A DNA stretch of 64,000 nt from a virus. Of this stretch, positions 1-64,000 are shown piece after piece (within the stretch, counting starts at the first letter, position 1; every line of letters starts with the position of its first letter). The position numbers were made by a program, and so were the translations under genes. The stretch spans positions 64,001-128,000 of IMG/VR virus record IMGVR_UViG_3300031884_000939. One strand, 5' to 3'. The notes beneath the pieces were generated by a model. That model was not told where the DNA came from. It ran no database searches and worked only from the letters and a program-made list of their open reading frames with translations.

Positions 1-279
1 ATCTACCCATATTGTAATCTCCGGGGCAAATATTTCACGCATTTCTAGTAATGGGCATACGAAATCAGCAATAGCATATTCTGATTCACTTGCGTCACAT
101 AGTTCACGCATACGACGACTTTGACGAATTCTTCCTTCTTCGCTAAAGTCCCAATCGTTAAATTGTGCTCTAATTTCGTCAGCATTAAAATGCTGTGCGT
201 TAATTTTTTCTACTAAGGATTTTGCTAAGGTAGTTTTTCCTGAGCCAGGAAGGCCCAGGATTAAAATACGATGTGCCAT
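1..279 (-). CDS. APS-kinase-like P-loop protein, runs off the window edge
   Basis: Manual translation MAHRILILGLPGSGKTTLAK...HFNADEIRAQFNDWDFSEEGRIRQSRRM...IADFVCP; Walker A plus CysC-like motifs; not in the ORF track. Confidence 0.75.
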   Translation of the reverse strand, partial: MAHRILILGLPGSGKTTLAKSLVEKINAQHFNADEIRAQFNDWDFSEEGRIRQSRRMRELCDASESEYAIADFVCPLLEMREIFAPEITIWVD

Positions 280-369
280 TATTATTATAATCTTTCAATA
301 GTTACATAACTACCGTACGGCGTTGTGTTTGTGGTAAGCATCCAGGTGCTCATTTAGCTTGTCCTGTTT

Positions 370-578
370 TTATTCTTCTTTGACCCAACGGCAAGTTGTT
401 TCGTCAAATGTGTAGCCATCGCCCGGTGTAGGTGCTATGAATGCGTCACGACCTGAGTCATATGTAAATCCAACGCCGGCTCTATCACTGCTACAGGCTC
501 TTGTACAACTTTCTCGGCTCCTGTACCATGTTGTTCTATTGTGTCAGCTAATGCTCTTAATATTTCTTCAAATCTCAT
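370..578 (-). pseudogene. Small protein split by a 1-nt frameshift
   Basis: MRFEEILRALADTIEQ... stops at 435; an alternative frame without its own start reads AGVGFTYDSGRDAFIAPTPGDGYTFDETTCRWVKEE*, a recognisable phage motif. Confidence 0.5.
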
Positions 579-579
579 T

Positions 580-1137
580 TTATAATATCCCCGCGGCGGC
601 TTGTAGAGCTTTGATAGATTCATCTTGCTCGTAATATGCTTTTGTAGGCAACCCAGCTGCCACTCGCATTTCGTTTAATCCTTCATCGTGTGTTTCACGA
701 TATGCTTTTGGCGATAGTGGAACTATGCGCTCAAATTCTTCTTGAGTGTAAGGATATTCCTTACCTTCATAAACCATTGTCCAATCTTTTGGCTCAAATT
801 CTGTTAAGGTAGACAAATCATCTAATAACTGTTGTACATGGGAACCTGCTGTACTGCGTCTACGAATTTCAACATATACTAAGTAACGATTTGGTTTAAT
901 TTCGCCTGGACTACGGTCAGCATCAATAATAAAATCATAACCTTTTTCGAACCAATTCATTAAATCTTTCGAAGCATTAGGGTCGCGAACAAAGAAAGAG
1001 ATAACAATAATGTCATCATCCTCGCCCATCTTGCTAGTAAACTCGTCAATATGAATAACTGGCTTTAATAAGCCTTCCATGTCTTTATATTCTAAAGTTT
1101 CAAATATAAAATTAGAGTTGAGGTTCTTGTTGTCCAT
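580..1137 (-). CDS. Jumbo-phage hypothetical protein
   Basis: 185 aa ORF, IHIDEFTSKMGEDDDIIVISF, coupled to the upstream gene. Confidence 0.7.
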   Translation of the reverse strand: MDNKNLNSNFIFETLEYKDMEGLLKPVIHIDEFTSKMGEDDDIIVISFFVRDPNASKDLMNWFEKGYDFIIDADRSPGEIKPNRYLVYVEIRRRSTAGSHVQQLLDDLSTLTEFEPKDWTMVYEGKEYPYTQEEFERIVPLSPKAYRETHDEGLNEMRVAAGLPTKAYYEQDESIKALQAAAGIL

Positions 1138-1684
1138 TGTCTGTATAGTTAGGTTGTGTTTGTTCTTTGTCTAAATCTTTACTGTACGCATTGTCTAAGT
1201 CTTCCAAGTCCATTTCTTCCTCTTCCAACGCAATACTTCCAGTACGGATATCACTCATTAAATTCTTAGGCATAGTAATTTCTACTAGCCAAATCTTTTT
1301 CTCGATAATTCTAGCAATTTTAGTGCCAGGACGATAATCGGATGGATCCTCAATTTTAAGAGGAATCTTCATGTTAGTTTTTTTAAATTTTACTTCACAA
1401 TCAAAAGGAAGTAATCTGCGAGCCCCGCGTGGGTCTGGCATTAAATTCTCAGGCCACATAAAAATACAAGAAACTTTGTATTTGGAAATAGTAGGGCCTT
1501 GTACTAATTCACCAATTCCCCAGTTCTTAAATGCGTATAAATCCAAAGAATCCAACACACGCTCGTAGTCAAGTAAAGTTAATAAACTACCTTCACTAAG
1601 GTAGATATCTTTAATGTTGGCGGCGACCTGCCAATAGTCGGCATGATCTTTAAAGATTTCAGAGTCAAAAGGTTTATTTGCCAT
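1112..1684 (-). CDS. Jumbo-phage hypothetical protein (late)
   Basis: 190 aa ORF, MPDPRGARRLL motif; TAAATA late promoter at 1692-1697. Confidence 0.7.
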   Translation of the reverse strand: MANKPFDSEIFKDHADYWQVAANIKDIYLSEGSLLTLLDYERVLDSLDLYAFKNWGIGELVQGPTISKYKVSCIFMWPENLMPDPRGARRLLPFDCEVKFKKTNMKIPLKIEDPSDYRPGTKIARIIEKKIWLVEITMPKNLMSDIRTGSIALEEEEMDLEDLDNAYSKDLDKEQTQPNYTDNGQQEPQL

Positions 1685-1873
1685 AGTAATGTATTTAGTT
1701 AAATGGAAAGGTTAAGGTTATTTTGAAATTTAAGCGCAGAACAGCACTTTGGACTATTACTTATGCTTGAAATATAAGATATTAACACCCATAGAATATA
1801 AAAATCATGGGTCGTAAATACTCTTGACAGCAAGGTGCTGTCGGAAGTAACTCAACTACAAACGGAGTCTAAA

Positions 1874-2608
1874 TTGAGTAGACAAAGAGCAGCAAAATCT
1901 CAAAAACGTCAAATGACACATCAAGAAAATACGATAAGGTTCGATCAGGCAAAACCAGTAAAACAGCGCCCAATTGATATAGTTCCTAGAACTAGAAATC
2001 AAGAGCGTTTAGTGCTGGCTTTACAAAGTGACGAGCAACATATCGTTGTAACAGCAGGCCCTGCGGGCACAGGCAAGACATATCTTGCCGTCCTGGCGGC
2101 AATAAAAGCCTTTAGAGAAGGAGAAGTAGATCGCATAGTACTAACTAGACCAGCAGTTTCTGTTGAAAACGAAAATCACGGATTTTTACCGGGTGACTTA
2201 AATCAAAAAATGGACCCGTGGATTAAACCAATTACAGACATACTGAGAGAGTATTATCGTCCGCAAGACATTGCAGCGATGATCGAAGATCAGAAAATTG
2301 AAATTGCTCCGTTGTCGTTTATGCGTGGACGCACATTCAAAGACAGTTTTATTATTGCCGATGAAATGCAAAATGCCACGCCTAATCAAGTAAAAATGCT
2401 AATGACCCGTATTGGCGAAGGCAGTAAAATTGTAATCACGGGCGACGTAGAACAAGCCGATCGTAATCGCGGCAACAATGGTTTGATGGACCTTTGTTTA
2501 AGATTATCGAAAGGGGGTGTAAAGGGTATTGCTGTTTGCGATTTAGATTGTCGCGATATACAGCGGCACAAGATCATTGATAGTGTGCTAAACCTTTACG
2601 CTGATTGA
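1874..2608 (+). CDS. phoH: PhoH family ATPase
   Basis: GPAGTGKT, LTRPAV, GFLPGDL, APLSFMRGRTF, DEMQN, GDVEQAD; probable TTG start at 1874 after GGAG. Confidence 0.95.
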   Translation: MSRQRAAKSQKRQMTHQENTIRFDQAKPVKQRPIDIVPRTRNQERLVLALQSDEQHIVVTAGPAGTGKTYLAVLAAIKAFREGEVDRIVLTRPAVSVENENHGFLPGDLNQKMDPWIKPITDILREYYRPQDIAAMIEDQKIEIAPLSFMRGRTFKDSFIIADEMQNATPNQVKMLMTRIGEGSKIVITGDVEQADRNRGNNGLMDLCLRLSKGGVKGIAVCDLDCRDIQRHKIIDSVLNLYAD

Positions 2609-3207
2609 CCAGTAATTAGCTCGTAAATGTGCTTCCAGTTCTTTACGAGCGTTACTCCAGGATGGTAGTGATGCATGTTGTGGCCGTGCTCTATTAGTAG
2701 GGAATTTAATCCATACTTGTATCCGGCCTCAGCATTCTCGATTTTGTCTTCAATCCAAACTAGGCCAGTGCCTTCATATTCTTCTAAGGCCTCATCTTTG
2801 TGTGCGCCAGTATCCAGACACACGATGCGTTCAAAAGTATGCTCACCAAACAATTTACTTAGATTCATCTCACGAAGTCTCTGAGCATTAGGATCTAGAC
2901 TTAGTGAAGTAATACAGTGGAATTTATAACCGTGTTCCTCGACTAAGCGTTTTACATAGTACATGGCATCGCGCTGGGCGGGAAGGAATCCAATGGCCGC
3001 ACTTTCATTAAAAATGCGTATCAGCTTGACTACTTGTTCACGAGGTATGCCATAACGGATAGACATATCGTAATTGAGCTTGCTACCTGGAACTTCTTCG
3101 AATCCGTGTTCTTGCATCCAGACATTAAAGGCCCATTCCCAATCTAACAAACAACCGTCAGCATCGGTTAGGATAAGTTTTTTTCTGTTTCTATATTTCG
3201 ATTTCAT
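2596..3207 (-). CDS. HAD-superfamily 5'(3')-deoxyribonucleotidase-like protein
   Basis: DxDG motif (LTDADGCLLDW), ITS, WIEDK. Confidence 0.8.
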   Translation of the reverse strand: MKSKYRNRKKLILTDADGCLLDWEWAFNVWMQEHGFEEVPGSKLNYDMSIRYGIPREQVVKLIRIFNESAAIGFLPAQRDAMYYVKRLVEEHGYKFHCITSLSLDPNAQRLREMNLSKLFGEHTFERIVCLDTGAHKDEALEEYEGTGLVWIEDKIENAEAGYKYGLNSLLIEHGHNMHHYHPGVTLVKNWKHIYELITGQSA

Positions 3208-3258
3208 ATTACTATTATAGTATAATATGAATTGTTTGTCAAGTTAGTGCGTACTAAC

Positions 3259-3867
3259 TTAGACTTTGTGAGTCCCATTATACATAGGGTGATCAAACTC
3301 GGCTGACGAAATAGTGCTAAAAATATGAATTGGAAGTACTATAAGTTCAGAATCATTAGTTTTGAAATGATGGGGAGTCATTTTTCCAAGCAAAATAACA
3401 TCACCACAATTTAATTGGTACTCTTGTTGAGAATCAGCTGTACCAACAATAGATATACCTTGTCCCTGTACAACATAAACTACTCTTGGCGTAGCATGAA
3501 TGTGATGAGCTTGTTCAGATGTATAAGGGGGAATACATAACATTTGGAATGTTGGGTCGCCTGGCCGAACTGGATTAATTAATTGTTTTGTGCTACATCC
3601 GTTGATGTAAGGTAAATCAGTTCCGCGATTAAATGTACTAGTTCTTGTTTCTGGTGTATAGCCAAAAATTTCCACACACATTTTTGTAGATAATAATGTT
3701 GTACCGTCACCTGTTTTTGATACAGCGGTATCATTGTCCAAATACCAGTAACTCGATAGTTGATTAGTTAAAATAGTTTGCTCACCGATATACACTTTAT
3801 ATTGATATAAATCGCTACTCACTGATTCGTATGTAGATGGTGTGTTTGAATTAAGTATTTGGAACAT
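3259..3867 (-). CDS. Cupin-domain protein
   Basis: QAHHIHATPRVVYVVQGQG and GDVILLGKMTPHHF cupin motifs; start chosen at MFQIL. Confidence 0.7.
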   Translation of the reverse strand: MFQILNSNTPSTYESVSSDLYQYKVYIGEQTILTNQLSSYWYLDNDTAVSKTGDGTTLLSTKMCVEIFGYTPETRTSTFNRGTDLPYINGCSTKQLINPVRPGDPTFQMLCIPPYTSEQAHHIHATPRVVYVVQGQGISIVGTADSQQEYQLNCGDVILLGKMTPHHFKTNDSELIVLPIHIFSTISSAEFDHPMYNGTHKV

Positions 3868-4147
3868 TTTTGCTTTCAGTAGGTAATGCGTGGCCATTTT
3901 CTTGTAACAATCTTTCCATAATAGCAGGATAAAATGGATAATAGTAGCCAACTATACGCTCCCAATCTTTTGGAATAGTGCTATCACGCAACGATGCTTT
4001 AAGTACTTTGCATTCTTTAAAGTCCAAAATAACACTAGCAGTTTGCCAATCTTTAGTACGAACCCTAGTAGTTACAGTCATACCTTCGTCAATTTTACCG
4101 TTGGCTTGGTAAAAATAAGTTAACATTAAATATCTCATAGTTGGCAC
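3851..4147 (-). CDS. Hypothetical protein
   Basis: 98 aa ORF coupled to the clamp loader. Confidence 0.6.
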   Translation of the reverse strand: MPTMRYLMLTYFYQANGKIDEGMTVTTRVRTKDWQTASVILDFKECKVLKASLRDSTIPKDWERIVGYYYPFYPAIMERLLQENGHALPTESKNVPNT

Positions 4148-5055
4148 AATTCAGTTAATGTAGCGGACAAGTTAATTTCTTGGTCAGCTACCATAGGAAC
4201 ATTTACAAGCCCATTGCGAATAATAATAATTGCTTGATCCTGTTTGTGTGTATCAGTACTCCATAAGTCTAAGTTATCATACATCCAGCGGAACATACTG
4301 TCCATATCTTCAGTACTTGCTTGACTACAAATAATCTTACGGGCTTCGTTAGTCTTGCCAGCTTTAAATAATGCTACAGCGTCTAGCTTCCAATCTTTAA
4401 CTGACTGATCATTGTCGCCTGGTTTAACTAAAGTGCCGGTCATGCTATTGGGTTGTACTAAATTTAAACATTTGCGCAAGTCTGGGTAAGTGGCACGCAC
4501 ATAAGAATCTAGTGTGTCTAAATCAAATTCAACTTCCTCAGTCACTAATACAGTTGCTACACGAGCAGTAAACTCTGTAATATCTGTTTTTTCAATATGA
4601 AAGCCTTGGCAACGACTATGAATCGCTGGCATAATTTTATTAGGATAGTTACAAGTTAAAATAAAACGCACAGATTCTGCGTAGTCTTCCATTAAGTTAC
4701 GAAGTGCTGGTTGAACAGAGTTAATGTTCATATAATCAGCTTCGTCAATCAATACTACTTTAAATTTGCCAAATGGCATAGTACTACAAAAGCCAATTAG
4801 CTTATCAATCCACTCAACTTTTCTGGCATCTTTAGAACCGTTAGCTGACATTACATCATATTCATCTACACCTAGCTCGTTAATTAATAACTTAGCTAAT
4901 GTAGTCTTGCCTGTGCCAGGGCTACCGCTTAATAATAAATGCGGAATACTGCCTTGTTTAATCCAAGTTGTAACTTGTTGTTTTTGACTTTCGTCGGTAA
5001 ACACATACCCTTCAGTAGTGTTGGGCCTAAATTTTTCTGTCCAAAGAGCCTGCAT
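4135..5055 (-). CDS. Clamp loader AAA+ subunit (T4 gp44/RFC-like)
   Basis: LWTEKFRP, PHLLLSGSPGTGKTT, IDEAD, FILTCNY, SRC motif. Confidence 0.95.
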   Translation of the reverse strand: MQALWTEKFRPNTTEGYVFTDESQKQQVTTWIKQGSIPHLLLSGSPGTGKTTLAKLLINELGVDEYDVMSANGSKDARKVEWIDKLIGFCSTMPFGKFKVVLIDEADYMNINSVQPALRNLMEDYAESVRFILTCNYPNKIMPAIHSRCQGFHIEKTDITEFTARVATVLVTEEVEFDLDTLDSYVRATYPDLRKCLNLVQPNSMTGTLVKPGDNDQSVKDWKLDAVALFKAGKTNEARKIICSQASTEDMDSMFRWMYDNLDLWSTDTHKQDQAIIIIRNGLVNVPMVADQEINLSATLTELCQL

Positions 5056-5323
5056 CTATTTCTTCCTTATCCAATATTAATTTTACATCATATCCTGCTA
5101 ATTTTACAGCCGCCAAAGTTGTTTCATCTGTGCCTTTAATGTTTTCTTTATCGTACTTAGATACTAGTCTTTCTTCATTATACACATTTAAAGGGTCGTC
5201 GTCAACTGGTTTGGCTGGTTGTGTTTTGCCAAAGATTGAATCCCAATTATTTTGAACTGTTTCGTTTGATACTAGATTCGGCCTGCGGCCATAGCCTTTG
5301 CCACCGTCTCCGGATAATGCCAT
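5027..5323 (-). CDS. Hypothetical protein
   Basis: DGGKG..RP...NNWDSIF small phage protein motif. Confidence 0.55.
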   Translation of the reverse strand: MALSGDGGKGYGRRPNLVSNETVQNNWDSIFGKTQPAKPVDDDPLNVYNEERLVSKYDKENIKGTDETTLAAVKLAGYDVKLILDKEEIDAGSLDRKI

Positions 5324-5535
5324 TATACCAACTCTTCAGCAATACCTAATAATTCAGCAAACACCAATAGGTATCCAGCTGACTGAATGTAAGGATTCAT
5401 TTCTAACCAACCACCACCAGCAAGTGCTAGTCCAGCTATAATTCGTAATGCGCTTTTAGCTAAACTAATTCTTAAATGTTTGGCGGCATTTGGATGTTTT
5501 TCTATTTGTGTTGCGTTAGGTCTAGTTAATCCCAT
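5323..5535 (-). CDS. Small membrane protein
   Basis: HLRISLAKSALRI...AELLGIAEELV; two hydrophobic segments. Confidence 0.65.
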   Translation of the reverse strand: MGLTRPNATQIEKHPNAAKHLRISLAKSALRIIAGLALAGGGWLEMNPYIQSAGYLLVFAELLGIAEELV

Positions 5536-5682
5536 ATTATTTTCCTTTAAAAAAATGAAGTATATTATAAAATCTAGTTTTATAATGGGTGAACAGGGGT
5601 TTTAATATTGCTGGATGGTACGGACAGCGTCCTTGCCGATAATCACACTCAGGAGTGTATTCGTGTCCGCAAGTTGAACAAT

Positions 5683-5904
5683 CTATCTTTTTAGTAGTTG
5701 AATTAATCTTTCTTGATCCCATATTTCTTCTCCAGCAAATTTTGGTAATGAAACAAACGCATCATCTAAATATCGTTTGAGCATATATAAATCTCTTTTA
5801 CAATTCATTTGAGTAAATCCATCATTCATTGGAGAACTGATTTCACTAATCGATTCTCTTATTGCTTGATAAGCTGGATTTAAGTTGGGCTGTTTAAAAC
5901 CCAT
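5683..5904 (-). CDS. Hypothetical protein
   Basis: 73 aa ORF coupled to neighbours. Confidence 0.6.
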   Translation of the reverse strand: MGFKQPNLNPAYQAIRESISEISSPMNDGFTQMNCKRDLYMLKRYLDDAFVSLPKFAGEEIWDQERLIQLLKR

Positions 5905-6299
5905 TAGCTTGGCATTTCTTGTTTTTCAATATGTACAGCAGTTGAAATACCTTCCAATGTTGGGCACTCAACATCGTCGGATACAAGTAGTATATCCTTA
6001 GGATCAATCTTACGAACAGTTTGTTCGCCGTTTTCATCTTCTATTTCTAAACCGCGAGTCCAACGACCGTGTGCTACAAGAATCCACTGTCCTACTTTGA
6101 CTGTAGTTTGTTTTGGTCCTACCGCATATACCTTACCCCAGCGTGGACGAATGCCATGGCCCTTACCATTGTCGTTTGGAATCCAAATACCACCTTGAGT
6201 AATACGCACATCAAAAGCCATGTCATGTACAATCACATGATCTTTCACAGCTTTAAACTGTTCTCTTTTTATTTTATGCGGTTCAAACTGATGTTTCAT
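5904..6299 (-). CDS. Divergent GroES/Cpn10-like co-chaperonin
   Basis: TQGGIWIP mobile loop, GKVYAVGP, VKVGQWILV. Confidence 0.75.
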   Translation of the reverse strand: MKHQFEPHKIKREQFKAVKDHVIVHDMAFDVRITQGGIWIPNDNGKGHGIRPRWGKVYAVGPKQTTVKVGQWILVAHGRWTRGLEIEDENGEQTVRKIDPKDILLVSDDVECPTLEGISTAVHIEKQEMPS

Positions 6300-6773
6300 T
6301 TAAATCTTTCTTACAGGTTTATCTTGTTGTTGTTGACGAGCTGTTTTTTCTAACTCTTGCTTAACTGTTTTAGCACGAGCGATAGCTCCTGCCAACCCAC
6401 CTTGATCGTCTGTTGTGGTTTCTGTAATACTTGCTGGTGTCGAATCTGCTACCGGCAATGGATCAGCTTGTGGGGCTATAGGAGCTGATGCTACAACTGG
6501 CTGGCCTGTTGCCATAGCTGGCGCTTGTACTGGAGCTTCTGTTGAATGTTGATGGTTAGTTTGTACTGGGCCATCTGATACATTAGTTTGGCGCTGAATG
6601 CGTCTTTGTAATTGTTGATTTCTAGAATCGATAATATTACCTTGAGCATCGATTCTGTCGCCGCGAGCATTTACGCCCATATTGCCAACAGCTCTAACAT
6701 TTTCATTTTGTAAACGCATAGATCCAATGTCTACTTGTTTGCCTCTCGCTGTTTTATATACTTTAGTTGTCAT
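6300..6773 (-). CDS. Hypothetical protein
   Basis: YKTARGKQVD...AVGNMGVNARGD N-terminus, low-complexity C-terminus. Confidence 0.7.
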   Translation of the reverse strand: MTTKVYKTARGKQVDIGSMRLQNENVRAVGNMGVNARGDRIDAQGNIIDSRNQQLQRRIQRQTNVSDGPVQTNHQHSTEAPVQAPAMATGQPVVASAPIAPQADPLPVADSTPASITETTTDDQGGLAGAIARAKTVKQELEKTARQQQQDKPVRKI

Positions 6774-6799
6774 AATATTCTCCTGAATTCTTACTGTAT

Positions 6800-7318
6800 T
6801 TAACGCAAAAATTCGCCGATGTTTAATTTATAGTGCATAGAATCTATTTTATGTACTCCCATTTTATATAATATAAAACTGGATACTGAACTTCCACGCC
6901 CTACACCCCAAATTACACGATTTTCTTTCATAATATCCACGAGGTACTTTAAAAATTTGAGCAAATCAAATAAATTACGCTCTTGATATAATAATAGTTC
7001 TTCCCCGCATCGTTGTAATTCGGCTTCATTGTTACATAAATCTAGGATATACTGAGCTATATCCATATCTTTATATGCTTGTGGCACGTGCCAATTTTGT
7101 TGTTTTTCGTAATCCCATGCTGGGACAGTTTTATTGCCTTCGATAGTCCAAGGTAAAAAAGTATTTGGAAATCTTTCAACGAATTTAATTATCTTTTCAA
7201 TATCAACTGTATTATCTACAATCATACCTTTGAATGAATCTAGTTTACGGCCTTGCATTAACAGATCAACTACATCTGTTTCATTAAAAATCATTTCGCC
7301 GTAATTATTCTGTTTCAT
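6800..7318 (-). CDS. dnaE: Stand-alone fragment of DNA polymerase III alpha
   Basis: R..EEL, LKYLVDIM...WGVGRGSSVSSFILYKMGVHKIDS..YKL matches the DnaE GRGS region; only 172 aa. Confidence 0.8.
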   Translation of the reverse strand: MKQNNYGEMIFNETDVVDLLMQGRKLDSFKGMIVDNTVDIEKIIKFVERFPNTFLPWTIEGNKTVPAWDYEKQQNWHVPQAYKDMDIAQYILDLCNNEAELQRCGEELLLYQERNLFDLLKFLKYLVDIMKENRVIWGVGRGSSVSSFILYKMGVHKIDSMHYKLNIGEFLR

Positions 7319-7934
7319 CTAATCTTTTAAAATCAGCATAAACTACTGTGTTACCATATTCATCGTCTTCTTCTGGCTTTTCAGTTATATCTTCTATATC
7401 TGGCCATTGTAAGTCTAAATCACGCCAAACACTTCCTTGATGTATTGTAACAACTTTATCAACATCAATCAAGTCTCCTTCGCAATGTACTAAATCAGCA
7501 GAGTCCCACCAAGTAGGAGATTCCAAACTGTCGATGTTTTCATTATCGCCATGTATATAAATTACACCATCGCCAATTACACTACTAATTTCAACTTCGC
7601 CTAGTACAATACGGTCTTCCATAATAGCTGATAACTTTTGGAATAACATTATTCCCACTAATTGATCTACTGGATCGCCCGGAAATGTAACAACACGCAA
7701 GCCAGCATCCGCATACTTTTTACATTGTTCTTCGTGCTCGGCACTAATAAACATTGAGCTATCTAGTATATTATACACGAAATACTTAATACGGTCAAAT
7801 GCTACATTATTAGCAGCACCGTCTGGTGTATTAGTCATCATGTATAACTTGGCCACATAGTTGTTCATTTGCATTTGACCATTATAATAAATGCCGGCGG
7901 TAAAATTAAGGGGGTATTGTATTCTTACGTTCAT
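7305..7934 (-). CDS. Hypothetical protein
   Basis: 209 aa ORF coupled to the dnaE fragment. Confidence 0.65.
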   Translation of the reverse strand: MNVRIQYPLNFTAGIYYNGQMQMNNYVAKLYMMTNTPDGAANNVAFDRIKYFVYNILDSSMFISAEHEEQCKKYADAGLRVVTFPGDPVDQLVGIMLFQKLSAIMEDRIVLGEVEISSVIGDGVIYIHGDNENIDSLESPTWWDSADLVHCEGDLIDVDKVVTIHQGSVWRDLDLQWPDIEDITEKPEEDDEYGNTVVYADFKRLDETE

Positions 7935-8155
7935 GAGATGTCAATCATTCCATCAAAGTCTGTGCCTGATTGTGCGGCCTTCATTTTACTTTGATATTTG
8001 TTTTGATAAGTTTCTAGTGCCATACGAATTTGGTTACACAAATCGTGATTCCCTAAACGATAAGCAATACTAAGTTTTTTGTTTAATTCGGCAATCTTAC
8101 CAGAGAGTTCGTCAGTAGTAAGATTATCAATACTAGGTAATAGTGGATGTTCCAT
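7931..8155 (-). CDS. Small coiled-coil hypothetical protein
   Basis: 74 aa; sigma70-like promoter upstream. Confidence 0.65.
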   Translation of the reverse strand: MEHPLLPSIDNLTTDELSGKIAELNKKLSIAYRLGNHDLCNQIRMALETYQNKYQSKMKAAQSGTDFDGMIDIS

Positions 8156-8197
8156 ATACTAATTGTATAGGAAAAATATGGTTATGTCAATAGCTTT

Positions 8198-9097
8198 TTA
8201 GCTAAATGAAACGCCGTTGTTACCAATACAATACCAACTGCCATTGCCAAATTGTAATGTACAAGCTGAGCCTGTAGAACTTAATGTAACATTACCAGTA
8301 TTGCCTAAATTCCATCCAGCACTAGTAACAGCTACAACCATAGAGCCTGCCGCTACATTGGCTGCCACTAAAGTTTTAATTTGTCCAGAAACTCCATTTG
8401 GAAGTGTAGCTGTTTCAGCTGAACCTGTAGTAATATAACTTGTAGTTACTGCTAAATTAGATACCGCACTAGCTGCTAATGATTCACTGGAATTATTAAA
8501 TGGCTGTAATTCTTGATTAGTTTGATTAATCGAAATAGTAGCACCGTTAGATGATGTACTAAATGTAAATGAGTATACACCAGATGCCGCAAAAGTTATT
8601 ACATTGGTACTAGGATTTAATCCTTGAATACCAGTAGTGTTAACACTAACTGCTGTAGGTAATGTTACAGTATGTGCCGCACTAGCTACAGTAATTTGAA
8701 CTGTAACAACACCTTGTTGTCCTGCTATAGGCCAATTACTAAATCCTAAACTTACTGATCCACTAGTAGTAAAAGATTGGAAATGTCCTGCGGAGTAATC
8801 AATAGTAACTACATTTGATACTGGGACTAACCCAGAAACTGCTACAAATGCAAAGTCAGATACAAGAGCATTAGTTAATGGGGAATTCAACATATTGTTT
8901 TGAACAGAAAGATTTGCTCCGCCTGTTAACTGAGAATTTACAATGGATTTATTTTGTAAATCGGTAATTTCTTGTGCCGCATAGTTAAAATTCGTAGAAG
9001 TATTCGTGAAGTTATCACGAAAACCTTGCGAGTTGTTATCTTGACCGGCTACTGGGTAAGCGCCGTTAATGTTATTTGGGTTAATCTGACTTGTCAT
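8198..9097 (-). CDS. Virion structural protein (tail/baseplate)
   Basis: YPVAGQDNNSQGFRDNF N-terminal motif, beta-rich; TAAATA at 9122-9127. Confidence 0.7.
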   Translation of the reverse strand: MTSQINPNNINGAYPVAGQDNNSQGFRDNFTNTSTNFNYAAQEITDLQNKSIVNSQLTGGANLSVQNNMLNSPLTNALVSDFAFVAVSGLVPVSNVVTIDYSAGHFQSFTTSGSVSLGFSNWPIAGQQGVVTVQITVASAAHTVTLPTAVSVNTTGIQGLNPSTNVITFAASGVYSFTFSTSSNGATISINQTNQELQPFNNSSESLAASAVSNLAVTTSYITTGSAETATLPNGVSGQIKTLVAANVAAGSMVVAVTSAGWNLGNTGNVTLSSTGSACTLQFGNGSWYCIGNNGVSFS

Positions 9098-9150
9098 TCT
9101 TAGTATCCTTGAATATGCTATTATTTAGCTAATTTGATAACTGTTTAAAA

Positions 9151-10815
9151 TTAGTAATTAAAACTTGCTCTAGGGTAAGTTTGTCCCGTTACGGGCCTTG
9201 GACCTACTACATACCCTGGAAAAACAGGGCCTTGAGTTGATTGGCTAAACAACGCGGCAATAGCTGTTCCAATTGGGCTACCTAATCCAGTACATGCATC
9301 CCAGCCAGGAGTTGCGCTATATCCAGTAGATAAATTAGATGCGTTATCGCCTACAGTTATATCGTTAAATGCTTGGTGATTATTATAAAATAATGTATTC
9401 AATAATCCACCTTGTCTTCCGTAAAGTTGTATTAATCTAGCAATCATGCCAGCATATAATGGACAACAAGCACTGGTTCCACCATACTGACTAAATGTAT
9501 TGCCAGTGCCCCAATAAAATTGATATCCTGTATTTGGATCAGAATTGCCGGCAACATCAGGTACTCCGCGTACTGTTAAAGGAGATACTGTTCCAGCCGG
9601 ATATAATTTTGTTGTTAACCCCACTTGAAACGCTGGCTTGGCGTTATAAACACTTTTGCCACCGCCCGAAGGAGTCCAAGTTACTTCGCTAGTAATTGTA
9701 GTTCCGCTTATTTGAAGTGTTGTTCCGCCGCAACCTAATACATAAGGACTGGACGCTGGAAATAGTACTTCGGGAGACGAACTTGCCCAAGTTGAACCTT
9801 CGTCACCTGATGCTACACATACTGGGATACCAATAACTACTGCTTGAGCTAGTACTGCATTCATAGAAGCTATAGAGCCCGAAGACCAATAAGTTGTTTC
9901 GCCTGCGCCCCAACTTATAGTAAGAACACAAGGGTTATTAACAGTATCGTGTATTGCTGTATTAATTGGGTCGTACCAATCAGGTCCTGGTACAGGACTA
10001 CTATCACCGCCACCATATCCAAAATACATGGCTATTGTAGCATTTGGAGCTACTCCTGCGGCTACATATATATCTAACATAACTTCAGGAGAACCATTTG
10101 TGTCAGCTGGATCATTGGTGCCGCCATCAACTAATATATCTATCATAGTTGGGTTTGGTAATCCTATTCGAGAAAATGTTGAAGTTAAATTTTGTGGTGT
10201 ATAGCCTCCGCCGTATTCTATAATTCCAATACACACTCCAGTACCAGTGGCCGCTGGAAATTTATAAGCGTTTGCTACTTGTATAGGTGTTAATGCTGAA
10301 ATTGCAGCTGGTATTGCTTGATCTGGGGTTACAGGAACTGCCAAAGGACGCATTAATGTAAAATTGTTTAATCCTATTATATATTCTATAACATTTTCTA
10401 ACTGAGTTGGGATAGTTATAGACCCATTATATCCCATATAAGTTCTATCAGGTAATGTTATTAACAATAGTGTTATTCCAAATGCGGCATTAACTTGTTC
10501 AGCGGTTCCTGTTAATTTTACAGTAGCCCCCGGAGCATGACTATCAGTTATTGTTAACCCTGTTGCATTAGCAAAATCAGTAATAAGAGCTAAATCAGAA
10601 TCTGATGCGCTAAATTGATTTGAAAAATCATCGTAAGATAATATTTTACTACGTCCAGCTAATATACTATCGGCATAATCCGTAACAGATTGTGGTCTTC
10701 TGACCATTATACTAAATTTAATTTGTTGAGTGGTGTCTACTGGGGTTGTAGAAACTACAGACGCAGGTGTAGTTACGGTACTTCCTGCTAAAGTAACTAC
10801 AGGAGTTAACTCCAT
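9151..10815 (-). CDS. S53 (sedolisin/kumamolisin) protease with activation prodomain
   Basis: Catalytic EVMLD, SWG, ASGDEG, PASSPYV, RGVPDVA, GGTSA, GWDACTGLGSP. Confidence 0.93.
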   Translation of the reverse strand: MELTPVVTLAGSTVTTPASVVSTTPVDTTQQIKFSIMVRRPQSVTDYADSILAGRSKILSYDDFSNQFSASDSDLALITDFANATGLTITDSHAPGATVKLTGTAEQVNAAFGITLLLITLPDRTYMGYNGSITIPTQLENVIEYIIGLNNFTLMRPLAVPVTPDQAIPAAISALTPIQVANAYKFPAATGTGVCIGIIEYGGGYTPQNLTSTFSRIGLPNPTMIDILVDGGTNDPADTNGSPEVMLDIYVAAGVAPNATIAMYFGYGGGDSSPVPGPDWYDPINTAIHDTVNNPCVLTISWGAGETTYWSSGSIASMNAVLAQAVVIGIPVCVASGDEGSTWASSSPEVLFPASSPYVLGCGGTTLQISGTTITSEVTWTPSGGGKSVYNAKPAFQVGLTTKLYPAGTVSPLTVRGVPDVAGNSDPNTGYQFYWGTGNTFSQYGGTSACCPLYAGMIARLIQLYGRQGGLLNTLFYNNHQAFNDITVGDNASNLSTGYSATPGWDACTGLGSPIGTAIAALFSQSTQGPVFPGYVVGPRPVTGQTYPRASFNY

Positions 10816-10816
10816 A

Positions 10817-12523
10817 TTATCCTTCCATTTTTAACAAGGTTAATGTTACAGACAATGCTGTAGTTGTATTACCATTGTTAACTACTTTCATAGGAATTGC
10901 TACTGTTGGAACTGTTTCATTGTTAAAACCTATTACTGCTGGCGTAAAGTTTACTGTGCCAGCGGCATTACCAATTGCTTCGGCTACTACGCCTGATCCC
11001 GGTGTTGGATCTGTATTAATTGTTCGTGTATAATCAGACACAGCAGCTGCATTTGATGTGTATAATGTAACCCAACTTGCATTGTTAGATGTTATACTAT
11101 AAAGAGCGTACCCTTTATATCCAGTTGCTACAATATTGGCTGCCGCATTAGATGCTAAACTACCTGTAGTAATTGTTACATTAACACGAGAGTTGGTGGT
11201 AGCAACACCTGTTAATTGACTGCCGTTACCATAAAAATAAGTAGCGTTAACATTGCCAGCTGTAACATTACCTGGCAACGACATACCTGATGTAAAGAAT
11301 GTTGCTGATGTTGTACCATTAACTGTTACGGAAATATTATTACTTGGTGTAGGAATATTGATACTACTAGCCCCGGATACAATGTTTGACGATGATGTAG
11401 TGATGCCAGTTAACTGACTACCGTTACCAATAAAATAGTTACCTATGATATTGCCAGAAGCAGCTACAGTATTCAAGTCCAACATACTGCCCGAATAAGT
11501 TGGCAAGAACGCGGCTACTTGGGCATTACCATAGCCACTGCCAGTATTACTATAAGTTAATTCGCCACTAGTAGTATTATAATAAACTGTACTAGTAATA
11601 TTGGAATCATCATTACGCACTGGCTTAACATAAAATCCAGCTAAAGGAGCATCTAATGGTGCCCGGGCGCCATTGAGAGCAATTGAGTTATCAGCTGAAT
11701 TTGGATATCCAGCATACGCACCAATTGCTATTGCGTTGGATCCTTGATTAATGTTTCCTGCTAATGCTCCTATAGCAATAGCTTGATTACCTTGTACATT
11801 AGCACCTGCGCCTAAACCAATAGCAATAGCTTGATTGCCTTGATTGTATTGTCCTGATCCTTGCCCAATAGCTACTGCTTGGATACCTTGATTAAGATTA
11901 CCTGCCGCACGACCATAAGCAATCGCATTAGCACCTTGGTTAGTATATCCTGCTATTTTACCTACAGCAATCGCACCATCACCTTGGCCGTTAGAGCCAG
12001 CGCCAGATCCTATAGCGATTGAGTTATAACCTTGACTGCTGTTGCCGGCAAAATAACCAATAGCTACAGCGTTACCACTTTGAGTAAATTGTCCAGCGGC
12101 GTGTCCAATTGCTACTGAATCACTAGCTTGGCCAGTAAATCCTGCTACACGACCAATACCAACAGCGTATGTTCCTTGTGTATTAGATCCAGCAAAGGAT
12201 CCTATAGCTATGCCATTGGCACTTTGATTTATGCCACCTGCTGTATTACCTATAGCAATAGTATCTATATTTGCTGATTGTCCAGAGTTGCCAGCATTAT
12301 TGCCTAAACTAATACTAGTACTAGTTTGATACAAATAGTTGGTAGTTAATGTAGATGCTACATTTAAATTAGTTAAAGTACCAACAGTTGTAATGTTTGG
12401 CTGTACGGCTTGAGTTACAGTACCAGCCGTATTGGCATAATTAGGAACAGCCGCAAAATTAGCGTCAAGTTCTGCTAAAGGTATTGTGCCAGTTTGATTG
12501 GCAAAGGTATATGGTACAGTCAT
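10817..12523 (-). CDS. Tail fibre with YadA-head-like 14-aa repeats
   Basis: Many (A/S)IAIGxxAGxxxQG repeats; N-terminal IPLAELDANF. Confidence 0.8.
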   Translation of the reverse strand: MTVPYTFANQTGTIPLAELDANFAAVPNYANTAGTVTQAVQPNITTVGTLTNLNVASTLTTNYLYQTSTSISLGNNAGNSGQSANIDTIAIGNTAGGINQSANGIAIGSFAGSNTQGTYAVGIGRVAGFTGQASDSVAIGHAAGQFTQSGNAVAIGYFAGNSSQGYNSIAIGSGAGSNGQGDGAIAVGKIAGYTNQGANAIAYGRAAGNLNQGIQAVAIGQGSGQYNQGNQAIAIGLGAGANVQGNQAIAIGALAGNINQGSNAIAIGAYAGYPNSADNSIALNGARAPLDAPLAGFYVKPVRNDDSNITSTVYYNTTSGELTYSNTGSGYGNAQVAAFLPTYSGSMLDLNTVAASGNIIGNYFIGNGSQLTGITTSSSNIVSGASSINIPTPSNNISVTVNGTTSATFFTSGMSLPGNVTAGNVNATYFYGNGSQLTGVATTNSRVNVTITTGSLASNAAANIVATGYKGYALYSITSNNASWVTLYTSNAAAVSDYTRTINTDPTPGSGVVAEAIGNAAGTVNFTPAVIGFNNETVPTVAIPMKVVNNGNTTTALSVTLTLLKMEG

Positions 12524-12525
12524 TT

Positions 12526-15222
12526 TTATCCTAGAATATTTCGTTTGGGGAACAATAGATATTTATTGTATGCATCGGTATTAGTGTATATGTCAGCAGG
12601 TGCGTTAAATGTAAGGCTTCCGCCGTCAAATTGCGTATCAAAGGTTGTAGTTCCACCGTTGGACCAGTAAACAGTAGTGCCACTGTTATTTTTCCAGCCA
12701 ACAGCTACATTGGTATTATTAACCCATGATGTAGTAGCCGGGACAGTAGCATCTAATCCAGGAACTACAAGTACATTCCAAAAAGCACCGGTTCCAGAGC
12801 CAGTAAGCGTAGTTCCAGAAATTGAAGTATAGTAATTATTAAACGCAAATAAATCTCCAGTACCATAATAGAATACATTTACGATTCCGCCATAACTGTT
12901 TACAGTATCGACAACAATTAATATATCATTCAATGGACTGGTGCCACCGACTTGTGTGCCAGATATTTTAATGTGGTCGCCGCCATAAATGATAGTTCCA
13001 TGAGCATCTCGCTCAACACCACGATACCCAATGCCAGATGACGCAACCGATATATCATAATGATAGTTAATATCAAATGTAGTTGATGTTGGCGGACTTG
13101 GTATCCAGCTTTGAGCATCGGCATCCCAGTTAACTGTTAATGCGCTATCTAATTCATAACGGTCTGCTTCAAAGTCAACTTGATTTAATTGTGTGCCAAA
13201 TTGAGTTTCGATGTTATATTGTATCTGCCCGCTTGCTCCTGGAATCGTATAAGCAATTACCCAAGCAGGTGTGAATCCTAATACTTGTCCGTTAGCTTGT
13301 TTTGACTGCATCCACAACGGTAAAATATTACTTTCTTGGCCTACTACATCAATAACTTGATTACGCATATCTTCCAATGCGTTAGGATATACCACATCAA
13401 CAGTTGGATCAGTAAGTCCATATGGCCATACTACTTCTTTGCTTACACTTACACCTTCATTGTTAACTAAGTTATCTATAATTTCAGAATACACTACTTC
13501 ATATATTACTTGTCCTGTAATAGGATCAACAGCTTGTGCTGTTTTAATTTCACCTAGTGTTAAATTTTTCCAATAGTGATTAAGTTGTAGTGCTTCAACA
13601 TAAGTATCTAAACTAACCGCATCTAAACCATACGCATGATAATATGTTACATTATGGCTTAATCCAAAATTAGGATCATCAGAACGATACAATAATGACG
13701 GAGTAAAGATATTATTATTCTCAAGTAAGTTAGAAATTAATGCTCTATCATTAACTGGAGGCATACATTGGATGTATAAATTTTCATACGGTTTATTGTA
13801 TGTGCGAAGTACATCAATTGTAAATGTTTTATAAACACTAACATAACCATTTATACTATATGCGTTAACCGTAAATGTACAAGTAAGGTCAAAGGTTGTA
13901 GTATTATTATCAAAAGTTGTATTGCCATCGTCAAGAGCAAAAGTATTAAAACTTACACGCCCAACAATATGTCCTGAAGGCAGTAAAGATAATCCTTGTG
14001 GTAATCTTGAATCAGTCCCTGTCGCTAATCTATATTGTAATGGTAATCCAGCTGTGGTAGTCGCCGCAACATAAAAAGTGCTAGTCGAACCGTTACTAAT
14101 GCTTCCTAAGAAGGCAGGAGTTAACCAAGTAACATTAGTTGATATAGGGCCACTAATAGTTAAACTATATTGATAGAATATACTTACAATATCAGGAGAT
14201 GAAACATTATAAACAGCGACACTAAAATTATAAGTTTGTTCAGTTAATCCAAGATTTGGCAAGTATCCAGACAGCCACCCTGTTTCATTATCAAGATATA
14301 GTCCTGGTGGCAAGAAATTGCCTAAGTAACCAATTTGATCTCCTGTAACATTCTTGCCTATAAATTGATAAGCAAAGAAGGTACTGTTAGGTGCTGTACC
14401 AATACTGCCTTGTGGATTTAATAGTACAGGAGCATTAATATTAGATATCGATGCTGTTAAATCAGTATTATCTGCTGTAATAAGTGTAGTGGATGCGTTA
14501 AAGTCTGAAGTACTCCATACAAACATACTAAAAGATCTTACAGCCGAAGTACGGCCGTCTGTTACTTGTAAACTAAATTCATAATTAGTACTTTGCGACT
14601 CTACCCCAAAGTCGAACGGATAAGTTGAAAAGCCTACACCCTTAGCACTATATCCAGGCGCAGCAGAATAAGTTGGATTGAGTTCAAAAAATCCTGATAG
14701 TAATCCAGTTGGACTTAATGTAATGCCAGGAGGTAATGTTCCAGCATATAAAGTAACTGCTGGCGGAATTCCTGTAGTATTGTCGTCTGTATATTCAAGT
14801 TGAAATCCAGGTTCTAATAATTCTCCAACAAAGAATTGTCCAATCTCTCCAGCAGGAGTAATCCAACTTGGAAGATTTTGTCCAGCTACAGTAAGCGTAA
14901 ATGTTCTATCAGCTAATCGGTTGATTACTGTAATACCGCCAATTGTTTTTGTAGTATAAGCGCGAATAGCAAATTTGCTAGTAACATTAACTCCGGCTAC
15001 TATTGCGTCATCTGCTATAGTTACAACATTAGTAGGTACACCTTGAATGATGCCATCTTTTGTACATTCTATTCCAGAAGGTAAACTTCCTGCTATAGCT
15101 TGAAAAAAGACTGGATCGCCACCAGGTTCTTCTACCTGTAGTGGTACTTGGTAAAATGTGCCTTCTGGTACCGTGCCTAAGCTACCGAGCGGGGTAATCC
15201 AAATAGGTTGTACTGACGACAT
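12526..15222 (-). CDS. Baseplate wedge-like protein with Ig-like repeats
   Basis: Repeated PxWITPxGxLG and GxLPxGL Ig modules; EVVYSEIID; C-terminal KYLLFPK. Confidence 0.7.
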   Translation of the reverse strand: MSSVQPIWITPLGSLGTVPEGTFYQVPLQVEEPGGDPVFFQAIAGSLPSGIECTKDGIIQGVPTNVVTIADDAIVAGVNVTSKFAIRAYTTKTIGGITVINRLADRTFTLTVAGQNLPSWITPAGEIGQFFVGELLEPGFQLEYTDDNTTGIPPAVTLYAGTLPPGITLSPTGLLSGFFELNPTYSAAPGYSAKGVGFSTYPFDFGVESQSTNYEFSLQVTDGRTSAVRSFSMFVWSTSDFNASTTLITADNTDLTASISNINAPVLLNPQGSIGTAPNSTFFAYQFIGKNVTGDQIGYLGNFLPPGLYLDNETGWLSGYLPNLGLTEQTYNFSVAVYNVSSPDIVSIFYQYSLTISGPISTNVTWLTPAFLGSISNGSTSTFYVAATTTAGLPLQYRLATGTDSRLPQGLSLLPSGHIVGRVSFNTFALDDGNTTFDNNTTTFDLTCTFTVNAYSINGYVSVYKTFTIDVLRTYNKPYENLYIQCMPPVNDRALISNLLENNNIFTPSLLYRSDDPNFGLSHNVTYYHAYGLDAVSLDTYVEALQLNHYWKNLTLGEIKTAQAVDPITGQVIYEVVYSEIIDNLVNNEGVSVSKEVVWPYGLTDPTVDVVYPNALEDMRNQVIDVVGQESNILPLWMQSKQANGQVLGFTPAWVIAYTIPGASGQIQYNIETQFGTQLNQVDFEADRYELDSALTVNWDADAQSWIPSPPTSTTFDINYHYDISVASSGIGYRGVERDAHGTIIYGGDHIKISGTQVGGTSPLNDILIVVDTVNSYGGIVNVFYYGTGDLFAFNNYYTSISGTTLTGSGTGAFWNVLVVPGLDATVPATTSWVNNTNVAVGWKNNSGTTVYWSNGGTTTFDTQFDGGSLTFNAPADIYTNTDAYNKYLLFPKRNILG

Positions 15223-15233
15223 AAGTTACTCCG

Positions 15234-16388
15234 TTATTGGTAAGCAGCTACAGTCCAGTTTACCCATCCTAATGAACCTGTTGCTGGATTTAATTGATAA
15301 GCCTGAACCTGTTGAGTTTGTGAATTGTAAACCATTTCGCCACCAGTCATGCCACTTAAACTAGCAATTTGACTAGTTGTGTAACTAGGCAATTTAAAGA
15401 AGCCGCCCGGGGCAATAAAGCTACCACTAACTGTATTACCACTTACACTTAAACTTGACAATGTACCAACACTAGTAATATTACCTTGTGCGTTTGTTGT
15501 TACTGTGCCAGATGTTAATGCAGTAGTAGCCAATGCCACTGGGCCAACTACGTTAGTACCAGTAAGAGCAGTAATTTGTGTTCCGTTACCAATCAAGTAA
15601 CTACCAGTAATAGCACCGATAGCACTTACTTGTCCGCCGACAAAAATATTTCCAATATTTAAATTACTACCATATACATTGCCAGTAGCACTTACTTGGC
15701 CGGTTGTTAATACATTACCAGCTGTGATATTCCCTGTGTTATCAAATATAAAACCAGTAACACTTAAACTGCCAGCAAAAATTTCGCCAGCAGCACTAAT
15801 TATTCCAGCACTTAAAACATTACCGCCGTAAATATTACCAGTTGCCGTTAATGATCCAGCACTATTAAGATTGCCGCCGCGGATATTACCAGTAGCACTT
15901 ACTACACCAGCTGTATAAAAGTTAGCGCCAGTAATATTTCCGTTGTCAATTTCAAAACCAGTTACACTTAAATTGCCCGCATATACTGTACCTGCGGAAC
16001 TAATTATTCCACTAGTTAATAAGTTACCAATAGTAGCATTACCAGATACACTAAGACTTGGTAATGTGCCAATAGAAGTAGCTACAATACCTGTTAATGC
16101 GGAGCCATTACCGTTAAGGTAAGCAGCAGTAATATTGCCAGCGACAATAACATTACCTGAAGTAGATACGCCGCCATCAATAATTGTTTGCGGTGTAGAT
16201 ATAGTACCACTAGCACTTAATGATGTTACTGCTAAGTTACCTAAAGTAGAAATACTATTATTGACAAAGTTAGATATGTTAGCCGCAGAAACTTGGTAAG
16301 TTGTCCCGCCCGCAACAACTGGGAATTCAGCTGAGCTAGATAGGTTACCTGGGTAAAGTGGTAATTGGCTAATTTTTATAGTTGACAT
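15234..16388 (-). CDS. Fibre-like structural protein
   Basis: MSTIKISQLP start, SATGNIxGGN repeats, GEMVYNS C-terminal motif. Confidence 0.7.
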   Translation of the reverse strand: MSTIKISQLPLYPGNLSSSAEFPVVAGGTTYQVSAANISNFVNNSISTLGNLAVTSLSASGTISTPQTIIDGGVSTSGNVIVAGNITAAYLNGNGSALTGIVATSIGTLPSLSVSGNATIGNLLTSGIISSAGTVYAGNLSVTGFEIDNGNITGANFYTAGVVSATGNIRGGNLNSAGSLTATGNIYGGNVLSAGIISAAGEIFAGSLSVTGFIFDNTGNITAGNVLTTGQVSATGNVYGSNLNIGNIFVGGQVSAIGAITGSYLIGNGTQITALTGTNVVGPVALATTALTSGTVTTNAQGNITSVGTLSSLSVSGNTVSGSFIAPGGFFKLPSYTTSQIASLSGMTGGEMVYNSQTQQVQAYQLNPATGSLGWVNWTVAAYQ

Positions 16389-16405
16389 TTTTAAATAATC
16401 CTTTT

Positions 16406-16552
16406 TTAATTTTCTGTTGTGAGTTCAGCACCGGCTTCGGTGGTTATGATTGTTCCATCTTCAGCAGTGATCTCACTAACTGATTGAACAATGACTATTC
16501 CTAAAGAGATACCTTCTCCTATTGTAATTCCTGGGCCGAATGTTATAGTCAT
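16406..16552 (-). CDS. 48-aa IGxGI-tag micro-protein (putative adaptor)
   Basis: Manual translation MTITFGPGITIGEGISLGIVIVQSVSEITAEDGTIITTEAGAELTTEN; fills the gap between two fibre genes. Confidence 0.7.
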   Translation of the reverse strand: MTITFGPGITIGEGISLGIVIVQSVSEITAEDGTIITTEAGAELTTEN

Positions 16553-16558
16553 AATCTA

Positions 16559-18292
16559 TTAATATCCTGCGGTAAGAGCACTTCTTGCCCAAGTATTTGG
16601 AGCAACACATACATAGATGTAATTGGTATCCCATGCCAACTGACCTACTACCCCAGGTGAACTAGAAGTAGGACTCGATGACGCTGTTAATTGTAAATTA
16701 CCAACAGTAACATTACCACTAGCCGATAATGATACTGTAGCAATTAAATTAGCACCAGCAATATCTCCGCCTGAGCCCGAAGTAGTAAGTGTGTTAGCTG
16801 TTACATTTCCACTTACTGTTAAAGTAGTTAGTGTACCAACGGATGTAATATTTGGTTGTGCGTTTGTCGTTACGGTATTGGCTGTAATTGCTGTGTTAGC
16901 AACAGGAACGGCGCCAGTAAGATTCCCTGCTGGAATGTTAGTTAAGTATAACGCATTACCTATAATGTTGCCGCCAATTATATTACCTTGTGCGCTAACT
17001 GTTCCTAATACAATAAATGTATTGGAATCTTTGTTGTATGTCATGCCGCCGGTAGCATCAGCGTTACCGTTAGTATTGAAAATAACTTGTGTATTGGCTC
17101 CTGGCACAACAAAGTTACCAGTAACATTACCTTGGAAAGTTCCAATGAATACACCATCGGTAACAATATTACCAGTAGCAGATACAACACCTTGAGCTAA
17201 AACATTGCCAGTAGTAGAAATTGCGCCTTGCGATAAAACATTACCAGTAGTAATAATATCAGTAGTAACATTACCGCTTGACAGTAATGCTGTTACATTA
17301 GCATTAGTATATGACGTTGGCAATCCACTTAATTGTGATCCATTGCCAATGATATAATTACCGTAGACATTGCCAGTAGCTGTTACAGTAATAGCACTAA
17401 TAACATTAGCGCCTGAAATATTTCCTGCGCCTACATTGCCTGTTGTTTGAATACCCACAGCAACAACTTGATTCGCTTCTACATTAGCTGCTCCATTACC
17501 TAATATGCCTCCATAAGTTGGCAAGAATGTTGCTACATTAGCATTAGTATAAGAAGATGGAATGCCAGTTAACTGACTACCATCACCCAAGTAAGTAGTT
17601 GCTGTTACTGTGCCATTGACCACAACATTATTAACTGCGCCACTACTTAAGAAAGATTGTACATTAGAATTACCATAGTTACCAGCGCCACCGCTAATAC
17701 CTGTTAAGTAATATCCATTACCAACAAAGTATCCGCTAGTACTTGTAATGTTGCCAGTAGCAATAATAGATGCTACATTTTGCATTGATCCAGAATAAGT
17801 TACAAGATACGAGCTTACATTAGAATTACCGTAGTTTCCAGCAAACGGTACGCCATTAGCATATTGGTAAGTGTTAGTTTTAACTATGCCAGCAGTTACA
17901 TTTCCAGGAACAGTTACGCCAGTAGAAGTAAATGTTGCCACATTAGCAACACCAGACACTCCAACAGTAACATTTGCGTTAGCCGAAGCAATGGATACAT
18001 TAGATGTACCATATCCAATAGCATTACCAGAGATATTATTAACTTGTGGGACTTTGCCCCAAATTATAGTACTGCCGTCATAAGTGCCAAAACAATAGTA
18101 AAAGAATGATGAGCTATAGGCATACATTCCAGCAACATCGCCAACTTTACCTACTAATGTAGCTGGCGGTTGTGGGTTTGGGAGAGCAAATAATTGTTCA
18201 AAATTGCTGTTTGTAGTAATAAACGCGGTGCGTATAGGATCGCCCATGCCATCATTTGGCGCTGATCCTACATTAATAATTTCCTGAGACAT
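16559..18292 (-). CDS. Baseplate-attached fibre (T4 gp9/gp10-like N-terminus)
   Basis: INVGSAPNDGMGDPIRTAF...NF; C-terminal GVVGQLAWDTNYIYVCVAPNTW; TAAATA at 18315-18320. Confidence 0.8.
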   Translation of the reverse strand: MSQEIINVGSAPNDGMGDPIRTAFITTNSNFEQLFALPNPQPPATLVGKVGDVAGMYAYSSSFFYYCFGTYDGSTIIWGKVPQVNNISGNAIGYGTSNVSIASANANVTVGVSGVANVATFTSTGVTVPGNVTAGIVKTNTYQYANGVPFAGNYGNSNVSSYLVTYSGSMQNVASIIATGNITSTSGYFVGNGYYLTGISGGAGNYGNSNVQSFLSSGAVNNVVVNGTVTATTYLGDGSQLTGIPSSYTNANVATFLPTYGGILGNGAANVEANQVVAVGIQTTGNVGAGNISGANVISAITVTATGNVYGNYIIGNGSQLSGLPTSYTNANVTALLSSGNVTTDIITTGNVLSQGAISTTGNVLAQGVVSATGNIVTDGVFIGTFQGNVTGNFVVPGANTQVIFNTNGNADATGGMTYNKDSNTFIVLGTVSAQGNIIGGNIIGNALYLTNIPAGNLTGAVPVANTAITANTVTTNAQPNITSVGTLTTLTVSGNVTANTLTTSGSGGDIAGANLIATVSLSASGNVTVGNLQLTASSSPTSSSPGVVGQLAWDTNYIYVCVAPNTWARSALTAGY

Positions 18293-18358
18293 ACCATTCC
18301 TCTTTAGCTTTTATTATTTAGCTAAAATGGTATCTATGTTATTTTGGGCGTTTTTAGT

Positions 18359-18685
18359 TTAATATGGGGAGAAACTACTACCGCAACCGCAGGTTGTTGA
18401 TGCCTGCATTCCAGTAATTGTAAAGGCAGAACCGTGTATATCTTCTTTATAATCTACAACGGCACCTTGTAAATAGGATCCAGACATAGAATCTACAAGT
18501 AAATGTACGCCATTAGATTCAAAATCCCAATCATCGTCGGCTTGGTCTTCGTCTAAAGTGAACCCTGTTTGAAACCCAGAACATCCGCCACCTTGTACGA
18601 ATACTCGTAATTTCAAATTAGGGTTATTTTCTTCTGCTAAAATATCTTTAATTTTAGCTGTAGCAGATTCGGTAATGGTAATCAT
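18359..18685 (-). CDS. erpA: Fe-S cluster insertion protein ErpA/IscA
   Basis: [13 protein letters not shown] and TCGCGSSF; start MITITESA overlaps the SOD stop (ATGA). Confidence 0.92.
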
Positions 18686-19233
18686 ATGCGTTCGGAACAA
18701 ACTTCCCAATTGATAATCTTCCAGAAGCTGTCGATATACTTTTCTTTGTCCCATTGGTATTGAAGGCTCCATGCATGTTCCCAAAAATCGACGAGAAGAC
18801 AGATATCAGTCCGCACTTGGTGATTAGGAATAGTCTTAATTGTACCCGATGTACTAAGATATACCCACCCTGAACCTTGAAGGGCCATGGCCACTTTTTT
18901 AAATTCTTCCTTAAAGTCTTCATATGTTTTAAAGTTAGTTTCAATAAGCTCCAATACAGCTCCCTTAGGACGATTAGCGCCTTTAGGTGCTTTTAACTGT
19001 GGGAAAAACTTATTATGTAAGAACGACCCAGCGCGGTTAAATTTAGGATCGCCTTCGCCAGCATTGTATTTTTTAGCATAGGCTTTGGCCAAGTGCTCAT
19101 AATGATAATCTATAGTTGCGGCACTCATAACAGGCTCTAAATCTTTAGGCTTGTATGGTAATGGTGTTGTTTCTAGTTTAGCTGGAACTGTGGTAGCTTC
19201 GACTAAATCGATTGTTTTGCGAATATCGTTCAT
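18682..19233 (-). CDS. Fe/Mn superoxide dismutase
   Basis: LPY...LEPVMS..TIDYH, GSGWVYL, DFWEHAW; TAAATA at 19239-19244. Confidence 0.9.
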
Positions 19234-19241
19234 GCTAATAT

Positions 19242-19460
19242 TTAGCGTCTGCGTGTAATGCGCCCACGATTGAGATCGTAAGGGGAAAATTCTAATTCTA
19301 CCGTATCGCCTTCTAGAACTTTAATATTGTTCTGACGCATTCTACCGCTCAAACTGGCAAGTACTGGGTTTTCAAAGTTTTCTAATTTTACACGGTATTG
19401 GGTATTTCTTAACACTTCTGTAATAATACCCTCCATTTTTATAACATCATCTTTTGCCAA
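19242..19460 (-). CDS. infA: Translation initiation factor IF-1
   Basis: MAKDDVIKMEG...SGRMRQNNIKVLEGD.V..EFSPYDLNRGRIT; TTG start. Confidence 0.95.
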   Translation of the reverse strand: MAKDDVIKMEGIITEVLRNTQYRVKLENFENPVLASLSGRMRQNNIKVLEGDTVELEFSPYDLNRGRITRRR

Positions 19461-19495
19461 TTTTTTAGTTTCTCTCCCTCGTATATTACTTATGA

Positions 19496-19891
19496 TTATC
19501 TACGCATAGAACTAATATCTTTAGCTTCTTCGTCGCTAAAAATTGGCACTCCGTTGGACTTGTGCATAGTGCCAATACCTTTAACTTTAGTACCAGTATA
19601 AGTGTTATCTTTGACTTTAACACAAGGAACCCAACCTGTATCTTTGGATTCAATCTTTGGAGTTTCGCGGCCTGGCGGAGTTTTGGGCATGAAATCCGAC
19701 ATAGTTTTACGGGGAGAATTGTAAGGGCCTGTGCTAAACTTAGGAGCCATTTTATCAAACTCAACTAGCTTACGATCCCAATCAGCTTGTCGTGCTTGTG
19801 CTAGTTTCTTAGCTTCAGAACTTGCCCATTTGCGTTTAGTTTTTTGCTTGCCAGTTGTGGATAACCACGGTCCTTCTAAATGAAAGCTCAT
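19496..19891 (-). CDS. Phage hypothetical protein
   Basis: YTGTKVKGIGTMHKSNGVPIF...ISSMRR motif. Confidence 0.7.
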   Translation of the reverse strand: MSFHLEGPWLSTTGKQKTKRKWASSEAKKLAQARQADWDRKLVEFDKMAPKFSTGPYNSPRKTMSDFMPKTPPGRETPKIESKDTGWVPCVKVKDNTYTGTKVKGIGTMHKSNGVPIFSDEEAKDISSMRR

Positions 19892-20055
19892 ACTTTATCT
19901 ATACCGTTTAAACTGTTAAAGGGAATTTTGTAAACAGAATACTTGAGTGCTTCGCCGAGAGTAGCAAAGTACTTGCTGTATGTAACATTAAGATGGGAGT
20001 AACTAATTTTATAACTCATACTACTATTATAGCGTAGTATGAGTTATTTGTCAAC

Positions 20056-20727
20056 TTATTCGTAAAAGATATGATGCCCAGTTTTAGTAATATATCTCTT
20101 GGTGCTAGCCCATACTGGTCGTATTCCAGTAGAATGGAAGTACATAGCAGTACCATATTTGGTACGATATTCACTATATTCCCCGCGGGCAATACCTTCG
20201 GCGATTTGTTTACTTTCTACCCAACGCTCATCATCGGATTTAGGTTTCGAAACGTACCCAGCGCATACCCAGCTAAACTGACATACCGGAACTTGCTGTA
20301 CGACTTCTGTAGTTTTGGTAACAGTTTCTGGGCGACCAAAATAGCCAACATGGACTACTTCTGTCTTTTTAACTTCTCGAGTTTTGGTTACGACTGTACG
20401 AGCTTTTACTACTTCGCATACACTCTTACCAAATCGTGGATCTTGGGCACGATTAATTGTAACGATACCTACAGCAATTTTGCCTTCGGTTGGTTCGCTA
20501 CCCGACTCGTAAAATATGTTACGAGCTAAACACTCTACATCCTTGTCTGAAAGGAATGGTGTCGCAATTAAATTTACAGTACGCTCTACAAAATATGTAG
20601 CTTGGCCAACCATCTGTCCTGTAAATGTTGTATTGTCTGCTAAGACAACTACTTCTTGTTTTACTTCTGCTGCTTGTACTACAATACTGCTTACTACTAG
20701 TAATAACGATAATAAGATATTCTTCAT
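20056..20727 (-). CDS. SleB/Hydrolase_2 cell wall hydrolase, secreted
   Basis: Signal peptide; CLARNIFYES, VCEVV, CQFSW, AMYFH, GHHIFY. Confidence 0.9.
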   Translation of the reverse strand: MKNILLSLLLVVSSIVVQAAEVKQEVVVLADNTTFTGQMVGQATYFVERTVNLIATPFLSDKDVECLARNIFYESGSEPTEGKIAVGIVTINRAQDPRFGKSVCEVVKARTVVTKTREVKKTEVVHVGYFGRPETVTKTTEVVQQVPVCQFSWVCAGYVSKPKSDDERWVESKQIAEGIARGEYSEYRTKYGTAMYFHSTGIRPVWASTKRYITKTGHHIFYE

Positions 20728-20990
20728 TTCGTTCTCCTCACGGCACAACTGGGCCAGTTCAGCGGATGCTCAGGATGAGCGCATTGACAATGATGGAGAG
20801 TGTAGGTACGAGACCTCGGCCTTCTTTGGCATTTACTCTTTCGTATATTAAACAACTAATATACAATACCATATTGTCAACGAAAAGGATTTCCGAAGTC
20901 CTCTTTCGAATCGGATTCAAACTGACATCCGGTGCGTGACTTACATTTATATTCCGGACAAGCCCGTTCGGTGTTCGCTACTATATATAC
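20728..20990 (-). ncRNA. Candidate structured 5' leader of the cell wall hydrolase
   Basis: GC-richer, ORF-poor 260 nt with several stems (GTCCGG/CCGGAT, CGAAAGAGGA/TCCTTTTCG, GTATATTAG/TTAATATAC). Confidence 0.35.
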
Positions 20991-21054
20991 TTACTAAGTT
21001 TACTACAGAACAATAAAAAAAGCAATCATTTCGGTACCTTTTTGCCGTTAACTA

Positions 21055-21672
21055 CTAATATAATGGCTCCGGTGGAGGCATAGCTTTAAGTTTAGCCCAC
21101 ATCTCACCTTGTTCCTTTAATTTGGCTTCTAATGCGCGATACTTGTCGCCTAATTCTTTAAGTTCATCCCATTCCTTTTCCAATTCTGGATTTGGAACTA
21201 AGACATTTAATCTTTCTTCAAGTTTTTGTATGACATCAGTTAAACTACGACCATTAATTTTTATGTCAGCGTTATCGCCTTCGAGATTTAATTGACCAGT
21301 AGCATTGGTGTATAAAGAAGTATTAGTGGCGTTAGTTGCGCCAAAATTATATCCAGTTCCTGCTCCGGCAGAGATAGTATATGGGCCAGTGTTAGCTCCA
21401 GTTAAACTAGGAGAGATTGTGTATCCGCCGCCAATAACAGTATTACTATACAACGATCCAGATGCTGCTCCTGGATTAAGTGTAATGGTATCAGTTGTCG
21501 CACCGTTATTATAAGTTAAATCAAACGGATTATATGAACTTGAATATTCATAACCTGCTATTGTAACAGTATCTTCTGTTTCTGTTACCGGAGTCGGGTC
21601 ATTAATTTTTTTAAGTGCGTTACGAATTTCATCCAATTGTTCTTGAGCCAATTGCTCTTGCGTAAGGTCCAT
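21055..21672 (-). CDS. Hypothetical protein with G/T-rich middle and coiled-coil end
   Basis: ADIKINGRSL...IEERL-like segment and PNPELEKEWDELKELG. Confidence 0.65.
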   Translation of the reverse strand: MDLTQEQLAQEQLDEIRNALKKINDPTPVTETEDTVTIAGYEYSSSYNPFDLTYNNGATTDTITLNPGAASGSLYSNTVIGGGYTISPSLTGANTGPYTISAGAGTGYNFGATNATNTSLYTNATGQLNLEGDNADIKINGRSLTDVIQKLEERLNVLVPNPELEKEWDELKELGDKYRALEAKLKEQGEMWAKLKAMPPPEPLY

Positions 21673-21803
21673 GTGCCATCCTTATTATCAATCCACTCTA
21701 GCGTGTCGCCGACCTTCCAGCCGGCTTCACGACAGAGCTCATCACCGAGATCCAGGATTAAGTCGCCTGTATCTGGATCTTCGATGATATTTCTTGTTGC
21801 CAT
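21585..21803 (-). CDS. AbrB/SpoVT-like small protein
   Basis: EDPDTGDLILDL..ELC..AGWKVGDTLEW. Confidence 0.55.
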   Translation of the reverse strand: MATRNIIEDPDTGDLILDLGDELCREAGWKVGDTLEWIDNKDGTWTLRKSNWLKNNWMKFVTHLKKLMTRLR

Positions 21804-21804
21804 A

Positions 21805-21993
21805 TTACTTAACAGACAATGCTTCTTTTTCTGCTGTAATTTCTTTACGACGCTCTTTGATGCCCTTAGACATTTCTTGTAATGCTTTACGTGCCCTGGC
21901 GGCAGATGCTTTAACGCCTTTAGTTGTAAACTTAGTGTTTTCTTCGATATATGTATTATAAGCCGCTACAATAGCGTCATGTTGTTGTGACAT
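21805..21993 (-). CDS. Hc1/histone-H1-like basic protein
   Basis: KFTTKGVKASAARARKALQEM...RRKEI. Confidence 0.6.
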   Translation of the reverse strand: MSQQHDAIVAAYNTYIEENTKFTTKGVKASAARARKALQEMSKGIKERRKEITAEKEALSVK

Positions 21994-22072
21994 TTAATTT
22001 CCTTTATATTAATATTATGCTTTCGCATTACACTATAATACGCATTAATGCGCTAATAGTCAACCTTATTGA

Positions 22073-22750
22073 TTAAGTTGTTTTTTTCTTACAGCGATCC
22101 ATGTGCCATCTTTTCATGATACTAAGACCGCCAGTTTTATTACAATGAGGACAAGTTATTACTTCTTTAATTCCTGCCCTTATTCCTACTAACTCGCCCG
22201 ATGCTAACCGAGGATCGTCTACTGATACCTGCATAACATTGCCATTTTTATCTTTTACTGTAGTAGTTCCGGCTGTAGCATTAACTAACTCGCCAGTTTT
22301 AATTCTAATATCATCTACTGCTACTCTAAATTTATTGCCAGCTTTATCAACTACGGTTACCTTACCTTTAGTATGTGCTACTAACTCTCCGGATATAAAC
22401 CGAGGATCGTCAACGGCTACTCTAAATTTATTACCGGCTTTATCTATCACTGGAGTAGTGCCTTTATTGCGTCCTTTAGGACCAAACCCTCCGCCAGACT
22501 CAGGAATCCTATTAGCCCATTCTGCGCTCTCAACTATATTCCATTTCTCACTAAGTCGTCGCCCTTCATTATCAATTACCGATTTATCATCAGATTGACA
22601 TATTATTTCAGTAATATGATTCTTTCCGTGCTCTGCTAAATGTAGTTTCCAGTCAACCCCGGATCCTCGATATTTAAACGGATCCCGTTCTGTCTGTCCC
22701 AGATACTTTAATCCAGTAACCGAGTGAGTCTTAAGATAAAGATAGTGCAT
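22073..22750 (-). mobile_element. Free-standing GIY-YIG (Seg-like) homing endonuclease
   Basis: YLYLKTHSVTGLKYLGQT...YRGSG; three ~31-aa repeats; C-terminal CPHC...RWH..C. Confidence 0.8.
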
Positions 22751-22793
22751 ACTAGTTAATTATACACGATTTACAATAATAGTCAAATTTTTA

Positions 22794-23036
22794 TTAGAAA
22801 TAAACGTGTCGTTTGGCATAACAGTCCCAAACTAATATATTGTCCCAACTATGTGTCCAAGTTACTATAAACAGACTAAGGGTATTGTGGTCAAAGATAT
22901 GTAATTTATTGTCATCTACTCTTGCTTGAATTGAACGGCTAGTAGTTGTCCATTTTTGTAAACGGTTTCGTGCTTCTGGATCTCTCATTATTACGGTATA
23001 CAGAGAGTCACCGTTTTTAAAAACTGGTAAGGTCAT
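22794..23036 (-). CDS. Hypothetical protein
   Basis: 80 aa ORF coupled to the upstream gene. Confidence 0.6.
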   Translation of the reverse strand: MTLPVFKNGDSLYTVIMRDPEARNRLQKWTTTSRSIQARVDDNKLHIFDHNTLSLFIVTWTHSWDNILVWDCYAKRHVYF

Positions 23037-23782
23037 TTACGTTCTATATCTTCTTCTTGACAGTCTTCACCATATTGTATTTCAACTATGCGACACGGAT
23101 TGTCTGACATATTAATTAATTGGTGCCAAGTATTTACTGGAATGTCAATTGTTTCGTGTGTGCTGAGTTTTACAATATTGTCATCACCTGCTACACGACC
23201 TTCGCCTTCTTCTACTACCCAATACTCGCTACGCTTAAAATGTCGTTGCATACTTAAACTCTTACCTGGATTGACTGTAAGCTCTTTAACCTTCATGCCC
23301 GGAGCTTCGTGTAGTACACGATAATGACCCCATTGGCGTTCTGTTTTAGGCGCTTTCCATTCTTGTAGTATCCAAGATGATGAATTCATTTTGTTTTCGC
23401 CACCAACTCCAAATACAAATTCTAGATTGCTATCGACTAAATCCATTTCAGGAATGTTGGTACTAGTTCTATCGCCACCGTTAGCAAATATAATCTTATC
23501 ATTTGGATAACTTTGTCGGGCCATTGTGATAGCGTGTTTAGCTGAGTTATCTGAATCATTGAAGTCAATAACATAATCAACTCCTACAATGTTTTGTACG
23601 ATAGCCGAGCGTTCCGAATAAGGCATAAATGCTCGTCCTTTTTTACGCATCAGCCAAGCATCTGAATTAACACCAACTACTAATATATCTCCCAGCTTTT
23701 TTGCGGCTTGAAGGTAAGCAATATGTCCAGAGTGTAGCGGATCAAAGCCGCCAGTTACTACAACAATTTTTAAAGGTTTCAT
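23033..23782 (-). CDS. Cytidylyltransferase (RfaE/TagD-like) fused to a mannose-6-P-isomerase-type cupin
   Basis: TGGFDPLHSGH, GVNSD.WL.RKKG, FANGGDR; SLSMQRHFKRSEYW, VEIQYG..C.EEDI. Confidence 0.88.
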   Translation of the reverse strand: MKPLKIVVVTGGFDPLHSGHIAYLQAAKKLGDILVVGVNSDAWLMRKKGRAFMPYSERSAIVQNIVGVDYVIDFNDSDNSAKHAITMARQSYPNDKIIFANGGDRTSTNIPEMDLVDSNLEFVFGVGGENKMNSSSWILQEWKAPKTERQWGHYRVLHEAPGMKVKELTVNPGKSLSMQRHFKRSEYWVVEEGEGRVAGDDNIVKLSTHETIDIPVNTWHQLINMSDNPCRIVEIQYGEDCQEEDIERK

Positions 23783-24025
23783 TTAATGTAAAGTTTGGTT
23801 ACCGCTATCGGCTGATGTTAAATCAACCATTTGAGAAATGTATTTACTAAAATCATCTGTGAGCTCTATACGATCTTCATCACACTCTTGCGCTTCTTCA
23901 TCGCTAACACCAATTAAGCGCATCAAGGCACCCATATGAACTTCTTTGATGCCATGTTTATGTAGCACCATCATTAGTTCCATTATGATTAGCCTAACTT
24001 CTTGATCAATTTCAGCATCAGTCAT
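23783..24025 (-). CDS. Hypothetical protein
   Basis: 80 aa ORF abutting the next gene. Confidence 0.6.
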   Translation of the reverse strand: MTDAEIDQEVRLIIMELMMVLHKHGIKEVHMGALMRLIGVSDEEAQECDEDRIELTDDFSKYISQMVDLTSADSGNQTLH

Positions 24026-24060
24026 ACTTTTAATTATCCAAACTGAAATTATAGTTGTGA

Positions 24061-24080
24061 AAAAGCGGCCGAAGCCGCTT
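24061..24080 (-). terminator. Intrinsic terminator
   Basis: AAGCGGC-TTCG-GCCGCTT followed by a T tract on the minus strand. Confidence 0.85.
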
Positions 24081-24096
24081 ATAATACTAACTGTTA

Positions 24097-24852
24097 TTAA
24101 TTTTTTAAGTTTTTATCAAAGAATTCTTTAGTTTTAATAGCTGATTGAGTAGCCGCAAACTCATCCCAAGCTAACGCATGGCCGCCCCATTTAATTCTAT
24201 ATGCTACAGGTAAATCAAAGGAATGGTAAGCATCAGGGTAAGAATTAATGTCGTGCTTTGGATTATTATATTCTTTTAATGCTACGCATGGGCCCGGTAA
24301 TGTCCAATCATCTTTGGCGCCCACATGCATTTGTAATGGGACCAAAGGATTCTTTTCAAGTTCAGTTACACAATTACCATAATATGATATCATAGCATCT
24401 ACGGATCGTTTTGCTCGTTTAGTTGGGGCAAATGAATTGATAGCAGAGCCACCATGACTCCAACCAATTACACCAATTTTACCTTTGTGCCAAGGTTGTT
24501 GCTTAATCCATTGTGATACATATTCAATATCATATGTGCGTGACCATGCTGAATTTCTTACACCATTTACGCATTCGTGTGTGTAACCACGCTCTGTAAA
24601 ACTGTCTGGCAATACAACATTGTATCCGTAAGTTTGATAAAGCTGAGCCCAACCTATTTCATGTGGGTCAAGTCCAAAGCAGGTGTGTAAAGCAATAATA
24701 GTTGGTGCTGGGTGGTCTTGTTTTAATACCATTACACCAATATTGAAATCTTGTTTTAAGTAATCATCATGTACCAATACATGATCATCGAAAAAATATG
24801 CTTGTGCTGTTAAACAATAACCTAACATCAGTGTCATTAATAGTTTACGCAT
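24097..24852 (-). CDS. Secreted dienelactone-hydrolase-family alpha/beta hydrolase
   Basis: GWSHGG nucleophile elbow, GAKDDW, YPDAYHSFD; signal peptide. Confidence 0.85.
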   Translation of the reverse strand: MRKLLMTLMLGYCLTAQAYFFDDHVLVHDDYLKQDFNIGVMVLKQDHPAPTIIALHTCFGLDPHEIGWAQLYQTYGYNVVLPDSFTERGYTHECVNGVRNSAWSRTYDIEYVSQWIKQQPWHKGKIGVIGWSHGGSAINSFAPTKRAKRSVDAMISYYGNCVTELEKNPLVPLQMHVGAKDDWTLPGPCVALKEYNNPKHDINSYPDAYHSFDLPVAYRIKWGGHALAWDEFAATQSAIKTKEFFDKNLKN

Positions 24853-24931
24853 TTTTGTTCCGTATATAAAAATAGTTGTCTGAAGTTAAATTAATGCTAA
24901 AGGACTTACGGCCAAAGCCTGCCTTTAGTTA

Positions 24932-25258
24932 TTAGGCTGTTACTTTTGGTGTAGCCTTGGCAGTAGCTTTTACGCTAGTTGCCTTAACTTTAACTTCGCC
25001 TTTTTTGGCTAGTTTAGTTTTTTCAGCTACTTTGCTTGCTACTGCGTAGCCAGCGTCACCTTGTGTGATGCCTTGCTCTTGAAGATACTGAAGTGCTTCA
25101 AGTTTTGTCATTGGCTTTGGGAGCTCAACGAGATTTACATCTGTGTGTCCAGCGCGATGTAACGCTTTAATACGGCTTACCAAATCATTGGCAAAACGAA
25201 CTTTAACCTCGCCTTGACGATTAGATGTACCTGCTACTGTGAATAAAGATTGTGTCAT
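24932..25258 (-). CDS. Hypothetical protein (paralog of 57017-57418)
   Basis: FTVAGTS..GEVKVRFAND...GHTDVNLVELPKPMTK. Confidence 0.7.
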   Translation of the reverse strand: MTQSLFTVAGTSNRQGEVKVRFANDLVSRIKALHRAGHTDVNLVELPKPMTKLEALQYLQEQGITQGDAGYAVASKVAEKTKLAKKGEVKVKATSVKATAKATPKVTA

Positions 25259-25378
25259 TTTGATGCCTTTCTAAGATGCCTGTTTAAGTTAATTTAAATT
25301 TACTACTTTACTACTGTTACTAGTATAGCTGATTTGATTATATTTGTCAACTATATTAGTTCTTTTGGTTTACCAAAA

Positions 25379-25507
25379 TTACTTTGCTTGTTCTTGGATA
25401 ACCGTTTTGGTTTGATCAATACCTTTATCTACTACACGGGCAATACCACTTAGACCCACTGTAGAAATAGCGATACCAACAAATACTCCAACCAAAAACT
25501 TAGTCAT
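25379..25507 (-). CDS. Small membrane protein
   Basis: MTKFLVGVFVGIAISTVGLSGIARVVDKGIDQTKTVIQEQAK; GGAGG upstream. Confidence 0.6.
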   Translation of the reverse strand: MTKFLVGVFVGIAISTVGLSGIARVVDKGIDQTKTVIQEQAK

Positions 25508-25625
25508 TTTCCGCCTCCTCTTCCTGCTCTACAATATAGTTAATATCGAAACGCTTACACCAATCCGCATATTCGCGTTCGAACTGTTCTTGTTCTTTGG
25601 CTTCCAATTCAAATACCTGTTCCAT
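25500..25625 (-). CDS. Small acidic protein
   Basis: 41 aa MEQVFELEAK..., coupled on both sides. Confidence 0.45.
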   Translation of the reverse strand: MEQVFELEAKEQEQFEREYADWCKRFDINYIVEQEEEAEND

Positions 25626-26029
25626 TATTTCACCTCGTATGGTTGATCCCACGCACCAATATTAATATCAATATAATATGCTGTGTCAAAGTAATCTGTC
25701 ATTGCGTCACTGCGGTCATAGTAGCCAGTACCTTTGTGATAACCTTCACCGCGGATTGGAGCTGTTTTGATAATTTGCTGAACTTGCTTTAAAAATGGTG
25801 CGTGTTCTTTGTAAAAACTATCAATATGGTAACCATTAATTTGTGCGTACTGACGTTTTTGATTGTACGCATCTTGATTAAAGATTGAACTAAAGTCTGT
25901 TGGACCTGATTTGATAGTTACCGATACAGCCATACCATCACGTTTACGAACACCAAACTTGAACTCAGGGAAAGTTTCTTTAAGTTCTTTACGAATCTGT
26001 GCTACATCTTTTGCGTTAATATAAGCCAT
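25625..26029 (-). CDS. LPD29-like early protein
   Basis: AQIRKELKETFPEFKFGVRK...DRSDAMTDYFDTAYY. Confidence 0.65.
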   Translation of the reverse strand: MAYINAKDVAQIRKELKETFPEFKFGVRKRDGMAVSVTIKSGPTDFSSIFNQDAYNQKRQYAQINGYHIDSFYKEHAPFLKQVQQIIKTAPIRGEGYHKGTGYYDRSDAMTDYFDTAYYIDINIGAWDQPYEVK

Positions 26030-26044
26030 TTAAAACTCCTTTTT

Positions 26045-26090
26045 GTTTACTATAATGCAAGTATAGTGCCAAATGAATTAATCGTCAACC
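26045..26090 (-). promoter_or_regulatory. Early sigma70 promoter with ATAGTAAAC box
   Basis: GGTTGACG-N17-TATACT-N6-ATAGTAAAC. Confidence 0.85.
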
Positions 26091-26093
26091 GAA

Positions 26094-26405
26094 TTACATA
26101 CTCCAGTAAGTTTCGCTAGCAGGGGATAAAAACAATGGGGTATTAGCCTTTTCCATGTACTTTTTACCAGTCATTATGTTGGTTCTTTCAACTAAATCGT
26201 TGTTTTCATACAACGAAACTTTGAGCTGTTTAAGGTTCATATCAATAGCGCAAAGACGAGCTGTACGGTTACCATTGTATTTTACATCAATCCACGGAAC
26301 TGTATTGCCTGCGGCATTTTCGCTAAGAACAATATTAGTAATTTCGCCATTCAATTTACCAGCTGCGCTTACCCAACTAATTTGATTTCCGATTGCTAAT
26401 TTCAT
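26094..26405 (-). CDS. Early hypothetical protein
   Basis: Strong RBS; C-terminal NIMTGKKY.E..NTP...SPASETYWSM. Confidence 0.7.
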   Translation of the reverse strand: MKLAIGNQISWVSAAGKLNGEITNIVLSENAAGNTVPWIDVKYNGNRTARLCAIDMNLKQLKVSLYENNDLVERTNIMTGKKYMEKANTPLFLSPASETYWSM

Positions 26406-26420
26406 TTGCTTCTCCTATTT

Positions 26421-26466
26421 GTTTACTATGTTAATAGTATAACAAATTGGCAATTTCTCGTCAACC
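26421..26466 (-). promoter_or_regulatory. Early sigma70 promoter with ATAGTAAAC box
   Basis: GGTTGACG-N17-TATACT-N6-ATAGTAAAC. Confidence 0.85.
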
Positions 26467-26481
26467 TTTTGGAAATCCCAC

Positions 26482-26505
26482 AAAAAAGCCCCAATTAAGG
26501 GGCTT
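26482..26505 (-). terminator. Intrinsic terminator
   Basis: AAGCCCC-TTAATT-GGGGC-TTTTTT; same stem-loop as at 61392. Confidence 0.85.
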
Positions 26506-26530
26506 AAAAGTGTTGTATATACACAACGAA

Positions 26531-26662
26531 TTAGAGTGTAATTAGCTCGTAATCTGACTTACTTACACCACACTCCGGGCAACATACATCGTCTGGAAGT
26601 GCTTCCCAATCTGCTACTGATAACTCGTGTCCGCATACTACACATCGCATGATTTGATTCAT
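26531..26662 (-). CDS. Rubredoxin-like protein (43 aa)
   Basis: Manual translation MNQIMRCVVCGHELSVADWEALPDDVCCPECGVSKSDYELITL; two CxxC, WEALPDD..CP.CGV.K. Confidence 0.8.
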   Translation of the reverse strand: MNQIMRCVVCGHELSVADWEALPDDVCCPECGVSKSDYELITL

Positions 26663-27111
26663 TATAGTGTCTCCAATTTAGTTTGATATGCTTCGGCATG
26701 GCGTTTTTCAACTCCAGCCAATGCTTTAAAACGCTTTTCAGCTTTAGCCAATACTTCAGCAAATTGTTCAGCGTGTTCTTTTGATTCTTCGATTTGGTGC
26801 TGTGCTTCGATGGCAGCCTGTTGATTACCTTCCTCAACTGCTTCTTTAAGCATTGTTGGGTACATATAGGTAAACTCTTCGGTCTCGCCGTCGATAGCCT
26901 TTTGTAAACATTCTTTGGTAGTTGGCTTACCGATAAGCAATTCTAAATGGCCCCATGCGTGTAGCAATTCTTGGTCTGCCGTGTGTTCGAAATGCTTTGC
27001 TACTTCCTCATAGCCTTCGGCACGAGCAATCTTAGCAAAATAACGATACTTGATATGAGCTTGTGACTCGCCGGCCAATGCCGACTCAAGATTTTTAATA
27101 GTAATACTCAT
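26662..27111 (-). CDS. Rubrerythrin (ferritin-like di-iron domain)
   Basis: NLESALAGESQA..KY.YFAKIA, QELLHA, GETEEFTYMYP, ESKEHA, VEKRHA. Confidence 0.92.
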   Translation of the reverse strand: MSITIKNLESALAGESQAHIKYRYFAKIARAEGYEEVAKHFEHTADQELLHAWGHLELLIGKPTTKECLQKAIDGETEEFTYMYPTMLKEAVEEGNQQAAIEAQHQIEESKEHAEQFAEVLAKAEKRFKALAGVEKRHAEAYQTKLETL

Positions 27112-27136
27112 TGACATCTCCTTATAGTAAAGTAAT

Positions 27137-27224
27137 ATTGTAATAGTATTTACTAATAAGATCAAGCGAAATTAGCGATTTTTTCAATAATAATTTTAAT
27201 AACGCTTATTGATTTTTTCAATAA
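27137..27224 (-). promoter_or_regulatory. Rubrerythrin promoter with upstream OxyR/LysR-like box
   Basis: TTGATC-N17-TACAAT; upstream ATTG-N7-CAAT-N7-ATTA; 14-nt direct repeat at 27177 and 27211. Confidence 0.55.
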
Positions 27225-27229
27225 CAAAA

Positions 27230-27886
27230 TTATAATAATGCCAAAACTTGTTCAGCAGTTAAATCTGGAAACTCTATACAAAATGTAAATCGGTCAACCG
27301 TATCTTTAATCTCATGTGCCGAATGAAACTCTAGTTGATTAAACAGATACCAAACGTCTTTCTCCATTACTAATCTATATACTTCTTCTAAGTGGTCTGG
27401 ATTAGCATATTTGAGGAAATCATATTCAGTAAAGTCTACAATTTTTTTATAGAATCTAGTTTCCATATCAGGTTCAGATAATACAACAAAGAAGCTAGAT
27501 TTTCTTAAATGGTCAGTATGTAATAATAGATAATCCCCATCTCCTGCGTGTTGTAAAGTTAACACTATGTTTTGATTCTTAATACTATTTGGCAATAAGT
27601 TAATAATTTCTTGTGTAGCTTCTTTACTGATGTCGTAGTGATTAAACTTACATCGCTTGCCATATAGTTCTTCGGATCGTCGTAACCTTTCGGCAAATTC
27701 TAAGGCTTGATCCTTTGTCATTATAGATTCAGGAATAGTTTGGCCCGATGGGTCTTTTTTAAACCACTCCCTTGCTTCTAAGTGATACGGCTCTCGGACT
27801 GTATAGCTTTTACTGTTAATAATTTCATTAACGATAGCTGTAACTTTGGATAAGTCAATGGGCGATTCTTTTAAGTAGAAACTCAT
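27230..27886 (-). CDS. Putative 2OG-Fe(II) oxygenase-like protein
   Basis: LLHTD...FHSA...R HxD..H pattern. Confidence 0.5.
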   Translation of the reverse strand: MSFYLKESPIDLSKVTAIVNEIINSKSYTVREPYHLEAREWFKKDPSGQTIPESIMTKDQALEFAERLRRSEELYGKRCKFNHYDISKEATQEIINLLPNSIKNQNIVLTLQHAGDGDYLLLHTDHLRKSSFFVVLSEPDMETRFYKKIVDFTEYDFLKYANPDHLEEVYRLVMEKDVWYLFNQLEFHSAHEIKDTVDRFTFCIEFPDLTAEQVLALL

Positions 27887-28077
27887 CAGTGTACTGATTC
27901 GTCCTCGTAGCCAATGAATACATTACACCCTCGCTGTCGAGCTTCATCCAATGCTTGTTCAGTAGCAGCATCGCATACCAATTCGAACATTTCATCAATC
28001 TCATTCTGAGTTAAATGTTCTTCTCCGATAAGTCCTGCGAATACTGCTTCTGCTACCATTAATCTATCGTCTGTCAT
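27886..28077 (-). CDS. Hypothetical protein
   Basis: Coupled ORF. Confidence 0.55.
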   Translation of the reverse strand: MTDDRLMVAEAVFAGLIGEEHLTQNEIDEMFELVCDAATEQALDEARQRGCNVFIGYEDESVH

Positions 28078-28241
28078 TATTTCTCCGTTGGAGTAAATCG
28101 TTCGTTAAATGCTTCTGTACGACAAGTAAATTCCTCGCCGAGATGATTAGTGTATTTGATCCAATCATCTTGATCTACTGTGTATCGTTCTTTAACATAA
28201 AAGATTCTTGAATCTTTATCCATATAAACTATTTGTACCAT
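28077..28241 (-). CDS. Hypothetical protein
   Basis: Probable start MVQIV; EFTCRTEAF.ERF. Confidence 0.55.
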   Translation of the reverse strand: MVQIVYMDKDSRIFYVKERYTVDQDDWIKYTNHLGEEFTCRTEAFNERFTPTEK

Positions 28242-28591
28242 TATTGATTCCTTGCTAATCTTGCTTCGCGATGTGCGTTCCAACTTGCGTCTAAGTTGGC
28301 ATTTTGTCTAAACAATTTGTCGTATGCTCTGTCAGTGATACCATACAAATTGCCTTCTTGTTGTGATTCAAAAAAATTATAATCTATTGTCCATCTAGGA
28401 ATAATTGTAACCAATGCGTCTGCGTCATGTAATACCGGAAGTTGTTTCCACTGGAACATTAGTCGATCCACACAAGATTTCCAATATGTTTTAGACCATT
28501 CAGATTTTGCGCTGGCTAAACTTTTACGAGCCGCATCTAACCGTCCACCGAGCACTTCTGCTTCTTCACCTAAAAAACGATATGATTTCAT
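28241..28591 (-). CDS. Hypothetical protein
   Basis: 116 aa coupled ORF. Confidence 0.6.
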   Translation of the reverse strand: MKSYRFLGEEAEVLGGRLDAARKSLASAKSEWSKTYWKSCVDRLMFQWKQLPVLHDADALVTIIPRWTIDYNFFESQQEGNLYGITDRAYDKLFRQNANLDASWNAHREARLARNQ

Positions 28592-28776
28592 TATACACTT
28601 TCCTTAATATGAAGTTCTTCTACTAAGTCATGCGCTAGATTTAATGCCATCATTGCGCCAAGATATACTAACCTTCGTTCGTTGTCATCGCCAGAGCAAT
28701 TTTCTGTCATAGACATAAGTTCTTCAAACGATTTTGGTGTAACAAATAGCCCCGAATGGGGAATGGGATTTAACAT
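28591..28776 (-). CDS. Early hypothetical protein
   Basis: AGGAG RBS and TTGACA..TATAAT promoter upstream. Confidence 0.65.
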   Translation of the reverse strand: MLNPIPHSGLFVTPKSFEELMSMTENCSGDDNERRLVYLGAMMALNLAHDLVEELHIKESV

Positions 28777-28829
28777 TTAAACTCCTTTATCTAACTATAG
28801 AACTATTATAGCAAAATTGGATTTAATTG

Positions 28830-29060
28830 TCAACTCCACTTCATTAAGAAGGAAAGATAGTCTCTTTCGGAGTCAAAATAGAAGATATATTCACCATTTT
28901 TGGTATGAGTGCTTACTTCTATTAGTTGCCAGCGCCATTCGGCTACCAATTCATGTTTACACCAATCCAATATTTGTTCAATAATGCCAAAAGATTTAAT
29001 TATTCTGTGAGCATGATTATATTGCTCTTTTGAATGAATAAATTCACCTTGTATTATCAT
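28830..29060 (-). CDS. F-x-L-K-W family micro-protein
   Basis: Ends FYFDSERDYLSFLMKWS. Confidence 0.7.
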   Translation of the reverse strand: MIIQGEFIHSKEQYNHAHRIIKSFGIIEQILDWCKHELVAEWRWQLIEVSTHTKNGEYIFYFDSERDYLSFLMKWS

Positions 29061-29278
29061 GCGGTTACCTCACCAAACTTCAATTTGAATAGCAAAGCGT
29101 CGTGTTCTTCTTTGAATATCCAATCCATACAGTTACCGCCAATGTCAGTAATGTATCTACCACCAGGTAAACCAAATAATTCTACTGCTTTATAGCACAC
29201 TTCGTCCCATCTTAATATATTATCAAGATCATTTTGTAGTGTTACCCTAACACTGAATGTATATTCAGGATCACGCAA
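29057..29278 (-). CDS. F-x-L-K-W family micro-protein
   Basis: WIFKEEHDALLFKLKFG. Confidence 0.7.
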   Translation of the reverse strand: MRDPEYTFSVRVTLQNDLDNILRWDEVCYKAVELFGLPGGRYITDIGGNCMDWIFKEEHDALLFKLKFGEVTA

Positions 29279-29510
29279 TATAAGTTTTCCTTATGTAATC
29301 GTCTGATTGTTCAGGAGTCATTGTATAATATAATAAGTTATCTTTTATATTAAAACGATTACAAAAACTTTGTCCATAGCGCAATCCATGTAAGGCGTCC
29401 CAGATAAAATCTTTGACCCACAGTTCGTATTCATCTAAAGTAATTCTTAGACTAGTGTGTCGTTCGTCATGTAATTCGTGATGTGTAAAAACAGAATGTC
29501 CGCTAGTCAT
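29271..29510 (-). CDS. Hypothetical protein
   Basis: LRYGQSFCN motif. Confidence 0.6.
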   Translation of the reverse strand: MTSGHSVFTHHELHDERHTSLRITLDEYELWVKDFIWDALHGLRYGQSFCNRFNIKDNLLYYTMTPEQSDDYIRKTYIA

Positions 29511-29750
29511 TATTCTTTAACTTCTATGTTTGGTTTTTCTTTGTTAGTCATTAGTTTTTCAGACTATCTATTATAAAATCACCAGCATCTCCAAACTCAT
29601 AGCCTTGATGCGGATACACAGCAATATTCCGTTCTCTACGATATATTGTAGTGAGCCAATGCCACTGTCCGTTGATCCGACGTGGTTTCCACGGACCTTG
29701 CGGTCCTTTAATAAATTTAATAAGTGTTAGACGAGATGATAAATAAGAAT

Positions 29751-29812
29751 GCCGATCACGATACTGGACATATCTACCGGCTCTAACAGTTAATAAGGAA
29801 CTATCAGCATGA
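29751..29812 (-). ncRNA. Candidate two-hairpin cis-antisense RNA over the homing-endonuclease RBS
   Basis: Minus-strand TATAAATA (29813-29820), then stems CUGAUAGUU/AACUGUUAG and GCCGGU/AUCGGC; G-U pairs only form on the minus strand. Confidence 0.6.
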
Positions 29813-30480
29813 TATTTATACCCAACAAATACACTAAATGGTATTTTGCCATTATCAATAATGCCAGGACTCGTACTAATACTGGTTATAACGAACAACA
29901 TCATATTACTCCTGAGTGCTTTTTCAAAAACAGAACTCGCAAAGGTCCAGCTGGACAGCTAGTCGGTAATCCTGAAGATCCATCCAACAAAGTAAAACTT
30001 ACAGCAAAAGAACACTTCATTTGTCATCACCTTCTAACTAAAATGCTTGCCGATACTCGCCCACGGGCACAAATGCTAAAAGCCCTAGAACGAATGACCG
30101 CAAGTAATAATAAACATCAACGCTACAAAATAACAGCCCGACTATTTCAACAAATTCGTATCGAAGCCGCTACAGCACATTCAACTCTAATCAAAGGCAA
30201 ACCGAGCCATTCAAAAGGTAAAAAATGCCCTAACATCTCAATGGCTAAAACAGGTAAATCTATTAAACAACCACCTAGAACCGAACAGCATCGTATCAAT
30301 CTTGGCAATAGCCTCAAAGGTAAACCTGCTTGGAACAAAGGTAAAACTTACACTAACAAACCATACAAACGATTAACCTGTCCTCATTGCGGATTAGAAG
30401 GTAGCATCGCTAATATTAAACGCTGGCATAACAATAACTGTAAATCAATCCCAATGGGCACGGAAGTACTTTCCAAATAG
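29809..30480 (+). mobile_element. Free-standing HNH-type homing endonuclease with NUMOD3-like tail
   Basis: NKYTKWY..II..A, YNEQHHITP, LTAKEHFICHHLLTKM, PAWNKG, CPHCG...RWHNNNCK; opposite strand to neighbours. Confidence 0.85.
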
Positions 30481-31116
30481 TCTAAATCCGTTATCCATCC
30501 GGGCTTGATGTGCTTTAAGTCCTTCCCAATCACATTTAGGACTTACGTAATTTTCGTCCCATGGCGCTGTGTCATTACAGCCACTATGATCCCAAAACTT
30601 ATCTTCGGAGTGTTCATCAACTAATTGTTCGAATGCCCATATTTCTTCGTTAAGCACCCAGTCCCAACGGTCATGTAGTGTTGTATCTTCATCGCCCATG
30701 TCTACAGCGTGTGCGTTAACCTCTACACCTTTTTTCTTACGACGCTGACCTTTTTTGTAGCCTTCAGATTGTAAGTGTACCGGTACATCTTCGTCGTCGA
30801 CATATGGACTACCATGCTTAGTATCACGTAACTGTTTGAGCATAGGTAGTATGACATCAGCTAATGTATGATCCATTGACCAAGTGTCCCAAAAGTCAAT
30901 CTTGATATAAGACCAGCGTGGGTGGACTGTGTCTAGGAACTTTTGCCATAGTTGGCAAATAGGATCTAATATCTTAACCCAAGTTCCATATACAGGTTTA
31001 TACGCTACATCGTGGTCATAAAAGACTCCATCGTCCTTTTCCCAAAAGCAAACTCGCTTGAGAATATGATACGGGCTTACCCAGTGATTACGATACTTAC
31101 TTGTCCAAATTTTCAT
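30445..31116 (-). CDS. T4-like hypothetical protein
   Basis: IDFWDTWSMDHTLADVILPMLKQL...RWDWVL.E.IWAF...GFRLFGKYF..WD. Confidence 0.75.
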   Translation of the reverse strand: MKIWTSKYRNHWVSPYHILKRVCFWEKDDGVFYDHDVAYKPVYGTWVKILDPICQLWQKFLDTVHPRWSYIKIDFWDTWSMDHTLADVILPMLKQLRDTKHGSPYVDDEDVPVHLQSEGYKKGQRRKKKGVEVNAHAVDMGDEDTTLHDRWDWVLNEEIWAFEQLVDEHSEDKFWDHSGCNDTAPWDENYVSPKCDWEGLKAHQARMDNGFRLFGKYFRAHWD

Positions 31117-31291
31117 TTTTGTATTCCTTGATATAATCTTTTAAAATTTGTTCAACCAACTGATTTAGTGTAATATCTTGTTCATGAGCATATAACATAA
31201 GCTGATACAACTCTTCGCGATCTAATCGTAGTTCAACAATTTCGCTACCATCTAACGGGTCATCTATACTTGTTAAATCAATATCTGTCAT
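31097..31291 (-). CDS. Small ribbon-helix-helix-like protein
   Basis: AHEQDITLNQLVEQIL. Confidence 0.55.
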   Translation of the reverse strand: MTDIDLTSIDDPLDGSEIVELRLDREELYQLMLYAHEQDITLNQLVEQILKDYIKEYKNENLDK

Positions 31292-31473
31292 TACCAACTC
31301 CCGTCATCTATCCATAGTCTTACTGTTAAAAACAACCAACTAACGTACCAAGTACGTTCATTAGGTCCTGCCCATTCATCTGTAAACGCTCTGCCACCTT
31401 GTGGCATATAACGCCAGTGTAATGGATTAACTGTTATTATAACAGACATTCCCGAGTAAGTCAACCATTTCAT
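31291..31473 (-). CDS. Hypothetical protein
   Basis: Trp-rich 60 aa coupled ORF. Confidence 0.55.
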   Translation of the reverse strand: MKWLTYSGMSVIITVNPLHWRYMPQGGRAFTDEWAGPNERTWYVSWLFLTVRLWIDDGSW

Positions 31474-31892
31474 TTGTATTCCTTATCTAATTTGGTACTA
31501 GTTAATTCAGCTAGTACTTGGAACTTATCCCATGCTTCTTTAACTGCTGGGCGCTTGGCCAACTCGGTATCAGGTAACACGGTTTCTAGCCAAATCTCAG
31601 ATCTGCGTGTGCTGTGTGCGCCAAACTTACGAGGTTGGTGTAGCTTGCCGGAATCGTATAGTTCCATCGATATAGCTCTAAAAGCCAATTTGTGTTTATC
31701 GGTTGGGTAGTGTTGCCACTCCGGACTACTCCAACTTTGACGAGCATGATATCCTTGCCAAATGTCTTCCCACTCCTCATCGATATGTGGATCAAAATTA
31801 GTACGAGCAATAACAACCAATACATCGTCAATGTCCACAACCCCTTCGTAGAGATCAACTAAACATCGACTATAACTTAATCCTACTTTCAT
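31470..31892 (-). CDS. Hypothetical protein
   Basis: MKVGLSYSRC..D...G.V..DDVLVVIART, GKLHQPR. Confidence 0.7.
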   Translation of the reverse strand: MKVGLSYSRCLVDLYEGVVDIDDVLVVIARTNFDPHIDEEWEDIWQGYHARQSWSSPEWQHYPTDKHKLAFRAISMELYDSGKLHQPRKFGAHSTRRSEIWLETVLPDTELAKRPAVKEAWDKFQVLAELTSTKLDKEYK

Positions 31893-32812
31893 TACACCTC
31901 CAAATATTGTAATTTAAACCAATCAGCACTTGCTTCATGGCCAACATAGCCTCGTGGGTTACATACTACTCTAGTATCGCCAATCCAATAGTTAAAATTA
32001 AAATGCGTGTGTCCATGTAGCCAATACTTAATCTGTGGCCTAGCTTCAATAAAATCATCCAAGTTACTACGAAAAGCAGCGTTTAGTAAGTTACCTTTAT
32101 ATACATCTGCTACGCTTAACTCAGACGGACAATGATGACCAACAACAATATAACTGCCGGGATCGCGTGTAACATGGTCAACATAGGCTAACATTTTCTT
32201 ATGGTCAACCACGCTATCTTCAGGAGTCCATCGAGCCGGCTCTTCTTTGCTCTTGTAGCCAATATTGATCATGGCACCTGTGGCATCTTTGCTATACTGC
32301 CCACCGTTACGACCATCATCGGTCCACAAAGGATTCTTTTCGTAGATAGGAACATTCCGCACAACCATTCTATTGCTGTTTAACACTTCGCGGAAATCAT
32401 TCATAGATCCTTGAGCATAATTCATAGCTAACGAATCCTCATTGTTCATGTCGGTCCATAGTGTACCACCAATAAATGTATGATCCATATGAGTCCAACA
32501 CTCTTTCTCAAGGATATGTAAATTACCATAGTCCAAATGATACTTAAGAATGTTTTCAGTATGGGCAACATCTCCCGAGTAGTGTTCGTGATTGCCCATG
32601 ATGTAAACTATATGGGGAAACTCTCGACAAACATTGTCAAAAAACTGCCTGTACTCTTTAGCCAAATGCTTTAAGTAAGTGGGCCTACCATCTGTGAAGT
32701 GTTTAGCTACACAGATGTCGCCAGCAAGAACTAATACATCTGCCTGTTCTTCATTCTTGAGTTCAATAGGTCCGAACTCTAAATGGATATCACTTGCTAG
32801 AGCTAATTTCAA
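31892..32812 (-). CDS. Calcineurin-like metallophosphoesterase
   Basis: SDIHLEF, LAGDI, GNHEHY, GHH.P, HGHTH, NPRGY. Confidence 0.92.
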   Translation of the reverse strand: MKLALASDIHLEFGPIELKNEEQADVLVLAGDICVAKHFTDGRPTYLKHLAKEYRQFFDNVCREFPHIVYIMGNHEHYSGDVAHTENILKYHLDYGNLHILEKECWTHMDHTFIGGTLWTDMNNEDSLAMNYAQGSMNDFREVLNSNRMVVRNVPIYEKNPLWTDDGRNGGQYSKDATGAMINIGYKSKEEPARWTPEDSVVDHKKMLAYVDHVTRDPGSYIVVGHHCPSELSVADVYKGNLLNAAFRSNLDDFIEARPQIKYWLHGHTHFNFNYWIGDTRVVCNPRGYVGHEASADWFKLQYLEV

Positions 32813-33146
32813 TTGTGACTTCCTTTAATTGTGTTTGTAGTTCTTTTACTAGGTCTTCGTCACCGCCTGCTAAGTAGGCTGTTTTATCCGGAAAGCGAGC
32901 TTTAATAGCATCGCGAAGTTCTGTTATTGTATTACCTTGACAAAGAAACTGTTTGTCTTCTTCACTATAACAATAGATTTGGCCGTTAACTCGTTCGACA
33001 GTAACCGGCATTAAAGTATCCGAGGCTTGCTTAATTTTAGAATCAATTTCTCCAATAACTTGGCGAACTACGCTTCTAATATAAACATATACAAATACAA
33101 ATGTTAATCCAATACCGATTACAATTCCTAAAATAATATCGCTCAT
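32790..33146 (-). CDS. Membrane-anchored hypothetical protein
   Basis: N-terminal transmembrane segment; FLCQG. Confidence 0.65.
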   Translation of the reverse strand: MSDIILGIVIGIGLTFVFVYVYIRSVVRQVIGEIDSKIKQASDTLMPVTVERVNGQIYCYSEEDKQFLCQGNTITELRDAIKARFPDKTAYLAGGDEDLVKELQTQLKEVTIEISSSK

Positions 33147-33661
33147 TTATCTAATCCTTTATCTTCTACACCTTGTTTATACCATTCAGTTAAGGGTTCT
33201 GGCTCTTCGTCATCTTCCCAACCCCATTCATCTTTAACTTTATCTTTGTAGTACTCTGGTTCATTGGAACTATCTGTACATTCATCATCGAAGTACTCGC
33301 CATCGTATATAGCTGTTCCTACAAATCCTACTCCAGGCTCAAAGTAATCTAGCTGAAATGTTACATTGGGTTGACTTCTTGCCCAAGTTTCAAACGCTTG
33401 AACTGGAGGAGCCCATGCCGTACTAAAACTAAAACTAATCGAATCACCTTCTTCGTCGTCTAGATAACATTCGTTGATATCCCACTTGGTGCCCCAATTT
33501 TCTACATTCCAGCTATACCAGTCTTGGTCGTTTTCAAACTTAGGTTGTGGGACCATCCAGTTCAATAATTCTCCATCATCGCTTTCTATAATCTTTTTGA
33601 TTTCATTAATTACTTCTGCTGGACCACTAATAGTTGCTCTGTTATCACACCAATTAGGCAT
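33143..33661 (-). CDS. DUF1281/YubB-like protein
   Basis: MPNWCDN, WYSWNVENWGTKWD, FSTAWAPP, YFEPGVGFVG. Confidence 0.75.
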   Translation of the reverse strand: MPNWCDNRATISGPAEVINEIKKIIESDDGELLNWMVPQPKFENDQDWYSWNVENWGTKWDINECYLDDEEGDSISFSFSTAWAPPVQAFETWARSQPNVTFQLDYFEPGVGFVGTAIYDGEYFDDECTDSSNEPEYYKDKVKDEWGWEDDEEPEPLTEWYKQGVEDKGLDK

Positions 33662-34115
33662 TCTTCTTCTCCTTGCGGTTTTCAAAATATTGTTCGTGTT
33701 GGACCCATTCATCATTAACTAGGAATCCCCAGTCTCTTCTTTGCTTACCAGGCATAAACAATGTCCAACAAGTCTTACCTGGCTTCAACTCAATTCTATG
33801 ATATGATTCTGCCGAACAAGTACGGAAGTGCCCTGGGCCACGCCATTTTTGTACTTCGCTAACCATTTCACCCATTTCATTAAAGTATGGGATCCATTCA
33901 TAATAGCCACCCCATAAAATTATTGTAGCATAGGGCCAAGGATGATCATGAACATCATCTGGATCGCCCTTTAGGAACTTGTGTAGGAATATATTAAATG
34001 GAAAGTGCTTACGATCCTTTAGGAACAAATAATATCGTTCCAAATAAGGTTCGTTATCTTGCCTGTCCAAAATAACACGGTATTTACCTAATCGTTCGAA
34101 TAGTTTTTTAAGCAT
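33654..34115 (-). CDS. Cupin-like hypothetical protein
   Basis: PYLERY, HDHPW, GGYYE, HRIEL, WTLF, WGF. Confidence 0.7.
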   Translation of the reverse strand: MLKKLFERLGKYRVILDRQDNEPYLERYYLFLKDRKHFPFNIFLHKFLKGDPDDVHDHPWPYATIILWGGYYEWIPYFNEMGEMVSEVQKWRGPGHFRTCSAESYHRIELKPGKTCWTLFMPGKQRRDWGFLVNDEWVQHEQYFENRKEKKNA

Positions 34116-34152
34116 ACAATGATTATACCTTAAAATCAATTACTTGTCAATG

Positions 34153-34179
34153 AAAAAGCCCCAGGGATTGGGGCTTTTT
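34153..34179. terminator. Bidirectional intrinsic terminator
   Basis: AAAAAGCCCCA-GGGAT-TGGGGCTTTTT. Confidence 0.85.
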
Positions 34180-34216
34180 GGTTTTAAATGCCGCCGAACG
34201 GGGCATTTAGGTGTGA

Positions 34217-34486
34217 TTACAAGCCTACAGCAAGAGCGCGGTAGCCAGCAGCGATCAACTCGCGTGATGGTTTGGTCAATGCGTATTCAGTTACTTGAAT
34301 GCCATTACCAGCCTTACGGTTGATAGTAGCTACAGCAAAACCATTGTGGCGAATGCGTGAAACTTCAGCGGCCAAGTTCTTGATGCCAAAACGCTTTTGT
34401 GCTACAGAAGCTGTAACAACTTCACCTGCTTGAAGAGCTGTTTGGAGTTTAAATGTTTTTGTATCGCGTGAATATTGATATTTCAT
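34217..34486 (-). CDS. Winged-HTH DNA-binding protein
   Basis: LQAGEVVTASVAQKRFGIKNLAAEVSRIRHNGF. Confidence 0.65.
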   Translation of the reverse strand: MKYQYSRDTKTFKLQTALQAGEVVTASVAQKRFGIKNLAAEVSRIRHNGFAVATINRKAGNGIQVTEYALTKPSRELIAAGYRALAVGL

Positions 34487-34633
34487 GTTTATTGTATCCT
34501 TTCTTAGTAGTAATAAACGGTAGTTGATTTTACACAACTTAGAACTAGTATACACTCACTAACTTAATAAAACAAGTGAAACGGCGCACTAAATTGGTTA
34601 ATTCTGCCAAAAACCGCTATACAGCGTTTTAAC

Positions 34634-34639
34634 TAAATA
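34634..34639 (+). promoter_or_regulatory. Late promoter TAAATA for the fibre island
   Basis: Same hexamer precedes structural genes at 1692, 9122, 18315, 41881, 47037, 63916; analogous to the T4 gp55 TATAAATA. Confidence 0.7.
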
Positions 34640-34664
34640 ATAAAGCTAACCAAGGATAACATAG

Positions 34665-36761
34665 ATGTCCCAAATTATTATTAACACCGGAAATATTGCC
34701 AATGATGGCACTGGTGACCCGCTACGTACCGCATTTAATGATGTAAATAACAATTTTACACAGGTTTTTAGTGCCGGCCCGGTAGGTAGTAACATAGCAA
34801 TCGCTAACAATACTATCCAAACTACCAATACAAATGGTAATTTAATCCTTGCTACAAATGGTGTAGGAGTTGTTGTTCCGGCGGCTAATTTTGTTCCAGA
34901 TAGACCAAACACTCGTTCTATTGGTACTTCAGCAGACCGTTTTTCTACAGTTTACGCCCAATATCTTAATGCCAATTCAGGTACATTTAGTGGTAACATT
35001 TATGCTGGAAATATGCATTTTACTGGCAATGTTGTTACAGTTAACTACTCTACAGCAAATATTGGAAACCTTAATCTTACATTAGCGGCCAACGCTTCTA
35101 ATGCCGCATTAGCTAATGGCGCTGGTATTATAGTTGCTAATGCCAATGCTAACTTAATTTATAATTACAGTTCTAATTCTTGGGATAGCTCAATTGCTAT
35201 TACAGCCCCAACCTTTATTGGCGATGGCGCAAATTTAACCAATGTTGTTGCTAATGTTAATGCTATTAATTTATTAGGCAACACATTAAGTTCATCTGTT
35301 GTATATTCAAATTTAACTAGTTTTGGAAGTGTAACTAGTTTATCAGCTATAGGTGATATATCAACTACAGGTAATGTTTATGCTAACGCAATCGTTGGCA
35401 ATACTATCTTTGGTGCTCTTAATGGCGACGGTAGTAACATTACTAATATTACGGCTAATGCTATTGTAGGTAATGTTCCATTTGCTCTTAATGCTAACTC
35501 AGCTTATACAGCTAACTTAGCAGCACTAGCCACACAAGCTATCAATGCCGACACAGCATTGTTTGCCATTAATGCTAACTTAGCAGCATTTTCTAATGTA
35601 GCAACTTCAGCACAAACAGCTAACAGTTCTCATTACTCTATTCAATCAGACAATGCTAACTCTGCTGTTGTAGCAGGTATGGCTTATGAATTATCTCCTA
35701 GTGCTAATGTGTCCTTAACTGGAAACATTCAAGTTGGAGGCATTTTAACTAACGGTTATTACTATGCTAACGGTACACCATTTACTGGTGCTACTAGTAA
35801 TGTTTCTAATTTAGTTAATGGCAATGCTATTTTTAGTTTAACATCAGATGGCGTGTTAAATCTTCCAGTAGGGCATAGTTATTCATACAATGCTACCCTT
35901 ACTGGCTATGGCAGCAACACAGCCCAAATACATTTTAATTTAGTTTGCGATCAATCAGGCACACAAACTGAATGGCAAGCAGGAATTACCAATCCAGGTA
36001 ACGGATATTCTGTAGGCCAAACATTTACATACGATTCTACATTCATAGGAATACCTAACGCATCTGTTAGTATCGAAGTCGCAAGTGTAAACGGATCTGG
36101 CGGAGTTACTAATTTAGCATTTACACAACCTCCATTATATCCACCTAGCTTTTATCAATCAAATTCATTTATAGCGTTAGAAGCTAATACACAGCGTTGG
36201 ACTTTTGGATTAAATGGCAACTTAACATTGCCGGCCACTATAACTGGCTTGGCTACTGCTGTCACACTTAACGCTGGCCTCACAGTAGGCTACTCCACAG
36301 CGGCCAACGTGCCAACCATTGCTGACACAGGTACAGGCACAGGCCTAACTGTTGACATCATAGCCGATAGTGGCAACGCTGGTTCAATTACTAGTGTCAC
36401 CCTTAATCAGCGTGGCCAAGGCTATGCGCCGGGTGATCAGTTAACTATTAATCAGCCCAGCAGTACTGGCAACGGTGAGTTAACTGTTGTGGCAGTCGAG
36501 ACTGTCAATCCTAGCATTAACTATGCTAACGGTCAACCATATGGTGGTAGTGGTAACTTTACAGGTAATATTAATGCTGTTAATGTTACAGCTACCGGTA
36601 ATGTTAGTGCTGGCAATTTATATATTGGTAACACACTTTTTACAAGAACACTTTTAGTAGGAACATGGACTGCCCCAGTTACTGTGCCGCTAGCAAGTAA
36701 TAATAGTTTTAATGTTTTAACTGCTAATGGCAGTTCTAACATCGTGGTATATACAACTTAA
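34665..36761 (+). CDS. Tail fibre (gp9/gp10-like N-terminus)
   Basis: INTGNIANDGTGDPLRTAFNDVNNNF; alanine coil; G.GY..G beta repeats. Confidence 0.8.
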   Translation: MSQIIINTGNIANDGTGDPLRTAFNDVNNNFTQVFSAGPVGSNIAIANNTIQTTNTNGNLILATNGVGVVVPAANFVPDRPNTRSIGTSADRFSTVYAQYLNANSGTFSGNIYAGNMHFTGNVVTVNYSTANIGNLNLTLAANASNAALANGAGIIVANANANLIYNYSSNSWDSSIAITAPTFIGDGANLTNVVANVNAINLLGNTLSSSVVYSNLTSFGSVTSLSAIGDISTTGNVYANAIVGNTIFGALNGDGSNITNITANAIVGNVPFALNANSAYTANLAALATQAINADTALFAINANLAAFSNVATSAQTANSSHYSIQSDNANSAVVAGMAYELSPSANVSLTGNIQVGGILTNGYYYANGTPFTGATSNVSNLVNGNAIFSLTSDGVLNLPVGHSYSYNATLTGYGSNTAQIHFNLVCDQSGTQTEWQAGITNPGNGYSVGQTFTYDSTFIGIPNASVSIEVASVNGSGGVTNLAFTQPPLYPPSFYQSNSFIALEANTQRWTFGLNGNLTLPATITGLATAVTLNAGLTVGYSTAANVPTIADTGTGTGLTVDIIADSGNAGSITSVTLNQRGQGYAPGDQLTINQPSSTGNGELTVVAVETVNPSINYANGQPYGGSGNFTGNINAVNVTATGNVSAGNLYIGNTLFTRTLLVGTWTAPVTVPLASNNSFNVLTANGSSNIVVYTT

Positions 36762-36781
36762 TTCACTAGGAAATAATAGCA

Positions 36782-39700
36782 ATGGCAAACCAAATCCCAT
36801 TAATCGTAAATGCTGGCGCAGGTCAGATACAACAATTAGCAACAGAGGATAATCTTTCTGTTACTGCTAATGTTGTTACAGGTAATATTTTAGCAGGTGG
36901 CTACTTTTACGCAAACGGACAACCGTTTAGTGGCGGCGGCAATGCTACTCCAGGCGGCAGCAACACACAAGTTCAGTTTAATCTTGATGGCGCATTTGCT
37001 GGCGACTCTAGCTTTACATATGATAGTGCTAATGCCGCTAATGGCTTAATACTACAATCATCATTTGTAGCCAACCCAGGCGCTAGTATTTTAGAAGTAC
37101 ACGGGTTAAGCGCATATATGGGCGAAGTAGCCGGAGGTGGTATTGAGGTTAATGCTGCTACTCACACAACTACTATTAGTACTCCTGCTACAAATATTAC
37201 CGGCGATGTATCTGCCGCAGGCAATATTACTGGCAATTTTATTATTGGAGATGGTTCTCAGTTAACTAATCTTCCGTCAAGTACTCCTACAAATATTCAA
37301 TATGGCACAACTACAGTGGCTATTGACGCTCCAAGTGGTAATGTTTATATTCAAGTAGATGACAATCCAATTTGGACATTTAATTCTGATGCCACACTTA
37401 CTGCTCCTGGCACAATAATTGCTCAAGAATTAAATGCTGGCGACTACACATATGGAACTTCTGGCGATGCGTTTTTCCATTCTAATATTAGTGGAACTAG
37501 TATAGGCGTTACTGGTGGTGGTGGCATTGCCGTTGATGGTGGCGGCATCAGTATTGGTGGCACAGGCGGAGCAAACATTTTTGGTATTGCTAATGCTAAC
37601 ATTATTATTGGTGGTCCTTATACACAATCCGTTAATGTATTAACTCCTATCAATGCTACTAATAGTATCACAGCTACAAATTTTTATGGTACTGATATTT
37701 CAGCTTCGGGTAATATTACTAGTGATGGCAAAGTTATTACAGTAGCTAGCAACTTATCAGATGGCGCAGTATCTGGTGCTGGATTAATTGCTGGAGCAAA
37801 TACTGCTACTATTCTTTATGACAATAGCGTGTTTGGTTGGACAGTAAATCAAGGTTGGCACCCAGCGGCTAATGCAACATATAACTTAGGTCGTCCAACT
37901 CGTTATTGGAATAATCTTTATTCAGTTAATGTTACAGCTGATAACATGGATATTGTCGACGGGCTTGCTAGTAATTCTATTACTTCTGGATCATTCTTAT
38001 TAGCTAATGCGGGCAATTCAACTACTAGTATAATTCAACAAAATCAAAATCCTCCATTAGGTTCAGAGGCATTTGGTATTGAGTTATTAACCACTGCTAA
38101 TGATAACCCTGGTGTTTACAGTAGTGTTTCTGCTGGGCCAGACTATGTTTCATTACAAAGTAGTAATGCTGGTAATGCTAATGTAACATTACAAGGTGGA
38201 TATGGTATTACACTTAATACAAGTAATGCTACAGGCGGTGGACAACAAACTTGGACCTTTACAGAAGGCGGTCAATTCCTTGCTGCCGGAGATGTTAGCA
38301 CAACAGGTAATGTATTAGCTCAAGGAGTAGTTTCTGCTACTGGCAATATTATTACTGACGGATACTTTGTTGGTAACTTTGCTGGTAACATTACAGGTAA
38401 TATTGTTGTTCCTGGTTCAAATACACAAGTATTGTTTAACACAAACGGTAATGTTGATGCTGTTGGTGGATTAACTTATAACAAAGATTCAAACACATTA
38501 ACAATTTTAGGTGTTGTAAGTGCTCAAGGCGATGTATTTGGAGCTACTATTAATGGCAATGGTGCTAACTTAACTAGCTTGTATAGTACTGTTGATGTCA
38601 TTGCTCTTGGTAGAAATGCTGGCGGCGGCTCTTATGCTAATTCCATATCAATTGGTGTTGGTTCAGGTGACCAAGGAGCAAACTCAGTAGCAGTTGGTCC
38701 TTACAGTGGCGCTAATGCTCAAGGCAGTTATAGTGTAGCAATTGGTCGTAGCGCAGCTTATTCAGCTCAAGGAAATATTGCTATTGCTATTGGTCGCGGC
38801 GCTGGATGGGGCAACCAAAGTGACGAAGCGATTTCGATTGGTTATGGAGCAGGTAATTCAACACAAGGGTACCAAGCTATTTCCATTGGTTCAAATGCGG
38901 GTGCTAATTCACAAACTGATAACGCTATATCAATTGGTTCAGCGGCTGGTTTTGAAACACAAGGCGAATTTTCAATTGGTATTGGACATATAGCAGGCGG
39001 ATATTTCCAAGGACCACAAGCTATTGCGATTGGTTTATCAGCAGGTAATACTACGCAAGGCGCAAATGCTATAGCGTTAGGATGGATAGCTGGTAATATT
39101 AACCAAGGCAGTGATGGCATTGCTATTGGTACTAACGCTGGTAACAGTAATCAAGGCGTTGGAGCTGTTGCTATCGGCCGCTGGGCAGGCAATGGTAATC
39201 AAGGTATTAACTCTGTAGCACTTGGCCGCAATGCTGGTAATGTTAGTCAAGGTATAGAAGCTGTAGCTGTTGGTCATAGTGCTGGTAATACTACACAAGG
39301 TAATGCGGCAGTAGCCGTTGGTTGGCAAGCAGGTTATATCAGTCAAGCTGATTATTCTGTAGCGATTGGCGCTTATGCTGGTAACCTTAACATGGGTGCT
39401 AACGCTGTAGCCATTGGATCCTTTGCTGGATATCCAAATTCAGCTAATAACTCTATTGCTATTAACGGCAATCCAACTCCATTAGATGCGCCTAACGCAG
39501 GCTTTTATGTAGCTCCAGTTCGCAATGACACAGGTAATGTAACTAATGTCGTTTATTACAATACTTTAACTAATGAAGTTACATATGGTCCAACAACCAT
39601 TGGTAGCTCAATTGTTAATGGTAATAGTAATGTTTCTATTAGTACTGCTGGTGGCAACATCGACCTCAATGTAAATGGAAATCCATTTGGTAGTTTAGGA

Positions 39701-40504
39701 TTTGGTGTTGCTTTAGGATACAATGCTGGCGGATCAGGAAATACAGCATTCCAAGAATCAGGCATTGCTATTGGTACGAGTGCTGGTAATACTAGCCAAG
39801 GCATACATAGTATTGCTATTGGTTGGAATACTGGTGAATATCTACAAGGTAATAGTGCCGTAGCTATTGGAGAAAACGCTGGTTACGCACAACAGGGCGA
39901 TTTTGCTATTGCCATTGGGGCAGTAGCTGGTCGTGCGTTACAAGGTGCTAATGCTATTGCTTTCGGTACTCGAGCTGGATTAGAAGGCCAAGGAGCTTAT
40001 GCTATTGCTATTGGTGCCGAGGCTGCTTCAAATAATCAACCTGTTAATAGTATTGCTATCGTAGCATCTGGTGTTGACCCAGTGCCAACTAACTCAGGAT
40101 TGTATATTGATCCAGTTCGCAATGACACAGGCAATGTAACTAACGCTGTTTACTATAATACAACAACTAAAGAAGTTACATATGGCCCAGCGGGTGGCGG
40201 ATCTAGTGTGGCCGAAGCGGCATTTACTATCCAATCATCTGACTTTAATGCGGTAGTTGGCAATAGATATGGAGTAGACACTACTAGTAATCCAGTAACA
40301 GCCACATTAACTGCGTTTCCTATAACAGGAACTGCTGTGTTCTTTGCTGATGCAGGCGGAGCATTTGCCACAAATAATTTAACAATTAACCCAGTAGGGC
40401 GAACCATTATGGGTTCAAGTGGCAACTATGTTGTTAATACTAACAATAATAGTTTTGGCTTGTTCTGGAATGGAACAACATGGCGCACATATAGTAATGT
40501 TTAA
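36782..40504 (+). CDS. Long tail fibre with two YadA-head-like repeat blocks
   Basis: Many AIAIGxxAGxxxQG repeats; PGGSNTQVQFN; T4 gp34-like C-terminal module (YGVDTTSNPVTATL...FATNNLTI). Confidence 0.85.
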   Translation: MANQIPLIVNAGAGQIQQLATEDNLSVTANVVTGNILAGGYFYANGQPFSGGGNATPGGSNTQVQFNLDGAFAGDSSFTYDSANAANGLILQSSFVANPGASILEVHGLSAYMGEVAGGGIEVNAATHTTTISTPATNITGDVSAAGNITGNFIIGDGSQLTNLPSSTPTNIQYGTTTVAIDAPSGNVYIQVDDNPIWTFNSDATLTAPGTIIAQELNAGDYTYGTSGDAFFHSNISGTSIGVTGGGGIAVDGGGISIGGTGGANIFGIANANIIIGGPYTQSVNVLTPINATNSITATNFYGTDISASGNITSDGKVITVASNLSDGAVSGAGLIAGANTATILYDNSVFGWTVNQGWHPAANATYNLGRPTRYWNNLYSVNVTADNMDIVDGLASNSITSGSFLLANAGNSTTSIIQQNQNPPLGSEAFGIELLTTANDNPGVYSSVSAGPDYVSLQSSNAGNANVTLQGGYGITLNTSNATGGGQQTWTFTEGGQFLAAGDVSTTGNVLAQGVVSATGNIITDGYFVGNFAGNITGNIVVPGSNTQVLFNTNGNVDAVGGLTYNKDSNTLTILGVVSAQGDVFGATINGNGANLTSLYSTVDVIALGRNAGGGSYANSISIGVGSGDQGANSVAVGPYSGANAQGSYSVAIGRSAAYSAQGNIAIAIGRGAGWGNQSDEAISIGYGAGNSTQGYQAISIGSNAGANSQTDNAISIGSAAGFETQGEFSIGIGHIAGGYFQGPQAIAIGLSAGNTTQGANAIALGWIAGNINQGSDGIAIGTNAGNSNQGVGAVAIGRWAGNGNQGINSVALGRNAGNVSQGIEAVAVGHSAGNTTQGNAAVAVGWQAGYISQADYSVAIGAYAGNLNMGANAVAIGSFAGYPNSANNSIAINGNPTPLDAPNAGFYVAPVRNDTGNVTNVVYYNTLTNEVTYGPTTIGSSIVNGNSNVSISTAGGNIDLNVNGNPFGSLGFGVALGYNAGGSGNTAFQESGIAIGTSAGNTSQGIHSIAIGWNTGEYLQGNSAVAIGENAGYAQQGDFAIAIGAVAGRALQGANAIAFGTRAGLEGQGAYAIAIGAEAASNNQPVNSIAIVASGVDPVPTNSGLYIDPVRNDTGNVTNAVYYNTTTKEVTYGPAGGGSSVAEAAFTIQSSDFNAVVGNRYGVDTTSNPVTATLTAFPITGTAVFFADAGGAFATNNLTINPVGRTIMGSSGNYVVNTNNNSFGLFWNGTTWRTYSNV

Positions 40505-40529
40505 TAAATATACAAAAGGAAATTAAATC

Positions 40530-40937
40530 ATGGTAGCACCATTACAAATCGGACCAGGAATTAACATAGGACCAGGAATTAACATAGGAGCAGGAGCAGC
40601 TCCTATTACAGGCGGAACAATCACTTATCTTGAAATGAATCCGCCAGTTATCCCAGGGAACCAATTAGAAGATACTACTGCTACAGTTAACGGATCAGTT
40701 GGCTTTACTATTAACGATCTTACTAAAACAGGAGTAGCAGTATCTAACCTTACACCATCTAATAATACATTCTTTAGTAATCAAGGCACGGGATATTTTG
40801 CTGCTTCATTTGGGCCAGGAAGTACTCATGCTACAGCTATAGTACAAATAGTAAATGTCAGTGGCGGCTTAGTATTCTACATTGACCATACCATAGGTTA
40901 TCCAGCAACATTTAACTATCCATTTGTGATAGCATAA
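40530..40937 (+). CDS. IGxGI-tag virion-associated protein
   Basis: MVAPLQIGPGINIGPGINIGAG followed by a beta domain. Confidence 0.7.
   Translation: MVAPLQIGPGINIGPGINIGAGAAPITGGTITYLEMNPPVIPGNQLEDTTATVNGSVGFTINDLTKTGVAVSNLTPSNNTFFSNQGTGYFAASFGPGSTHATAIVQIVNVSGGLVFYIDHTIGYPATFNYPFVIA
40551..40586 (+). repeat. Exact 18-nt tandem duplication in the tag
   Basis: GGACCAGGAATTAACATA x2. Confidence 0.9.
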
Positions 40938-40949
40938 GGAAAATAAATC

Positions 40950-41039
40950 ATGTATACAACAGCAAATCCAAAACCCGGCGACCCAGGCTTCTGGGAGTGG
41001 CATAGAACTAACAACCCACCAACATTTCCAAAACCTTAA
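40950..41039 (+). CDS. 29-aa Pro-rich peptide
   Basis: MYTTANPKPGDPGFWEWHRTNNPPTFPKP; AAGGA RBS; fills the gap. Confidence 0.5.
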   Translation: MYTTANPKPGDPGFWEWHRTNNPPTFPKP

Positions 41040-41048
41040 GGACAAATT

Positions 41049-41684
41049 ATGTCACAACCATTTACAATAGGCGGCGGTATCGAAATAGGCGGTGGCATTA
41101 GTGTTGGGCAACCTTCAACTCCCCCAGGCCCTACGGTAACAGGAGTTAATCCTAATTTTGGATATGCCAACGGCAATACTTATGTTGAAGTGTATGGTAC
41201 TTTATTAGATACAGTTACATCGTGCTCAATTGGTGGTATTGTTCAAACTCAATTTGTATGTTTTGGTAATCCTACCTTGGCTTATATATTTCAAACAGAA
41301 CCAGGAGTTGCTGGCACTGGATTAAGTGTAGAAGTTACCAATCCAGATGGAACAAGTGTTCCAAATACATTGTGGACTTGCTTACCTGCAGTACCTTTCC
41401 CAACAGTTACTTCGATTAGCCCTAATAACGGACCTGCGGCCGGCGGAACACCAGTAACTATCACTGGATCAGGATTTACAGCAGGAGACGATTATAATAC
41501 CTATCCTCAGTTTGGGGATCTGCTTGGGTCATGCAGTTTAGCCAATGTTACTATAGATTCAACGACGCAGATATCCGGAATCACTAATCCATTTCCACCA
41601 GGTGTATATAATGTACTGGTTACGACTCCGGCTACTGGTCCAGCTAATCCAGCTACATTAACCAATGGTTGGACTTATACTTAA
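41049..41684 (+). CDS. IGxGI-tag protein with two IPT/TIG domains
   Basis: IGGGIEIGGGISVG; PTVTGVNPNFG and PTVTSISPNNGPAAGGTPVTITGSGF. Confidence 0.8.
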   Translation: MSQPFTIGGGIEIGGGISVGQPSTPPGPTVTGVNPNFGYANGNTYVEVYGTLLDTVTSCSIGGIVQTQFVCFGNPTLAYIFQTEPGVAGTGLSVEVTNPDGTSVPNTLWTCLPAVPFPTVTSISPNNGPAAGGTPVTITGSGFTAGDDYNTYPQFGDLLGSCSLANVTIDSTTQISGITNPFPPGVYNVLVTTPATGPANPATLTNGWTYT

Positions 41685-41696
41685 CATCCGCATTAA

Positions 41697-41735
41697 TATG
41701 CCCGCTGGCACGGTTCCAACTGTAAAAAATCCTAG
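41697..41735 (+). pseudogene. 3' remnant of a homing endonuclease
   Basis: YARWHGSNCKKS* mirrors the RWH..C termini of the endonucleases at 22073 and 29809. Confidence 0.6.
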
Positions 41736-41757
41736 GCCATTAACTACCCACTAAATA

Positions 41758-41861
41758 ATATTAGCAACATACACTCGTGACTTAGTTGAGTATAAAATTA
41801 AGCTGGTGGGTCGGTAAACTCGGTAATAATAAAACCAAAAAGCACCTTACGGTGCTTTTTT
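41758..41861 (+). ncRNA. Candidate small pseudoknot RNA
   Basis: Lies between TAAATA (41752) and a terminator; no ORF; ACUC/GAGU stem with loop CUUAGU pairing to downstream AUUAAG. Confidence 0.4.
41837..41861 (+). terminator. Intrinsic terminator
   Basis: AAAAAGCACC-TTAC-GGTGCTTTTTT. Confidence 0.88.
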
Positions 41862-41912
41862 GTTGACTTTTAACTTTAGCTAAATACATTATAAGTTTAA
41901 AGGATAACAATC

Positions 41913-42986
41913 ATGGTAGCACCATTACAAATTGGCGGTGGAATTAATATAGGCGGTGGAATTAGTGTTGGCCCAGCGGGCCCAGGACCTGCGACTATCC
42001 CAATCTTAGATATAACAGGACATACATTTGGCCAACCATTTGCTGACGTTACATTTGACATAACCAGTGATGGCGGCAGTCCTATAATTGAAGCCGGAGT
42101 CATCTGGGGATTGCCCGGGCAGACAACTTATGCTATCAGCGTAGATAGTTGTGTGACAACTAGCACTACTTCAGAAAGAAAAGCTGTACGAAGCGGCGAC
42201 GATTGTGGAAATCCAATACTTACTGGAATTACCGGATCACAAACAGTTGGCTTTAACGCTAGTGAATTTCTATATGAATCTATCAATGCAGTCGCTTATG
42301 CTATCAATTCAGTAGGTATATCATATAGTCCCACAGTACTAACTTGGGTTCCTACTATTTGTTTAGCTGAAGGAACATTGATCACATTAGCAGATGAAAG
42401 TACAAAACCCATTGAAAATATTCTAATGTCAGACGTGATTCGAGTTTGGGATTTTGATAAAGGTGTATTTGCTTCAGCCAAACCGTTATGGATCAAACAA
42501 AAAGAAACAACTATGCGGTATAACTTACTAACATTTAGTGATGGAACAACACTTAAAACTATTGAACAGCACAGAATTTTTAATAAGGAAGCTGGAGCAT
42601 TTACTTACCCAATGACTGATGATACTCCTATTGGCACTACAACTATTAATGTATTGGGCAATGAGATTACATTAGTTGATAAGTGTGTTATGATTGACAC
42701 AGTTAATTACTACAATGTAATTACAGAACACTACCTAAACTTATATGCTGACGGCATTTTAACCAGTATGCGTTATAACAACATCTATCCTATTGTTAAT
42801 ATGAAGTTTGTCAAAGACTCTCGTCAACTGCGTAAGCGTAACGAGTTTGTTGGTATAGACCAGCGTTGGATTGATGGGTTGCGATTAACAGAGCAAACAA
42901 TACCATTAGCAGCTATTAAACGATACACACAGCGACTAGAGTACACAGACGCTAATCAGCAGATAATAAAGGAAACAATATCATGA
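41913..42986 (+). CDS. IGxGI-tag + FN3-like + Hint-domain protein
   Basis: IGGGINIGGGISVG; ITSDGGSPI...AYAINSVG; Hint CLAEGTLITLAD (Cys at 42360), TIEQHRIF, YYNV...LYADGILTS. Confidence 0.8.
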   Translation: MVAPLQIGGGINIGGGISVGPAGPGPATIPILDITGHTFGQPFADVTFDITSDGGSPIIEAGVIWGLPGQTTYAISVDSCVTTSTTSERKAVRSGDDCGNPILTGITGSQTVGFNASEFLYESINAVAYAINSVGISYSPTVLTWVPTICLAEGTLITLADESTKPIENILMSDVIRVWDFDKGVFASAKPLWIKQKETTMRYNLLTFSDGTTLKTIEQHRIFNKEAGAFTYPMTDDTPIGTTTINVLGNEITLVDKCVMIDTVNYYNVITEHYLNLYADGILTSMRYNNIYPIVNMKFVKDSRQLRKRNEFVGIDQRWIDGLRLTEQTIPLAAIKRYTQRLEYTDANQQIIKETIS

Positions 42987-42989
42987 CAG

Positions 42990-43325
42990 CTACTGCTCAA
43001 TATGACGACATTTGCCCCTAAATTTATATCCTGGACAAGAGCATTGACTTACACCGTTTACTTCAGTAATGGTATATTTTTCTCCCTTGCTTCCTAACAC
43101 AATTTTAACAAAGCCTTCTGGAATTACTTCCTTAGGAATAAAGTTCCAAGTATTATTGATCTCTTTAAATTTGCGACGACTAGCACTAAAGGGTAATGGG
43201 TTATTGAATTCTTTAATCTCGCCTGTACTCTTTTTTACATAAGCAAACATCTTATCTTTGCTGTCATTAACAAAGTAAACATGATTAGGCAAGTCCCAAT
43301 CGGTTACTTCCTTTATTGTTTTCAT
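42990..43325 (-). CDS. SWIM zinc-finger protein
   Basis: GSKGEKYTI...CSCPGYKFRGKCRH. Confidence 0.75.
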   Translation of the reverse strand: MKTIKEVTDWDLPNHVYFVNDSKDKMFAYVKKSTGEIKEFNNPLPFSASRRKFKEINNTWNFIPKEVIPEGFVKIVLGSKGEKYTITEVNGVSQCSCPGYKFRGKCRHIEQ

Positions 43326-43666
43326 CCTGTTACTCTTTCGTTAGGTTTATAATCACGCACCATTTTAACTAAACGATCGCGATGTAGCGTAATACACTCC
43401 ACTACACGATCATAAGCGTCTGCTGAGTGCCCGCCAATATGCCAAGCATATTCAAACATTGGCGTATGATAACCCATCTTCCAATCATAAATTGAAGCAA
43501 TGGTGCCATCTTCAAACTTTAATGCCCATTCACAACTAGACTTATCCAAGTCAGCGTTAGGACCAACATCAGGGCGACCAAATATCTCTACAAGTTCAGA
43601 AAATGTAATTGGGAACTCACCCTTTGAACTAGTCATATTAACATTAGCTCGATTAGTAAATTTCAT
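43322..43666 (-). CDS. Hypothetical protein
   Basis: LVEIFG.P, DK..CEW, ASIYDWK, WHIGG. Confidence 0.7.
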   Translation of the reverse strand: MKFTNRANVNMTSSKGEFPITFSELVEIFGRPDVGPNADLDKSSCEWALKFEDGTIASIYDWKMGYHTPMFEYAWHIGGHSADAYDRVVECITLHRDRLVKMVRDYKPNERVTG

Positions 43667-44057
43667 CTTCTTCTTCCTCTTCTTCAATATTCTCGTCACT
43701 AGTATCAATAACTACGCTACCAAATCTAATTACACCGCCTGCACTAAATGTACTAAAGTCTTGTAGAAATTCAATTACGCGACCACTACCCAAATTCTCA
43801 ATCTCTGACGGGGCGATATCTTTAACATTAATACAACCAATTAGGCCAGCATCTACTGGATACTTGTTACCTTGCTCGTCAACGTAAGTGCCATCACCAT
43901 ACTTGGTAGTAAATGTAGCAAAACGAGTACCATCTTTAAGATTAAACTCGCCGTCTAGTACATTGTTGTCACTACAAGTTAAACTACAAAACTCGTCCCA
44001 CCGATCGTTTAGGACATAACAAAGATCGCCAATATAGAATGTTCCAGCTTTCATCAT
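43653..44057 (-). CDS. Hypothetical protein
   Basis: YIGDLCYV, TKYGDG.Y, YPVDAGLIG. Confidence 0.7.
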   Translation of the reverse strand: MMKAGTFYIGDLCYVLNDRWDEFCSLTCSDNNVLDGEFNLKDGTRFATFTTKYGDGTYVDEQGNKYPVDAGLIGCINVKDIAPSEIENLGSGRVIEFLQDFSTFSAGGVIRFGSVVIDTSDENIEEEEEEDEIY

Positions 44058-44221
44058 TGCTTAATCTCCAAAATATCATCTATCGCAAAATTATCACCAT
44101 CATAAGGCTCGCCAATATTAGCCGTACCCGACATAACCATGTCGCGGGCTTGATCTTCTGACTCAGCTTCCACAGTAAACCGATAACAAACTGTTTCGCT
44201 ACAAAGAATTTCAAATTTCAT
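44054..44221 (-). CDS. Small acidic hypothetical protein
   Basis: VEAESEDQA motif. Confidence 0.55.
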   Translation of the reverse strand: MKFEILCSETVCYRFTVEAESEDQARDMVMSGTANIGEPYDGDNFAIDDILEIKQ

Positions 44222-44418
44222 ACTGTTACCATCTCCCAATTATAAATCCTGCGTTCCATTTCAGCGTTAATAACATCACGGATCAATGCTTCCACTGTAT
44301 CGACTGAATCACAACGATTAAATGTTTCAGCAAGGCCTTCTAATTCTTTAGTAGGCATTGCCTTAACCATTGCTTGATATTGTGCTTTAGTTGGGATTTT
44401 ATTGTAGGATGATTTCAT
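44218..44418 (-). CDS. Hypothetical protein
   Basis: AAGGAG before MKSSY. Confidence 0.55.
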   Translation of the reverse strand: MKSSYNKIPTKAQYQAMVKAMPTKELEGLAETFNRCDSVDTVEALIRDVINAEMERRIYNWEMVTV

Positions 44419-44428
44419 TAAGTTCTCC

Positions 44429-44710
44429 TTATTCAGACAAGTTAATAATACGAGCGTCATATTCCATGAAGCTCACTTGCATTGGGACGAACACTTCTTT
44501 AGTAACACGACCACCATAACCAAATGCTGTATATTCTTTATTGTCAAACACATCTTTAGTAACACGGATTTTGAAAGCCTTGTAACCTTGACTGTTGTCA
44601 ATAGCTAAAACTTTACCTTCTACGAAACAGTCACTACGACCAATCATTGGCTTAAAGTCATAAGCACGGATAGTTTGACCAACTTTAGCGATATTTTGGA
44701 ATTTCAACAT
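44429..44710 (-). CDS. Early hypothetical protein
   Basis: VGQTIRAYDF...FVEGKV; strong promoter and RBS. Confidence 0.7.
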   Translation of the reverse strand: MLKFQNIAKVGQTIRAYDFKPMIGRSDCFVEGKVLAIDNSQGYKAFKIRVTKDVFDNKEYTAFGYGGRVTKEVFVPMQVSFMEYDARIINLSE

Positions 44711-44725
44711 TTAATGCTCCTTTTC

Positions 44726-44771
44726 ATTTACTATACATGCAGTATAGCTGATTGGCAATTTCTCGTCAACC
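44726..44771 (-). promoter_or_regulatory. Early sigma70 promoter with ATAGTAAAT box
   Basis: GGTTGACG-N17-TATACT-N6-ATAGTAAAT. Confidence 0.85.
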
Positions 44772-44823
44772 AAAATCTACTCGGAGCAGACCCATATAGA
44801 TAGGGCCTAGTTTCGTTGTTTTC

Positions 44824-45888
44824 TTACAACAAACCGTACTTTTTGAGGATTTCCAGGGATTTTATAGCTGAATTAGCCCAAGAGTACTTAGACCTTATGA
44901 TTTCACTGTTTTTAGCGGCTTGAACGCTAAGACTAGCATAATTGTCATATGCTTGTTTAATTGCTGTGGCTATGCTGTCTACACTACTGACTGCCCACTT
45001 ACCATAGTTACCATCGGGTGCTGGATAAAACTCTTGATATTCAGGACAAGCGATAGGTTCTAACTCATAAGGAACTAATACGCAAGATGATTTAATATCT
45101 TGTATAAACTCTGTTTGTCCCGAATGATATGTAGTAATTAATGGTAGCCCACAAGCCGCGGCTTCAATTAAAGGTAAGCCCCAACCTTCTGCCTTTGACG
45201 GAAATAAGAATACATCAGCTGACCTATACAAGTTAGATAAGTCTTCGATAGTTCTGTGTCCCCATATCAATTTAATATTGTTCGCACCTGTGCTTGCTAT
45301 CTTAGCATCTAGCTCTGCTTTCTTTGATTCAACATTACGGAAGAAGTCAGATTTGATTACTAACTCTACATTGGGATTATTACCAAATACACGAGCAAAA
45401 GCATCAATACTTTCTTCAACTGACTTACGCATTTCGTATTTGCCAATCAATAAGAATCTAAACTTATCGTGCGTAGGTTTGAAATAAGGATGAAAGGTAT
45501 TACCATCAACACCTTCAGGTACAACATCAATTTGAATAGGTTTTAATCCATTCTCTAAAGACATCTTGCGACCCCATTCAGTTGGCAGCCATAGTTGATG
45601 CTTTTTCATTATGTCTAACAACTTAGGTGGAATAACTGTAGATTCAAACACGCACCAATTAATATTATTGCCGTTGAAGTATTCATTTAGGTTAGCACAT
45701 ACAAAAGCAATATTGATATCGCCCTGTTTACTAGCCGATGCCGCAACTTTGATAGCTTCCTGATTTTGGAAGTCAACTAATTCAAGAACAGGCTTCATGC
45801 CTTTAATTTCAGCAATAGCTTTGGAGTAGTGATGGAAGTGTGTACCAATGCCGCTATCATTGGCTTGGCCTATAAGTCTAATCTTCAT
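44824..45888 (-). CDS. GT4 glycosyltransferase
   Basis: VVPEGVD, RK, ADVFLFPSKAEGWGLPLIEAAACGLP. Confidence 0.92.
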   Translation of the reverse strand: MKIRLIGQANDSGIGTHFHHYSKAIAEIKGMKPVLELVDFQNQEAIKVAASASKQGDINIAFVCANLNEYFNGNNINWCVFESTVIPPKLLDIMKKHQLWLPTEWGRKMSLENGLKPIQIDVVPEGVDGNTFHPYFKPTHDKFRFLLIGKYEMRKSVEESIDAFARVFGNNPNVELVIKSDFFRNVESKKAELDAKIASTGANNIKLIWGHRTIEDLSNLYRSADVFLFPSKAEGWGLPLIEAAACGLPLITTYHSGQTEFIQDIKSSCVLVPYELEPIACPEYQEFYPAPDGNYGKWAVSSVDSIATAIKQAYDNYASLSVQAAKNSEIIRSKYSWANSAIKSLEILKKYGLL

Positions 45889-45901
45889 TAAACTTAATTA
45901 G

Positions 45902-47029
45902 TTAAGATAATTGTTCCCAGGATAAAAACTGTGCGTTCTTCAGGGATTGGACACGGGCTGTTGGATTAGTTTCAAAGATACCATTAGCATAACGAACATG
46001 GATTTCTACTTGTGCGTTTTCTTCTGAGTCTTTCATACCAATCAATGCTATGAACTTCATTGTTGCGCCTTCCGGAGCGGCAAACACAACATCTTTAAGT
46101 GTTAAGTCAGCTACGTCATCGATGGATGGAACATAGTACACATGACTTGGGTTAACATAAAAGAAAGGACGCTTAACAAACTTAACTAGCTTGGCCGCTG
46201 TACCACCTTGTGATAAGTGTGCTTTCATAATGGCTGTAAACTTCTCGGCAATAGCTTCAACTAATGGCGCCATTAAACCTTTTTGGGTAGCATAATTAGC
46301 TACAAACCAATCACCAAATGCTCGTTGCCAATAAGCATTCTTTTCCATGTCAGCCATAATCTCTTGGCTAGTTCCTACTTTTTGATTCTTGCCGTTACAA
46401 GTAAACTTCTTAGTCTTAGGATCAAATACAACATAATATTTGGCTGTATCTTTGCCGCCAACAGGAACACCTGGATTCTTTTGTGCTAACTGTAACACTT
46501 GGGTGAACACACCTTTTTTCCAAGAAAGATATTCTGGACGAGCATAGCGTAAGAAAGCATCGCCGCCTACTTCTAAACCTAAGTCCTTAGGACTAGGATT
46601 GTTTAATGTAATACCAGACTTTTCTTTAATTGATACCCCGGATATAGTGCTACCAACGAACTCAATATCAGCACTTGTTTCTGGATTAATATTTGCTCCG
46701 CCTGCCCAATCAAACTGATCAACTACTTCACCCACTTCAACTAACTTATTAACTACGATAGGCTTAACAGTAGCTTGGGCATAATCATACCAACGCTTTA
46801 ACAGTTCAGGATTATATGCCGGTGCTAACAACTTTTTAATGTCATTATATGTATTTTGTGGATTGGCTAGCATACTAGGAGGAATACTGCGCTCAGGTTT
46901 GCTAGGATCAAACTTATCAACATTAGCACTACAAAAGCTCAATAACATTCCTATTTCGGAGTTATAACGAACAGCATCGGACTTGCCGCCTTCGTTTAAT
47001 TGTTCGTCTTGGAATTCAAATAATCTCAT
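45902..47029 (-). CDS. Putative PD-(D/E)xK restriction-like endonuclease, late expressed
   Basis: TSADIEF...GVSIK pattern; MRLFE..LNE N-terminus; TAAATA at 47037-47042. Confidence 0.45.
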   Translation of the reverse strand: MRLFEFQDEQLNEGGKSDAVRYNSEIGMLLSFCSANVDKFDPSKPERSIPPSMLANPQNTYNDIKKLLAPAYNPELLKRWYDYAQATVKPIVVNKLVEVGEVVDQFDWAGGANINPETSADIEFVGSTISGVSIKEKSGITLNNPSPKDLGLEVGGDAFLRYARPEYLSWKKGVFTQVLQLAQKNPGVPVGGKDTAKYYVVFDPKTKKFTCNGKNQKVGTSQEIMADMEKNAYWQRAFGDWFVANYATQKGLMAPLVEAIAEKFTAIMKAHLSQGGTAAKLVKFVKRPFFYVNPSHVYYVPSIDDVADLTLKDVVFAAPEGATMKFIALIGMKDSEENAQVEIHVRYANGIFETNPTARVQSLKNAQFLSWEQLS

Positions 47030-47039
47030 GGTTATATAT

Positions 47040-47984
47040 TTAGCAATTCCAAATGTAAATCTTATCCTGTTTCTTTTTACCTTTTGCTTGCCCTAACTGC
47101 TGTAATAAATCCTCTTCCCCATGGCATGGAGTTAACCCATATTTGATAGCATCATCATACATTTTAGGGCTAATATTAAAGCATACAGTTCCGCCCTGCT
47201 TAATATTATCCACACATTTTTGCCACAAGGGAATAAAGAATCCTTCATAAAAGGCTTTATCGTTTTCCCAGGGCTTCATGTTCTTGTATAATTCCATATT
47301 AATATATGGCGGGCTAGTTAATACAAAATCATAATTAATTTTGGAGAAATCTACATCCAAGCAACTGTCCCAAATCATTTCTAATTTAGAGGGATTTTCC
47401 ATAGAAAATAAGCCATTACCAAAGCTGACTTTATTATCTAAAAAGTCTATCATGCCGTCGTATGCTGGCTTCATATCTATATTAGTATCAATGCCCACAT
47501 AGTCTATGCCTAAACTCCATGCGCCCAACATACGGCCGCCCCAACCTGCTGTGGGATCTAATACTGCTGTAGCATTATATTTCTTATACAAGTATTTGGC
47601 TGTTACGGATTTAAACATAACAATCGAACCAGTATTAATTCTATAACATTCAAATATATTATTAGCAGGGACCTTGCCGCCTCTATTTCTTTTGCGAGTT
47701 TGTTCAATTAAGAAAGCCTTTTTAACAGGATCGGCCCACATCTCATATAATGTTTCCCTGGGCTTGCCTGAACGCTCTCTAGTACAATATAATAAATTAG
47801 GAAATTGAAAGTGATAAAGGAAACGATTGCCAGCAAAGTTATTTTCGTTATTAATGCCGTCGTATTTGTTTAAATTAGCCAAATCTTTATTCAGCTCTAT
47901 ATCAGATATTTGTTTATGATTAACGATATCTTCTATAGTTACTAACTCTAAATGGTCATTAACAGTTCTTACTTTTTTATTCAT
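47040..47984 (-). CDS. Amino (N4-C/N6-A) DNA methyltransferase
   Basis: VLDPTAGWGGR SAM motif, YVGID, FVLTSPPY. Confidence 0.85.
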   Translation of the reverse strand: MNKKVRTVNDHLELVTIEDIVNHKQISDIELNKDLANLNKYDGINNENNFAGNRFLYHFQFPNLLYCTRERSGKPRETLYEMWADPVKKAFLIEQTRKRNRGGKVPANNIFECYRINTGSIVMFKSVTAKYLYKKYNATAVLDPTAGWGGRMLGAWSLGIDYVGIDTNIDMKPAYDGMIDFLDNKVSFGNGLFSMENPSKLEMIWDSCLDVDFSKINYDFVLTSPPYINMELYKNMKPWENDKAFYEGFFIPLWQKCVDNIKQGGTVCFNISPKMYDDAIKYGLTPCHGEEDLLQQLGQAKGKKKQDKIYIWNC

Positions 47985-48262
47985 TGCTTTTCAAACAACC
48001 ATAAATCTTCAAAATTGCCACCTTTCATCTTGGCCGCTTGGCGTCCTGTGGAAATGGCACTCCATTGTACTTTATAACGGCCTGTATTAGTTAAATGGCG
48101 ACTAACAACCTCCATCATATCTTCACTAATTGTAACATCTTCTTTGGTTTTAGTTGACCCGTCTACACTAATTGAATCAAAATTCAATCTAAGTTTAATT
48201 TCTTCATGGAGAGCTTGATTGCTCTCCATTAATCTGCCTTCATAGTATTCGTTGCTACCCAT
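47981..48262 (-). CDS. Hypothetical protein
   Basis: Coupled to the methyltransferase. Confidence 0.5.
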   Translation of the reverse strand: MGSNEYYEGRLMESNQALHEEIKLRLNFDSISVDGSTKTKEDVTISEDMMEVVSRHLTNTGRYKVQWSAISTGRQAAKMKGGNFEDLWLFEKQ

Positions 48263-48313
48263 ATGCTAATCCAATTAAGTAAAAGCATAGTATAGCACTC
48301 AATTTAACTATTG

Positions 48314-48535
48314 TCAAACATCTTCGCCTTTTAATATTCGCCATGCTTTGGGCTCTAATCGTACATACTGCCAAAACCATCGCTTAACTCGTTTGGAGTA
48401 GCGTAATCTAAAATATCGCTTTTCGGTTCTAAACATAAACCCAAAGCTATCCTTGTCGGATAATGGATAAAAGGTTAGTCCGTTGTTTAAGTATTCGCCT
48501 TCTTGGTGTCGAATATGTAAGTATCTCATGCCCAC
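48314..48535 (-). CDS. Hypothetical protein
   Basis: RLRYSKRVKRW basic ORF. Confidence 0.55.
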   Translation of the reverse strand: MGMRYLHIRHQEGEYLNNGLTFYPLSDKDSFGFMFRTEKRYFRLRYSKRVKRWFWQYVRLEPKAWRILKGEDV

Positions 48536-48759
48536 CTTAACATAAACATTAGATAGGCTTGTTCACTGTCAAACATAATTTCATCGTATCCACTACCAGA
48601 TCTGACAGATAACCCGTGTGTTTCTTTAAGCCATTGATCTCTTTCAATGCTGTTATTAAATAACCAATCCCCGCGAGTAGCTGTCACACAATTTCGCATT
48701 GGGGCAATAATGTTAGATAGTCGTACAGAATACATTGTTTTTACCAACTCTTGGCGCAT
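48526..48759 (-). CDS. F-x-L-K-W family micro-protein
   Basis: IMFDSEQAYLMFMLRWA. Confidence 0.7.
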   Translation of the reverse strand: MRQELVKTMYSVRLSNIIAPMRNCVTATRGDWLFNNSIERDQWLKETHGLSVRSGSGYDEIMFDSEQAYLMFMLRWA

Positions 48760-48995
48760 AAGGCATAATGTACATATACCTTTTCTTCCATAAGAATAAT
48801 GTTGTTGCTAAAAACTGTCCCCCATCCATTCATGTTAGGATAATTTTCCTCTAGCCACTTTAATACATCGCAGTCGCCGTTAATGCGCCACAGTACTTGG
48901 TCTTCCCACTCTTTGGTTTCATTGTTCCATACTTTCTTTTTAGTAGCTCTGCGGCGCCATTGTTCTTCTTCTACATAATCAACCATAATATTCAC
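48741..48995 (-). CDS. Micro-protein, divergent family member
   Basis: LKWLEENY...MEEKVYVHYAL. Confidence 0.55.
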   Translation of the reverse strand: MNIMVDYVEEEQWRRRATKKKVWNNETKEWEDQVLWRINGDCDVLKWLEENYPNMNGWGTVFSNNIILMEEKVYVHYALCAKSW

Positions 48996-48996
48996 A

Positions 48997-49236
48997 CTAA
49001 CTCCATTTTAATACAAACATTGTATAATTAGATTCAATCCTAAATGTAATATAAAAATAACTTTTATGATAATTTCTATTTAAACGGCCCCCGAATTCTA
49101 ATAATTTACTATTAACTAGTTTACCCCAGTCGTCCCTATTTAATAATATACTGTCCTTATAATCAGGAAATACATAATTCATAAAATTATCCCACCACAC
49201 GGGTTTTTCATTACGGCCTAATTCAATACAAATCAT
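48997..49236 (-). CDS. F-x-L-K-W family micro-protein
   Basis: ITFRIESNYTMFVLKWS. Confidence 0.7.
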   Translation of the reverse strand: MICIELGRNEKPVWWDNFMNYVFPDYKDSILLNRDDWGKLVNSKLLEFGGRLNRNYHKSYFYITFRIESNYTMFVLKWS

Positions 49237-49409
49237 AATTAATATCCTTTATTTGGCGGCAGGCCTGCGTGGTTTACTATGATCCCTCCTTAATTCAATA
49301 AACAATCTATTGCGCCTATAATGAATTAAATCCATTATACTAGCAATTAAAAATGCCATAAAGATTAATCCCGTTAATATTGCAAGAATTAATATTAAAA
49401 TAATTAAAA

Positions 49410-49631
49410 TTAACTCCATTTTAATAAAAACATCATAGCGTCATGCTCTGTATTAAATTTAACCATAAAATCCCCGTCAATACCATTTTCAACGTCAATT
49501 ATATTAAATTGACTACAAAAATAATCGTGTTGAATTGGCATGGGTCGCCCAGTATCTGTTAATGAGCAAGCCGCACGATGAAATGCCCTAAAAGGAATTT
49601 GAATTTCTATCCCCATTTTAATAAAAACCAA
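49410..49631 (-). CDS. F-x-L-K-W family micro-protein
   Basis: VKFNTEHDAMMFLLKWS. Confidence 0.7.
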   Translation of the reverse strand: MVFIKMGIEIQIPFRAFHRAACSLTDTGRPMPIQHDYFCSQFNIIDVENGIDGDFMVKFNTEHDAMMFLLKWS

Positions 49632-49873
49632 GAATAATCTTTTTCTTTACGAAAATATAATTGAACTCCCACAGCCGTATGGGCAAAATTACCTGTACTT
49701 TCATAATGTGGGCGCCAACACCAACGAGGGTTATTTTTACGAGTAAATCCCTGGGAGCCTAAATTCTTCTGTAGCCAAGCAAAAATATCATCAACATAAT
49801 TATCCTCGTCTTCAATTATATTAATAGCATAAGGCCAACGACGCTCTACTATTCTACGCTCGTGACTATTCAC
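49607..49873 (-). CDS. F-x-L-K-W family micro-protein
   Basis: LYFRKEKDYSWFLLKWG. Confidence 0.7.
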   Translation of the reverse strand: MNSHERRIVERRWPYAINIIEDEDNYVDDIFAWLQKNLGSQGFTRKNNPRWCWRPHYESTGNFAHTAVGVQLYFRKEKDYSWFLLKWG

Positions 49874-49874
49874 A

Positions 49875-50099
49875 TTAACCCCATTTTAACATAAACCAAG
49901 TATAATCTTCGTCATGGTCAAAGATATATGTTATATTGCCGGGACCGTGTGAACCGTCAGGATCAACACGGCATTTAAATGCTTCACGCCACCGTTGACC
50001 ATATTGGCGGGGAGTTTCCAATCGTGCTACAGGTAATGTTCTTTTGGCATTCCAATAAGCTCGATTAAAAGCATCATCTTTAATATTAACGCGAATCAT
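49875..50099 (-). CDS. F-x-L-K-W family micro-protein
   Basis: YIFDHDEDYTWFMLKWG. Confidence 0.7.
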   Translation of the reverse strand: MIRVNIKDDAFNRAYWNAKRTLPVARLETPRQYGQRWREAFKCRVDPDGSHGPGNITYIFDHDEDYTWFMLKWG

Positions 50100-50329
50100 A
50101 TATAAATTAATCCAAATAATGTGGCCATTCCAGGGTCTTTAAAACACATAGCAATATAAGCTATATTATTCTTTTTATATGTATAATGCTCATATTCAAT
50201 ATCTTCATGATAATTACGGCCAGCTAACCAAGCAGACATATACCAATATTGATGCTTGTGCATTTCAATATGTACTTGATGGGGATAATGTATAGCTATA
50301 TCTTTAACAATTAAATCGAAATTATTCAT
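50096..50329 (-). CDS. F-x-L-K-W family micro-protein (divergent)
   Basis: MCFKDPGMATLFGLIY. Confidence 0.6.
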   Translation of the reverse strand: MNNFDLIVKDIAIHYPHQVHIEMHKHQYWYMSAWLAGRNYHEDIEYEHYTYKKNNIAYIAMCFKDPGMATLFGLIYI

Positions 50330-50690
50330 TTAAATCCTTTTCGAATCTAGCACGAACTAATGGCTCATTGGGTTGATCCCGCCTACTGCGTACATATATC
50401 TGCCCCTCGGGATAATCCATGGTTAACTGCCAATTCAAATACTTTTTATTATACAAATCACGCTCTTTATATAACATAGCTGTGTATAAATCAGGTAATG
50501 TACTGAATTTAGGAGTAACAGCGTTAGGATTAATTAACGCATTAATTAAAATATCCTGTTGTATTCCTTTATAAGTTAATGGCTCGGAATCTACACGATC
50601 CCATAAACTATTGGGAATAGATTCACGAACAATATTAACTAAATCCTTTTCCCGCATAATAACAGTACGAACAATAGTTTTTATCCCCAT
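50322..50690 (-). CDS. Hypothetical protein
   Basis: 122 aa coupled ORF. Confidence 0.55.
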   Translation of the reverse strand: MGIKTIVRTVIMREKDLVNIVRESIPNSLWDRVDSEPLTYKGIQQDILINALINPNAVTPKFSTLPDLYTAMLYKERDLYNKKYLNWQLTMDYPEGQIYVRSRRDQPNEPLVRARFEKDLNE

Positions 50691-50902
50691 TTTAACTCCG
50701 CATATGATAGTAATGATTCATTAATAAAAGTAAAATCTACACTAGCTGGGATAATATCGTCGTTGGTAAAATAATCCCCACGGCTACCATTATAACGCCA
50801 AGTAAAATCCACGCCAGCCTTAAGCCCCATAGACTTTAATTCTTCCACATAAGACATAGCTTCCATGGCATTCTTAACTGGTATAGACACATAATTAGGC
50901 AT
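50681..50902 (-). CDS. F-x-L-K-W family micro-protein
   Basis: FTFINESLLSYAELKWG. Confidence 0.65.
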   Translation of the reverse strand: MPNYVSIPVKNAMEAMSYVEELKSMGLKAGVDFTWRYNGSRGDYFTNDDIIPASVDFTFINESLLSYAELKWG

Positions 50903-50914
50903 GGTTTTGCTATA

Positions 50915-50940
50915 GAACTAGAGAACAAGCGCGAAGCGCA
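50915..50940 (+). repeat. Left arm of a distant inverted repeat with GCGAAGC mini-hairpin
   Basis: GAACTAGAGAACAAGCGCGAAGCGCA. Confidence 0.85.
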
Positions 50941-50955
50941 CGTGCACGATAGATA

Positions 50956-51228
50956 TTATTCAATAACAATCTCCCCACCGTATTTTAGTATATAAAAGGA
51001 TGCTAACTCCTCGGAATCAAACTCTACATAATGTAATTGATGTTGCTTAGGCCCACCAAACTTAATACGCCACCCCTCGCCCACAGCTAATACAGGATAA
51101 TCAGAGCCAGATATAATCGGCCCAACTAATTCAATTAATTCCTGCATAACCCTCTTAAGTTCACGCCTATACACACCATCGTCATATATCCCACTTAATC
51201 TATTAGTAATGGAAACGATGGTAGTCAT
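50956..51228 (-). CDS. F-x-L-K-W family micro-protein
   Basis: VEFDSEELASFYILKYG. Confidence 0.65.
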   Translation of the reverse strand: MTTIVSITNRLSGIYDDGVYRRELKRVMQELIELVGPIISGSDYPVLAVGEGWRIKFGGPKQHQLHYVEFDSEELASFYILKYGGEIVIE

Positions 51229-51379
51229 TATATGCTAAGTTAATTATCTTCACGAGAGTACACAAACAAGCAGACTAATCCCACTCCTGCCCAGCCCCAA
51301 TGATTAATTACTAACACAGATCCTGTAATAAACAATAACAAATTAATCCACTGTGGACTATAACTTATTTCATAACGAC

Positions 51380-51886
51380 TCATTTTTGATTCACTCCATA
51401 GTTTTGATAGGAATTAGCTTGAGTAGCCGCATATCCTTGATTAGTATTCATATTAGCCGCATGATTAAATGCCTGTTGAGCTTGAGCATAGCTTTGAAGA
51501 TTCTGTACTCTTTTCATGATATCATCCTCGGGATCATAATCAGCTTCTTTCTTTTTAAGCGCATCCATAGTACGATTGAGCTCATTACAATATTTGTCAT
51601 ATTGAATACTGAGTATAACAGTAATAAACTCTATAACATAATAAACATACATGAATACAATAGACGCTAATATAACAACATCAGAATGTACACTAAACAC
51701 GATATTAATTCCTATGCCTATAAGTGTTAATAGTATGCCAGTGACAGCAAAGCGTCCTAGTGTGTATAGTACAAACAACCCTGTTTCATAGCGTAGTCCA
51801 TGCTTATACCATATAAAATGCGCTCTTGGGAATGAAATAATGTTATTACCAATTTTACGCAATAGCCATAACGCAAAGTTTTTCAT
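51380..51886 (-). CDS. Membrane protein
   Basis: Two to three transmembrane segments, Q/N-rich tail; probable start MKNFAL. Confidence 0.6.
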   Translation of the reverse strand: MKNFALWLLRKIGNNIISFPRAHFIWYKHGLRYETGLFVLYTLGRFAVTGILLTLIGIGINIVFSVHSDVVILASIVFMYVYYVIEFITVILSIQYDKYCNELNRTMDALKKKEADYDPEDDIMKRVQNLQSYAQAQQAFNHAANMNTNQGYAATQANSYQNYGVNQK

Positions 51887-52341
51887 AGTGTGTATCCTAG
51901 TTAATAATGCTATTATTATAACATAATACGAATAAATGAACAATCTTTTTGATATGGCTAGCTAACCATACGAGCCGGAACCGTTTAATATAGCTAGTGT
52001 AAAGGATAGTTAAGGGAATTATAGTAAATGGTACAGAAATAAAGGATACAAGGCCGAATATTTAGTGTGTGAAAAAAATGGTGATTTTACAGAATATAAG
52101 AAAAGATTCAATCTTTATGGTTAGTAAGACATAGTGAAGAAAGTGTCAAAACCTTCGGCCCTCGGGGCGAGCAATGGCGAAAACGGCCTATACATCGCCT
52201 ACTATCACCTTGATACCGTTTCCATATCCCTTATCCGCATAGTCTCCTACTGTATAACACCCTTTTCTACGGTTATCGCCAGGTTCTCGGCTATACTATA
52301 CACTACCCAACCTTAGTATAGCCTTGACCCCGAGCTAACAA

Positions 52342-53508
52342 CTACTTCTTAGGGGCTTGCTGTACGGTAACTGAACCTTGCACTGCAGCGTTTTGACTTT
52401 GTGTATCTTGACGCCAATTACCCCATGCTTGACCCAGCTTTTGATTAAAACTATCACTATGACGGTTTCTAAACAGTATTAACACTAGTTCATGATTAGG
52501 GTCTACCCACGCTTTTTGGCCATACATACCTAACCATACATATCCATTCTTAATGACAGGATGTGTCCATACTCCAGTGCCATAACCAAAGTATATGCCG
52601 GCTTCTTCAGGTTTCACTACAGTATGTGTAGCATTTAGCATATATTCCTGTAAACACTTTCCATTAGCGCCTTTAATAGTATCCAATCCATATTGTGCCA
52701 AGTGTGCCCAATCAGTTAATGTAGCGGATAATCCATAGGATGTATTAATACGATTATCCTTGTCCCTAAACCAATCCATGGGCTGTTCTGTGTGGCTTTT
52801 ATTAACTAGTTCACGCATATAGTATTCAGTACCTTTTAAGTGGTCCAATACTAATCCTAATGCGCTGGTATTCAAGTTATCATATGTATAATCATGGTCA
52901 TAACTTTTGAGGTTTTTGGGATTATTCATTAGGTCTGTTTGACTACTAAACTGTTTAGTTAATAGCCAAAAGTCCCCAGGGTTTTCACCGGTTCCTTGGC
53001 GGTCTGGGCCCGGGGCTCCTGATGTCATGGATAGTAATTGGGCTATAGTAGCACGGCCATACGCATTGTTTTTAAGCTCGGGCGCATATGATTCCGCGGT
53101 GTCATTTAGTGATTTAATATCGCCCCGACATAGTGCTTGACCCACTAATAAATTGGTTACGCCCTTGGCCAAACTCCATCCGAGGTATTGTGTGTTTATG
53201 TCCTTGTTACGCTCATATACTATAGTGCCGTGATCCAATAGTATCATGGATAAGTTATTGGGATCCTCTTCATACATCGTGTCCATACGAGCTTTAACTT
53301 GGGGGCTCAATTGCTCCTTGTCCCTAGCTAATGCCTCAGGTTTAGTGGGCTCAAATGTTATATGATTTAAGTCATGGCTAACACCGCCCTCCATCATATA
53401 GTATGTGGATACACCCTTACCGTCTGGGGTAAAGTTTAAATCTGAGCCCGGCACTAATGCTAGTGCATGGCCAGCATATAATAACAGTAATAATAGCCAT
53501 TTATTCAT
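52342..53508 (-). CDS. Secreted serine hydrolase of beta-lactamase/PBP fold (AmpC/NylB-like)
   Basis: Signal peptide; SxxK (WSLAK), LLSMTSG, YxN (YDN), GMYGQ. Confidence 0.85.
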   Translation of the reverse strand: MNKWLLLLLLYAGHALALVPGSDLNFTPDGKGVSTYYMMEGGVSHDLNHITFEPTKPEALARDKEQLSPQVKARMDTMYEEDPNNLSMILLDHGTIVYERNKDINTQYLGWSLAKGVTNLLVGQALCRGDIKSLNDTAESYAPELKNNAYGRATIAQLLSMTSGAPGPDRQGTGENPGDFWLLTKQFSSQTDLMNNPKNLKSYDHDYTYDNLNTSALGLVLDHLKGTEYYMRELVNKSHTEQPMDWFRDKDNRINTSYGLSATLTDWAHLAQYGLDTIKGANGKCLQEYMLNATHTVVKPEEAGIYFGYGTGVWTHPVIKNGYVWLGMYGQKAWVDPNHELVLILFRNRHSDSFNQKLGQAWGNWRQDTQSQNAAVQGSVTVQQAPKK

Positions 53509-53516
53509 ATTAATTC

Positions 53517-53750
53517 CTAGTAGTAACAAACATGGCTAGAACCATGCCTAGAATCCATAGGGCCAGGATAGTTAACAGCTAGACGAGTCTTATATAACTG
53601 TGTAGCCAAGTTAATCTGCTCATGAGTAAAGCCATAGTCATATATGCCGTTAGGTCCGTAGAAGTCCAGCATATAATTAGTAAAGTTATTAGTATAATCA
53701 AACCCTAGAGGAGTCATGCCATATAATGCTTCAACTTGTGGGGTCTTCAT
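53517..53750 (-). CDS. Hypothetical protein
   Basis: FTNYMLDFYGPNGIY. Confidence 0.55.
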   Translation of the reverse strand: MKTPQVEALYGMTPLGFDYTNNFTNYMLDFYGPNGIYDYGFTHEQINLATQLYKTRLAVNYPGPMDSRHGSSHVCYY

Positions 53751-53923
53751 TATACTATCTCCTTGATGGGGAACTTCGCCTGTATGACATGGAATGCTAT
53801 CATGGTACGCTCACTGTATAGCCTACGGCCATGTTTAGCGATATCTCTAACAATATCCGGGGCGGTCCAGCCTATGAATGCCGCTTCTTTTTTAATCTGT
53901 TTAATGGCAGTTTCTAGCTTCAT
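53750..53923 (-). CDS. Hypothetical protein
   Basis: AAGGA before MKLETAIKQI. Confidence 0.55.
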   Translation of the reverse strand: MKLETAIKQIKKEAAFIGWTAPDIVRDIAKHGRRLYSERTMIAFHVIQAKFPIKEIV

Positions 53924-54378
53924 ATTAGTATATTTCCTTTGCATGTTTTCGTATAATGCGGCGGCCTAATGCGAGATTATCAGCCAATTTTAACGCTTGT
54001 TTTTTGCTAGGAGCAAACACTAGCTGCTCTATAGTTTCATCAATAGTAACCACTGTTAATCGATATGGCATTATAGTGCCTCGTATAAGTGTGCGAATGC
54101 TTCCGGGCTAACATAGTCTTTAACATAGATATAGATATCTACAATGTCATAGCCTGTGAGCTTCATGCGTACAATCTCTGCGTTAACATCCATTATAGTT
54201 GCTCCTTGATAGTTGCGATTAGTGCGCGAATGCGCTGGTTGTCTGAACAGTCCTCACGGTTCTGATTAACACGAACTGACAAGAGTTCACGCAGGGCCTC
54301 TAGGGTTAGCTCTGCTTGCCTAGGGGTAATGTCTAACTTAACTCTCTGTGCTATCATTTATTAGTGCTCCTGCTTATT

Positions 54379-54424
54379 GTTTACTATATACATAGTATAA
54401 CGCCAAGGGCATTGTATGTCAACC
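54379..54424 (-). promoter_or_regulatory. Early sigma70 promoter with ATAGTAAAC box
   Basis: GGTTGACA-N17-TATACT-N6-ATAGTAAAC; drives several ORFs under 60 aa at about 53.9-54.36 kb. Confidence 0.85.
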
Positions 54425-54890
54425 AAAAGGATTGATTATGGCATCTGCCTGGGCCCCAACACACGGTTAGCCTAACTATATTATAACATCTTATTAGAGC
54501 TTAGTCAACCCCCTGGGCCTTGCCATACTGTGGGGTAGGTTAGCCATAATATCATAGCTGTTTTTAGGGCCCAAAATAGGGTGTATATTATACAGGTTTT
54601 TAGGGCTTTTGTCAAGTGGCCTAGGCTTGCCATTCAAGATTATTTTGAGCAACCATGGGGTGGGGGGTCTAAAAACTTCGGGTACCCCCGGTAGGTCTAT
54701 TAAGCTACAATACAAAGTGTAAAGTTGGAAAAGGCGCCAATTTTATTTCGTATTATTCTGCCCTAATATAAGCCCACCATACCCCCAGGTCTTAAAACTT
54801 CACCACCTTTATTTTTCCGGGGTTTTCAAAAATTTGCACAAAATTTTTTTTTATCTTCTGTGCATATAGACCTGGTTATAAATATATCTC
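54425..54890. other. Candidate replication origin or terminus region
   Basis: Divergent intergenic region with G and C runs, palindromes and long T tracts, lying between the inverted GCGAAGC repeats. Confidence 0.4.
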
Positions 54891-54891
54891 T

Positions 54892-55332
54892 ATGTTCTAT
54901 ATTATAACCTTTTTCGGCTGGACACTATATCTATACTGTTTACACCGTATAGCACACTCTGGATCAATACCCTTTTTACGGCGTGCTCACATGGCACATC
55001 ATGCTCAAATACGTATAAAGGGTACTACTCACTGGCATTATACTAACTTATTCTTATATACAGATACTTGGGCTGTAACTAGGGATATGTGGGTTACTGA
55101 GATTATTCCCACTATTATATTTGCTATAGTATTCAATGCTTACTGGTTATTGGGTTTATACTATATATGGGCTGCGTTTTTACAAGAACCATTAGAGCAT
55201 AATCCCAAATTAGGTATATTCCCATTTACTAGTGGAGTATGGCATTTAAAGCATCATAGTAATGTATATTGTAACTATGGATTATTCTTCCCTATATGGG
55301 ATAAGTTGTTTAATACTGAATCTAAGTTATAA
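54892..55332 (+). CDS. Fatty acid hydroxylase/sterol desaturase family protein
   Basis: His boxes HRIAH, HMAHH, HLKHH; NYGLFFPIWDKLF; TATAAATA at 54877. Confidence 0.85.
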   Translation: MFYIITFFGWTLYLYCLHRIAHSGSIPFLRRAHMAHHAQIRIKGTTHWHYTNLFLYTDTWAVTRDMWVTEIIPTIIFAIVFNAYWLLGLYYIWAAFLQEPLEHNPKLGIFPFTSGVWHLKHHSNVYCNYGLFFPIWDKLFNTESKL

Positions 55333-55364
55333 CTTATACGAGCTTTAGTATATACACTATCCAT

Positions 55365-55586
55365 TTAGTCATGTTCCATACCCACTATATCCAATATAGT
55401 AGCATACTCATATCCCAAGTTCTTATTACCCGTATGGCGCAGTCTTCTATATACATCCTGATTAACTAGTAGTTCATCATTAATGCTATACTGTGGTTCT
55501 AGTGTATAATAGGGTTCCCAATGGCCAGGAGTCACTACTAGGGTTACAACCTTTTTGGGTATGCTGGTTATTTTAGGTATTGCCAT
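55365..55586 (-). CDS. Hypothetical protein
   Basis: 73 aa coupled ORF. Confidence 0.45.
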   Translation of the reverse strand: MAIPKITSIPKKVVTLVVTPGHWEPYYTLEPQYSINDELLVNQDVYRRLRHTGNKNLGYEYATILDIVGMEHD

Positions 55587-55812
55587 ATTTCAATCTTATT
55601 AGTATTGCGTATTGTTCGTTATCCACTTCTAGACGCCATTCGGAATGTTGTCGTTTCCAATTACTAGCATCTTTAATATATTCATTGTATAAGCGCCATC
55701 CCACTCCACCTATACTATCATGTAAGTAATAGCGCCTAGGACTTATGTTACTGTGACAGTAATTAGCTATGTCCTCTTTGCGTATATGTTGGGGAATCTC
55801 AATCGTTGTCAT
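55573..55812 (-). CDS. F-x-L-K-W family micro-protein
   Basis: GGVGWR...LEVDNEQYAILIRLKYG. Confidence 0.65.
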   Translation of the reverse strand: MTTIEIPQHIRKEDIANYCHSNISPRRYYLHDSIGGVGWRLYNEYIKDASNWKRQHSEWRLEVDNEQYAILIRLKYGNT

Positions 55813-55940
55813 GTTGTTTAAGTTTATCCCACATACGCTGTTTATTCAGTTTACGCTTACGTATATAGTTGTCCACAGTACTAGCTATAATACCCATAGT
55901 AGCACCCAGTACAGCCGCTATTACTCCTATAATTAATTCA

Positions 55941-56144
55941 CTAGTATTCATTATACGCCAACATAAAGGTCATTGCTAGTTGCTCACTAGTATAGTACAA
56001 GGTACGACCCCGCATTAGTAAGGGTATATCCAATCTTTCATGTATATCATATATGTCGCTGGCGTGTACTATATCCAATGTGAGTCTATATGGATACAAG
56101 GGTAATCCCGGTAATTGGTCAGATTGTAATCGTTCTAATATCAT
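55941..56144 (-). CDS. F-x-L-K-W family micro-protein (divergent)
   Basis: LYYTSEQLAMTFMLAY. Confidence 0.55.
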   Translation of the reverse strand: MILERLQSDQLPGLPLYPYRLTLDIVHASDIYDIHERLDIPLLMRGRTLYYTSEQLAMTFMLAYNEY

Positions 56145-56157
56145 GTGTCTACCGCGC

Positions 56158-56185
56158 TGCGCTTCGCGCTTGTGTTCTCTAGTTC
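56158..56185 (-). repeat. Right arm of the inverted repeat with GCGAAGC mini-hairpin
   Basis: Reverse complement GAACTAGAGAACACAAGCGCGAAGCGCA equals the left arm plus a 2-nt insertion. Confidence 0.85.
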
Positions 56186-56190
56186 AATAG

Positions 56191-56469
56191 TCACGAATTC
56201 TTCAATAAATTCCATGTAATTGATTGGGGTAGTGTAGTGCCTAATTGTATAGTACGTTCGGGCATGATTAGTGTACTCCAAGCGCCTTTCTTTACTTCGC
56301 CCTCGCGGGTTTTATATGTATAGGTGTACAGTATTCTAATGCGGGCCCTACGTATACTACTAACTGTACCAATCTTAACTCCTTTTAAATATGAGGAGGT
56401 AAATGCTATGGGCTGTCCTAGTTCTATTAGTTGCCCCAAGCTGTCATAGTGTATATACTCTTTAACCAT
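56191..56469 (-). CDS. Hypothetical protein
   Basis: HYDSLGQLIELGQPIAF. Confidence 0.6.
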   Translation of the reverse strand: MVKEYIHYDSLGQLIELGQPIAFTSSYLKGVKIGTVSSIRRARIRILYTYTYKTREGEVKKGAWSTLIMPERTIQLGTTLPQSITWNLLKNS

Positions 56470-56667
56470 TACTTGCCTTTAATTAGTACAGGAGTTTTAA
56501 TTAGTTTATCCAGGGGTTCATCTAATACTACTAAAATACCATACATAATGGCACCATATGCTATAAACAAAAATAGCAAACATAATACCATAATGACGTG
56601 TATCCTAGTGTTAGATTTCATAATAACATTATACAAGATTTAGTATTACTTGTCAAATACAACAGAA

Positions 56668-56765
56668 CCCCTTTCGGGGCCATGTTGTCCTAGTATCTAG
56701 TCCACATCTAGGGTAGTGGATAGTAACCCCAAGTGACCAATTTGGGTGCCCACCAGACTTGGGCA
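56668..56765. ncRNA. Candidate multi-hairpin structured RNA
   Basis: Consecutive stems CCCC/GGGG, CTAG/CTAG, TCCAC/GTGGA, CCCAA/TTGGG, TGCCCA/TGGGCA in an intergenic gap. Confidence 0.45.
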
Positions 56766-56781
56766 ATTTATAAGGAGCGGT

Positions 56782-57015
56782 CTAATCCAAATATACTGTA
56801 AATGCTACTGCGTGTCTCTTAAGTGTATGACGATTATCTGTACCAATTCTGGGTCCGCGATATCTAATCCTTGGTTTATATCCCAAACTCTTTAATTGGT
56901 TGCGTGTAATATCTAACTGACTAATAGGTACATGATATAGTTTACGCTCAACAATATTAGTATATAATTCAGCGTACCCAGCAATAAATGCCGCTACCGT
57001 AAGTTCGCTATTCAT
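56782..57015 (-). CDS. Hypothetical protein
   Basis: RIRYRGPR...TLKRHA..F.VY. Confidence 0.6.
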   Translation of the reverse strand: MNSELTVAAFIAGYAELYTNIVERKLYHVPISQLDITRNQLKSLGYKPRIRYRGPRIGTDNRHTLKRHAVAFTVYLD

Positions 57016-57016
57016 A

Positions 57017-57418
57017 TTACTCACCATCATAGCTTAAATGTTTATGCTTACGATTCCAAGCGTCACGCACCTTGCGAGCTTCTGCGGGAGTCATTATAGC
57101 ACTGACTTCAACCTTGGCGCCTTGTAGTTCTTGACTAAACTTAGTGGGCACCTTAACTACTACTGTATTTTTGCGTACAGTTGCGCCACGAGCTTTGCCT
57201 ACTAGTAAATTAGTAATTTCTGTACGACCGTTGTCAAAACCGCGTACTAGCAATTCTTTAATGGCACTATCCTTGTCCATGGGCTTGGTTAGTTTAATCA
57301 TTTCAACTTCTGTATGGCCCACTTTAACCAAGTGTAAAAAACGAGCATCACTAGTAGTAAAGCGCAATTTAAGCTCACCGTTTAATCTGCTAACACCTGC
57401 GTATGTAAATTGTTTCAT
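57017..57418 (-). CDS. Early hypothetical protein (paralog of 24932-25258)
   Basis: FTYAGVSRLNGELKLRF...GHTEVEMIKLTKPMDK. Confidence 0.7.
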   Translation of the reverse strand: MKQFTYAGVSRLNGELKLRFTTSDARFLHLVKVGHTEVEMIKLTKPMDKDSAIKELLVRGFDNGRTEITNLLVGKARGATVRKNTVVVKVPTKFSQELQGAKVEVSAIMTPAEARKVRDAWNRKHKHLSYDGE

Positions 57419-57433
57419 TTATTGCTCCTATTT

Positions 57434-57479
57434 GTTTACTATAGAACTAGTATAAGTTAAATTGAATTACGTGTCAACC
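57434..57479 (-). promoter_or_regulatory. Early sigma70 promoter with ATAGTAAAC box
   Basis: GGTTGACA-N17-TATACT-N6-ATAGTAAAC. Confidence 0.85.
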
Positions 57480-57670
57480 TAGCTGTTTACAGTACTGTAA
57501 GGGCTATAATCTACTTGGGCACCAATAGCATCTAGTTCTTCTAGAGCATCCATATGGGCATTCCAAACTCTTGCGAAATTTTCTGCTGAACCAAAGTTTT
57601 CTGTAATTAGTGCTCTGAACTCTGCGTCTAGTTCTTCTCTTGTTAATATTTTCATTACTAACTCCTTTTT

Positions 57671-57716
57671 GTTTACTATAATGCTAGTATAGCAAAATTG
57701 GAATTAGTAGTCAACC
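57671..57716 (-). promoter_or_regulatory. Early sigma70 promoter with ATAGTAAAC box
   Basis: GGTTGACT-N17-TATACT-N6-ATAGTAAAC; drives a short ORF MKILTREELDAEF... Confidence 0.85.
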
Positions 57717-57737
57717 GCCCCTAAACTACAAGTGTTG

Positions 57738-58025
57738 TTATTCTACAACACCTATGATTTCTTCTTCTTTAAGCACCAAATAGTCTTGTCCATCTACTTT
57801 AACTGGAGTACCTGCGCCCGGGCCAAACATAATAACATCGCCTACTTTAACGGATAATGGAATTAATACACCTTGGGCTGTGACACGACCTGGGCCCGCG
57901 GATATAATAGTTCCTTGATTATTCTTTTCAGCATTACTATCGGGAATAATAAGTCCTGAGCTAGTTTTAGTTTCTGGAGGAGCACGATGTATTAGTACAC
58001 GATCTGCTGTGGGATTAAATGCCAT
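57738..58025 (-). CDS. groES: Co-chaperonin GroES
   Basis: PTADRVLI, KTSSGLIIPD, GPG, VKVGD, DGQDYLVLKEEEIIG. Confidence 0.93.
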   Translation of the reverse strand: MAFNPTADRVLIHRAPPETKTSSGLIIPDSNAEKNNQGTIISAGPGRVTAQGVLIPLSVKVGDVIMFGPGAGTPVKVDGQDYLVLKEEEIIGVVE

Positions 58026-58026
58026 G

Positions 58027-58650
58027 TTATACTCTCTTTTCTACAATTTTATCGGCTAGGCCATATTCGACTGCTTCTTGAGCAGATAGGAATGTATCAT
58101 GCTTCATAGCTTGATACAGTTCATCATAACTTTTGCCTGCGGTATTATGTTTAACATACAATTCGGTTAAGCGTTGGTTAATGCGCTTGGATTCTTCAAA
58201 AGTACGGCGAGCATCTTCAAACTCTAACTCTTGTACATGAACAGAACCCGAAGTACCAGGAGTACCTGAACTTACACGGTGAATCATAGTGCGTGACTCT
58301 GGCAATACTAATCGTTTACCTGGAGCGCCAGCTTGTGCTAAAAATGAACCCATTGAGCAAGCCTGACCTAATACAATAGTGGACACATCTGGTTTAATAA
58401 ACTGCATAGTGTCATAGATAGCTAATCCAGCGGTAACTAGTCCGCCTGGGCTGTTAATATAAAACAAGATATCACTGTCTGGATCTTCTGCTTCTAAAAA
58501 TAGCATTTGTGCTACAATTAAACTGGCTGTGTGTTCACTTACCGCTTGGTCCAACATTACAATACGATCTTTAAGTAATCGACTATAAATGTCGTAACTG
58601 CGTTCACCTTTTGCGGTCTGCTCAACCACCATTGGAATCAAACTTGGCAT
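58027..58650 (-). CDS. clpP: ClpP protease proteolytic subunit
   Basis: [46 protein letters not shown]. Confidence 0.95.
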
Positions 58651-58712
58651 ACTAATCCTTTATGTTTATAATATTACTATTATACTTTCAAGGACTGGCT
58701 GTGTCAAGTCTT

Positions 58713-59438
58713 TTAATAAGTTAAATGGGTATTTGTTTTGAATGGCTTGCCAATTGCCGCATATTCTAATTGCTTAAGAACCTTTTGCTTCATTTGGCGA
58801 ACTTTGATATGGTCGTGATTGTAATCAAAACTCTTTAGAAATCTAGCAAAAGTAGACTTCCTAACACGGCGAGGAATTGTATCCATATAGTTACTAATTG
58901 CCGCAGGATTGTAACCAAATTTATCAATTAACTCGCAAGCAATATTAAACGAGTGGGCGCCCATTTCATCGCGATGTCCATAGTACTCTTGGTCAACCTT
59001 TTGCTTGCGTAGCTCTGCGGTGGATTCGTATCCTGGAATGTCTTTAAAGTTTCTGCTGCGATACTGTCGCATATGAATGATTTCATGTAGTATAGTATCA
59101 GCAAATATTGAACAAAGACGCTGCCAACGATATTCAGTTATCTTAACTTCTCTATCATGTGGATGGTAACTTAATACTACCTCGATAAAACGCTTCTTAC
59201 CACGCTTGTCCAGTACGCTGTCATAACTACCACCCATATAAGGAAATCCGCGATCCTGGGTCGGATCATACTGTTGCTTTTTAATACTAACTGGTAACTT
59301 GGATTTGATGTGCTTACTTAGAATACGGTGTAGGGAATTTAGGGGTAGTTTTTGACCAACAATATCTTTCCCAGCACCGTACAACATACTGTATAGATTA
59401 TTGCGATCCAGCAAACTCCAGTTAAAATCCTTACGCAT
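58713..59438 (-). CDS. Putative zinc metalloprotease
   Basis: HEIIH HExxH, downstream YY..DEMGA; TAAATA at 59462. Confidence 0.6.
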   Translation of the reverse strand: MRKDFNWSLLDRNNLYSMLYGAGKDIVGQKLPLNSLHRILSKHIKSKLPVSIKKQQYDPTQDRGFPYMGGSYDSVLDKRGKKRFIEVVLSYHPHDREVKITEYRWQRLCSIFADTILHEIIHMRQYRSRNFKDIPGYESTAELRKQKVDQEYYGHRDEMGAHSFNIACELIDKFGYNPAAISNYMDTIPRRVRKSTFARFLKSFDYNHDHIKVRQMKQKVLKQLEYAAIGKPFKTNTHLTY

Positions 59439-59490
59439 TTGACTCCCCGATTGGACTTTAGTATTTAGCTAAAATCCGGGGGAATTTAAG

Positions 59491-60594
59491 TTAGTTAGAA
59501 CACTGGGATTTTGGCACCAATTTCAGCTGAGTTTGTGAGGCTAAATTCATTTGCTCGGGTGTAGTTCTTAGCTGTATAGCTAACTCCCGGGAAAAGTTGC
59601 CATTTATGTTAATATCAGGAGATCCATAGTTTCTAATATTAACAAAGTACTTGCCATCTGTCCAGCCATTTTCCTGATGGTCCAACACAGGCCAATAGAA
59701 ACATTCCCTGTGCATAACTTGGTTTTGATTAGTAAGTACTGTAAGTTCGATAGCAGGGTTGGATAATATCATAGTATTGATTAAGGCATTGGCTCTTGCT
59801 ACATCACTGAATCCTAACTTACCTCCGTTACCTCCCATAAACCCACCTGTGGCTATTGCGATAACTGCGGCATTCTGATTACAGTTACCCCAGCATGATC
59901 CTGCTCGTGGATCTTGGGCCGTTGCCTTAAGAGCTTCCCACAATGAATTTAAGTAATCGCGATTCCAACTTAACTTAAATGGGATAACCAATGTGCCATT
60001 GCGATTGTTGTCAAACTTTAATTGTGCTGGTTGTAATTCAATATTCATACCACGACGATAAAAATCGTTTAGTACTATACCTACTAACCTATCGCCTTGA
60101 CTTCTTTCATACTGTAATGTGCTTAGTTGTGCCGCGGCCTTGGCGCCTTCTAAGTCCCCAGATACTTTACTTTCGTTTAATAGTCTGTTGGCAATGGCAC
60201 TCTTTTTAATCCAAACTTTCATCTTAGTTTGGTATCCGTTATTGGATGGTTCTTGATTTACTATTTCGTATCGGGTAACATAGCCACTAGCATAACTGAT
60301 AATTTCATCTCTAGTTAAATGACTATTGTTAACTTCGGTTTCAGATGCTATTACGGATCCCACTGCTTGCTCAACGGCTATACGAAATCCGTTTAGTCTA
60401 GATTCTTCTAGTGTAGCGCCTTCGCCAGCTACTTCGATATAATAAGTCTTTTCGCCTTCCCAGATGATCCACTGACCTAGCGATATAATAATACCTAATG
60501 GGTTAGGCATTAGCATGGCACCAGTAAAAGCAAACTGCGCTTGTGCTGAAGCAATTAAGCCAACACAAGCGAGTCCTGCTAAGATGCGACGCAT
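59491..60594 (-). CDS. Secreted LPP20/FlgT-N-like envelope protein
   Basis: Signal peptide; V.GEG.T.EE.R..GFR.AVEQAVG.VI.SETEV...I..YASGYV. Confidence 0.6.
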   Translation of the reverse strand: MRRILAGLACVGLIASAQAQFAFTGAMLMPNPLGIIISLGQWIIWEGEKTYYIEVAGEGATLEESRLNGFRIAVEQAVGSVIASETEVNNSHLTRDEIISYASGYVTRYEIVNQEPSNNGYQTKMKVWIKKSAIANRLLNESKVSGDLEGAKAAAQLSTLQYERSQGDRLVGIVLNDFYRRGMNIELQPAQLKFDNNRNGTLVIPFKLSWNRDYLNSLWEALKATAQDPRAGSCWGNCNQNAAVIAIATGGFMGGNGGKLGFSDVARANALINTMILSNPAIELTVLTNQNQVMHRECFYWPVLDHQENGWTDGKYFVNIRNYGSPDININGNFSRELAIQLRTTPEQMNLASQTQLKLVPKSQCSN

Positions 60595-60595
60595 C

Positions 60596-61312
60596 TTACA
60601 TTGCCATCAGTTTGCCGATTTCAAGACGGGCGGCGTTGTTTTTCTTGTCCCAACGCATTACAACCTTAACTGCTTTACCATCGTCGATAACTGTGCCTTC
60701 TTTAAGATACAGTCCACTAAGGATACCGCGGTTGGAGTTAGTAATTGTAGTACTCAACTTAGAAGCAATTTTAAGAGCATTGTTTCTAATAGCCGCATTT
60801 TCTTTACTATCAGTGCCACCATTAGTAACGGCTGAATCATCATCAGAAGCAATTAAGTCATCGGCTGTACCAGTATTGCCTTGGGTAGTAGGTTTGTTAG
60901 TAGAAAACTTATTACTGTTATTATCCTGTGCGTGTTCCAAGTTTTCGGAAATCATAGTAACAGAAGTTTTAGAAGCAATCGTTTCTTTGTTAATAAAATC
61001 GTTTAATGATTTTTTAGCTTCTAGTTCTGCCGCACGAAACGCTTCGCGAGCTGAGTTATGTGACCCACCCCATGTAGGAGCATAGCCACTTACTTCTACT
61101 GCTTCGATCTGTCCACTTAGATTATAAATGATCTTAACACCATCTCGTTTAAAATCATTTACTGCTACTCGTTGATCCGAGATAGGCGCACTAGCATTAG
61201 AGCCTGGTTCAATACCTGCGCCACTACTTAAACTATTAGATGGAGCAGAACCACAACCTACTAATGTAGTTACTAAGCCAGCCATTGCCAAAATTAAAAT
61301 TCTTTGTTTCAT
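60596..61312 (-). CDS. Lipoprotein (LPP20-like)
   Basis: Lipobox LVGC; AFRAAELEAKKSL.DF; GILSG. Confidence 0.7.
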   Translation of the reverse strand: MKQRILILAMAGLVTTLVGCGSAPSNSLSSGAGIEPGSNASAPISDQRVAVNDFKRDGVKIIYNLSGQIEAVEVSGYAPTWGGSHNSAREAFRAAELEAKKSLNDFINKETIASKTSVTMISENLEHAQDNNSNKFSTNKPTTQGNTGTADDLIASDDDSAVTNGGTDSKENAAIRNNALKIASKLSTTITNSNRGILSGLYLKEGTVIDDGKAVKVVMRWDKKNNAARLEIGKLMAM

Positions 61313-61391
61313 AATTAACCTCAAGGTTTGTTATACTTTACATAGTATAGCACCGTAGGGTATCAAAGTCAATTGATTTTGGAGCCAAAAT

Positions 61392-61415
61392 AAAAGCCCC
61401 AATTAAGGGGCTTTT
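61392..61415. terminator. Intrinsic terminator
   Basis: AAAAGCCCC-AATTAA-GGGGCTTTT. Confidence 0.85.
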
Positions 61416-61431
61416 GGTAAAGTAAAATTAA

Positions 61432-61683
61432 TTACTTAACAGCTTTAGTAAAAGACTTAACTGCGTCTTCAGCTTGTGTCTTAACGATAGCTGTGATTGA
61501 TTCGATTGCTGATAACTGAGCACGAACGAAATCACTAGCGTCAGAAGTAAAACTAACCAAAGTCTTACTGAGTTCAGCTGGTTGTACATAAGCCAAAATA
61601 GCTTGTGTGTTCTTTTCAGCTTGGTCAATGAACTTAGCTGGGTTCAATGCTTCTTTTAATGTATCAAAGTTAAATGTATTCAT
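61432..61683 (-). CDS. Phasin-like amphipathic helical protein
   Basis: 83 aa Ala/Lys/Gln-rich helical sequence with no Gly, Trp, Cys or His; strong RBS; PhaR-like boxes upstream. Confidence 0.55.
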   Translation of the reverse strand: MNTFNFDTLKEALNPAKFIDQAEKNTQAILAYVQPAELSKTLVSFTSDASDFVRAQLSAIESITAIVKTQAEDAVKSFTKAVK

Positions 61684-61757
61684 GGTAAATCTCCTTAAAA
61701 TTAAGCGAGGTTTTTGTTAGCCCGAACCATTCGGCACTAACCTTTCTCACAAGTATT

Positions 61758-61807
61758 TATATTGCGACGCAATATATAATATATATCTATTATATTGCGA
61801 CCGCACA
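61758..61807. promoter_or_regulatory. Two PhaR-like TGC-N3/4-GCA operators next to a late promoter
   Basis: Palindrome TATATTGC-GAC-GCAATATA (61758-61776) and TATATTGC-GACC-GCACA (61791-61807); minus-strand TAAATA at 61754-61759. Confidence 0.65.
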
Positions 61808-61832
61808 TTTTTTTCAAGCCTATTTGGCTACT

Positions 61833-62540
61833 TTAATTACGGAGTTTTGCCAATCCCAAACCGCGGAATAATTGGATATATGCCCACCCTAAATCAAACT
61901 CAAACCATTTACGGCTTAGTTTTGGGTTAGCTGGATCTGCGTGGTGGTTATTGTGTAATTCTTCGCCACCGATTATAATACCCCATGGTGAAAAATTAGT
62001 ACTAAAGTCCTGGGTTTGTTTATTGCGATAACCCCACCAATGTCCCAATCCATTTACTACTCCAGCCGCCCAGAATGGAATCCACAACATTTGAATGCCC
62101 CAAACTAAGAATCCCCAGCCCTGGAATAATATTACATTGATAACCAACATTATCATAATACCTAGCCGACTATGTGGAGTATAAACTATTTGTTCTATAG
62201 TATCTTCTGGCGTTCCTGATCCATAAGCCCGTACCATTGTTTTATCTTTACTAGCACGATTATAAAGCAATGCGCCCTTAAAGAACACAGTCCAAAAACC
62301 AAAGATGTGCGGGCTATGTGGATCACCTTCTGCGTCATCGAACCTGTGATGTTTGCGATGTATAGCTACCCATTGTTTAGTAACCATACCCGTTGTCAGC
62401 CATAGCCAAAAACGCATAAAATGTTCTAACACAGGATTGAATATTAATCCTTTGTGAGCTTGTCCACGATGTAAAAATACTGTAACGCAAACAATAGTGA
62501 TATGTGTTACTATTAAGGTATAGAGTAATATAAGCATCAA
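61833..62540 (-). CDS. Delta-9 fatty acid desaturase (DesA-like)
   Basis: HRGQAH, HRKHH, GDPHSP, NGLGH..GYRN, GGEELHNNHH. Confidence 0.92.
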   Translation of the reverse strand: MMLILLYTLIVTHITIVCVTVFLHRGQAHKGLIFNPVLEHFMRFWLWLTTGMVTKQWVAIHRKHHRFDDAEGDPHSPHIFGFWTVFFKGALLYNRASKDKTMVRAYGSGTPEDTIEQIVYTPHSRLGIMIMLVINVILFQGWGFLVWGIQMLWIPFWAAGVVNGLGHWWGYRNKQTQDFSTNFSPWGIIIGGEELHNNHHADPANPKLSRKWFEFDLGWAYIQLFRGLGLAKLRN

Positions 62541-62544
62541 GTAC

Positions 62545-63099
62545 TTAGCCCAAATCAGCGTAAGGCGCCCAAAGATTCTGTAAATTTAAAAAGAATATAT
62601 TCTTATTAGTAGTAACAGCTTCTTGAGCGTATGTAAGCATACTTGGTGGCGGTATATGCGTTACAACTTCAGCATCACCGTGATCCTCGTGTACTTCTAA
62701 ACCATGTTTATTAGCCAAGTGCTTCATAGCACTATTGCGGTTCAAACAATGTAGGTATAATGTATTAAATCCGCGATTGCGAATCCAAGTAATAGCTTCT
62801 TCCATAAGTTGATCTGCTATACCCCGATGTTGTTCTTCTTCGGCAACCATAATACCAAACTCCATATCCCGTTCAGATATTCTAGCCATATGGATAACCC
62901 CTACCCATTTGTTACCTTTTGTAGCTACTAGGAAGTAATGCTCGTCAGGATTAGCCAATATACGATCTATTAAATTGGCGATAAAGTCAGGACTAGTAGC
63001 TATACCAAAATAGGTAGCTAGAGTTTCTGGGGATTTCTCCCGCAACCAGTCTCCATATAAATGAAAATCCTGCATAGGTAAAAAGCGTGTGGCTAACAT
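62545..63099 (-). CDS. GNAT acetyltransferase
   Basis: EFGIMV..QHRGIA..LM, HCLNRNSAMKHLA.K.GL. Confidence 0.85.
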   Translation of the reverse strand: MLATRFLPMQDFHLYGDWLREKSPETLATYFGIATSPDFIANLIDRILANPDEHYFLVATKGNKWVGVIHMARISERDMEFGIMVAEEEQHRGIADQLMEEAITWIRNRGFNTLYLHCLNRNSAMKHLANKHGLEVHEDHGDAEVVTHIPPPSMLTYAQEAVTTNKNIFFLNLQNLWAPYADLG

Positions 63100-63100
63100 A

Positions 63101-63190
63101 TTAATAGTTGTGATATTGGGTACGAGCTTTAGCCGCTTCTAAACGAGCTTCTAAAAATGCTTGCCAAAGATTCTTTAATAGCTTCTTCAT
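63101..63190 (-). CDS. 29-aa small protein
   Basis: MKKLLKNLWQAFLEARLEAAKARTQYHNY; abuts neighbours on both sides. Confidence 0.55.
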   Translation of the reverse strand: MKKLLKNLWQAFLEARLEAAKARTQYHNY

Positions 63191-63191
63191 T

Positions 63192-63332
63192 TTATAAACC
63201 GCGATATTCAAAGTATTTGACCCAATACTCAACTTCAGCATGGGACTTTGGTTCTTTAGCATTGATAAATTGCTCCAAAGCAGTTGGTTGTTTTGCGAAG
63301 AACTGGGTAAGTTCCTTTAATAGTTTTGTCAT
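63192..63332 (-). CDS. DUF3563-like small protein (46 aa)
   Basis: MTKLLKELTQFFAKQPTALEQFINAKEPKSHAEVEYWVKYFEYRGL; AAGGAG RBS. Confidence 0.55.
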   Translation of the reverse strand: MTKLLKELTQFFAKQPTALEQFINAKEPKSHAEVEYWVKYFEYRGL

Positions 63333-63382
63333 TTTGTGACTCCTTTTTGATGTTCTCAGTGTTTCTACTGAGTACTTTTATT

Positions 63383-63401
63383 TATGCTGTGCCGCCGCAT
63401 A
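63383..63401. promoter_or_regulatory. Third PhaR-like operator
   Basis: TATGCTGTGCCGCCGCATA containing TGC-CGCC-GCA, upstream of the small-protein/GNAT/desaturase operon. Confidence 0.5.
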
Positions 63402-63441
63402 GAATATTAAAGTTTTATTACAATACCTTATAAGTATTGCT

Positions 63442-63906
63442 ATGGAATTATGTAAATTACCTAACTGCAATAAGCCTGTAAAAAACTATTGTACTCATTT
63501 TTGCTGTAAATCTCACGCCGCTAAGTATGGCGGTTTATCGCGGTATCAAGGCTATCCAAAGTTACCAGTTATAGATAACCGTATAAGACCAGCAGATTAT
63601 GTATCACAATTCTCATTACCATACAAGGACAGATTACCCGAAGTAAAAGGTAAATGGGTAGCCTACGTAACCGCTAGACAGCAACGAATAAAACAAGCTA
63701 CACCGCAATGGGCAGATCTTGAAATTATACGGTCGACTTATGTAAAGGCTCAAGAGCTTACAAAACAAACTGGAATACCGCACGAAGTAGACCATATTAT
63801 TCCTATCAAAGGGGAATATGTATCAGGGCTTCATGTACCAGCAAATTTACAAATACTAACAGAGTACGAAAATCAATCCAAAACTAACAAGTTTAAAGTA
63901 GAATAA
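63442..63906 (+). mobile_element. HNH endonuclease
   Basis: ATPQWAD, HEVDHIIPIKG..VSGLHVPANLQIL...NQSK.N; N-terminal Cys cluster. Confidence 0.88.
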
Positions 63907-63939
63907 TAGGCATACTAAATAATGAACAAGGAGAACACT

Positions 63940-64000
63940 ATGTTATCATTTATTAAGAAGTTATTTGGCTCTAAGCCAGCAGTTAAAGCCGCACCTTATA
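63940..64000 (+). CDS. Start of a late gene (partial)
   Basis: TAAATA at 63916, AAGGAG, MLSFIKKLFGSKPAVKAAPY. Confidence 0.6.
   Translation, partial: MLSFIKKLFGSKPAVKAAPY

Follow-up and report, generated by a model that had tools for sequence, protein, structure and literature searches.

The stretch of DNA analyzed here, a window of 64,000 nucleotides, is part of a 158.5-kb phage contig (G000) that is about 45% complete and contains matches to the T4-like gp43, gp44, nrdA, and phoH. Its MobE-like nuclease, with 31% identity to T-even mob-like enzymes, is encoded by an ORF inverted relative to a run of minus-strand genes (Table 1). Since none of 54 homologs of the adjoining phrog_11543 gene has a nuclease beside it, the nuclease gene is, on this comparison, an optional insert beside a conserved gene, and the phrog_11543 gene is probably its homing target. 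One further locus (L001) has the same junction between nuclease and phrog_11543 gene.

The phrog_11543 protein ends in HWD in both nuclease carriers versus LWD in the 50 empty alleles listed, a difference (window 30445-30480) that may reflect self-protection of the cleavage site or an effect of the overlapping coding sequences. A small minus-strand gene adjoining the cassette described below (29551-29733) has CTT where its homologs L451-L453 have ATG, and its frame is open across the cassette to an ATG at 29904; this gene probably lost its start on or after the insertion. Also in the window are nuclease-like genes that lack the cassette, a Seg/GIY-YIG-like gene co-oriented with its neighbors (22073-22750, minus strand) and an endonuclease VII/HNH-like gene (63442-63906, plus strand).

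Table 1. Features of the nuclease gene and its cassette (positions in the window).
Feature	Position	Strand	Remarks
Late promoter hexamer TAAATA of nuclease mRNA	29740-29745	+	predicted +1 G29751
U-rich 3' tail of putative antisense RNA	29740-29750	-	complement of sense promoter and spacer; 3' end inferred
Hairpin 2: lower stem, R-Y pair, two bulged G (29757, 29759), upper stem, loop 29765-29769	29751-29781	-	
Lone unpaired purine linking both hairpins	29782	-	A with few exceptions (in part a requirement of the search patterns), G in L015
Hairpin 1: base (CUG/UAG, including an invariant G-U) conserved, upper stem variable, anti-SD in the loop	29783-29807	-	
Shine-Dalgarno (SD) of nuclease gene	29794-29799	+	from sequence
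Predicted antisense +1 (G)	29808	-	T-1/G+1, 4-nt spacer here
Antisense late promoter hexamer TAAATA, codons 2-4	29813-29818	-	
Free-standing HNH (MobE-like) homing endonuclease, 223 aa	29809-30480	+	phrog_655, E 5e-40
phrog_11543 gene, 3' end overlapping the nuclease stop by 36 nt	30445-31116	-	

The nuclease gene is headed by one copy of a cassette of about 80 bp, at 29740-29818, in which a late promoter is followed by two hairpins, the RBS and ATG, and, within codons 2-4 but facing back from the other strand, another TAAATA. The original prediction had placed a plus-strand TAAATA ahead of the endonuclease and a minus-strand TATAAATA within its first codons, and both were confirmed, the latter at 29813-29820. 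The folds that it described for the antisense transcript are present as well: a 9-bp stem (29807-29799 with 29791-29783) whose loop CCUUAUU is the complement of 29792-29798 and overlaps the SD, and a second nested hairpin with stems 29781-29776/29756-29751 and 29774-29770/29764-29760. We refine the 1x3 internal loop of this second hairpin to one R-Y pair between two bulged G. Four G-U pairs were found as claimed, and folding favors the antisense strand, with an MFE of -19.2 kcal/mol versus -6.4 to -8.3 kcal/mol for the sense strand.

Fold and spread of the cassette

Viral contigs were scanned with two patterns, one anchored on hairpin 1 and the other on hairpin 2, and fetched loci with a strand-neutral descriptor that permits Watson-Crick, G-U, and A-C pairs. 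At least 157 distinct copies of the cassette were found in 2.9 Mb of fetched loci versus none in the reversed-sequence control with the strand-neutral descriptor; the copies share ancestry, and their counts therefore overstate independence. Among 77 aligned copies, 97% of cells are paired and compensatory changes occur at 11 of 19 pairs, with a covariation score of 0.48 versus 0.19 when shuffled (0/500) and at most 0.08 in slid registers, which bears out the expectation that the structure would be conserved among homologs. The single copy in the window is compatible with chance, TATAAATA being expected 13 times per 64 kb and the folding z-score ranging from -1.3 to -3.4 with the ends chosen. 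It is because of the number of distinct copies against the reversed control, and of covariation beyond that of shuffled alignments, that the comparative sequence data exclude chance.

Hairpin 2 has compensatory changes at 10 of 11 pairs and 98.5% of its cells paired, and its 1413 pairs include 58 G-U and no A-C when read on the antisense strand. Wobble pairs in the lower stem, G-U on the antisense strand, occur in 16 distinct variants. Hairpin 1 is more stable on the antisense strand in 137 of 139 variants (mean -6.3 versus -2.6 kcal/mol). Judged by these comparisons, the conserved fold is that of the antisense strand. Hairpin 2 is nearly symmetric between strands (-10.6 versus -9.3 kcal/mol), and the mRNA can therefore form its mirror image.

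The core of the fold, 53-58 nt in most copies, begins with a purine-CUG and continues through a variable stem-loop, UAG, an unpaired purine, a 6-bp stem, an R-Y pair between the bulged Gs, and a short capping hairpin. The hairpin-1 base, the junction purine, and the two bulged G are conserved beyond the needs of base pairing, although part of this invariance was imposed by the search patterns. The hairpin-1 base was conserved also in the second scan, which left it free, and the upper part of hairpin 1 varies freely where the pattern leaves it free.

The genes downstream of the cassettes encode about 79 GIY-YIG-like, 44 HNH, and 16 other proteins, and no domain common to them was found. The original prediction saw an element that travels with this mobile nuclease, which did not hold for the nuclease family: the cassette is carried by only 5 of about 50 distinct homolog loci of the NKYTKWY type, yet it heads many unrelated GIY-YIG and HNH genes. 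It is therefore, as far as these sequences indicate, a portable head exchanged among nuclease genes and not tied to one family. At six loci, cassettes stand before ORFs of 140-180 aa with DNA-binding-like repeats and no recognizable catalytic domain (L088, L089, L107, L130, L211, L280). At L285, two identical cassettes head different GIY-YIG genes on opposite strands, and two copies at L233 share an identical hairpin 2; we take these duplicates as signs of recent cassette copying between genes. Loop differences within a contig say little about selection for distinct loops, since 12 of 12 multi-copy contigs differ but identity would be expected in only 2.5%, and identical duplicates exist (L233, L285).

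The phage contig itself holds three full copies (15583, 47018, and 93738), one deletion remnant, and one decayed copy, and four other nuclease-like genes in it have no cassette. In the remnant, left by an internal deletion (G000:C1:41055-41130, L205), the 5' part of a cassette that keeps hairpin 2 is fused to the last codons of an HNH gene. The sense hexamer of the decayed copy (G000:C1:11619-11699, L206) is broken, and no nuclease ORF follows this copy.

Searches of cultured phages by blastn with the 29740 copy and L094 gave no relevant match; a third copy matched Variovorax phage V45v66 (E 1e-14). The cassette in this cultured carrier, which infects Variovorax sp. SCN45 (PV558790, 85992-86073; bioRxiv 10.1101/2025.06.20.660599), heads an inverted GIY-YIG gene flanked by uvsW-like and uvsY-like genes, and a gene for a gp55-type late sigma factor is close by (phrog_234, E 4e-40). 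Its antisense hexamer is 14 nt from the fold instead of 5, and its hairpin-2 loop is UUGGCG. The cassette is absent from S-PM2, S-SRM01, BcepSaruman, Motura, RSP15, and Xoo-sp13. Among 185,579 prokaryote genomes there were 16 clear matches to the cassette model, those with shown titles being MAG contigs, and these matches are probably binned phage DNA. Cassette contigs occur in bacterial MAGs of unrelated phyla (L302, L320, L331, L343, L349, L356, L360, L361, L362, L371, L373), which probably reflects the binning of phage contigs and not a host signal.

The facing promoters

In this genome, 31% of TAAATA sites lie 8-110 nt upstream of a co-oriented ORF, versus 7-12% for 14 permutations of the hexamer, and TAAATA is depleted in the window (37 versus 129 expected). 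By its placement and depletion, the hexamer has the behavior of a promoter element in this genome. A 5-nt spacer separates the sense hexamer from a conserved G in 112 of 151 copies and the antisense hexamer from the first G of the fold in 101 of 138. With hexamers at matching spacing on both strands, the predicted transcripts would therefore be complementary across the whole 5' UTR.

The antisense hexamer is present in 138 of 157 copies versus 4 of 44 cassette-less homologs, a control set that includes a variant-cassette carrier (L015) and thus works against the reported contrast. It occurs in all three reading frames. At the cassette position, Ile-Tyr is encoded by the synonymous codons that spell the hexamer in 72 of 76 cases versus 6 of 58 elsewhere in the same genes, and for Tyr-Leu the corresponding counts are 20/22 and 19/99. 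Judged by this codon choice, the antisense promoter hexamer is under selection. It is kept in 23 of 25 co-oriented and 65 of 74 inverted copies, and retention in both orientations makes it independent of host genes to drive.

Before intact ORFs, 16 of 136 copies have no antisense hexamer within 14 nt, some of them having TATATA or a longer spacer; loss before broken ORFs was not significantly higher (3/10, p 0.12). TATATA is often found at or near the place of the missing antisense hexamer (L093, L099, L174, L221, L228, L244, L265, L280) and is possibly a promoter variant. The A content of the sense-promoter spacer is 0.65/0.68/0.58 versus 0.33-0.38 in cassette-less promoters. Six cassette-less HNH homologs (L002, L004, L005, L014, L017, L018) have divergent, back-to-back TAAATA upstream instead of facing hexamers. 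The 8 nt that follow hairpin 2 contain a mean of 4.3 U in an interrupted run, which would make the U-rich tail a weak terminator at best, and a discrete 3' end of the RNA is therefore uncertain.

Proposed action of the predicted antisense RNA and its alternatives

Several features of the cassette recall antisense pairing. The CC of the anti-SD is unpaired in 122 of 138 copies, and the hairpin-2 loops, 6-7 nt long in 95 of 115, are variable in sequence and include no stable tetraloops. YUNR stands at the 5' start of the loop in 21 of 68 distinct sense loops (3.2 expected) and 13 of 68 distinct antisense loops (4.7 expected), and its excess survives the collapsing of near-identical loops (11/45 versus 2.0 expected), although a loop-closing U-G pair could explain part of it. 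The loop motif UUGGCG, which is the target-loop motif of the ColIb-P9 Inc system (cited in PMC3753616), occurs on either strand. In plasmid antisense systems, interior loops or bulges in the upper stem are required for pairing (PMC3753616, PMC10724649).

We consider it probable, with room for doubt, that the cassette produces a FinP/RNA-OUT-like antisense RNA of about 60-70 nt that caps translation of the nuclease. A phage sigma factor would fire both promoters late in infection, and the antisense promoter would yield an RNA running from G29808 to the U-rich tail near 29740. This RNA would meet, loop to loop, the mirror-image hairpin with which the nuclease mRNA begins, and pairing would then unzip through the bulged stem, cover the SD, and block translation, the RNA duplex probably being marked for decay. 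Polymerase collision between starts that are 57 nt apart may add to the repression. Because both promoters are of the same late class and would have the same timing, the RNA is not expected to act as an off-switch but to cap nuclease dose as genome copy number rises. A dose limit of this kind is set on IS10 by RNA-OUT, whose action is in trans and grows with copy number (PMC4513863). We therefore regard dosage limitation as more likely than the self-silencing of the original prediction. With its own promoter, RBS, and brake, the nuclease gene could sit either way, usually inverted and beyond early read-through. What counts against such a brake is that two studies in T4 saw no noticeable change in viability once the controls of I-TevI were removed (PMC2988022).

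A bolder and doubtful proposal makes the cassette a dosage controller that is universal and interchangeable among the selfish nucleases of large T4-like phages. A dedicated factor of phage or host, such as RNA polymerase acting in a put-like manner or an RNA chaperone, would recognize the invariant core of the cassette (the hairpin-1 base wobble, the junction purine, and the two bulged G), so that one RNA would brake the nuclease and also decide read-through into neighboring genes.

The main alternative, which we hold to be unlikely, takes the antisense hexamer for a promoter pointing outward, from which phage genes severed from their transcription by the inverted insertion are supplied anew, with the hairpins acting as a put-like antiterminator or stabilizer leader of a long mRNA. 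It stays alive because 69 of 108 cassette genes (64%) are opposite both neighbors versus 8 of 37 cassette-less homologs (Fisher 9e-6, the copies not being independent), so that the structured strand is usually the operon strand. A precedent for such a leader is put, a double hairpin of about 65 nt that acts in nascent RNA (PMC8632103), and T4 endonuclease genes embed promoters for their neighbors (PMC2988022); the weak U tail, and an invariant junction and bulged G suggestive of protein recognition, would also fit. However, promoter and fold are kept equally in co-oriented copies (23/25), which have nothing to drive, the next minus-strand gene in the window has no ATG, and neither the exposed anti-SD nor the either-strand loop motifs would be explained. 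The orientation of most copies would also suit a structure that acts within a long early or middle operon mRNA crossing the inverted gene, as a terminator, processing site, or built-in antisense, the second hexamer being incidental. We judge this very unlikely, since the hexamer is fixed about 5 nt before the fold and protected at synonymous sites, and the fold is kept where no operon reads the structured strand.

The invariant single-stranded and wobble positions amid freely covarying stems, and the retention of the cassette before some ORFs with no recognizable catalytic domain, would be expected if the small RNA worked with a phage or host protein as a scaffold or sponge or were catalytic, nuclease control being secondary. 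This seems quite unlikely, given that cassettes always lie over nuclease-type RBS, copies elsewhere being decayed only, that the downstream proteins share no domain, and that no known ribozyme family is matched. Searches of the phage contig, about 45% complete, gave no match to ProQ/FinO (PF04352), RegA, gp23, or gp45 and say little for or against. Two bulged G on one strand and the evident shuffling of the cassette among genes bring to mind an attC/REP-like hairpin of single-stranded DNA, with its G extrahelical, by which the cassette would be recombined or mobilized, and G-T is better than A-C in DNA also. Such a role is highly improbable: both ends of the element match predicted transcription starts, loop content tracks the SD, and neither the region of the nuclease stop nor the flank beyond the sense promoter contains a conserved second end. 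The known T4-type control, in which a sense-strand hairpin hides the RBS, shares a late promoter ahead of the gene, and some copies can form a weak hairpin over the SD on the sense strand. It is nevertheless scarcely credible here, and largely refuted by the strand asymmetry of hairpin 1 in comparative folding; moreover, the sense promoter lies upstream of the whole fold and not inside it as for I-TevI or mobE (PMC2988022).

Other candidates were rejected. A group I intron or paired insert ends would have no room and no conserved second end, and an RNA-guided nuclease with an omega RNA is at odds with the unrelated downstream proteins. A guide drawn from the upstream flank does not fit either, this flank being unconserved between the 29740 copy and L001 though their 3' junction is conserved, and the nucleases being unrelated. 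The core motifs of a hammerhead are absent on inspection.

Relation to known systems

To our knowledge, phages restrain their homing endonucleases by protein autorepression as well as by sense-strand hairpins, and CfrI is the sole antisense RNA described close to a gene of this kind. The sense-strand hairpins are known from T4 and Aeh1 (PMC2988022). If our reading is true, plasmid-style kissing-loop antisense control operates in lytic T4-like phages, regulatory heads are swapped among unrelated nuclease families, and the persistence of toxic nuclease genes in inverted orientation is explained. The copy in V45v66 makes a metagenomic motif experimentally accessible, and the covarying loops offer a ready-made collection of candidate orthogonal regulators.

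The cassette appears to be an abundant structured RNA family that is absent from Rfam and from the literature searched. Rfam 15, which holds FinP and RNA-OUT models, gave no match (best E 2.9 and 3.9 for two different copies), and no description of the motif was found in the literature, a prior listing being possible in a phage structured-RNA screen (PMC10690425).

In architecture, the predicted cassette RNA parallels FinP/traJ, with two stem-loops, a U-rich but interrupted tail, and overlap with the RBS; FinP itself is 79 nt long, has two stem-loops and a U tail, and blocks the RBS of traJ (PMC8136791). There is no sequence or Rfam match that would tie the cassette to FinP/traJ or RepX/repA (PMC8136791, PMC9977716), and it differs from FinP and RepX in having phage late-type promoters, a homing endonuclease as its target, a one-nt linker, and two bulged G. 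No gene with the FinO domain associated with FinP was found in the partial genome, about 45% complete. In IS10 (RNA-OUT/RNA-IN) and IS200 (art200), the mobile element limits its own mobilizing enzyme with a cis-antisense RNA over the RBS (PMC4513863), as we propose here, and the likeness to RNA-OUT makes copy-number-dependent action plausible. RNA-OUT, however, pairs from its loop to a linear 5' end, whereas the cassette has loop-loop features and serves unrelated enzyme families instead of one transposase. Variable loops of 6-7 nt, UUGGCG and YUNR, and a bulged upper stem are shared with Inc/RNAI and CopA (PMC3753616, PMC10724649), but these control Rep synthesis via leader peptides or pseudoknots, and no such element was seen in the cassette.

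The homing endonuclease genes of T4 and Aeh1 (I-TevI-III, segB, and mobE; PMC2988022) resemble the cassette genes in combining a late promoter with a limit on translation at the RNA level, the latter being our proposal for the cassette. In these genes the hairpin belongs to the sense strand, late initiation does away with it, and there is no antisense RNA; a stable sense-strand RBS hairpin of this kind was not found in the cassette. Nearly all T4 genes are co-oriented with their neighbors, whereas cassette genes are mostly inverted. HK022 put (PMC8632103) is alike in geometry only, as a promoter-proximal double hairpin of about 65 nt; it precedes operons that need antitermination, whereas the cassette fold is retained even where no genes follow it and lies across from an RBS on the opposite strand.

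A similar layout is that of CfrI in cyanophage S-PM2, an antisense RNA demonstrated by experiment that covers the start of a free-standing homing endonuclease gene (PMC2984593). CfrI starts inside the 5' end of the F-CphI gene, which has a late promoter, in a T4-like phage (NC_006820 136544-136741), but it is about 200-225 nt long, starts 57 nt into the ORF, and reaches psbA. The cassette model scored at best 6.5 bits against CfrI and had no match across the S-PM2 genome. By this comparison, CfrI is similar in layout and not homologous to the cassette; since CfrI is known from experiment, an antisense RNA such as that predicted for the cassette is less surprising.

Follow-up and report, generated by a model that had tools for sequence, protein, structure and literature searches.

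A 15-residue tag, composed of three hydrophobic-x-hydrophobic strands and two GxG turns, opens four genes of the analysed viral DNA and at least 84 distinct proteins encoded on viral contigs, in which it precedes unrelated cargo that is overwhelmingly adhesin- or lectin-like. The suggestion of the first-pass annotation that this is a portable N-terminal module is thus borne out. The tag may be a miniature beta-module by which lectin and adhesin domains are tethered to one of the virion's structural proteins, probably a trimeric fibre or another three-fold site, and a micro-protein encoded elsewhere in the same DNA may serve as an adaptor; our confidence in this reading is about even.

The tag and its genes in the source contig

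The window, that is, the whole stretch of 64,000 nucleotides that was analysed, and the complete 158,513-base contig containing it were searched in six frames. The motif G.G[IVL].[IVL]G.G[IVL] occurred in only four real ORFs, 2-7 residues past the start codon, and a looser three-strand definition returned the same four among 982 ORFs. The three-strand pattern had no match in 3,452 internal control windows. A tag with a period of six residues had been described at the head of the genes starting at 40530, 41049 and 41913 and of the micro-gene at 16406. All four ORFs were confirmed to share this start; the notion of an open-ended hexad repeat, however, gave way to the defined unit of three strands and two turns.

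Gene 1 (40530..40937, plus strand, 135 aa) carries the tag as LQI / INI / INI at residues 5-19 (nt 40542-40586), followed by a Gly/Ala/Pro linker and a compact alpha/beta cargo (residues 30-135). In the AlphaFold monomer model the cargo has a pLDDT of 96-98, and the tag, at 64-70, is without secondary structure. The cargo, previously taken for a beta domain, is modelled as a compact alpha/beta domain and has no clear solved relative. At E<=0.001 Foldseek found nothing, the top VIA Z of 5.2, to a phage tail chain, is too weak for naming a fold, and the ESM Atlas returned only unnamed viral clusters with scores at chance level. A hexad-type N-terminus is present on nearly all of the 37 representatives of the gene 1 family. 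In gene 2 (41049..41684, plus strand, 211 aa) the tag FTI / IEI / ISV (nt 41061-41105) is followed by a Pro-rich linker and two IPT/TIG domains (Pfam TIG, E 2.3e-15, in two stretches).

Gene 3 (41913..42986, plus strand, 357 aa), which has 981 homologues, begins with the tag LQI / INI / ISV (nt 41925-41969), again without a fold in the monomer model. It continues with an Ig/FN3-like sandwich (residues 30-145, nt 42000-42347), a BIL-type Hint domain (residues 149-300, nt 42357-42812) and a helical C-terminal extension (residues 309-356, nt 42837-42980), as modelled by AlphaFold from a 57-sequence alignment with a pLDDT of 86 for sandwich and Hint domain. The top Foldseek matches of the Hint region are the bacterial intein-like domains BIL2 6y75 (E 7e-10, TM 0.82 on the target) and 2lwy, and Cys150 is invariant in the 57 sequences; gene 3 is therefore predicted to have the fold of a Hint domain, in which the N-terminal nucleophile is conserved. 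Together with the repeat of the micro-protein, these domains confirm the earlier view that the cargo behind the shared tag is unrelated from gene to gene.

Two traces of duplication noted previously were also found: 24 identical nucleotides around the start codons of genes 1 and 3 (40526-40549 and 41909-41932) and an exact tandem duplication of 18 nucleotides within the gene 1 tag (40551-40568 and 40569-40586). Recent copying of the tag, which had been proposed from them, may hold for the MVAPLQI leader; this leader, however, is old and common to several cargo families in other phages.

The three genes end a plus-strand block opened by two fibre genes of 698 aa (34665-36761) and 1240 aa (36782-40504). 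Elsewhere in the window, further fibres are encoded at 12526-15222, 10817-12523 and 9151-10815. The 1240-aa fibre contains YadA-like 16-residue repeats and matches PHROG tail protein and tail spike families; Pfam found no family on either fibre, including no T4gp10-like domain. YadA-like fibres adjoin tagged genes also in three other contigs (L094, L148 and L135). A hairpin resembling a terminator and carrying a T run (41838-41862, plus strand) and a late-promoter-like box CTAAATA (41880-41886, plus strand) were read from the sequence ahead of gene 3, and a further such box, AATAAATA (40504-40511, plus strand), ahead of gene 1; the boxes are putative and resemble the T4 late promoter consensus. 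Late-promoter motifs were not enriched, TAAATA being found upstream of 15% of tagged genes and 18% of other genes.

Structure of the tag and its distribution

With an unrefined pattern the scan of viral sequences was dominated by IGIGIG microsatellites, and a refined pattern was used. Among the matches listed from viral contigs, the tag lies within 10 residues of the start in 92 of 110 ORF matches, and exactly three strands are present in 69 of 84 tags; pentad variants also exist. In orthologues of genes 1 and 3 with 35-95% identity the pattern is kept and the residues drift (IEGGI, ITGGT, GPGW). In none of the 31 proteins whose first hydrophobic residue is Met1 itself is residue 2 small, as compared with 23 of 49 otherwise (p 1e-6, among the matches listed). 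With Met1 in this role and residue 2 never small, the methionine should be retained, and the bias fits selection for keeping it. When the same pattern was applied to 596 Gb of prokaryote genomes, a ten-fold larger scan, no convincing protein-start tags were present among the 120 stretches listed; one match cut by a contig end was left out of this judgement.

The bearers of the tag are uncultured giant T4-like phages of aquatic habitats. The catalogue of cargo from viral metagenomes that had been called for was compiled, and among the matches listed 67 tagged proteins were examined with Pfam. LamG is the commonest domain (31 of 67), the glycine-rich domain PF21722 (Gly_rich_2) is found on nine, and TIG, PA14/GLEYA, fibrinogen-C, DUF285 and PKD make up other cargo. 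Gly_rich_2 is absent from the three neighbouring tagged genes of the window. Whether the tag might occur mainly outside virion contexts had been raised at the outset as the point that would count against a role on the particle. Among the matches listed, 46 loci have a recognisable neighbour, and their context is mostly structural or late (37 of them); a primase or helicase adjoins the tagged genes at ten. At 11 of these loci the tagged genes lie in the lysis cassette, between holin and endolysin.

The same cargo also occurs covalently joined to fibres. An 872-aa tail fibre on another contig (L173) ends in the C-terminal module of gene 3 with 60% identity, LamG cargo forms the C-terminus of S-PM2 p176, an annotated virion structural protein, and fibre or baseplate-region proteins of S-SKS1 and S-8S29 have LamG cargo at their C-terminal ends. 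A tblastn search of cultured phages with the cargo found LamG on cyanophage fibres and untagged LamG in Flavobacterium phage immuto, and no tag; the corresponding search with the tag gave no match, probably because the low-complexity filter masks it. The tag was also absent from PA5oct, Serratia BF, Yersinia fHe-Yen9-04, Vibrio 2.275.O and Sinorhizobium Phosso, five jumbo phages chosen as the nearest cultured relatives of a tag-bearing contig (L177) by major capsid protein. Hence neither the tblastn nor the nearest-relative searches yielded a cultured phage with the tag.

The micro-protein and its paired fibre gene

The fourth tagged gene (16406..16552, minus strand, 48 aa) encodes a micro-protein in which the tag ITF / ITI / ISL (nt 16502-16546) precedes three acidic hydrophobic-[IV]-[TS]-E motifs. 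The stop of a 577-aa fibre gene (16559..18292, minus strand) lies 7 nt before its start, which places the micro-gene inside a fibre operon, and 17 nt downstream follows a 384-aa fibre gene (15234..16388, minus strand) starting with MSTIKISQLP. The latter pairing is constant: all 12 members of the micro-gene family, encoding proteins of 46-53 aa, are immediately followed by a fibre gene of the K[IF][ST]QLP type. Moreover, in a scan that was not selected for tags, seven of seven KF[ST]QLP fibres had a micro-gene upstream. In one protein (P0232) the acidic module is placed between tag and cargo. A search of a 5.8-billion protein set with the micro-protein matched only itself. The micro-protein is a candidate adaptor for the fibre encoded downstream of it, although such an adaptor is not universal, since a complete tag-bearing genome (G001) has no micro-gene/fibre pair.

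Proposed docking and its relation to known systems

The proposed mechanism would operate as follows. The tag, unfolded on its own, would be attached to a monomeric lectin- or adhesin-type domain, and by beta-strand complementation its three strands would join one of the virion's structural proteins, with a trimeric tail fibre, or else a different site of three-fold symmetry, as the most probable place. In this way the tag would replace the covalent link of those relatives whose fibres bear the same domains C-terminally. The micro-protein, which has no cargo, would connect the K[IF][ST]QLP fibre subfamily to this docking system as well. What we infer from these data is the physical docking itself, its partner and the occurrence of tagged proteins in the particle. 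The earlier suggestion that tagged proteins are attached to the particle finds indirect support in the cargo fused to fibre C-termini and in the micro-gene/fibre pairing; against it stand the roughly one-fifth of classified loci beside primase or helicase genes, the 11 loci within lysis cassettes and the lack of late-promoter enrichment. A search for a shared C-terminal socket domain in the neighbours of tagged genes found none.

The statement that such a tag had not been described before was upheld for Pfam, PHROGs, NCBIfam, PDB and the papers searched. An hmmscan of eight tag segments against Pfam gave no family up to E 10, no PHROGs or NCBIfam entry corresponded to the tag when tags and complete proteins were compared, and a tag profile had no match to PDB sequences at E 10. 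As judged from the sequences, the tag itself appears to be new, and its principle seems akin to known docking-peptide systems. [quoted passage not shown] In both, exchangeable host-recognition proteins open with a short conserved peptide, by which separately encoded heads share one carrier in the Klebsiella phages and may do so here. The sequences, however, are unrelated, and the Klebsiella systems belong to podoviruses of small size, whose depolymerase spikes are trimeric and whose T4gp10-like socket is known, whereas the tag occurs in giant T4-like myoviruses on small lectin-type cargo, with no T4gp10-like domain detected in the neighbouring fibres (a carrier could be encoded elsewhere). [quoted passage not shown] A glycine-rich domain (PF21722), of at most putative kinship with that of gp38, is also present on nine tagged proteins. 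In gp38, however, attachment depends on a folded N-terminal domain instead of a 15-residue peptide with a linker, and gp38 is one gene at one locus, directly after gp37, whereas the tag is found on many unrelated domains at many loci.

Two structural families offer further analogies. The hydrophobic-x-[ILV]-G-x-x pattern with period six recalls the Hexapep left-handed beta-helix, in which three hexads form one coil. Membership of Hexapep (PF00132) was rejected, as neither tag segments up to E 10 nor whole proteins matched the profile; a multi-coil helix was likewise rejected, as the three-strand tags listed amount to one coil at most and are unstructured in the AlphaFold monomer. PAAR-repeat proteins, as Shneider et al. 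are said to have reported in 2013, cap the triple-stranded beta-helix of VgrG/gp5 spikes. In both, a small unit has three-fold internal repetition and comes with varied extension domains; in PAAR proteins it seats a monomer at the tip of a trimeric beta-helix, as the tag hypothetically would. PAAR, however, is folded, spans about 90 residues and has a zinc site, and the tag has no sequence or Pfam relation to it (PF05488 was not matched in the Pfam scans). By analogy, the strict three-strand build of the tag suggests a PAAR-like capping logic. Carried further, though this is a tentative and rather unlikely extension, the tag may be a single three-sided beta-rung by which a monomeric adhesin caps the end of a trimeric fibre, so that a peptide, and not a folded domain, solves the 1:3 symmetry mismatch, and the micro-proteins may be a universal adaptor by which a widespread fibre type plugs into that site.

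Alternative explanations

Many phage receptor-binding proteins are trimers. It is conceivable, if on balance unlikely, that the tag is a mini foldon for self-association, in which three chains intertwine into a short triple beta-helix or prism and make the lectins trivalent, either free or on the particle. The alternating Ile residues and Gly turns would suit a beta-helix core, and the disorder of the tag in monomer models would be expected. Self-association, however, gives no reason for exactly three strands per chain and leaves the micro-protein/fibre pairing unexplained, and gp38-type glycine-rich adhesins are monomers (PMC12032242). The tagged proteins may also lie outside the virion and act on the surface or inside of the infected cell, either during lysis or following release; binding to glycans of the envelope would be one such role, and the tag would direct them to a host or lysis component. 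The loci between holin and endolysin or beside primase and helicase genes agree with this, as does the absence of late-promoter enrichment. We nevertheless consider it improbable, because signal peptides and membrane segments, read from the sequences, are missing from the tagged proteins, fibre proteins of other phages contain homologous cargo, and such slots are typical variable regions in T4-like genomes, where varied genes reside (PMC7029224).

The first-pass annotation had also offered a polymerising peptide, and this found no support. Co-polymerisation of tags into an amyloid-like beta-solenoid fibre with mixed cargo, possibly with phage curli-type secretion genes, is very improbable: the motif is short, terminal, beta-prone and common to neighbouring genes, and CsgG is encoded by this phage, but each protein has one unit of fixed length and no Sec signal, so it could not reach CsgG. 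A link between the tag and the curli pore was rejected, as the complete tag-bearing genome mentioned above lacks CsgG. An amyloid signalling motif of the HET-s or bacterial BASS type, in which the C-terminus of an effector is matched by the N-terminus of a neighbouring NLR-type protein, was likewise rejected, all copies among the matches listed being N-terminal, on lectin-type cargo and in viral contigs only. Scarcely to be credited is a packaging address which would bring proteins into the lumen of capsid or tail in the manner of the T4 capsid-targeting sequence. The N-terminal position and portability would agree with it; the conserved (L/I)-x-E head-protease site, however, is missing after the third strand, where no x-E is conserved and the positions are variable (G, D, T, S). 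In addition, the cargo consists of lectin and adhesin domains, not enzymes or DNA-binding proteins, and the fused forms are on fibres.

Significance for giant aquatic phages

Few of the giant T4-like phages of lakes and oceans have been cultured, and for this reason their host recognition has scarcely been studied. Under the docking reading, the three-strand build, the extreme N-terminal position and the paired micro-protein yield testable predictions about the way in which a trimeric fibre holds a monomer. Should the three-sided rung be correct, a modular, peptide-based plug system would extend across uncultured giant aquatic phages. If the tag is a plug, it would further provide a natural handle of very small size for attaching foreign domains to such particles, and the exchangeable host-binding repertoire of these phages would become readable from metagenomes via their tagged genes.

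Tagged open reading frames and their source

Four open reading frames (ORFs) open with the tag motif: gene 1 (40530-40937, + strand, 135 aa), gene 2 (41049-41684, +, 211 aa), gene 3 (41913-42986, +, 357 aa) and a micro-gene (16406-16552, − strand, 48 aa). The first-pass annotation had described three neighbouring genes and the 16406 micro-gene as opening with a common tag, and all four ORFs were recovered; it also reported 24 identical nt at two start codons and an exact 18-nt duplication in one tag, and the sequence shows the former shared by genes 40530 and 41913 and the latter, in tandem, within 40530. When the complete contig was searched in six frames, these were the only real ORFs with the strict motif, located 2-7 residues past the start codon. 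A looser definition returned the same four among 982 contig ORFs, and 3,452 internal control windows gave no match. In 1.06 Mb of phage DNA chosen on other grounds, 6 of 7,606 ORFs fitted this definition, five of them belonging to the micro-protein family. The window covers positions 64001-128000 of its source contig (158.5 kb, IMG/VR), which has a completeness of 45% by CheckV. A holin, endolysin, spanin and DnaJ block directly precedes the window, and T4-type genes adjoin relatives of the tagged genes in other contigs; both fit a giant T4-like phage as the source.

Conserved features of the tag

The 84 distinct tagged proteins share a 15-residue unit of three hydrophobic-x-hydrophobic strands separated by two GxG turns, with exactly three strands in 69 of them. 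The mid-strand residue is polar (T, N, S, E or K), and past the third strand there is no conservation, only a variable Pro/Gly/Ala/Ser linker. In 31 of the 84 tags the first hydrophobic residue is the initiator Met. Residue 2 is then always I, N, L, D, E or Q, with no small residue among the 31; of 49 tags with a longer leader, 23 have a small residue at the equivalent place in the strand (Fisher p 1e-6). N-terminal Met removal follows a known rule, by which a non-small second residue leaves the Met in place. Retention of the Met is therefore predicted for the Met-first tags, which would give both the first strand and the very N-terminus a role at the level of the protein.

The N-terminal tag is kept in nearly all gene 3 orthologues (about 55 proteins, 58-95% identity) and in nearly all of 37 representatives of the gene 1 family. 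Its residues drift among these relatives (IEGGI, ITGGT, GPGW, and pentads such as MNIQGINIQG), and the conserved feature is the pattern, not the sequence. In AlphaFold models of genes 1 and 3, built with family alignments, the cargo domains behind the tag were confident and the tag lacked secondary structure (pLDDT about 50 for gene 3 and 64-70 for gene 1). In these models the tag is therefore not packed against the cargo it heads, and it probably requires a partner.

Distribution

A first IUPAC pattern scan of IMG/VR returned mostly IGIGIG microsatellites, and the pattern was then refined. The refined pattern matched at least 110 ORFs, at least 92 of them within 10 residues of the start codon and at least 84 distinct. 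Tag-bearing contigs, two of which are complete, are often 130-364 kb long and carry one to three strict tags apiece. Among the 120 stretches listed for the same pattern from 596 Gb of prokaryote genomes there was no convincing protein-start tag: these were low-complexity repeats, membrane segments or out-of-frame matches, one at a contig end not being judgeable. Proteins of Acidobacteriota and related MAGs (loci L216, L249, L268, L324 and L334) carry long internal G-D-G-I-[LV]-I hexad arrays near the C-terminus; here a similar repeat is put to another use, in cells. The tag was not found in cultured phages, being absent from cyanophages and a Flavobacterium phage with homologous cargo and from the five cultured jumbo phages nearest by capsid protein to the tag-bearing contig L177.

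Cargo domains

Laminin_G_3 was recognised in 31 of 67 full-length tagged proteins and Gly_rich_2 in nine; TIG, PA14/GLEYA, DUF285, fibrinogen-C, PKD and a trans-sialidase C-terminal lectin domain occurred once each. All of these are extracellular binding modules, and the 67 proteins included no enzyme and no signal peptide. Gene 2 carries two TIG domains; the compact alpha/beta domain of gene 1 lacks a clear relative among solved structures. Gene 3 was modelled by AlphaFold as an Ig/FN3-like sandwich followed by a Hint domain, with bacterial intein-like domains (6y75, 2lwy) as top structural matches, and a helical extension; its Cys150 is invariant.

The Ig-like domain, BIL-type Hint domain and helical extension (window 42357-42980, +; contig L173, 1111-3729, −) form a C-terminal cassette that is widespread (981 homologues) and is carried by tail fibres, by LamG, glycine-rich and collagen fusions and by Tat-signal proteins of Chloroflexi MAGs. 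The cassette may be a fibre end that removes or ligates itself, a logic comparable to that of the chaperone domains at the C-terminus of tail spikes.

Gene neighbourhood and expression signals

A recognisable neighbour allowed 46 of 60 tagged loci to be classed: 15 lay in fibre modules, nine between a gp15 homologue and terminase, 11 between holin and endolysin, two beside the major head protein and 10 beside primase/helicase. In T4-like genomes, such places are the variable slots. The surroundings match the published host-recognition cluster of pelagimyophages, in which concanavalin-type and YadA-type proteins occur with glycosyltransferases (PMC7029224). A socket domain common to the proteins adjoining tagged genes was looked for and not found. 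Directly upstream of tagged glycine-rich genes at five loci (L096, L150, L159, L169, L188) lies a protein of ~122 aa (phrog_7759, start MAHFAKLDENN), which may be their chaperone or partner. The gp15 (tail-sheath-stabiliser) homologues directly upstream of tagged genes at L086, L106, L138, L162 and L200 have about 335 aa, and their C-terminal ~115 aa, outside the PHROG match, could be a neck-located docking site.

T4-type late-promoter motifs were not enriched upstream of tagged genes; such boxes are present ahead of genes 40530 and 41913. Between genes 1 and 2 lies a 29-aa Pro-rich ORF (MYTTANPKPGDPGFWEWHRTNNPPTFPKP; window 40950-41039, +), whose ribosome-binding site and spacer are nearly identical to those of gene 40530 (AAGGAAAATAAATCATG vs AAGGAAATTAAATCATG). 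Just ahead of gene 41913's own putative promoter, window 41750-41862 (+) contains a CTAAATAA box, then ~100 nt free of ORFs and a strong terminator-like hairpin.

Association with tail fibres

An 872-aa tail fibre of contig L173 terminates in the Ig, Hint and extension module (60% identity to gene 3 residues 128-356) and is followed by a tagged gene 1 homologue. S-PM2 p176, which carries the annotation virion structural protein, ends in the LamG cargo, as do proteins from the baseplate or fibre region in S-SKS1 and S-8S29. Cargo is thus covalently fused to fibres in relatives, and tag-bearing phages have the tag and domain as a separate gene instead. Two adjacent LamG-ending paralogues of S-SKS1 (L335, 2736-5630) share an N-terminal motif unlike the tag (N-G-G-x-I-G ... 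F-T-G-T-K-S-D-D-P-N-Y-S), which may be another leader type.

In each of the 12 members of the micro-protein family (46-53 aa), three acidic motifs of the form hydrophobic-[IV]-[TS]-E come after the tag, and a fibre gene starting M-x-x-[IV]-K-[IF]-[ST]-[QD]-L lies 0-30 nt downstream (12/12). The pairs occur in fibre operons, beside the major head protein and beside endolysin; no pair was recognisable in one complete tagged genome. A scan for fibre starts, made with no tag selection, placed the micro-gene upstream of all seven KF[ST]QLP fibres and one KISQLP fibre among the matches listed. Since the remaining 101 KISQLP fibres among these matches had no micro-gene upstream, the micro-protein depends on the fibre, not the fibre on the micro-protein. 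In P0232, a protein of the gene 1 family, the acidic module sits between tag and cargo, which shows that the acidic part is a module following the tag.

Fibres opening with M-[AS]-N-[IV]-K-I-S-Q-L-P are abundant in viral contigs (at least 109 ORFs; L340-L456), and this start looks like a further widespread type of N-terminal anchor. The window fibres 34665 and 16559 have a different common start, N-x-G-x-x-x-N-D-G-x-G-D-P-[LI]-R-T-A-F. Fibres with YadA-like 16-residue repeats (hydrophobic-x-hydrophobic-G-x-x-A-G-x-x-x-Q-G) adjoin tagged genes at four loci (window 36782-40504, +; L094; L148; L135), and the inner strand of the repeat, A-I-A-I-G, resembles I-x-I-G of the tag.

Possible mechanism and relation to known systems

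Attachment of the tagged proteins to the particle is what we infer. Docking by strand complementation is the preferred reading, at about even odds, put forward because the peptide is modelled as unfolded alone, stands at a free N-terminus, has a beta-strand pattern with one hydrophobic face and takes the place of a covalent fibre link. The alternatives are that the tag serves self-trimerisation, that the tagged proteins have a non-virion role, that the tags co-polymerise in an amyloid-like manner, or that the tag directs its cargo to the capsid. A link to the phage curli pore was rejected, as a complete tag-bearing genome has no CsgG. In a narrower and rather unlikely form of this proposal, suggested by the strict three-strand count and by the trio of acidic motifs in the micro-protein, each subunit at the end of a trimeric fibre would receive one strand from a single tag. 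The logic would be that of monomeric PAAR on the end of a trimeric beta-helix. Trimeric gp37 likewise carries a monomeric gp38 (PMC12032242).

Exchangeable receptor-binding proteins that dock through a short peptide at the N-terminus are already known, examples being RBP2 of KP32-type Klebsiella phages and the gp38 adhesins; the tag would be of this kind. The tag peptide itself, its build from three strands, its occurrence on more than 80 proteins from uncultured giant phages and its micro-protein partner were not found in Pfam, PHROGs, NCBIfam, PDB or the literature searched.

What the first reader, a model, noticed from the sequence alone, without database searches (positions are those of the whole stretch)
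61432..63401. Phage-encoded mimic of the host PhaR (PHA carbon-storage) regulon
Seen: two transcription units, [46-aa, 29-aa, GNAT, desaturase] and [83-aa phasin-like]. Each is preceded by TGC-N3/4-GCA boxes (63390, 61791, and a palindrome with perfect 8-bp arms at 61758 overlapping the late TAAATA) and each has a leader hairpin (CTCAGT/ACTGAG; CCGAA/TTCGG). Known: PhaR represses phasin genes at TGC-rich boxes and is titrated away by PHA granules. From recollection, DUF3563-like peptides and this GNAT type occur near betaproteobacterial pha genes. Inference: the phage senses host granule load through host PhaR and deploys proteins to coat or mobilise PHA and redirect acyl-CoA.
Basis: partly seen in the sequence, partly recalled or inferred. 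Interest (0 to 1): 0.85.

Follow-up and report, generated by a model that had tools for sequence, protein, structure and literature searches.

The report
Phage genes behind host PhaR operators
A family of giant lake phages puts the binding site of PhaR, the bacterial repressor that senses stored bioplastic (PHB) granules, on the promoters of a few small genes, so these genes are probably switched on only in hosts that are storing carbon; binding and the job of the products are still untested.

Summary
Observation confirmed; interpretation partly supported. A weight matrix built only from Burkholderiales phaP/phaR promoters ranks the 61758 palindrome first in the 158-kb phage record (23.2 bits, next 12.2). 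Such boxes are kept before the 83-aa gene in 51/57 and before the 46-aa unit in 17/25 related phage loci, against 2/141 other late promoters. They sit on sigma70 and late (TAAATA) promoter elements, as repressor sites do. The 46-aa/29-aa/GNAT unit also exists in Polynucleobacter chromosomes behind a similar box, and the 46-aa peptide is a distant DUF3563 relative; bacterial DUF3563 genes carry PhaR boxes (21/27). Corrections: the 83-aa protein is phasin-like in amphipathy, composition and fold class, but homology is not shown. Its leader is a ROSE-type heat-shock leader shared only with the phage's hsp20 and dnaK. The desaturase has its own late core and is probably outside the regulon. No phaZ, phaC or phaR was found in this fragment. 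Best reading: host PhaR gates these genes by PHB status (about 0.65); granule coating by the 83-aa protein about 0.5. I found no paper on this; this scan noted the same module earlier in other phage genomes.

The parts
61392..61415 (-). Intrinsic terminator after the 83-aa gene
   Evidence: 9-pair stem plus T tail
61432..61683 (-). 83-aa amphipathic helical-hairpin protein, phasin-like but not shown homologous to phasins; found only in phages of this family
   Evidence: 420 homologues; AF2 helices 6-13, 15-30, 36-82, pLDDT 81; hydrophobic moment 0.33 vs 0.34 for phasins; not found in 251 Burkholderiales genomes apart from one weak hit at E 0.004
61684..61741 (-). Two-hairpin ROSE-like 5' leader: hairpin I 61716-61741, UCGCU anti-SD motif 61704-61708, SD 61690-61696
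   Evidence: Rfam ROSE_3 34.7 bits, E 9e-5, below gathering score 43; covarying pairs in 53 leaders; same pattern only before phage hsp20 and dnaK
61754..61759 (-). Late-promoter core TAAATA of the 83-aa gene
   Evidence: TAAATA lies within 80 nt upstream of 51/237 ORFs vs 3.3% of random windows; TAA[AG]TA present in 56/56 homologous promoters
61758..61776 (.). PhaR-type operator 1 (TGC-N3-GCA with A/T-rich arms), abutting the late core
   Evidence: Top site in the 158-kb record with a host-only matrix, 23.2 bits; same core and right arm as a Polynucleobacter-genus phaP1 box (L232)
61789..61817 (-). Sigma70-type promoter TTGAAA-17-TATAAT
   Evidence: 11 of 12 consensus matches, best in the region; box followed by a -10-like hexamer in 49/56 homologous promoters
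61790..61811 (.). PhaR-type operator 2 (N4 variant) filling the spacer of the sigma70 promoter
   Evidence: 13.5 bits, top N4 site but within chance range alone; same variant at this place in many relatives
61833..62537 (-). DesA-type fatty acid desaturase lacking the C-terminal part of the bacterial model; probably an independent late gene
   Evidence: PF00487; NF049918 382 bits, model positions 13-240 of 385; bacterial homologues 54-61% identical, mostly Burkholderiales
62542..62547 (-). TAAGTA late-core variant 4 nt before the desaturase ATG, overlapping the GNAT stop codon
   Evidence: TAA[AG]TA in 35/35 phage loci, also where GNAT is absent
62545..63099 (-). Single-domain GNAT acetyltransferase, substrate unknown
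   Evidence: PF00583; 38% identical to the Polynucleobacter cassette GNAT; same clade 100/100
63101..63190 (-). 29-aa basic amphipathic peptide
   Evidence: 28-46-aa peptides at this position in relatives and 31-38-aa peptides in the Polynucleobacter cassette
63192..63332 (-). 46-aa peptide, distant relative of DUF3563
   Evidence: HHalign to DUF3563 proteins probability 55%, E 1e-4, reversed control score 8.5 vs 21.5; Atlas 0.87 with 180 shared features for a family member; below Pfam detection
63355..63372 (-). Leader hairpin of unit 1
   Evidence: arms vary together and the loop is inverted in some relatives
63379..63384 (-). Late-promoter core TAAATA of unit 1
   Evidence: sequence; conserved
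63382..63402 (.). Degenerate PhaR-type operator of unit 1, centred 8 nt upstream of the late core
   Evidence: 10.8 bits here; 17/25 relatives score 10 bits or more, centred 8-17 nt from TAAATA; same TGCTGT-N3-GCA variant as the Polynucleobacter cassette box

Best explanation
These phage genes are wired into the host's PhaR (PhbF) circuit. SHOWN in sequence: operator-like boxes lie in the spacer of a sigma70 promoter and against the phage late core of the 83-aa gene, and against the late core of the 46-aa/29-aa/GNAT unit; neither this fragment nor a complete relative encodes a PhaR. INFERRED: in a Burkholderiales host without growing PHB granules, free PhaR sits on the boxes and blocks both host and late polymerase; when the host is storing PHB, PhaR is held on the granules and the genes are transcribed. 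Phage DNA replication may add to the release by titrating PhaR. INFERRED: the 83-aa mRNA has a second gate, a ROSE-type leader that hides the ribosome site and opens with heat or folding stress, together with phage Hsp20 and DnaK. INFERRED, weaker (about 0.5): the 83-aa protein works like a minimal phasin, binding the hydrophobic granule surface with its amphipathic helices; the likeliest benefit is easier use of stored carbon for virion production (about 0.3). The DUF3563-like and 29-aa peptides are likely small surface-binding or regulatory members of the same regulon, and the GNAT an acetyl-CoA-consuming enzyme of unknown target. The desaturase is a neighbouring late gene.
For: Host-only matrix ranks 61758 first in 158 kb. 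Boxes of 10 bits or more: 51/57 before the 83-aa gene, 17/25 before unit 1, 2/141 at other TAAATA sites; kept in homologues only 26-36% identical (13-24 bits in 4 of 5 distinct loci), with turnover of position and spacer. Burkholderiales phaP and phaR promoters carry the same box next to -10; footprinted PhbF motif TG[N]TGC[N]3GCAA represses phaP1 (PMC3206438); granule sequestration of PhaR (PMC12542648, PMC11332829). Bacterial relatives of the cargo lie behind such boxes: DUF3563 genes 21/27 vs 2/297 control windows, GNAT homologues 7/18, Polynucleobacter peptide-peptide-GNAT cassette, next to phaZ in two genomes. Polynucleobacter has PhaR in 5/5 and phasins in 61/61 genomes. No PhaR in the complete 344-kb relative. 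83-aa protein: rank 2 of 92 small phage ORFs in both amphipathy and phasin-like composition; nearest named Atlas clusters are all PHA proteins but under 0.9; PhaP 5IP0 ranks 6 of 48,161 chains, Z 7.0, rmsd 2.8, 77 aligned. Leader; PMC3669281.
Against: No binding or expression data. The host is not identified; Burkholderiales is inferred from gene relatives only. Related phage loci are not independent, so the enrichment p-values are inflated. Two of the three boxes in this window are not above genome-wide chance alone, and the N4 spacer is rare among the host sites I collected. No sequence homology of the 83-aa family to phasins: HHalign 4-15%, and a phasin HMM scores reversed sequences as well as forward ones; the 5IP0 match is tied with unrelated helical hairpins. 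Host phaP1 leaders have no ROSE-like element (0/27). No depolymerase or synthase found in the fragment, and no depolymerase in the complete relative. One distant homologue lacks a good box.
Confidence: 0.62

Rival explanations
1. The operators are real PhaR sites but act mainly as a timer or decoy: replicating phage DNA outnumbers PhaR, which turns on these genes (and derepresses the host phaP/phaZ regulon) whatever the granule load.
For: Boxes abut late cores, which fire after replication; the 83-aa promoter has two boxes here; the phage has no phaZ of its own, so it would need the host enzymes.
Against: A decoy needs no promoter overlap, yet the boxes sit at fixed distances from -10 or TAAATA; only two or three sites per genome.
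Confidence: 0.15
2. PhaR control is real but the 83-aa protein is not a granule protein: it is a small holdase or membrane-binding stress protein co-expressed with phage Hsp20 and DnaK, and PHB status is only a proxy for host nutrient state.
For: ROSE-like leader shared only with hsp20 and dnaK; locus lies next to clpP and groES; no phasin homology.
Against: Phasin-like composition and amphipathy; the strongest PhaR boxes in hosts precede phasin genes; from general knowledge, phasins themselves have chaperone-like activity and small heat-shock proteins coat PHB granules, so the two readings overlap.
Confidence: 0.25
3. The palindromes bind a different protein, for example a phage-encoded repressor or late-transcription factor, and the likeness to PhaR boxes is convergent.
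For: TGC-N-GCA dyads are short; the N4 and TGC-N3-ACA variants are commoner in the phages than in host phaP promoters; about half of this phage genome is missing.
Against: Matrix built from host sites alone picks this site first; bacterial relatives of the cargo sit behind the same box; other late promoters lack it (2/141).
Confidence: 0.1
4. The boxes are relics that came with captured host genes and no longer matter.
For: Unit 1 has chromosomal counterparts in Polynucleobacter islands; the window's unit-1 box is degenerate.
Against: The 83-aa gene has no bacterial counterpart in the genomes searched yet has the best boxes; boxes persist while flanking DNA and the protein diverge to 26-36% identity; the Polynucleobacter GNATs nest among phage GNATs, though the direction of transfer is unresolved (AU p 0.18).
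Confidence: 0.05

Closest known systems
PhaR/PhbF-phaP circuit of Burkholderiales (Ralstonia eutropha PhaR, PMC11332829; Herbaspirillum seropedicae PhbF, PMC3206438) and AniA/PhaR of Sinorhizobium meliloti (PMC12542648)
   Same: Same operator motif with A/T-rich arms, same placement on sigma70 elements, often two boxes, in front of a small amphipathic helical protein.
   Different: Here the operators are on a phage that encodes no PhaR, they also cover a phage late promoter, and the downstream protein is not a detectable Phasin_2 member and has a heat-shock-type leader that host phaP1 genes lack.
Pho boxes on T4-like cyanophage pstS/phoA genes read by host PhoB (from memory, not checked here); LexA, Fur and DtxR sites on temperate phage genes (from memory)
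   Same: Phage genes placed under a host regulator that reports the state of the cell.
   Different: The signal would be a stored carbon polymer sensed by sequestration of a repressor, not phosphate, iron or DNA damage; I found no paper on PhaR sites in phages.
Phasins, Pfam Phasin_2 (PF09361), structure 5IP0
   Same: All-helical hairpin, similar hydrophobic moment and Ala/Lys/Glu/Gln-rich, Gly/Cys/Trp-poor composition; model overlays residues 32-108 of 5IP0.
   Different: Shorter (79-87 aa), no significant sequence or profile match, found only in phages.
Short ROSE elements of Pseudomonas ibpA (Rfam ROSE_3, RF02523; PMC3669281)
   Same: [quoted passage not shown]
   Different: Below the Rfam gathering score; precedes a non-Hsp20 gene; transcribed from sigma70/late promoters, not sigma32; 12/53 relatives use another anti-SD motif.
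DUF3563 (PF12086)
   Same: About 50 aa, helical, aligned LE-x-[FY]-[IL] and D-[VL]-E motifs, PhaR-type box upstream, sometimes followed by a related GNAT.
   Different: Below Pfam detection; closest relatives are unnamed 53-aa Polynucleobacter proteins.

Membership tests
PhaR regulon | TGC-N3-GCA operator with A/T-rich arms | tested here: met
   61758 site 23.2 bits with a host-only matrix, within the range of host sites; conserved in relatives
PhaR regulon | Operator overlaps or adjoins promoter elements | tested here: met
   Box in the 17-nt spacer of TTGAAA/TATAAT and box abutting TAAATA
PhaR regulon | The host encodes PhaR and makes PHB | tested here: inconclusive
   Host unknown; the genus with the closest cargo relatives (Polynucleobacter) has PhaR 5/5 and phasins 61/61
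PhaR regulon | PhaR binds the site and represses in a PHB-dependent way | not testable with these tools
   Needs EMSA and reporters
Phasin (Phasin_2, PF09361) | Pfam score above the curated cut-off (24.9 bits) | tested here: not met
   No hit for the window protein or 52 homologues; best 15.3 bits on one homologue
Phasin (Phasin_2, PF09361) | Profile-profile homology to phasins | tested here: inconclusive
   HHalign probability 15%, score 20.1 vs reversed 15.5 and shuffled maximum 13.8; phasin HMM scores forward and reversed sequences alike
Phasin (Phasin_2, PF09361) | Long amphipathic antiparallel helices | tested here: met
   AF2 model; hydrophobic moment 0.33 vs 0.34 +/- 0.05
Phasin (Phasin_2, PF09361) | Specific structural match to PhaP (5IP0) | tested here: inconclusive
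   Z 7.0, rmsd 2.8, 77 aligned, rank 6 of 48,161, tied with unrelated helical hairpins
Phasin (Phasin_2, PF09361) | Binds PHA granules | not testable with these tools
   Needs localisation or granule pull-down
DUF3563 (PF12086) | Pfam score above cut-off | tested here: not met
   No hit for 19 phage members or the Polynucleobacter 53-aa proteins tested
DUF3563 (PF12086) | Remote profile similarity | tested here: met
   HHalign 55%, E 1.2e-4, controls far lower; phage profile retrieves a DUF3563 protein; Atlas 0.87, 180 features
ROSE_3 thermometer (RF02523) | Rfam gathering score 43 bits | tested here: not met
   34.7 bits, E 9e-5
ROSE_3 thermometer (RF02523) | Two hairpins with U(U/C)GCU paired to the SD sequence | tested here: met
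   Fold and covariation; motif in 41/53 leaders
ROSE_3 thermometer (RF02523) | Temperature-dependent translation | not testable with these tools
   Needs reporter or toeprint at several temperatures
DesA-family desaturase (NF049918) | Three His boxes and model score | tested here: inconclusive
   His boxes present; 382 bits vs cut-off 400 because the C-terminal part is absent
Pat-type protein lysine acetyltransferase | Match to Pat models above cut-off | tested here: not met
   NF058543 only 22.5 bits vs 460; no characterised close structure

The most novel reading that the evidence does not exclude
A widespread family of roughly 340-kb freshwater phages reads its host's PHB reserve through host PhaR and its folding-stress state through a ROSE-like RNA leader, and uses this two-input gate to make a phage-specific mini-phasin that binds the granules and redirects stored carbon to virion production.
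Probability: 0.3. Interest if true: 0.85.

Novelty: new variant of a known kind. Interest (0 to 1): 0.62.

Why it matters
Phages are known to borrow host regulators for phosphate, iron or DNA damage, but I found no report of one reading carbon-storage granules. PHB-storing Burkholderiales such as Polynucleobacter are among the commonest lake bacteria, so a conserved phage link to PHB would tie viral output to host carbon reserves. The finding is directly testable with existing PhaR proteins and phaR/phaC/phaP mutants. It also gives leads on the bacterial side: DUF3563 and a Burkholderiales GNAT look like unrecognised PhaR-regulon members, and an 83-aa granule-binding protein would be a useful small tag for PHA work.

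Tried and rejected
Pfam, PHROGs and NCBIfam gave nothing for the 83-, 46- and 29-aa proteins. Foldseek against PDB and the Atlas shape search gave only generic helices; PDB sequence search with the 83-aa profile gave nothing significant. My hand alignment of the 83-aa family to the Phasin_2 helix-turn-helix core with a 7-residue insertion was not recovered by HHalign and is not counted. The idea that the 83-aa protein mimics the PhaR C-terminal domain got no support (HHalign 0.1%). Homo-tetramer prediction: no verdict. Sequencing runs: no RNA holder listed. No cultured phage relative found for four proteins. No phaZ, phaC, phaR or Phasin_2 match in this 45%-complete record; phaR, phaZ and Phasin_2 not found in a complete 344-kb relative (phaC not searched there). 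Further boxes: the other strict matches in two relatives lie inside coding regions. Direction of GNAT transfer unresolved. First run of the unit-1 box count mis-anchored some windows and was redone. Literature searches for DUF3563 and for phage PhaR or phasin found nothing relevant; the library lacks most subscription papers.
Full report
Setting. The window is part of a 158.5-kb linear virus record, about 45% complete. Relatives are freshwater metagenome phages; one complete relative is 344 kb with terminal repeats. No cultured phage matched four proteins from this region. TAAATA is enriched before ORFs (51/237 vs 3.3% of random windows), so it is a real promoter core, most likely late.

Observation. 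The bare TGC-N3/4-GCA pattern occurs 63 times in the record, so the claim needed a better test.

Are the boxes PhaR operators? I collected 31 sites from Burkholderiales phasin and phaR promoters and built a matrix with no phage input. It ranks the 61758 palindrome first in the record at 23.2 bits; the next site scores 12.2 and the best site in 20 Markov genomes scores 12.0-20.3. The other two boxes (13.5 and 10.8 bits) are within chance range on their own. Conservation settles that: in related phage loci, 51/57 promoters of the 83-aa gene and 17/25 promoters of the 46-aa unit hold a site of 10 bits or more, against 2/141 windows at other TAAATA sites. These loci are related, so the counts show conservation, not independent trials. 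Still, the box moves, changes spacer and is duplicated between lineages, and persists in 4 of 5 distinct loci whose 83-aa protein is only 26-36% identical. Placement fits a repressor: one box fills the spacer of TTGAAA-17-TATAAT, the other abuts the late core; in unit 1 the box centre lies 8-17 nt from TAAATA. The motif agrees with the footprinted PhbF site of Herbaspirillum (PMC3206438) and the A/T-armed AniA site (PMC12542648).

Do the cargo genes belong to the regulon? A profile of the 46-aa family matches 16 of 121 genomes of one genus (one or two weak hits are doubtful), named as Polynucleobacter. There a 53-aa peptide is followed by a 31-38-aa peptide and, in six loci, directly by a GNAT, behind a conserved TGCTGT-N3-GCA box. 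That GNAT is 38% identical to the phage one and in the same clade. A PHB depolymerase gene lies next to the cassette in two genomes, and a phasin and an Hsp20 gene lie within 7 kb in another locus. The 46-aa family aligns to DUF3563 proteins (probability 55%, controls far lower), and 21 of 27 DUF3563 genes have a box of 12 bits or more against 2 of 297 control windows. Seven of 18 more distant Burkholderiales GNAT homologues also have one. The Polynucleobacter GNATs nest among the phage ones, but the data do not reject phage monophyly (AU p 0.18), so I cannot say who gave the cassette to whom. The desaturase looks different: it has its own TAA[AG]TA core 4-6 nt before the ATG in 35/35 phage loci, and bacterial desA genes lack boxes (2/61). 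Read-through from unit 1 is possible because no terminator was seen before 61415.

Is the 83-aa protein a phasin? It has at least 420 homologues, those with context all in this phage locus, and no convincing one in 251 Burkholderiales genomes. It has no Pfam hit. Profile comparison with 79 diverse Phasin_2 domains gives 15% probability, and the phasin HMM scores reversed sequences equally well, so homology is not shown. What is shown is likeness: a helical hairpin with the hydrophobic moment and composition of phasins, ranking 2 of 92 small phage ORFs on both measures. The nearest named Atlas clusters are three PHA-related families, all under 0.9. PhaP 5IP0 ranks 6 of 48,161 chains, but tied with generic hairpins. 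The only Phasin_2 signal in one 152-kb relative falls on this gene, below cut-off. I put granule binding at about 0.5 and do not file it as a phasin.

A second input. The leader of the 83-aa gene matches Rfam ROSE_3 (E 9e-5, under the gathering score). Hairpin I shows paired changes across 53 leaders and 41 of 53 have the U(U/C)GCU motif facing the SD, the mark of short ROSE thermometers (PMC3669281). In the whole record this leader pattern occurs three times: before dnaK, hsp20 and the 83-aa gene. Host phaP1 leaders lack it (0/27). The protein is therefore likely co-regulated in translation with the phage chaperones, which supports either a phasin with chaperone-like action or a stress protein that only uses PHB status as a cue.

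Mechanism. Most likely, free host PhaR blocks these promoters, and PHB granules release them by holding PhaR (for the host circuit). Operators, their placement and conservation are shown; binding, release and all product functions are inferred. 'Redirecting acyl-CoA' has no support beyond the presence of a GNAT with no characterised close relative, and 'mobilising PHA' would have to rely on host enzymes.

Novelty. Host-regulator control of phage genes is a known kind (Pho, LexA, Fur boxes; from memory). Control by the PHB sensor was not found in the papers searched. Earlier notes of this scan describe the same module in other phage genomes; they are not independent evidence, and I reached the box, leader and Polynucleobacter results before reading the detailed ones. 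Verdict: real, conserved and testable; a new variant of a known kind; interest 0.62.

Noticed in passing
G000:C1:141666-144160 (locus L384), outside the window: Phage hsp20 and dnaK each carry the same ROSE-like two-hairpin leader as the 83-aa gene; a Polynucleobacter island hsp20 (L258) has a similar one.
   Followed up: partly
L191-L220 (Burkholderiales genomes): DUF3563 genes carry strong PhaR-type boxes (21/27), so this unnamed family looks like a core member of the bacterial PhaR regulon; no paper mentions DUF3563 in the library searched.
   Followed up: yes
L172-L190, L256-L263 (Polynucleobacter): The peptide-peptide-GNAT cassette lies mostly in low-GC (37-40%) stretches, sometimes twice per genome, near phaZ, phasin, hsp20 or lipid genes; may be phage-derived.
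   Followed up: partly
window:63442-63906:+: HNH endonuclease gene inserted upstream of unit 1, between it and the small divergent gene; not seen at this place in the eight viral relatives listed.
   Followed up: no
window:63922-64000:+ and homologues (L004, L016): A small Lys/Ala/Pro-rich gene diverges from unit 1 and shares its intergenic region; in two relatives the unit-1 box also falls within the upstream window of its TAAATA, so it may be co-regulated.
   Followed up: no
window:63355-63372 and L003, L047, L080: The loop of the unit-1 hairpin is inverted in some relatives (an exact reverse complement in L047), so the stem matters more than loop orientation.
   Followed up: no
window:59491-61312:-: Two secreted or lipoprotein-like genes (238 aa with a lipobox-like N-terminus, 367 aa with a signal peptide) follow the terminator in many relatives; no family hit.
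   Followed up: no
window:57738-58650:- and G000 elsewhere: Proteostasis genes cluster in this phage: clpP (Pfam-confirmed) and, by recognisable N-termini only, groES, clpX, clpA, clpS, dnaJ and a ribosomal protein S21-like gene.
   Followed up: no
L355/L356:1541-1906: In one distant lineage a DUF3579 gene replaces GNAT and desaturase between the peptides and the 83-aa homologue, and the operator is weak or lost.
   Followed up: no
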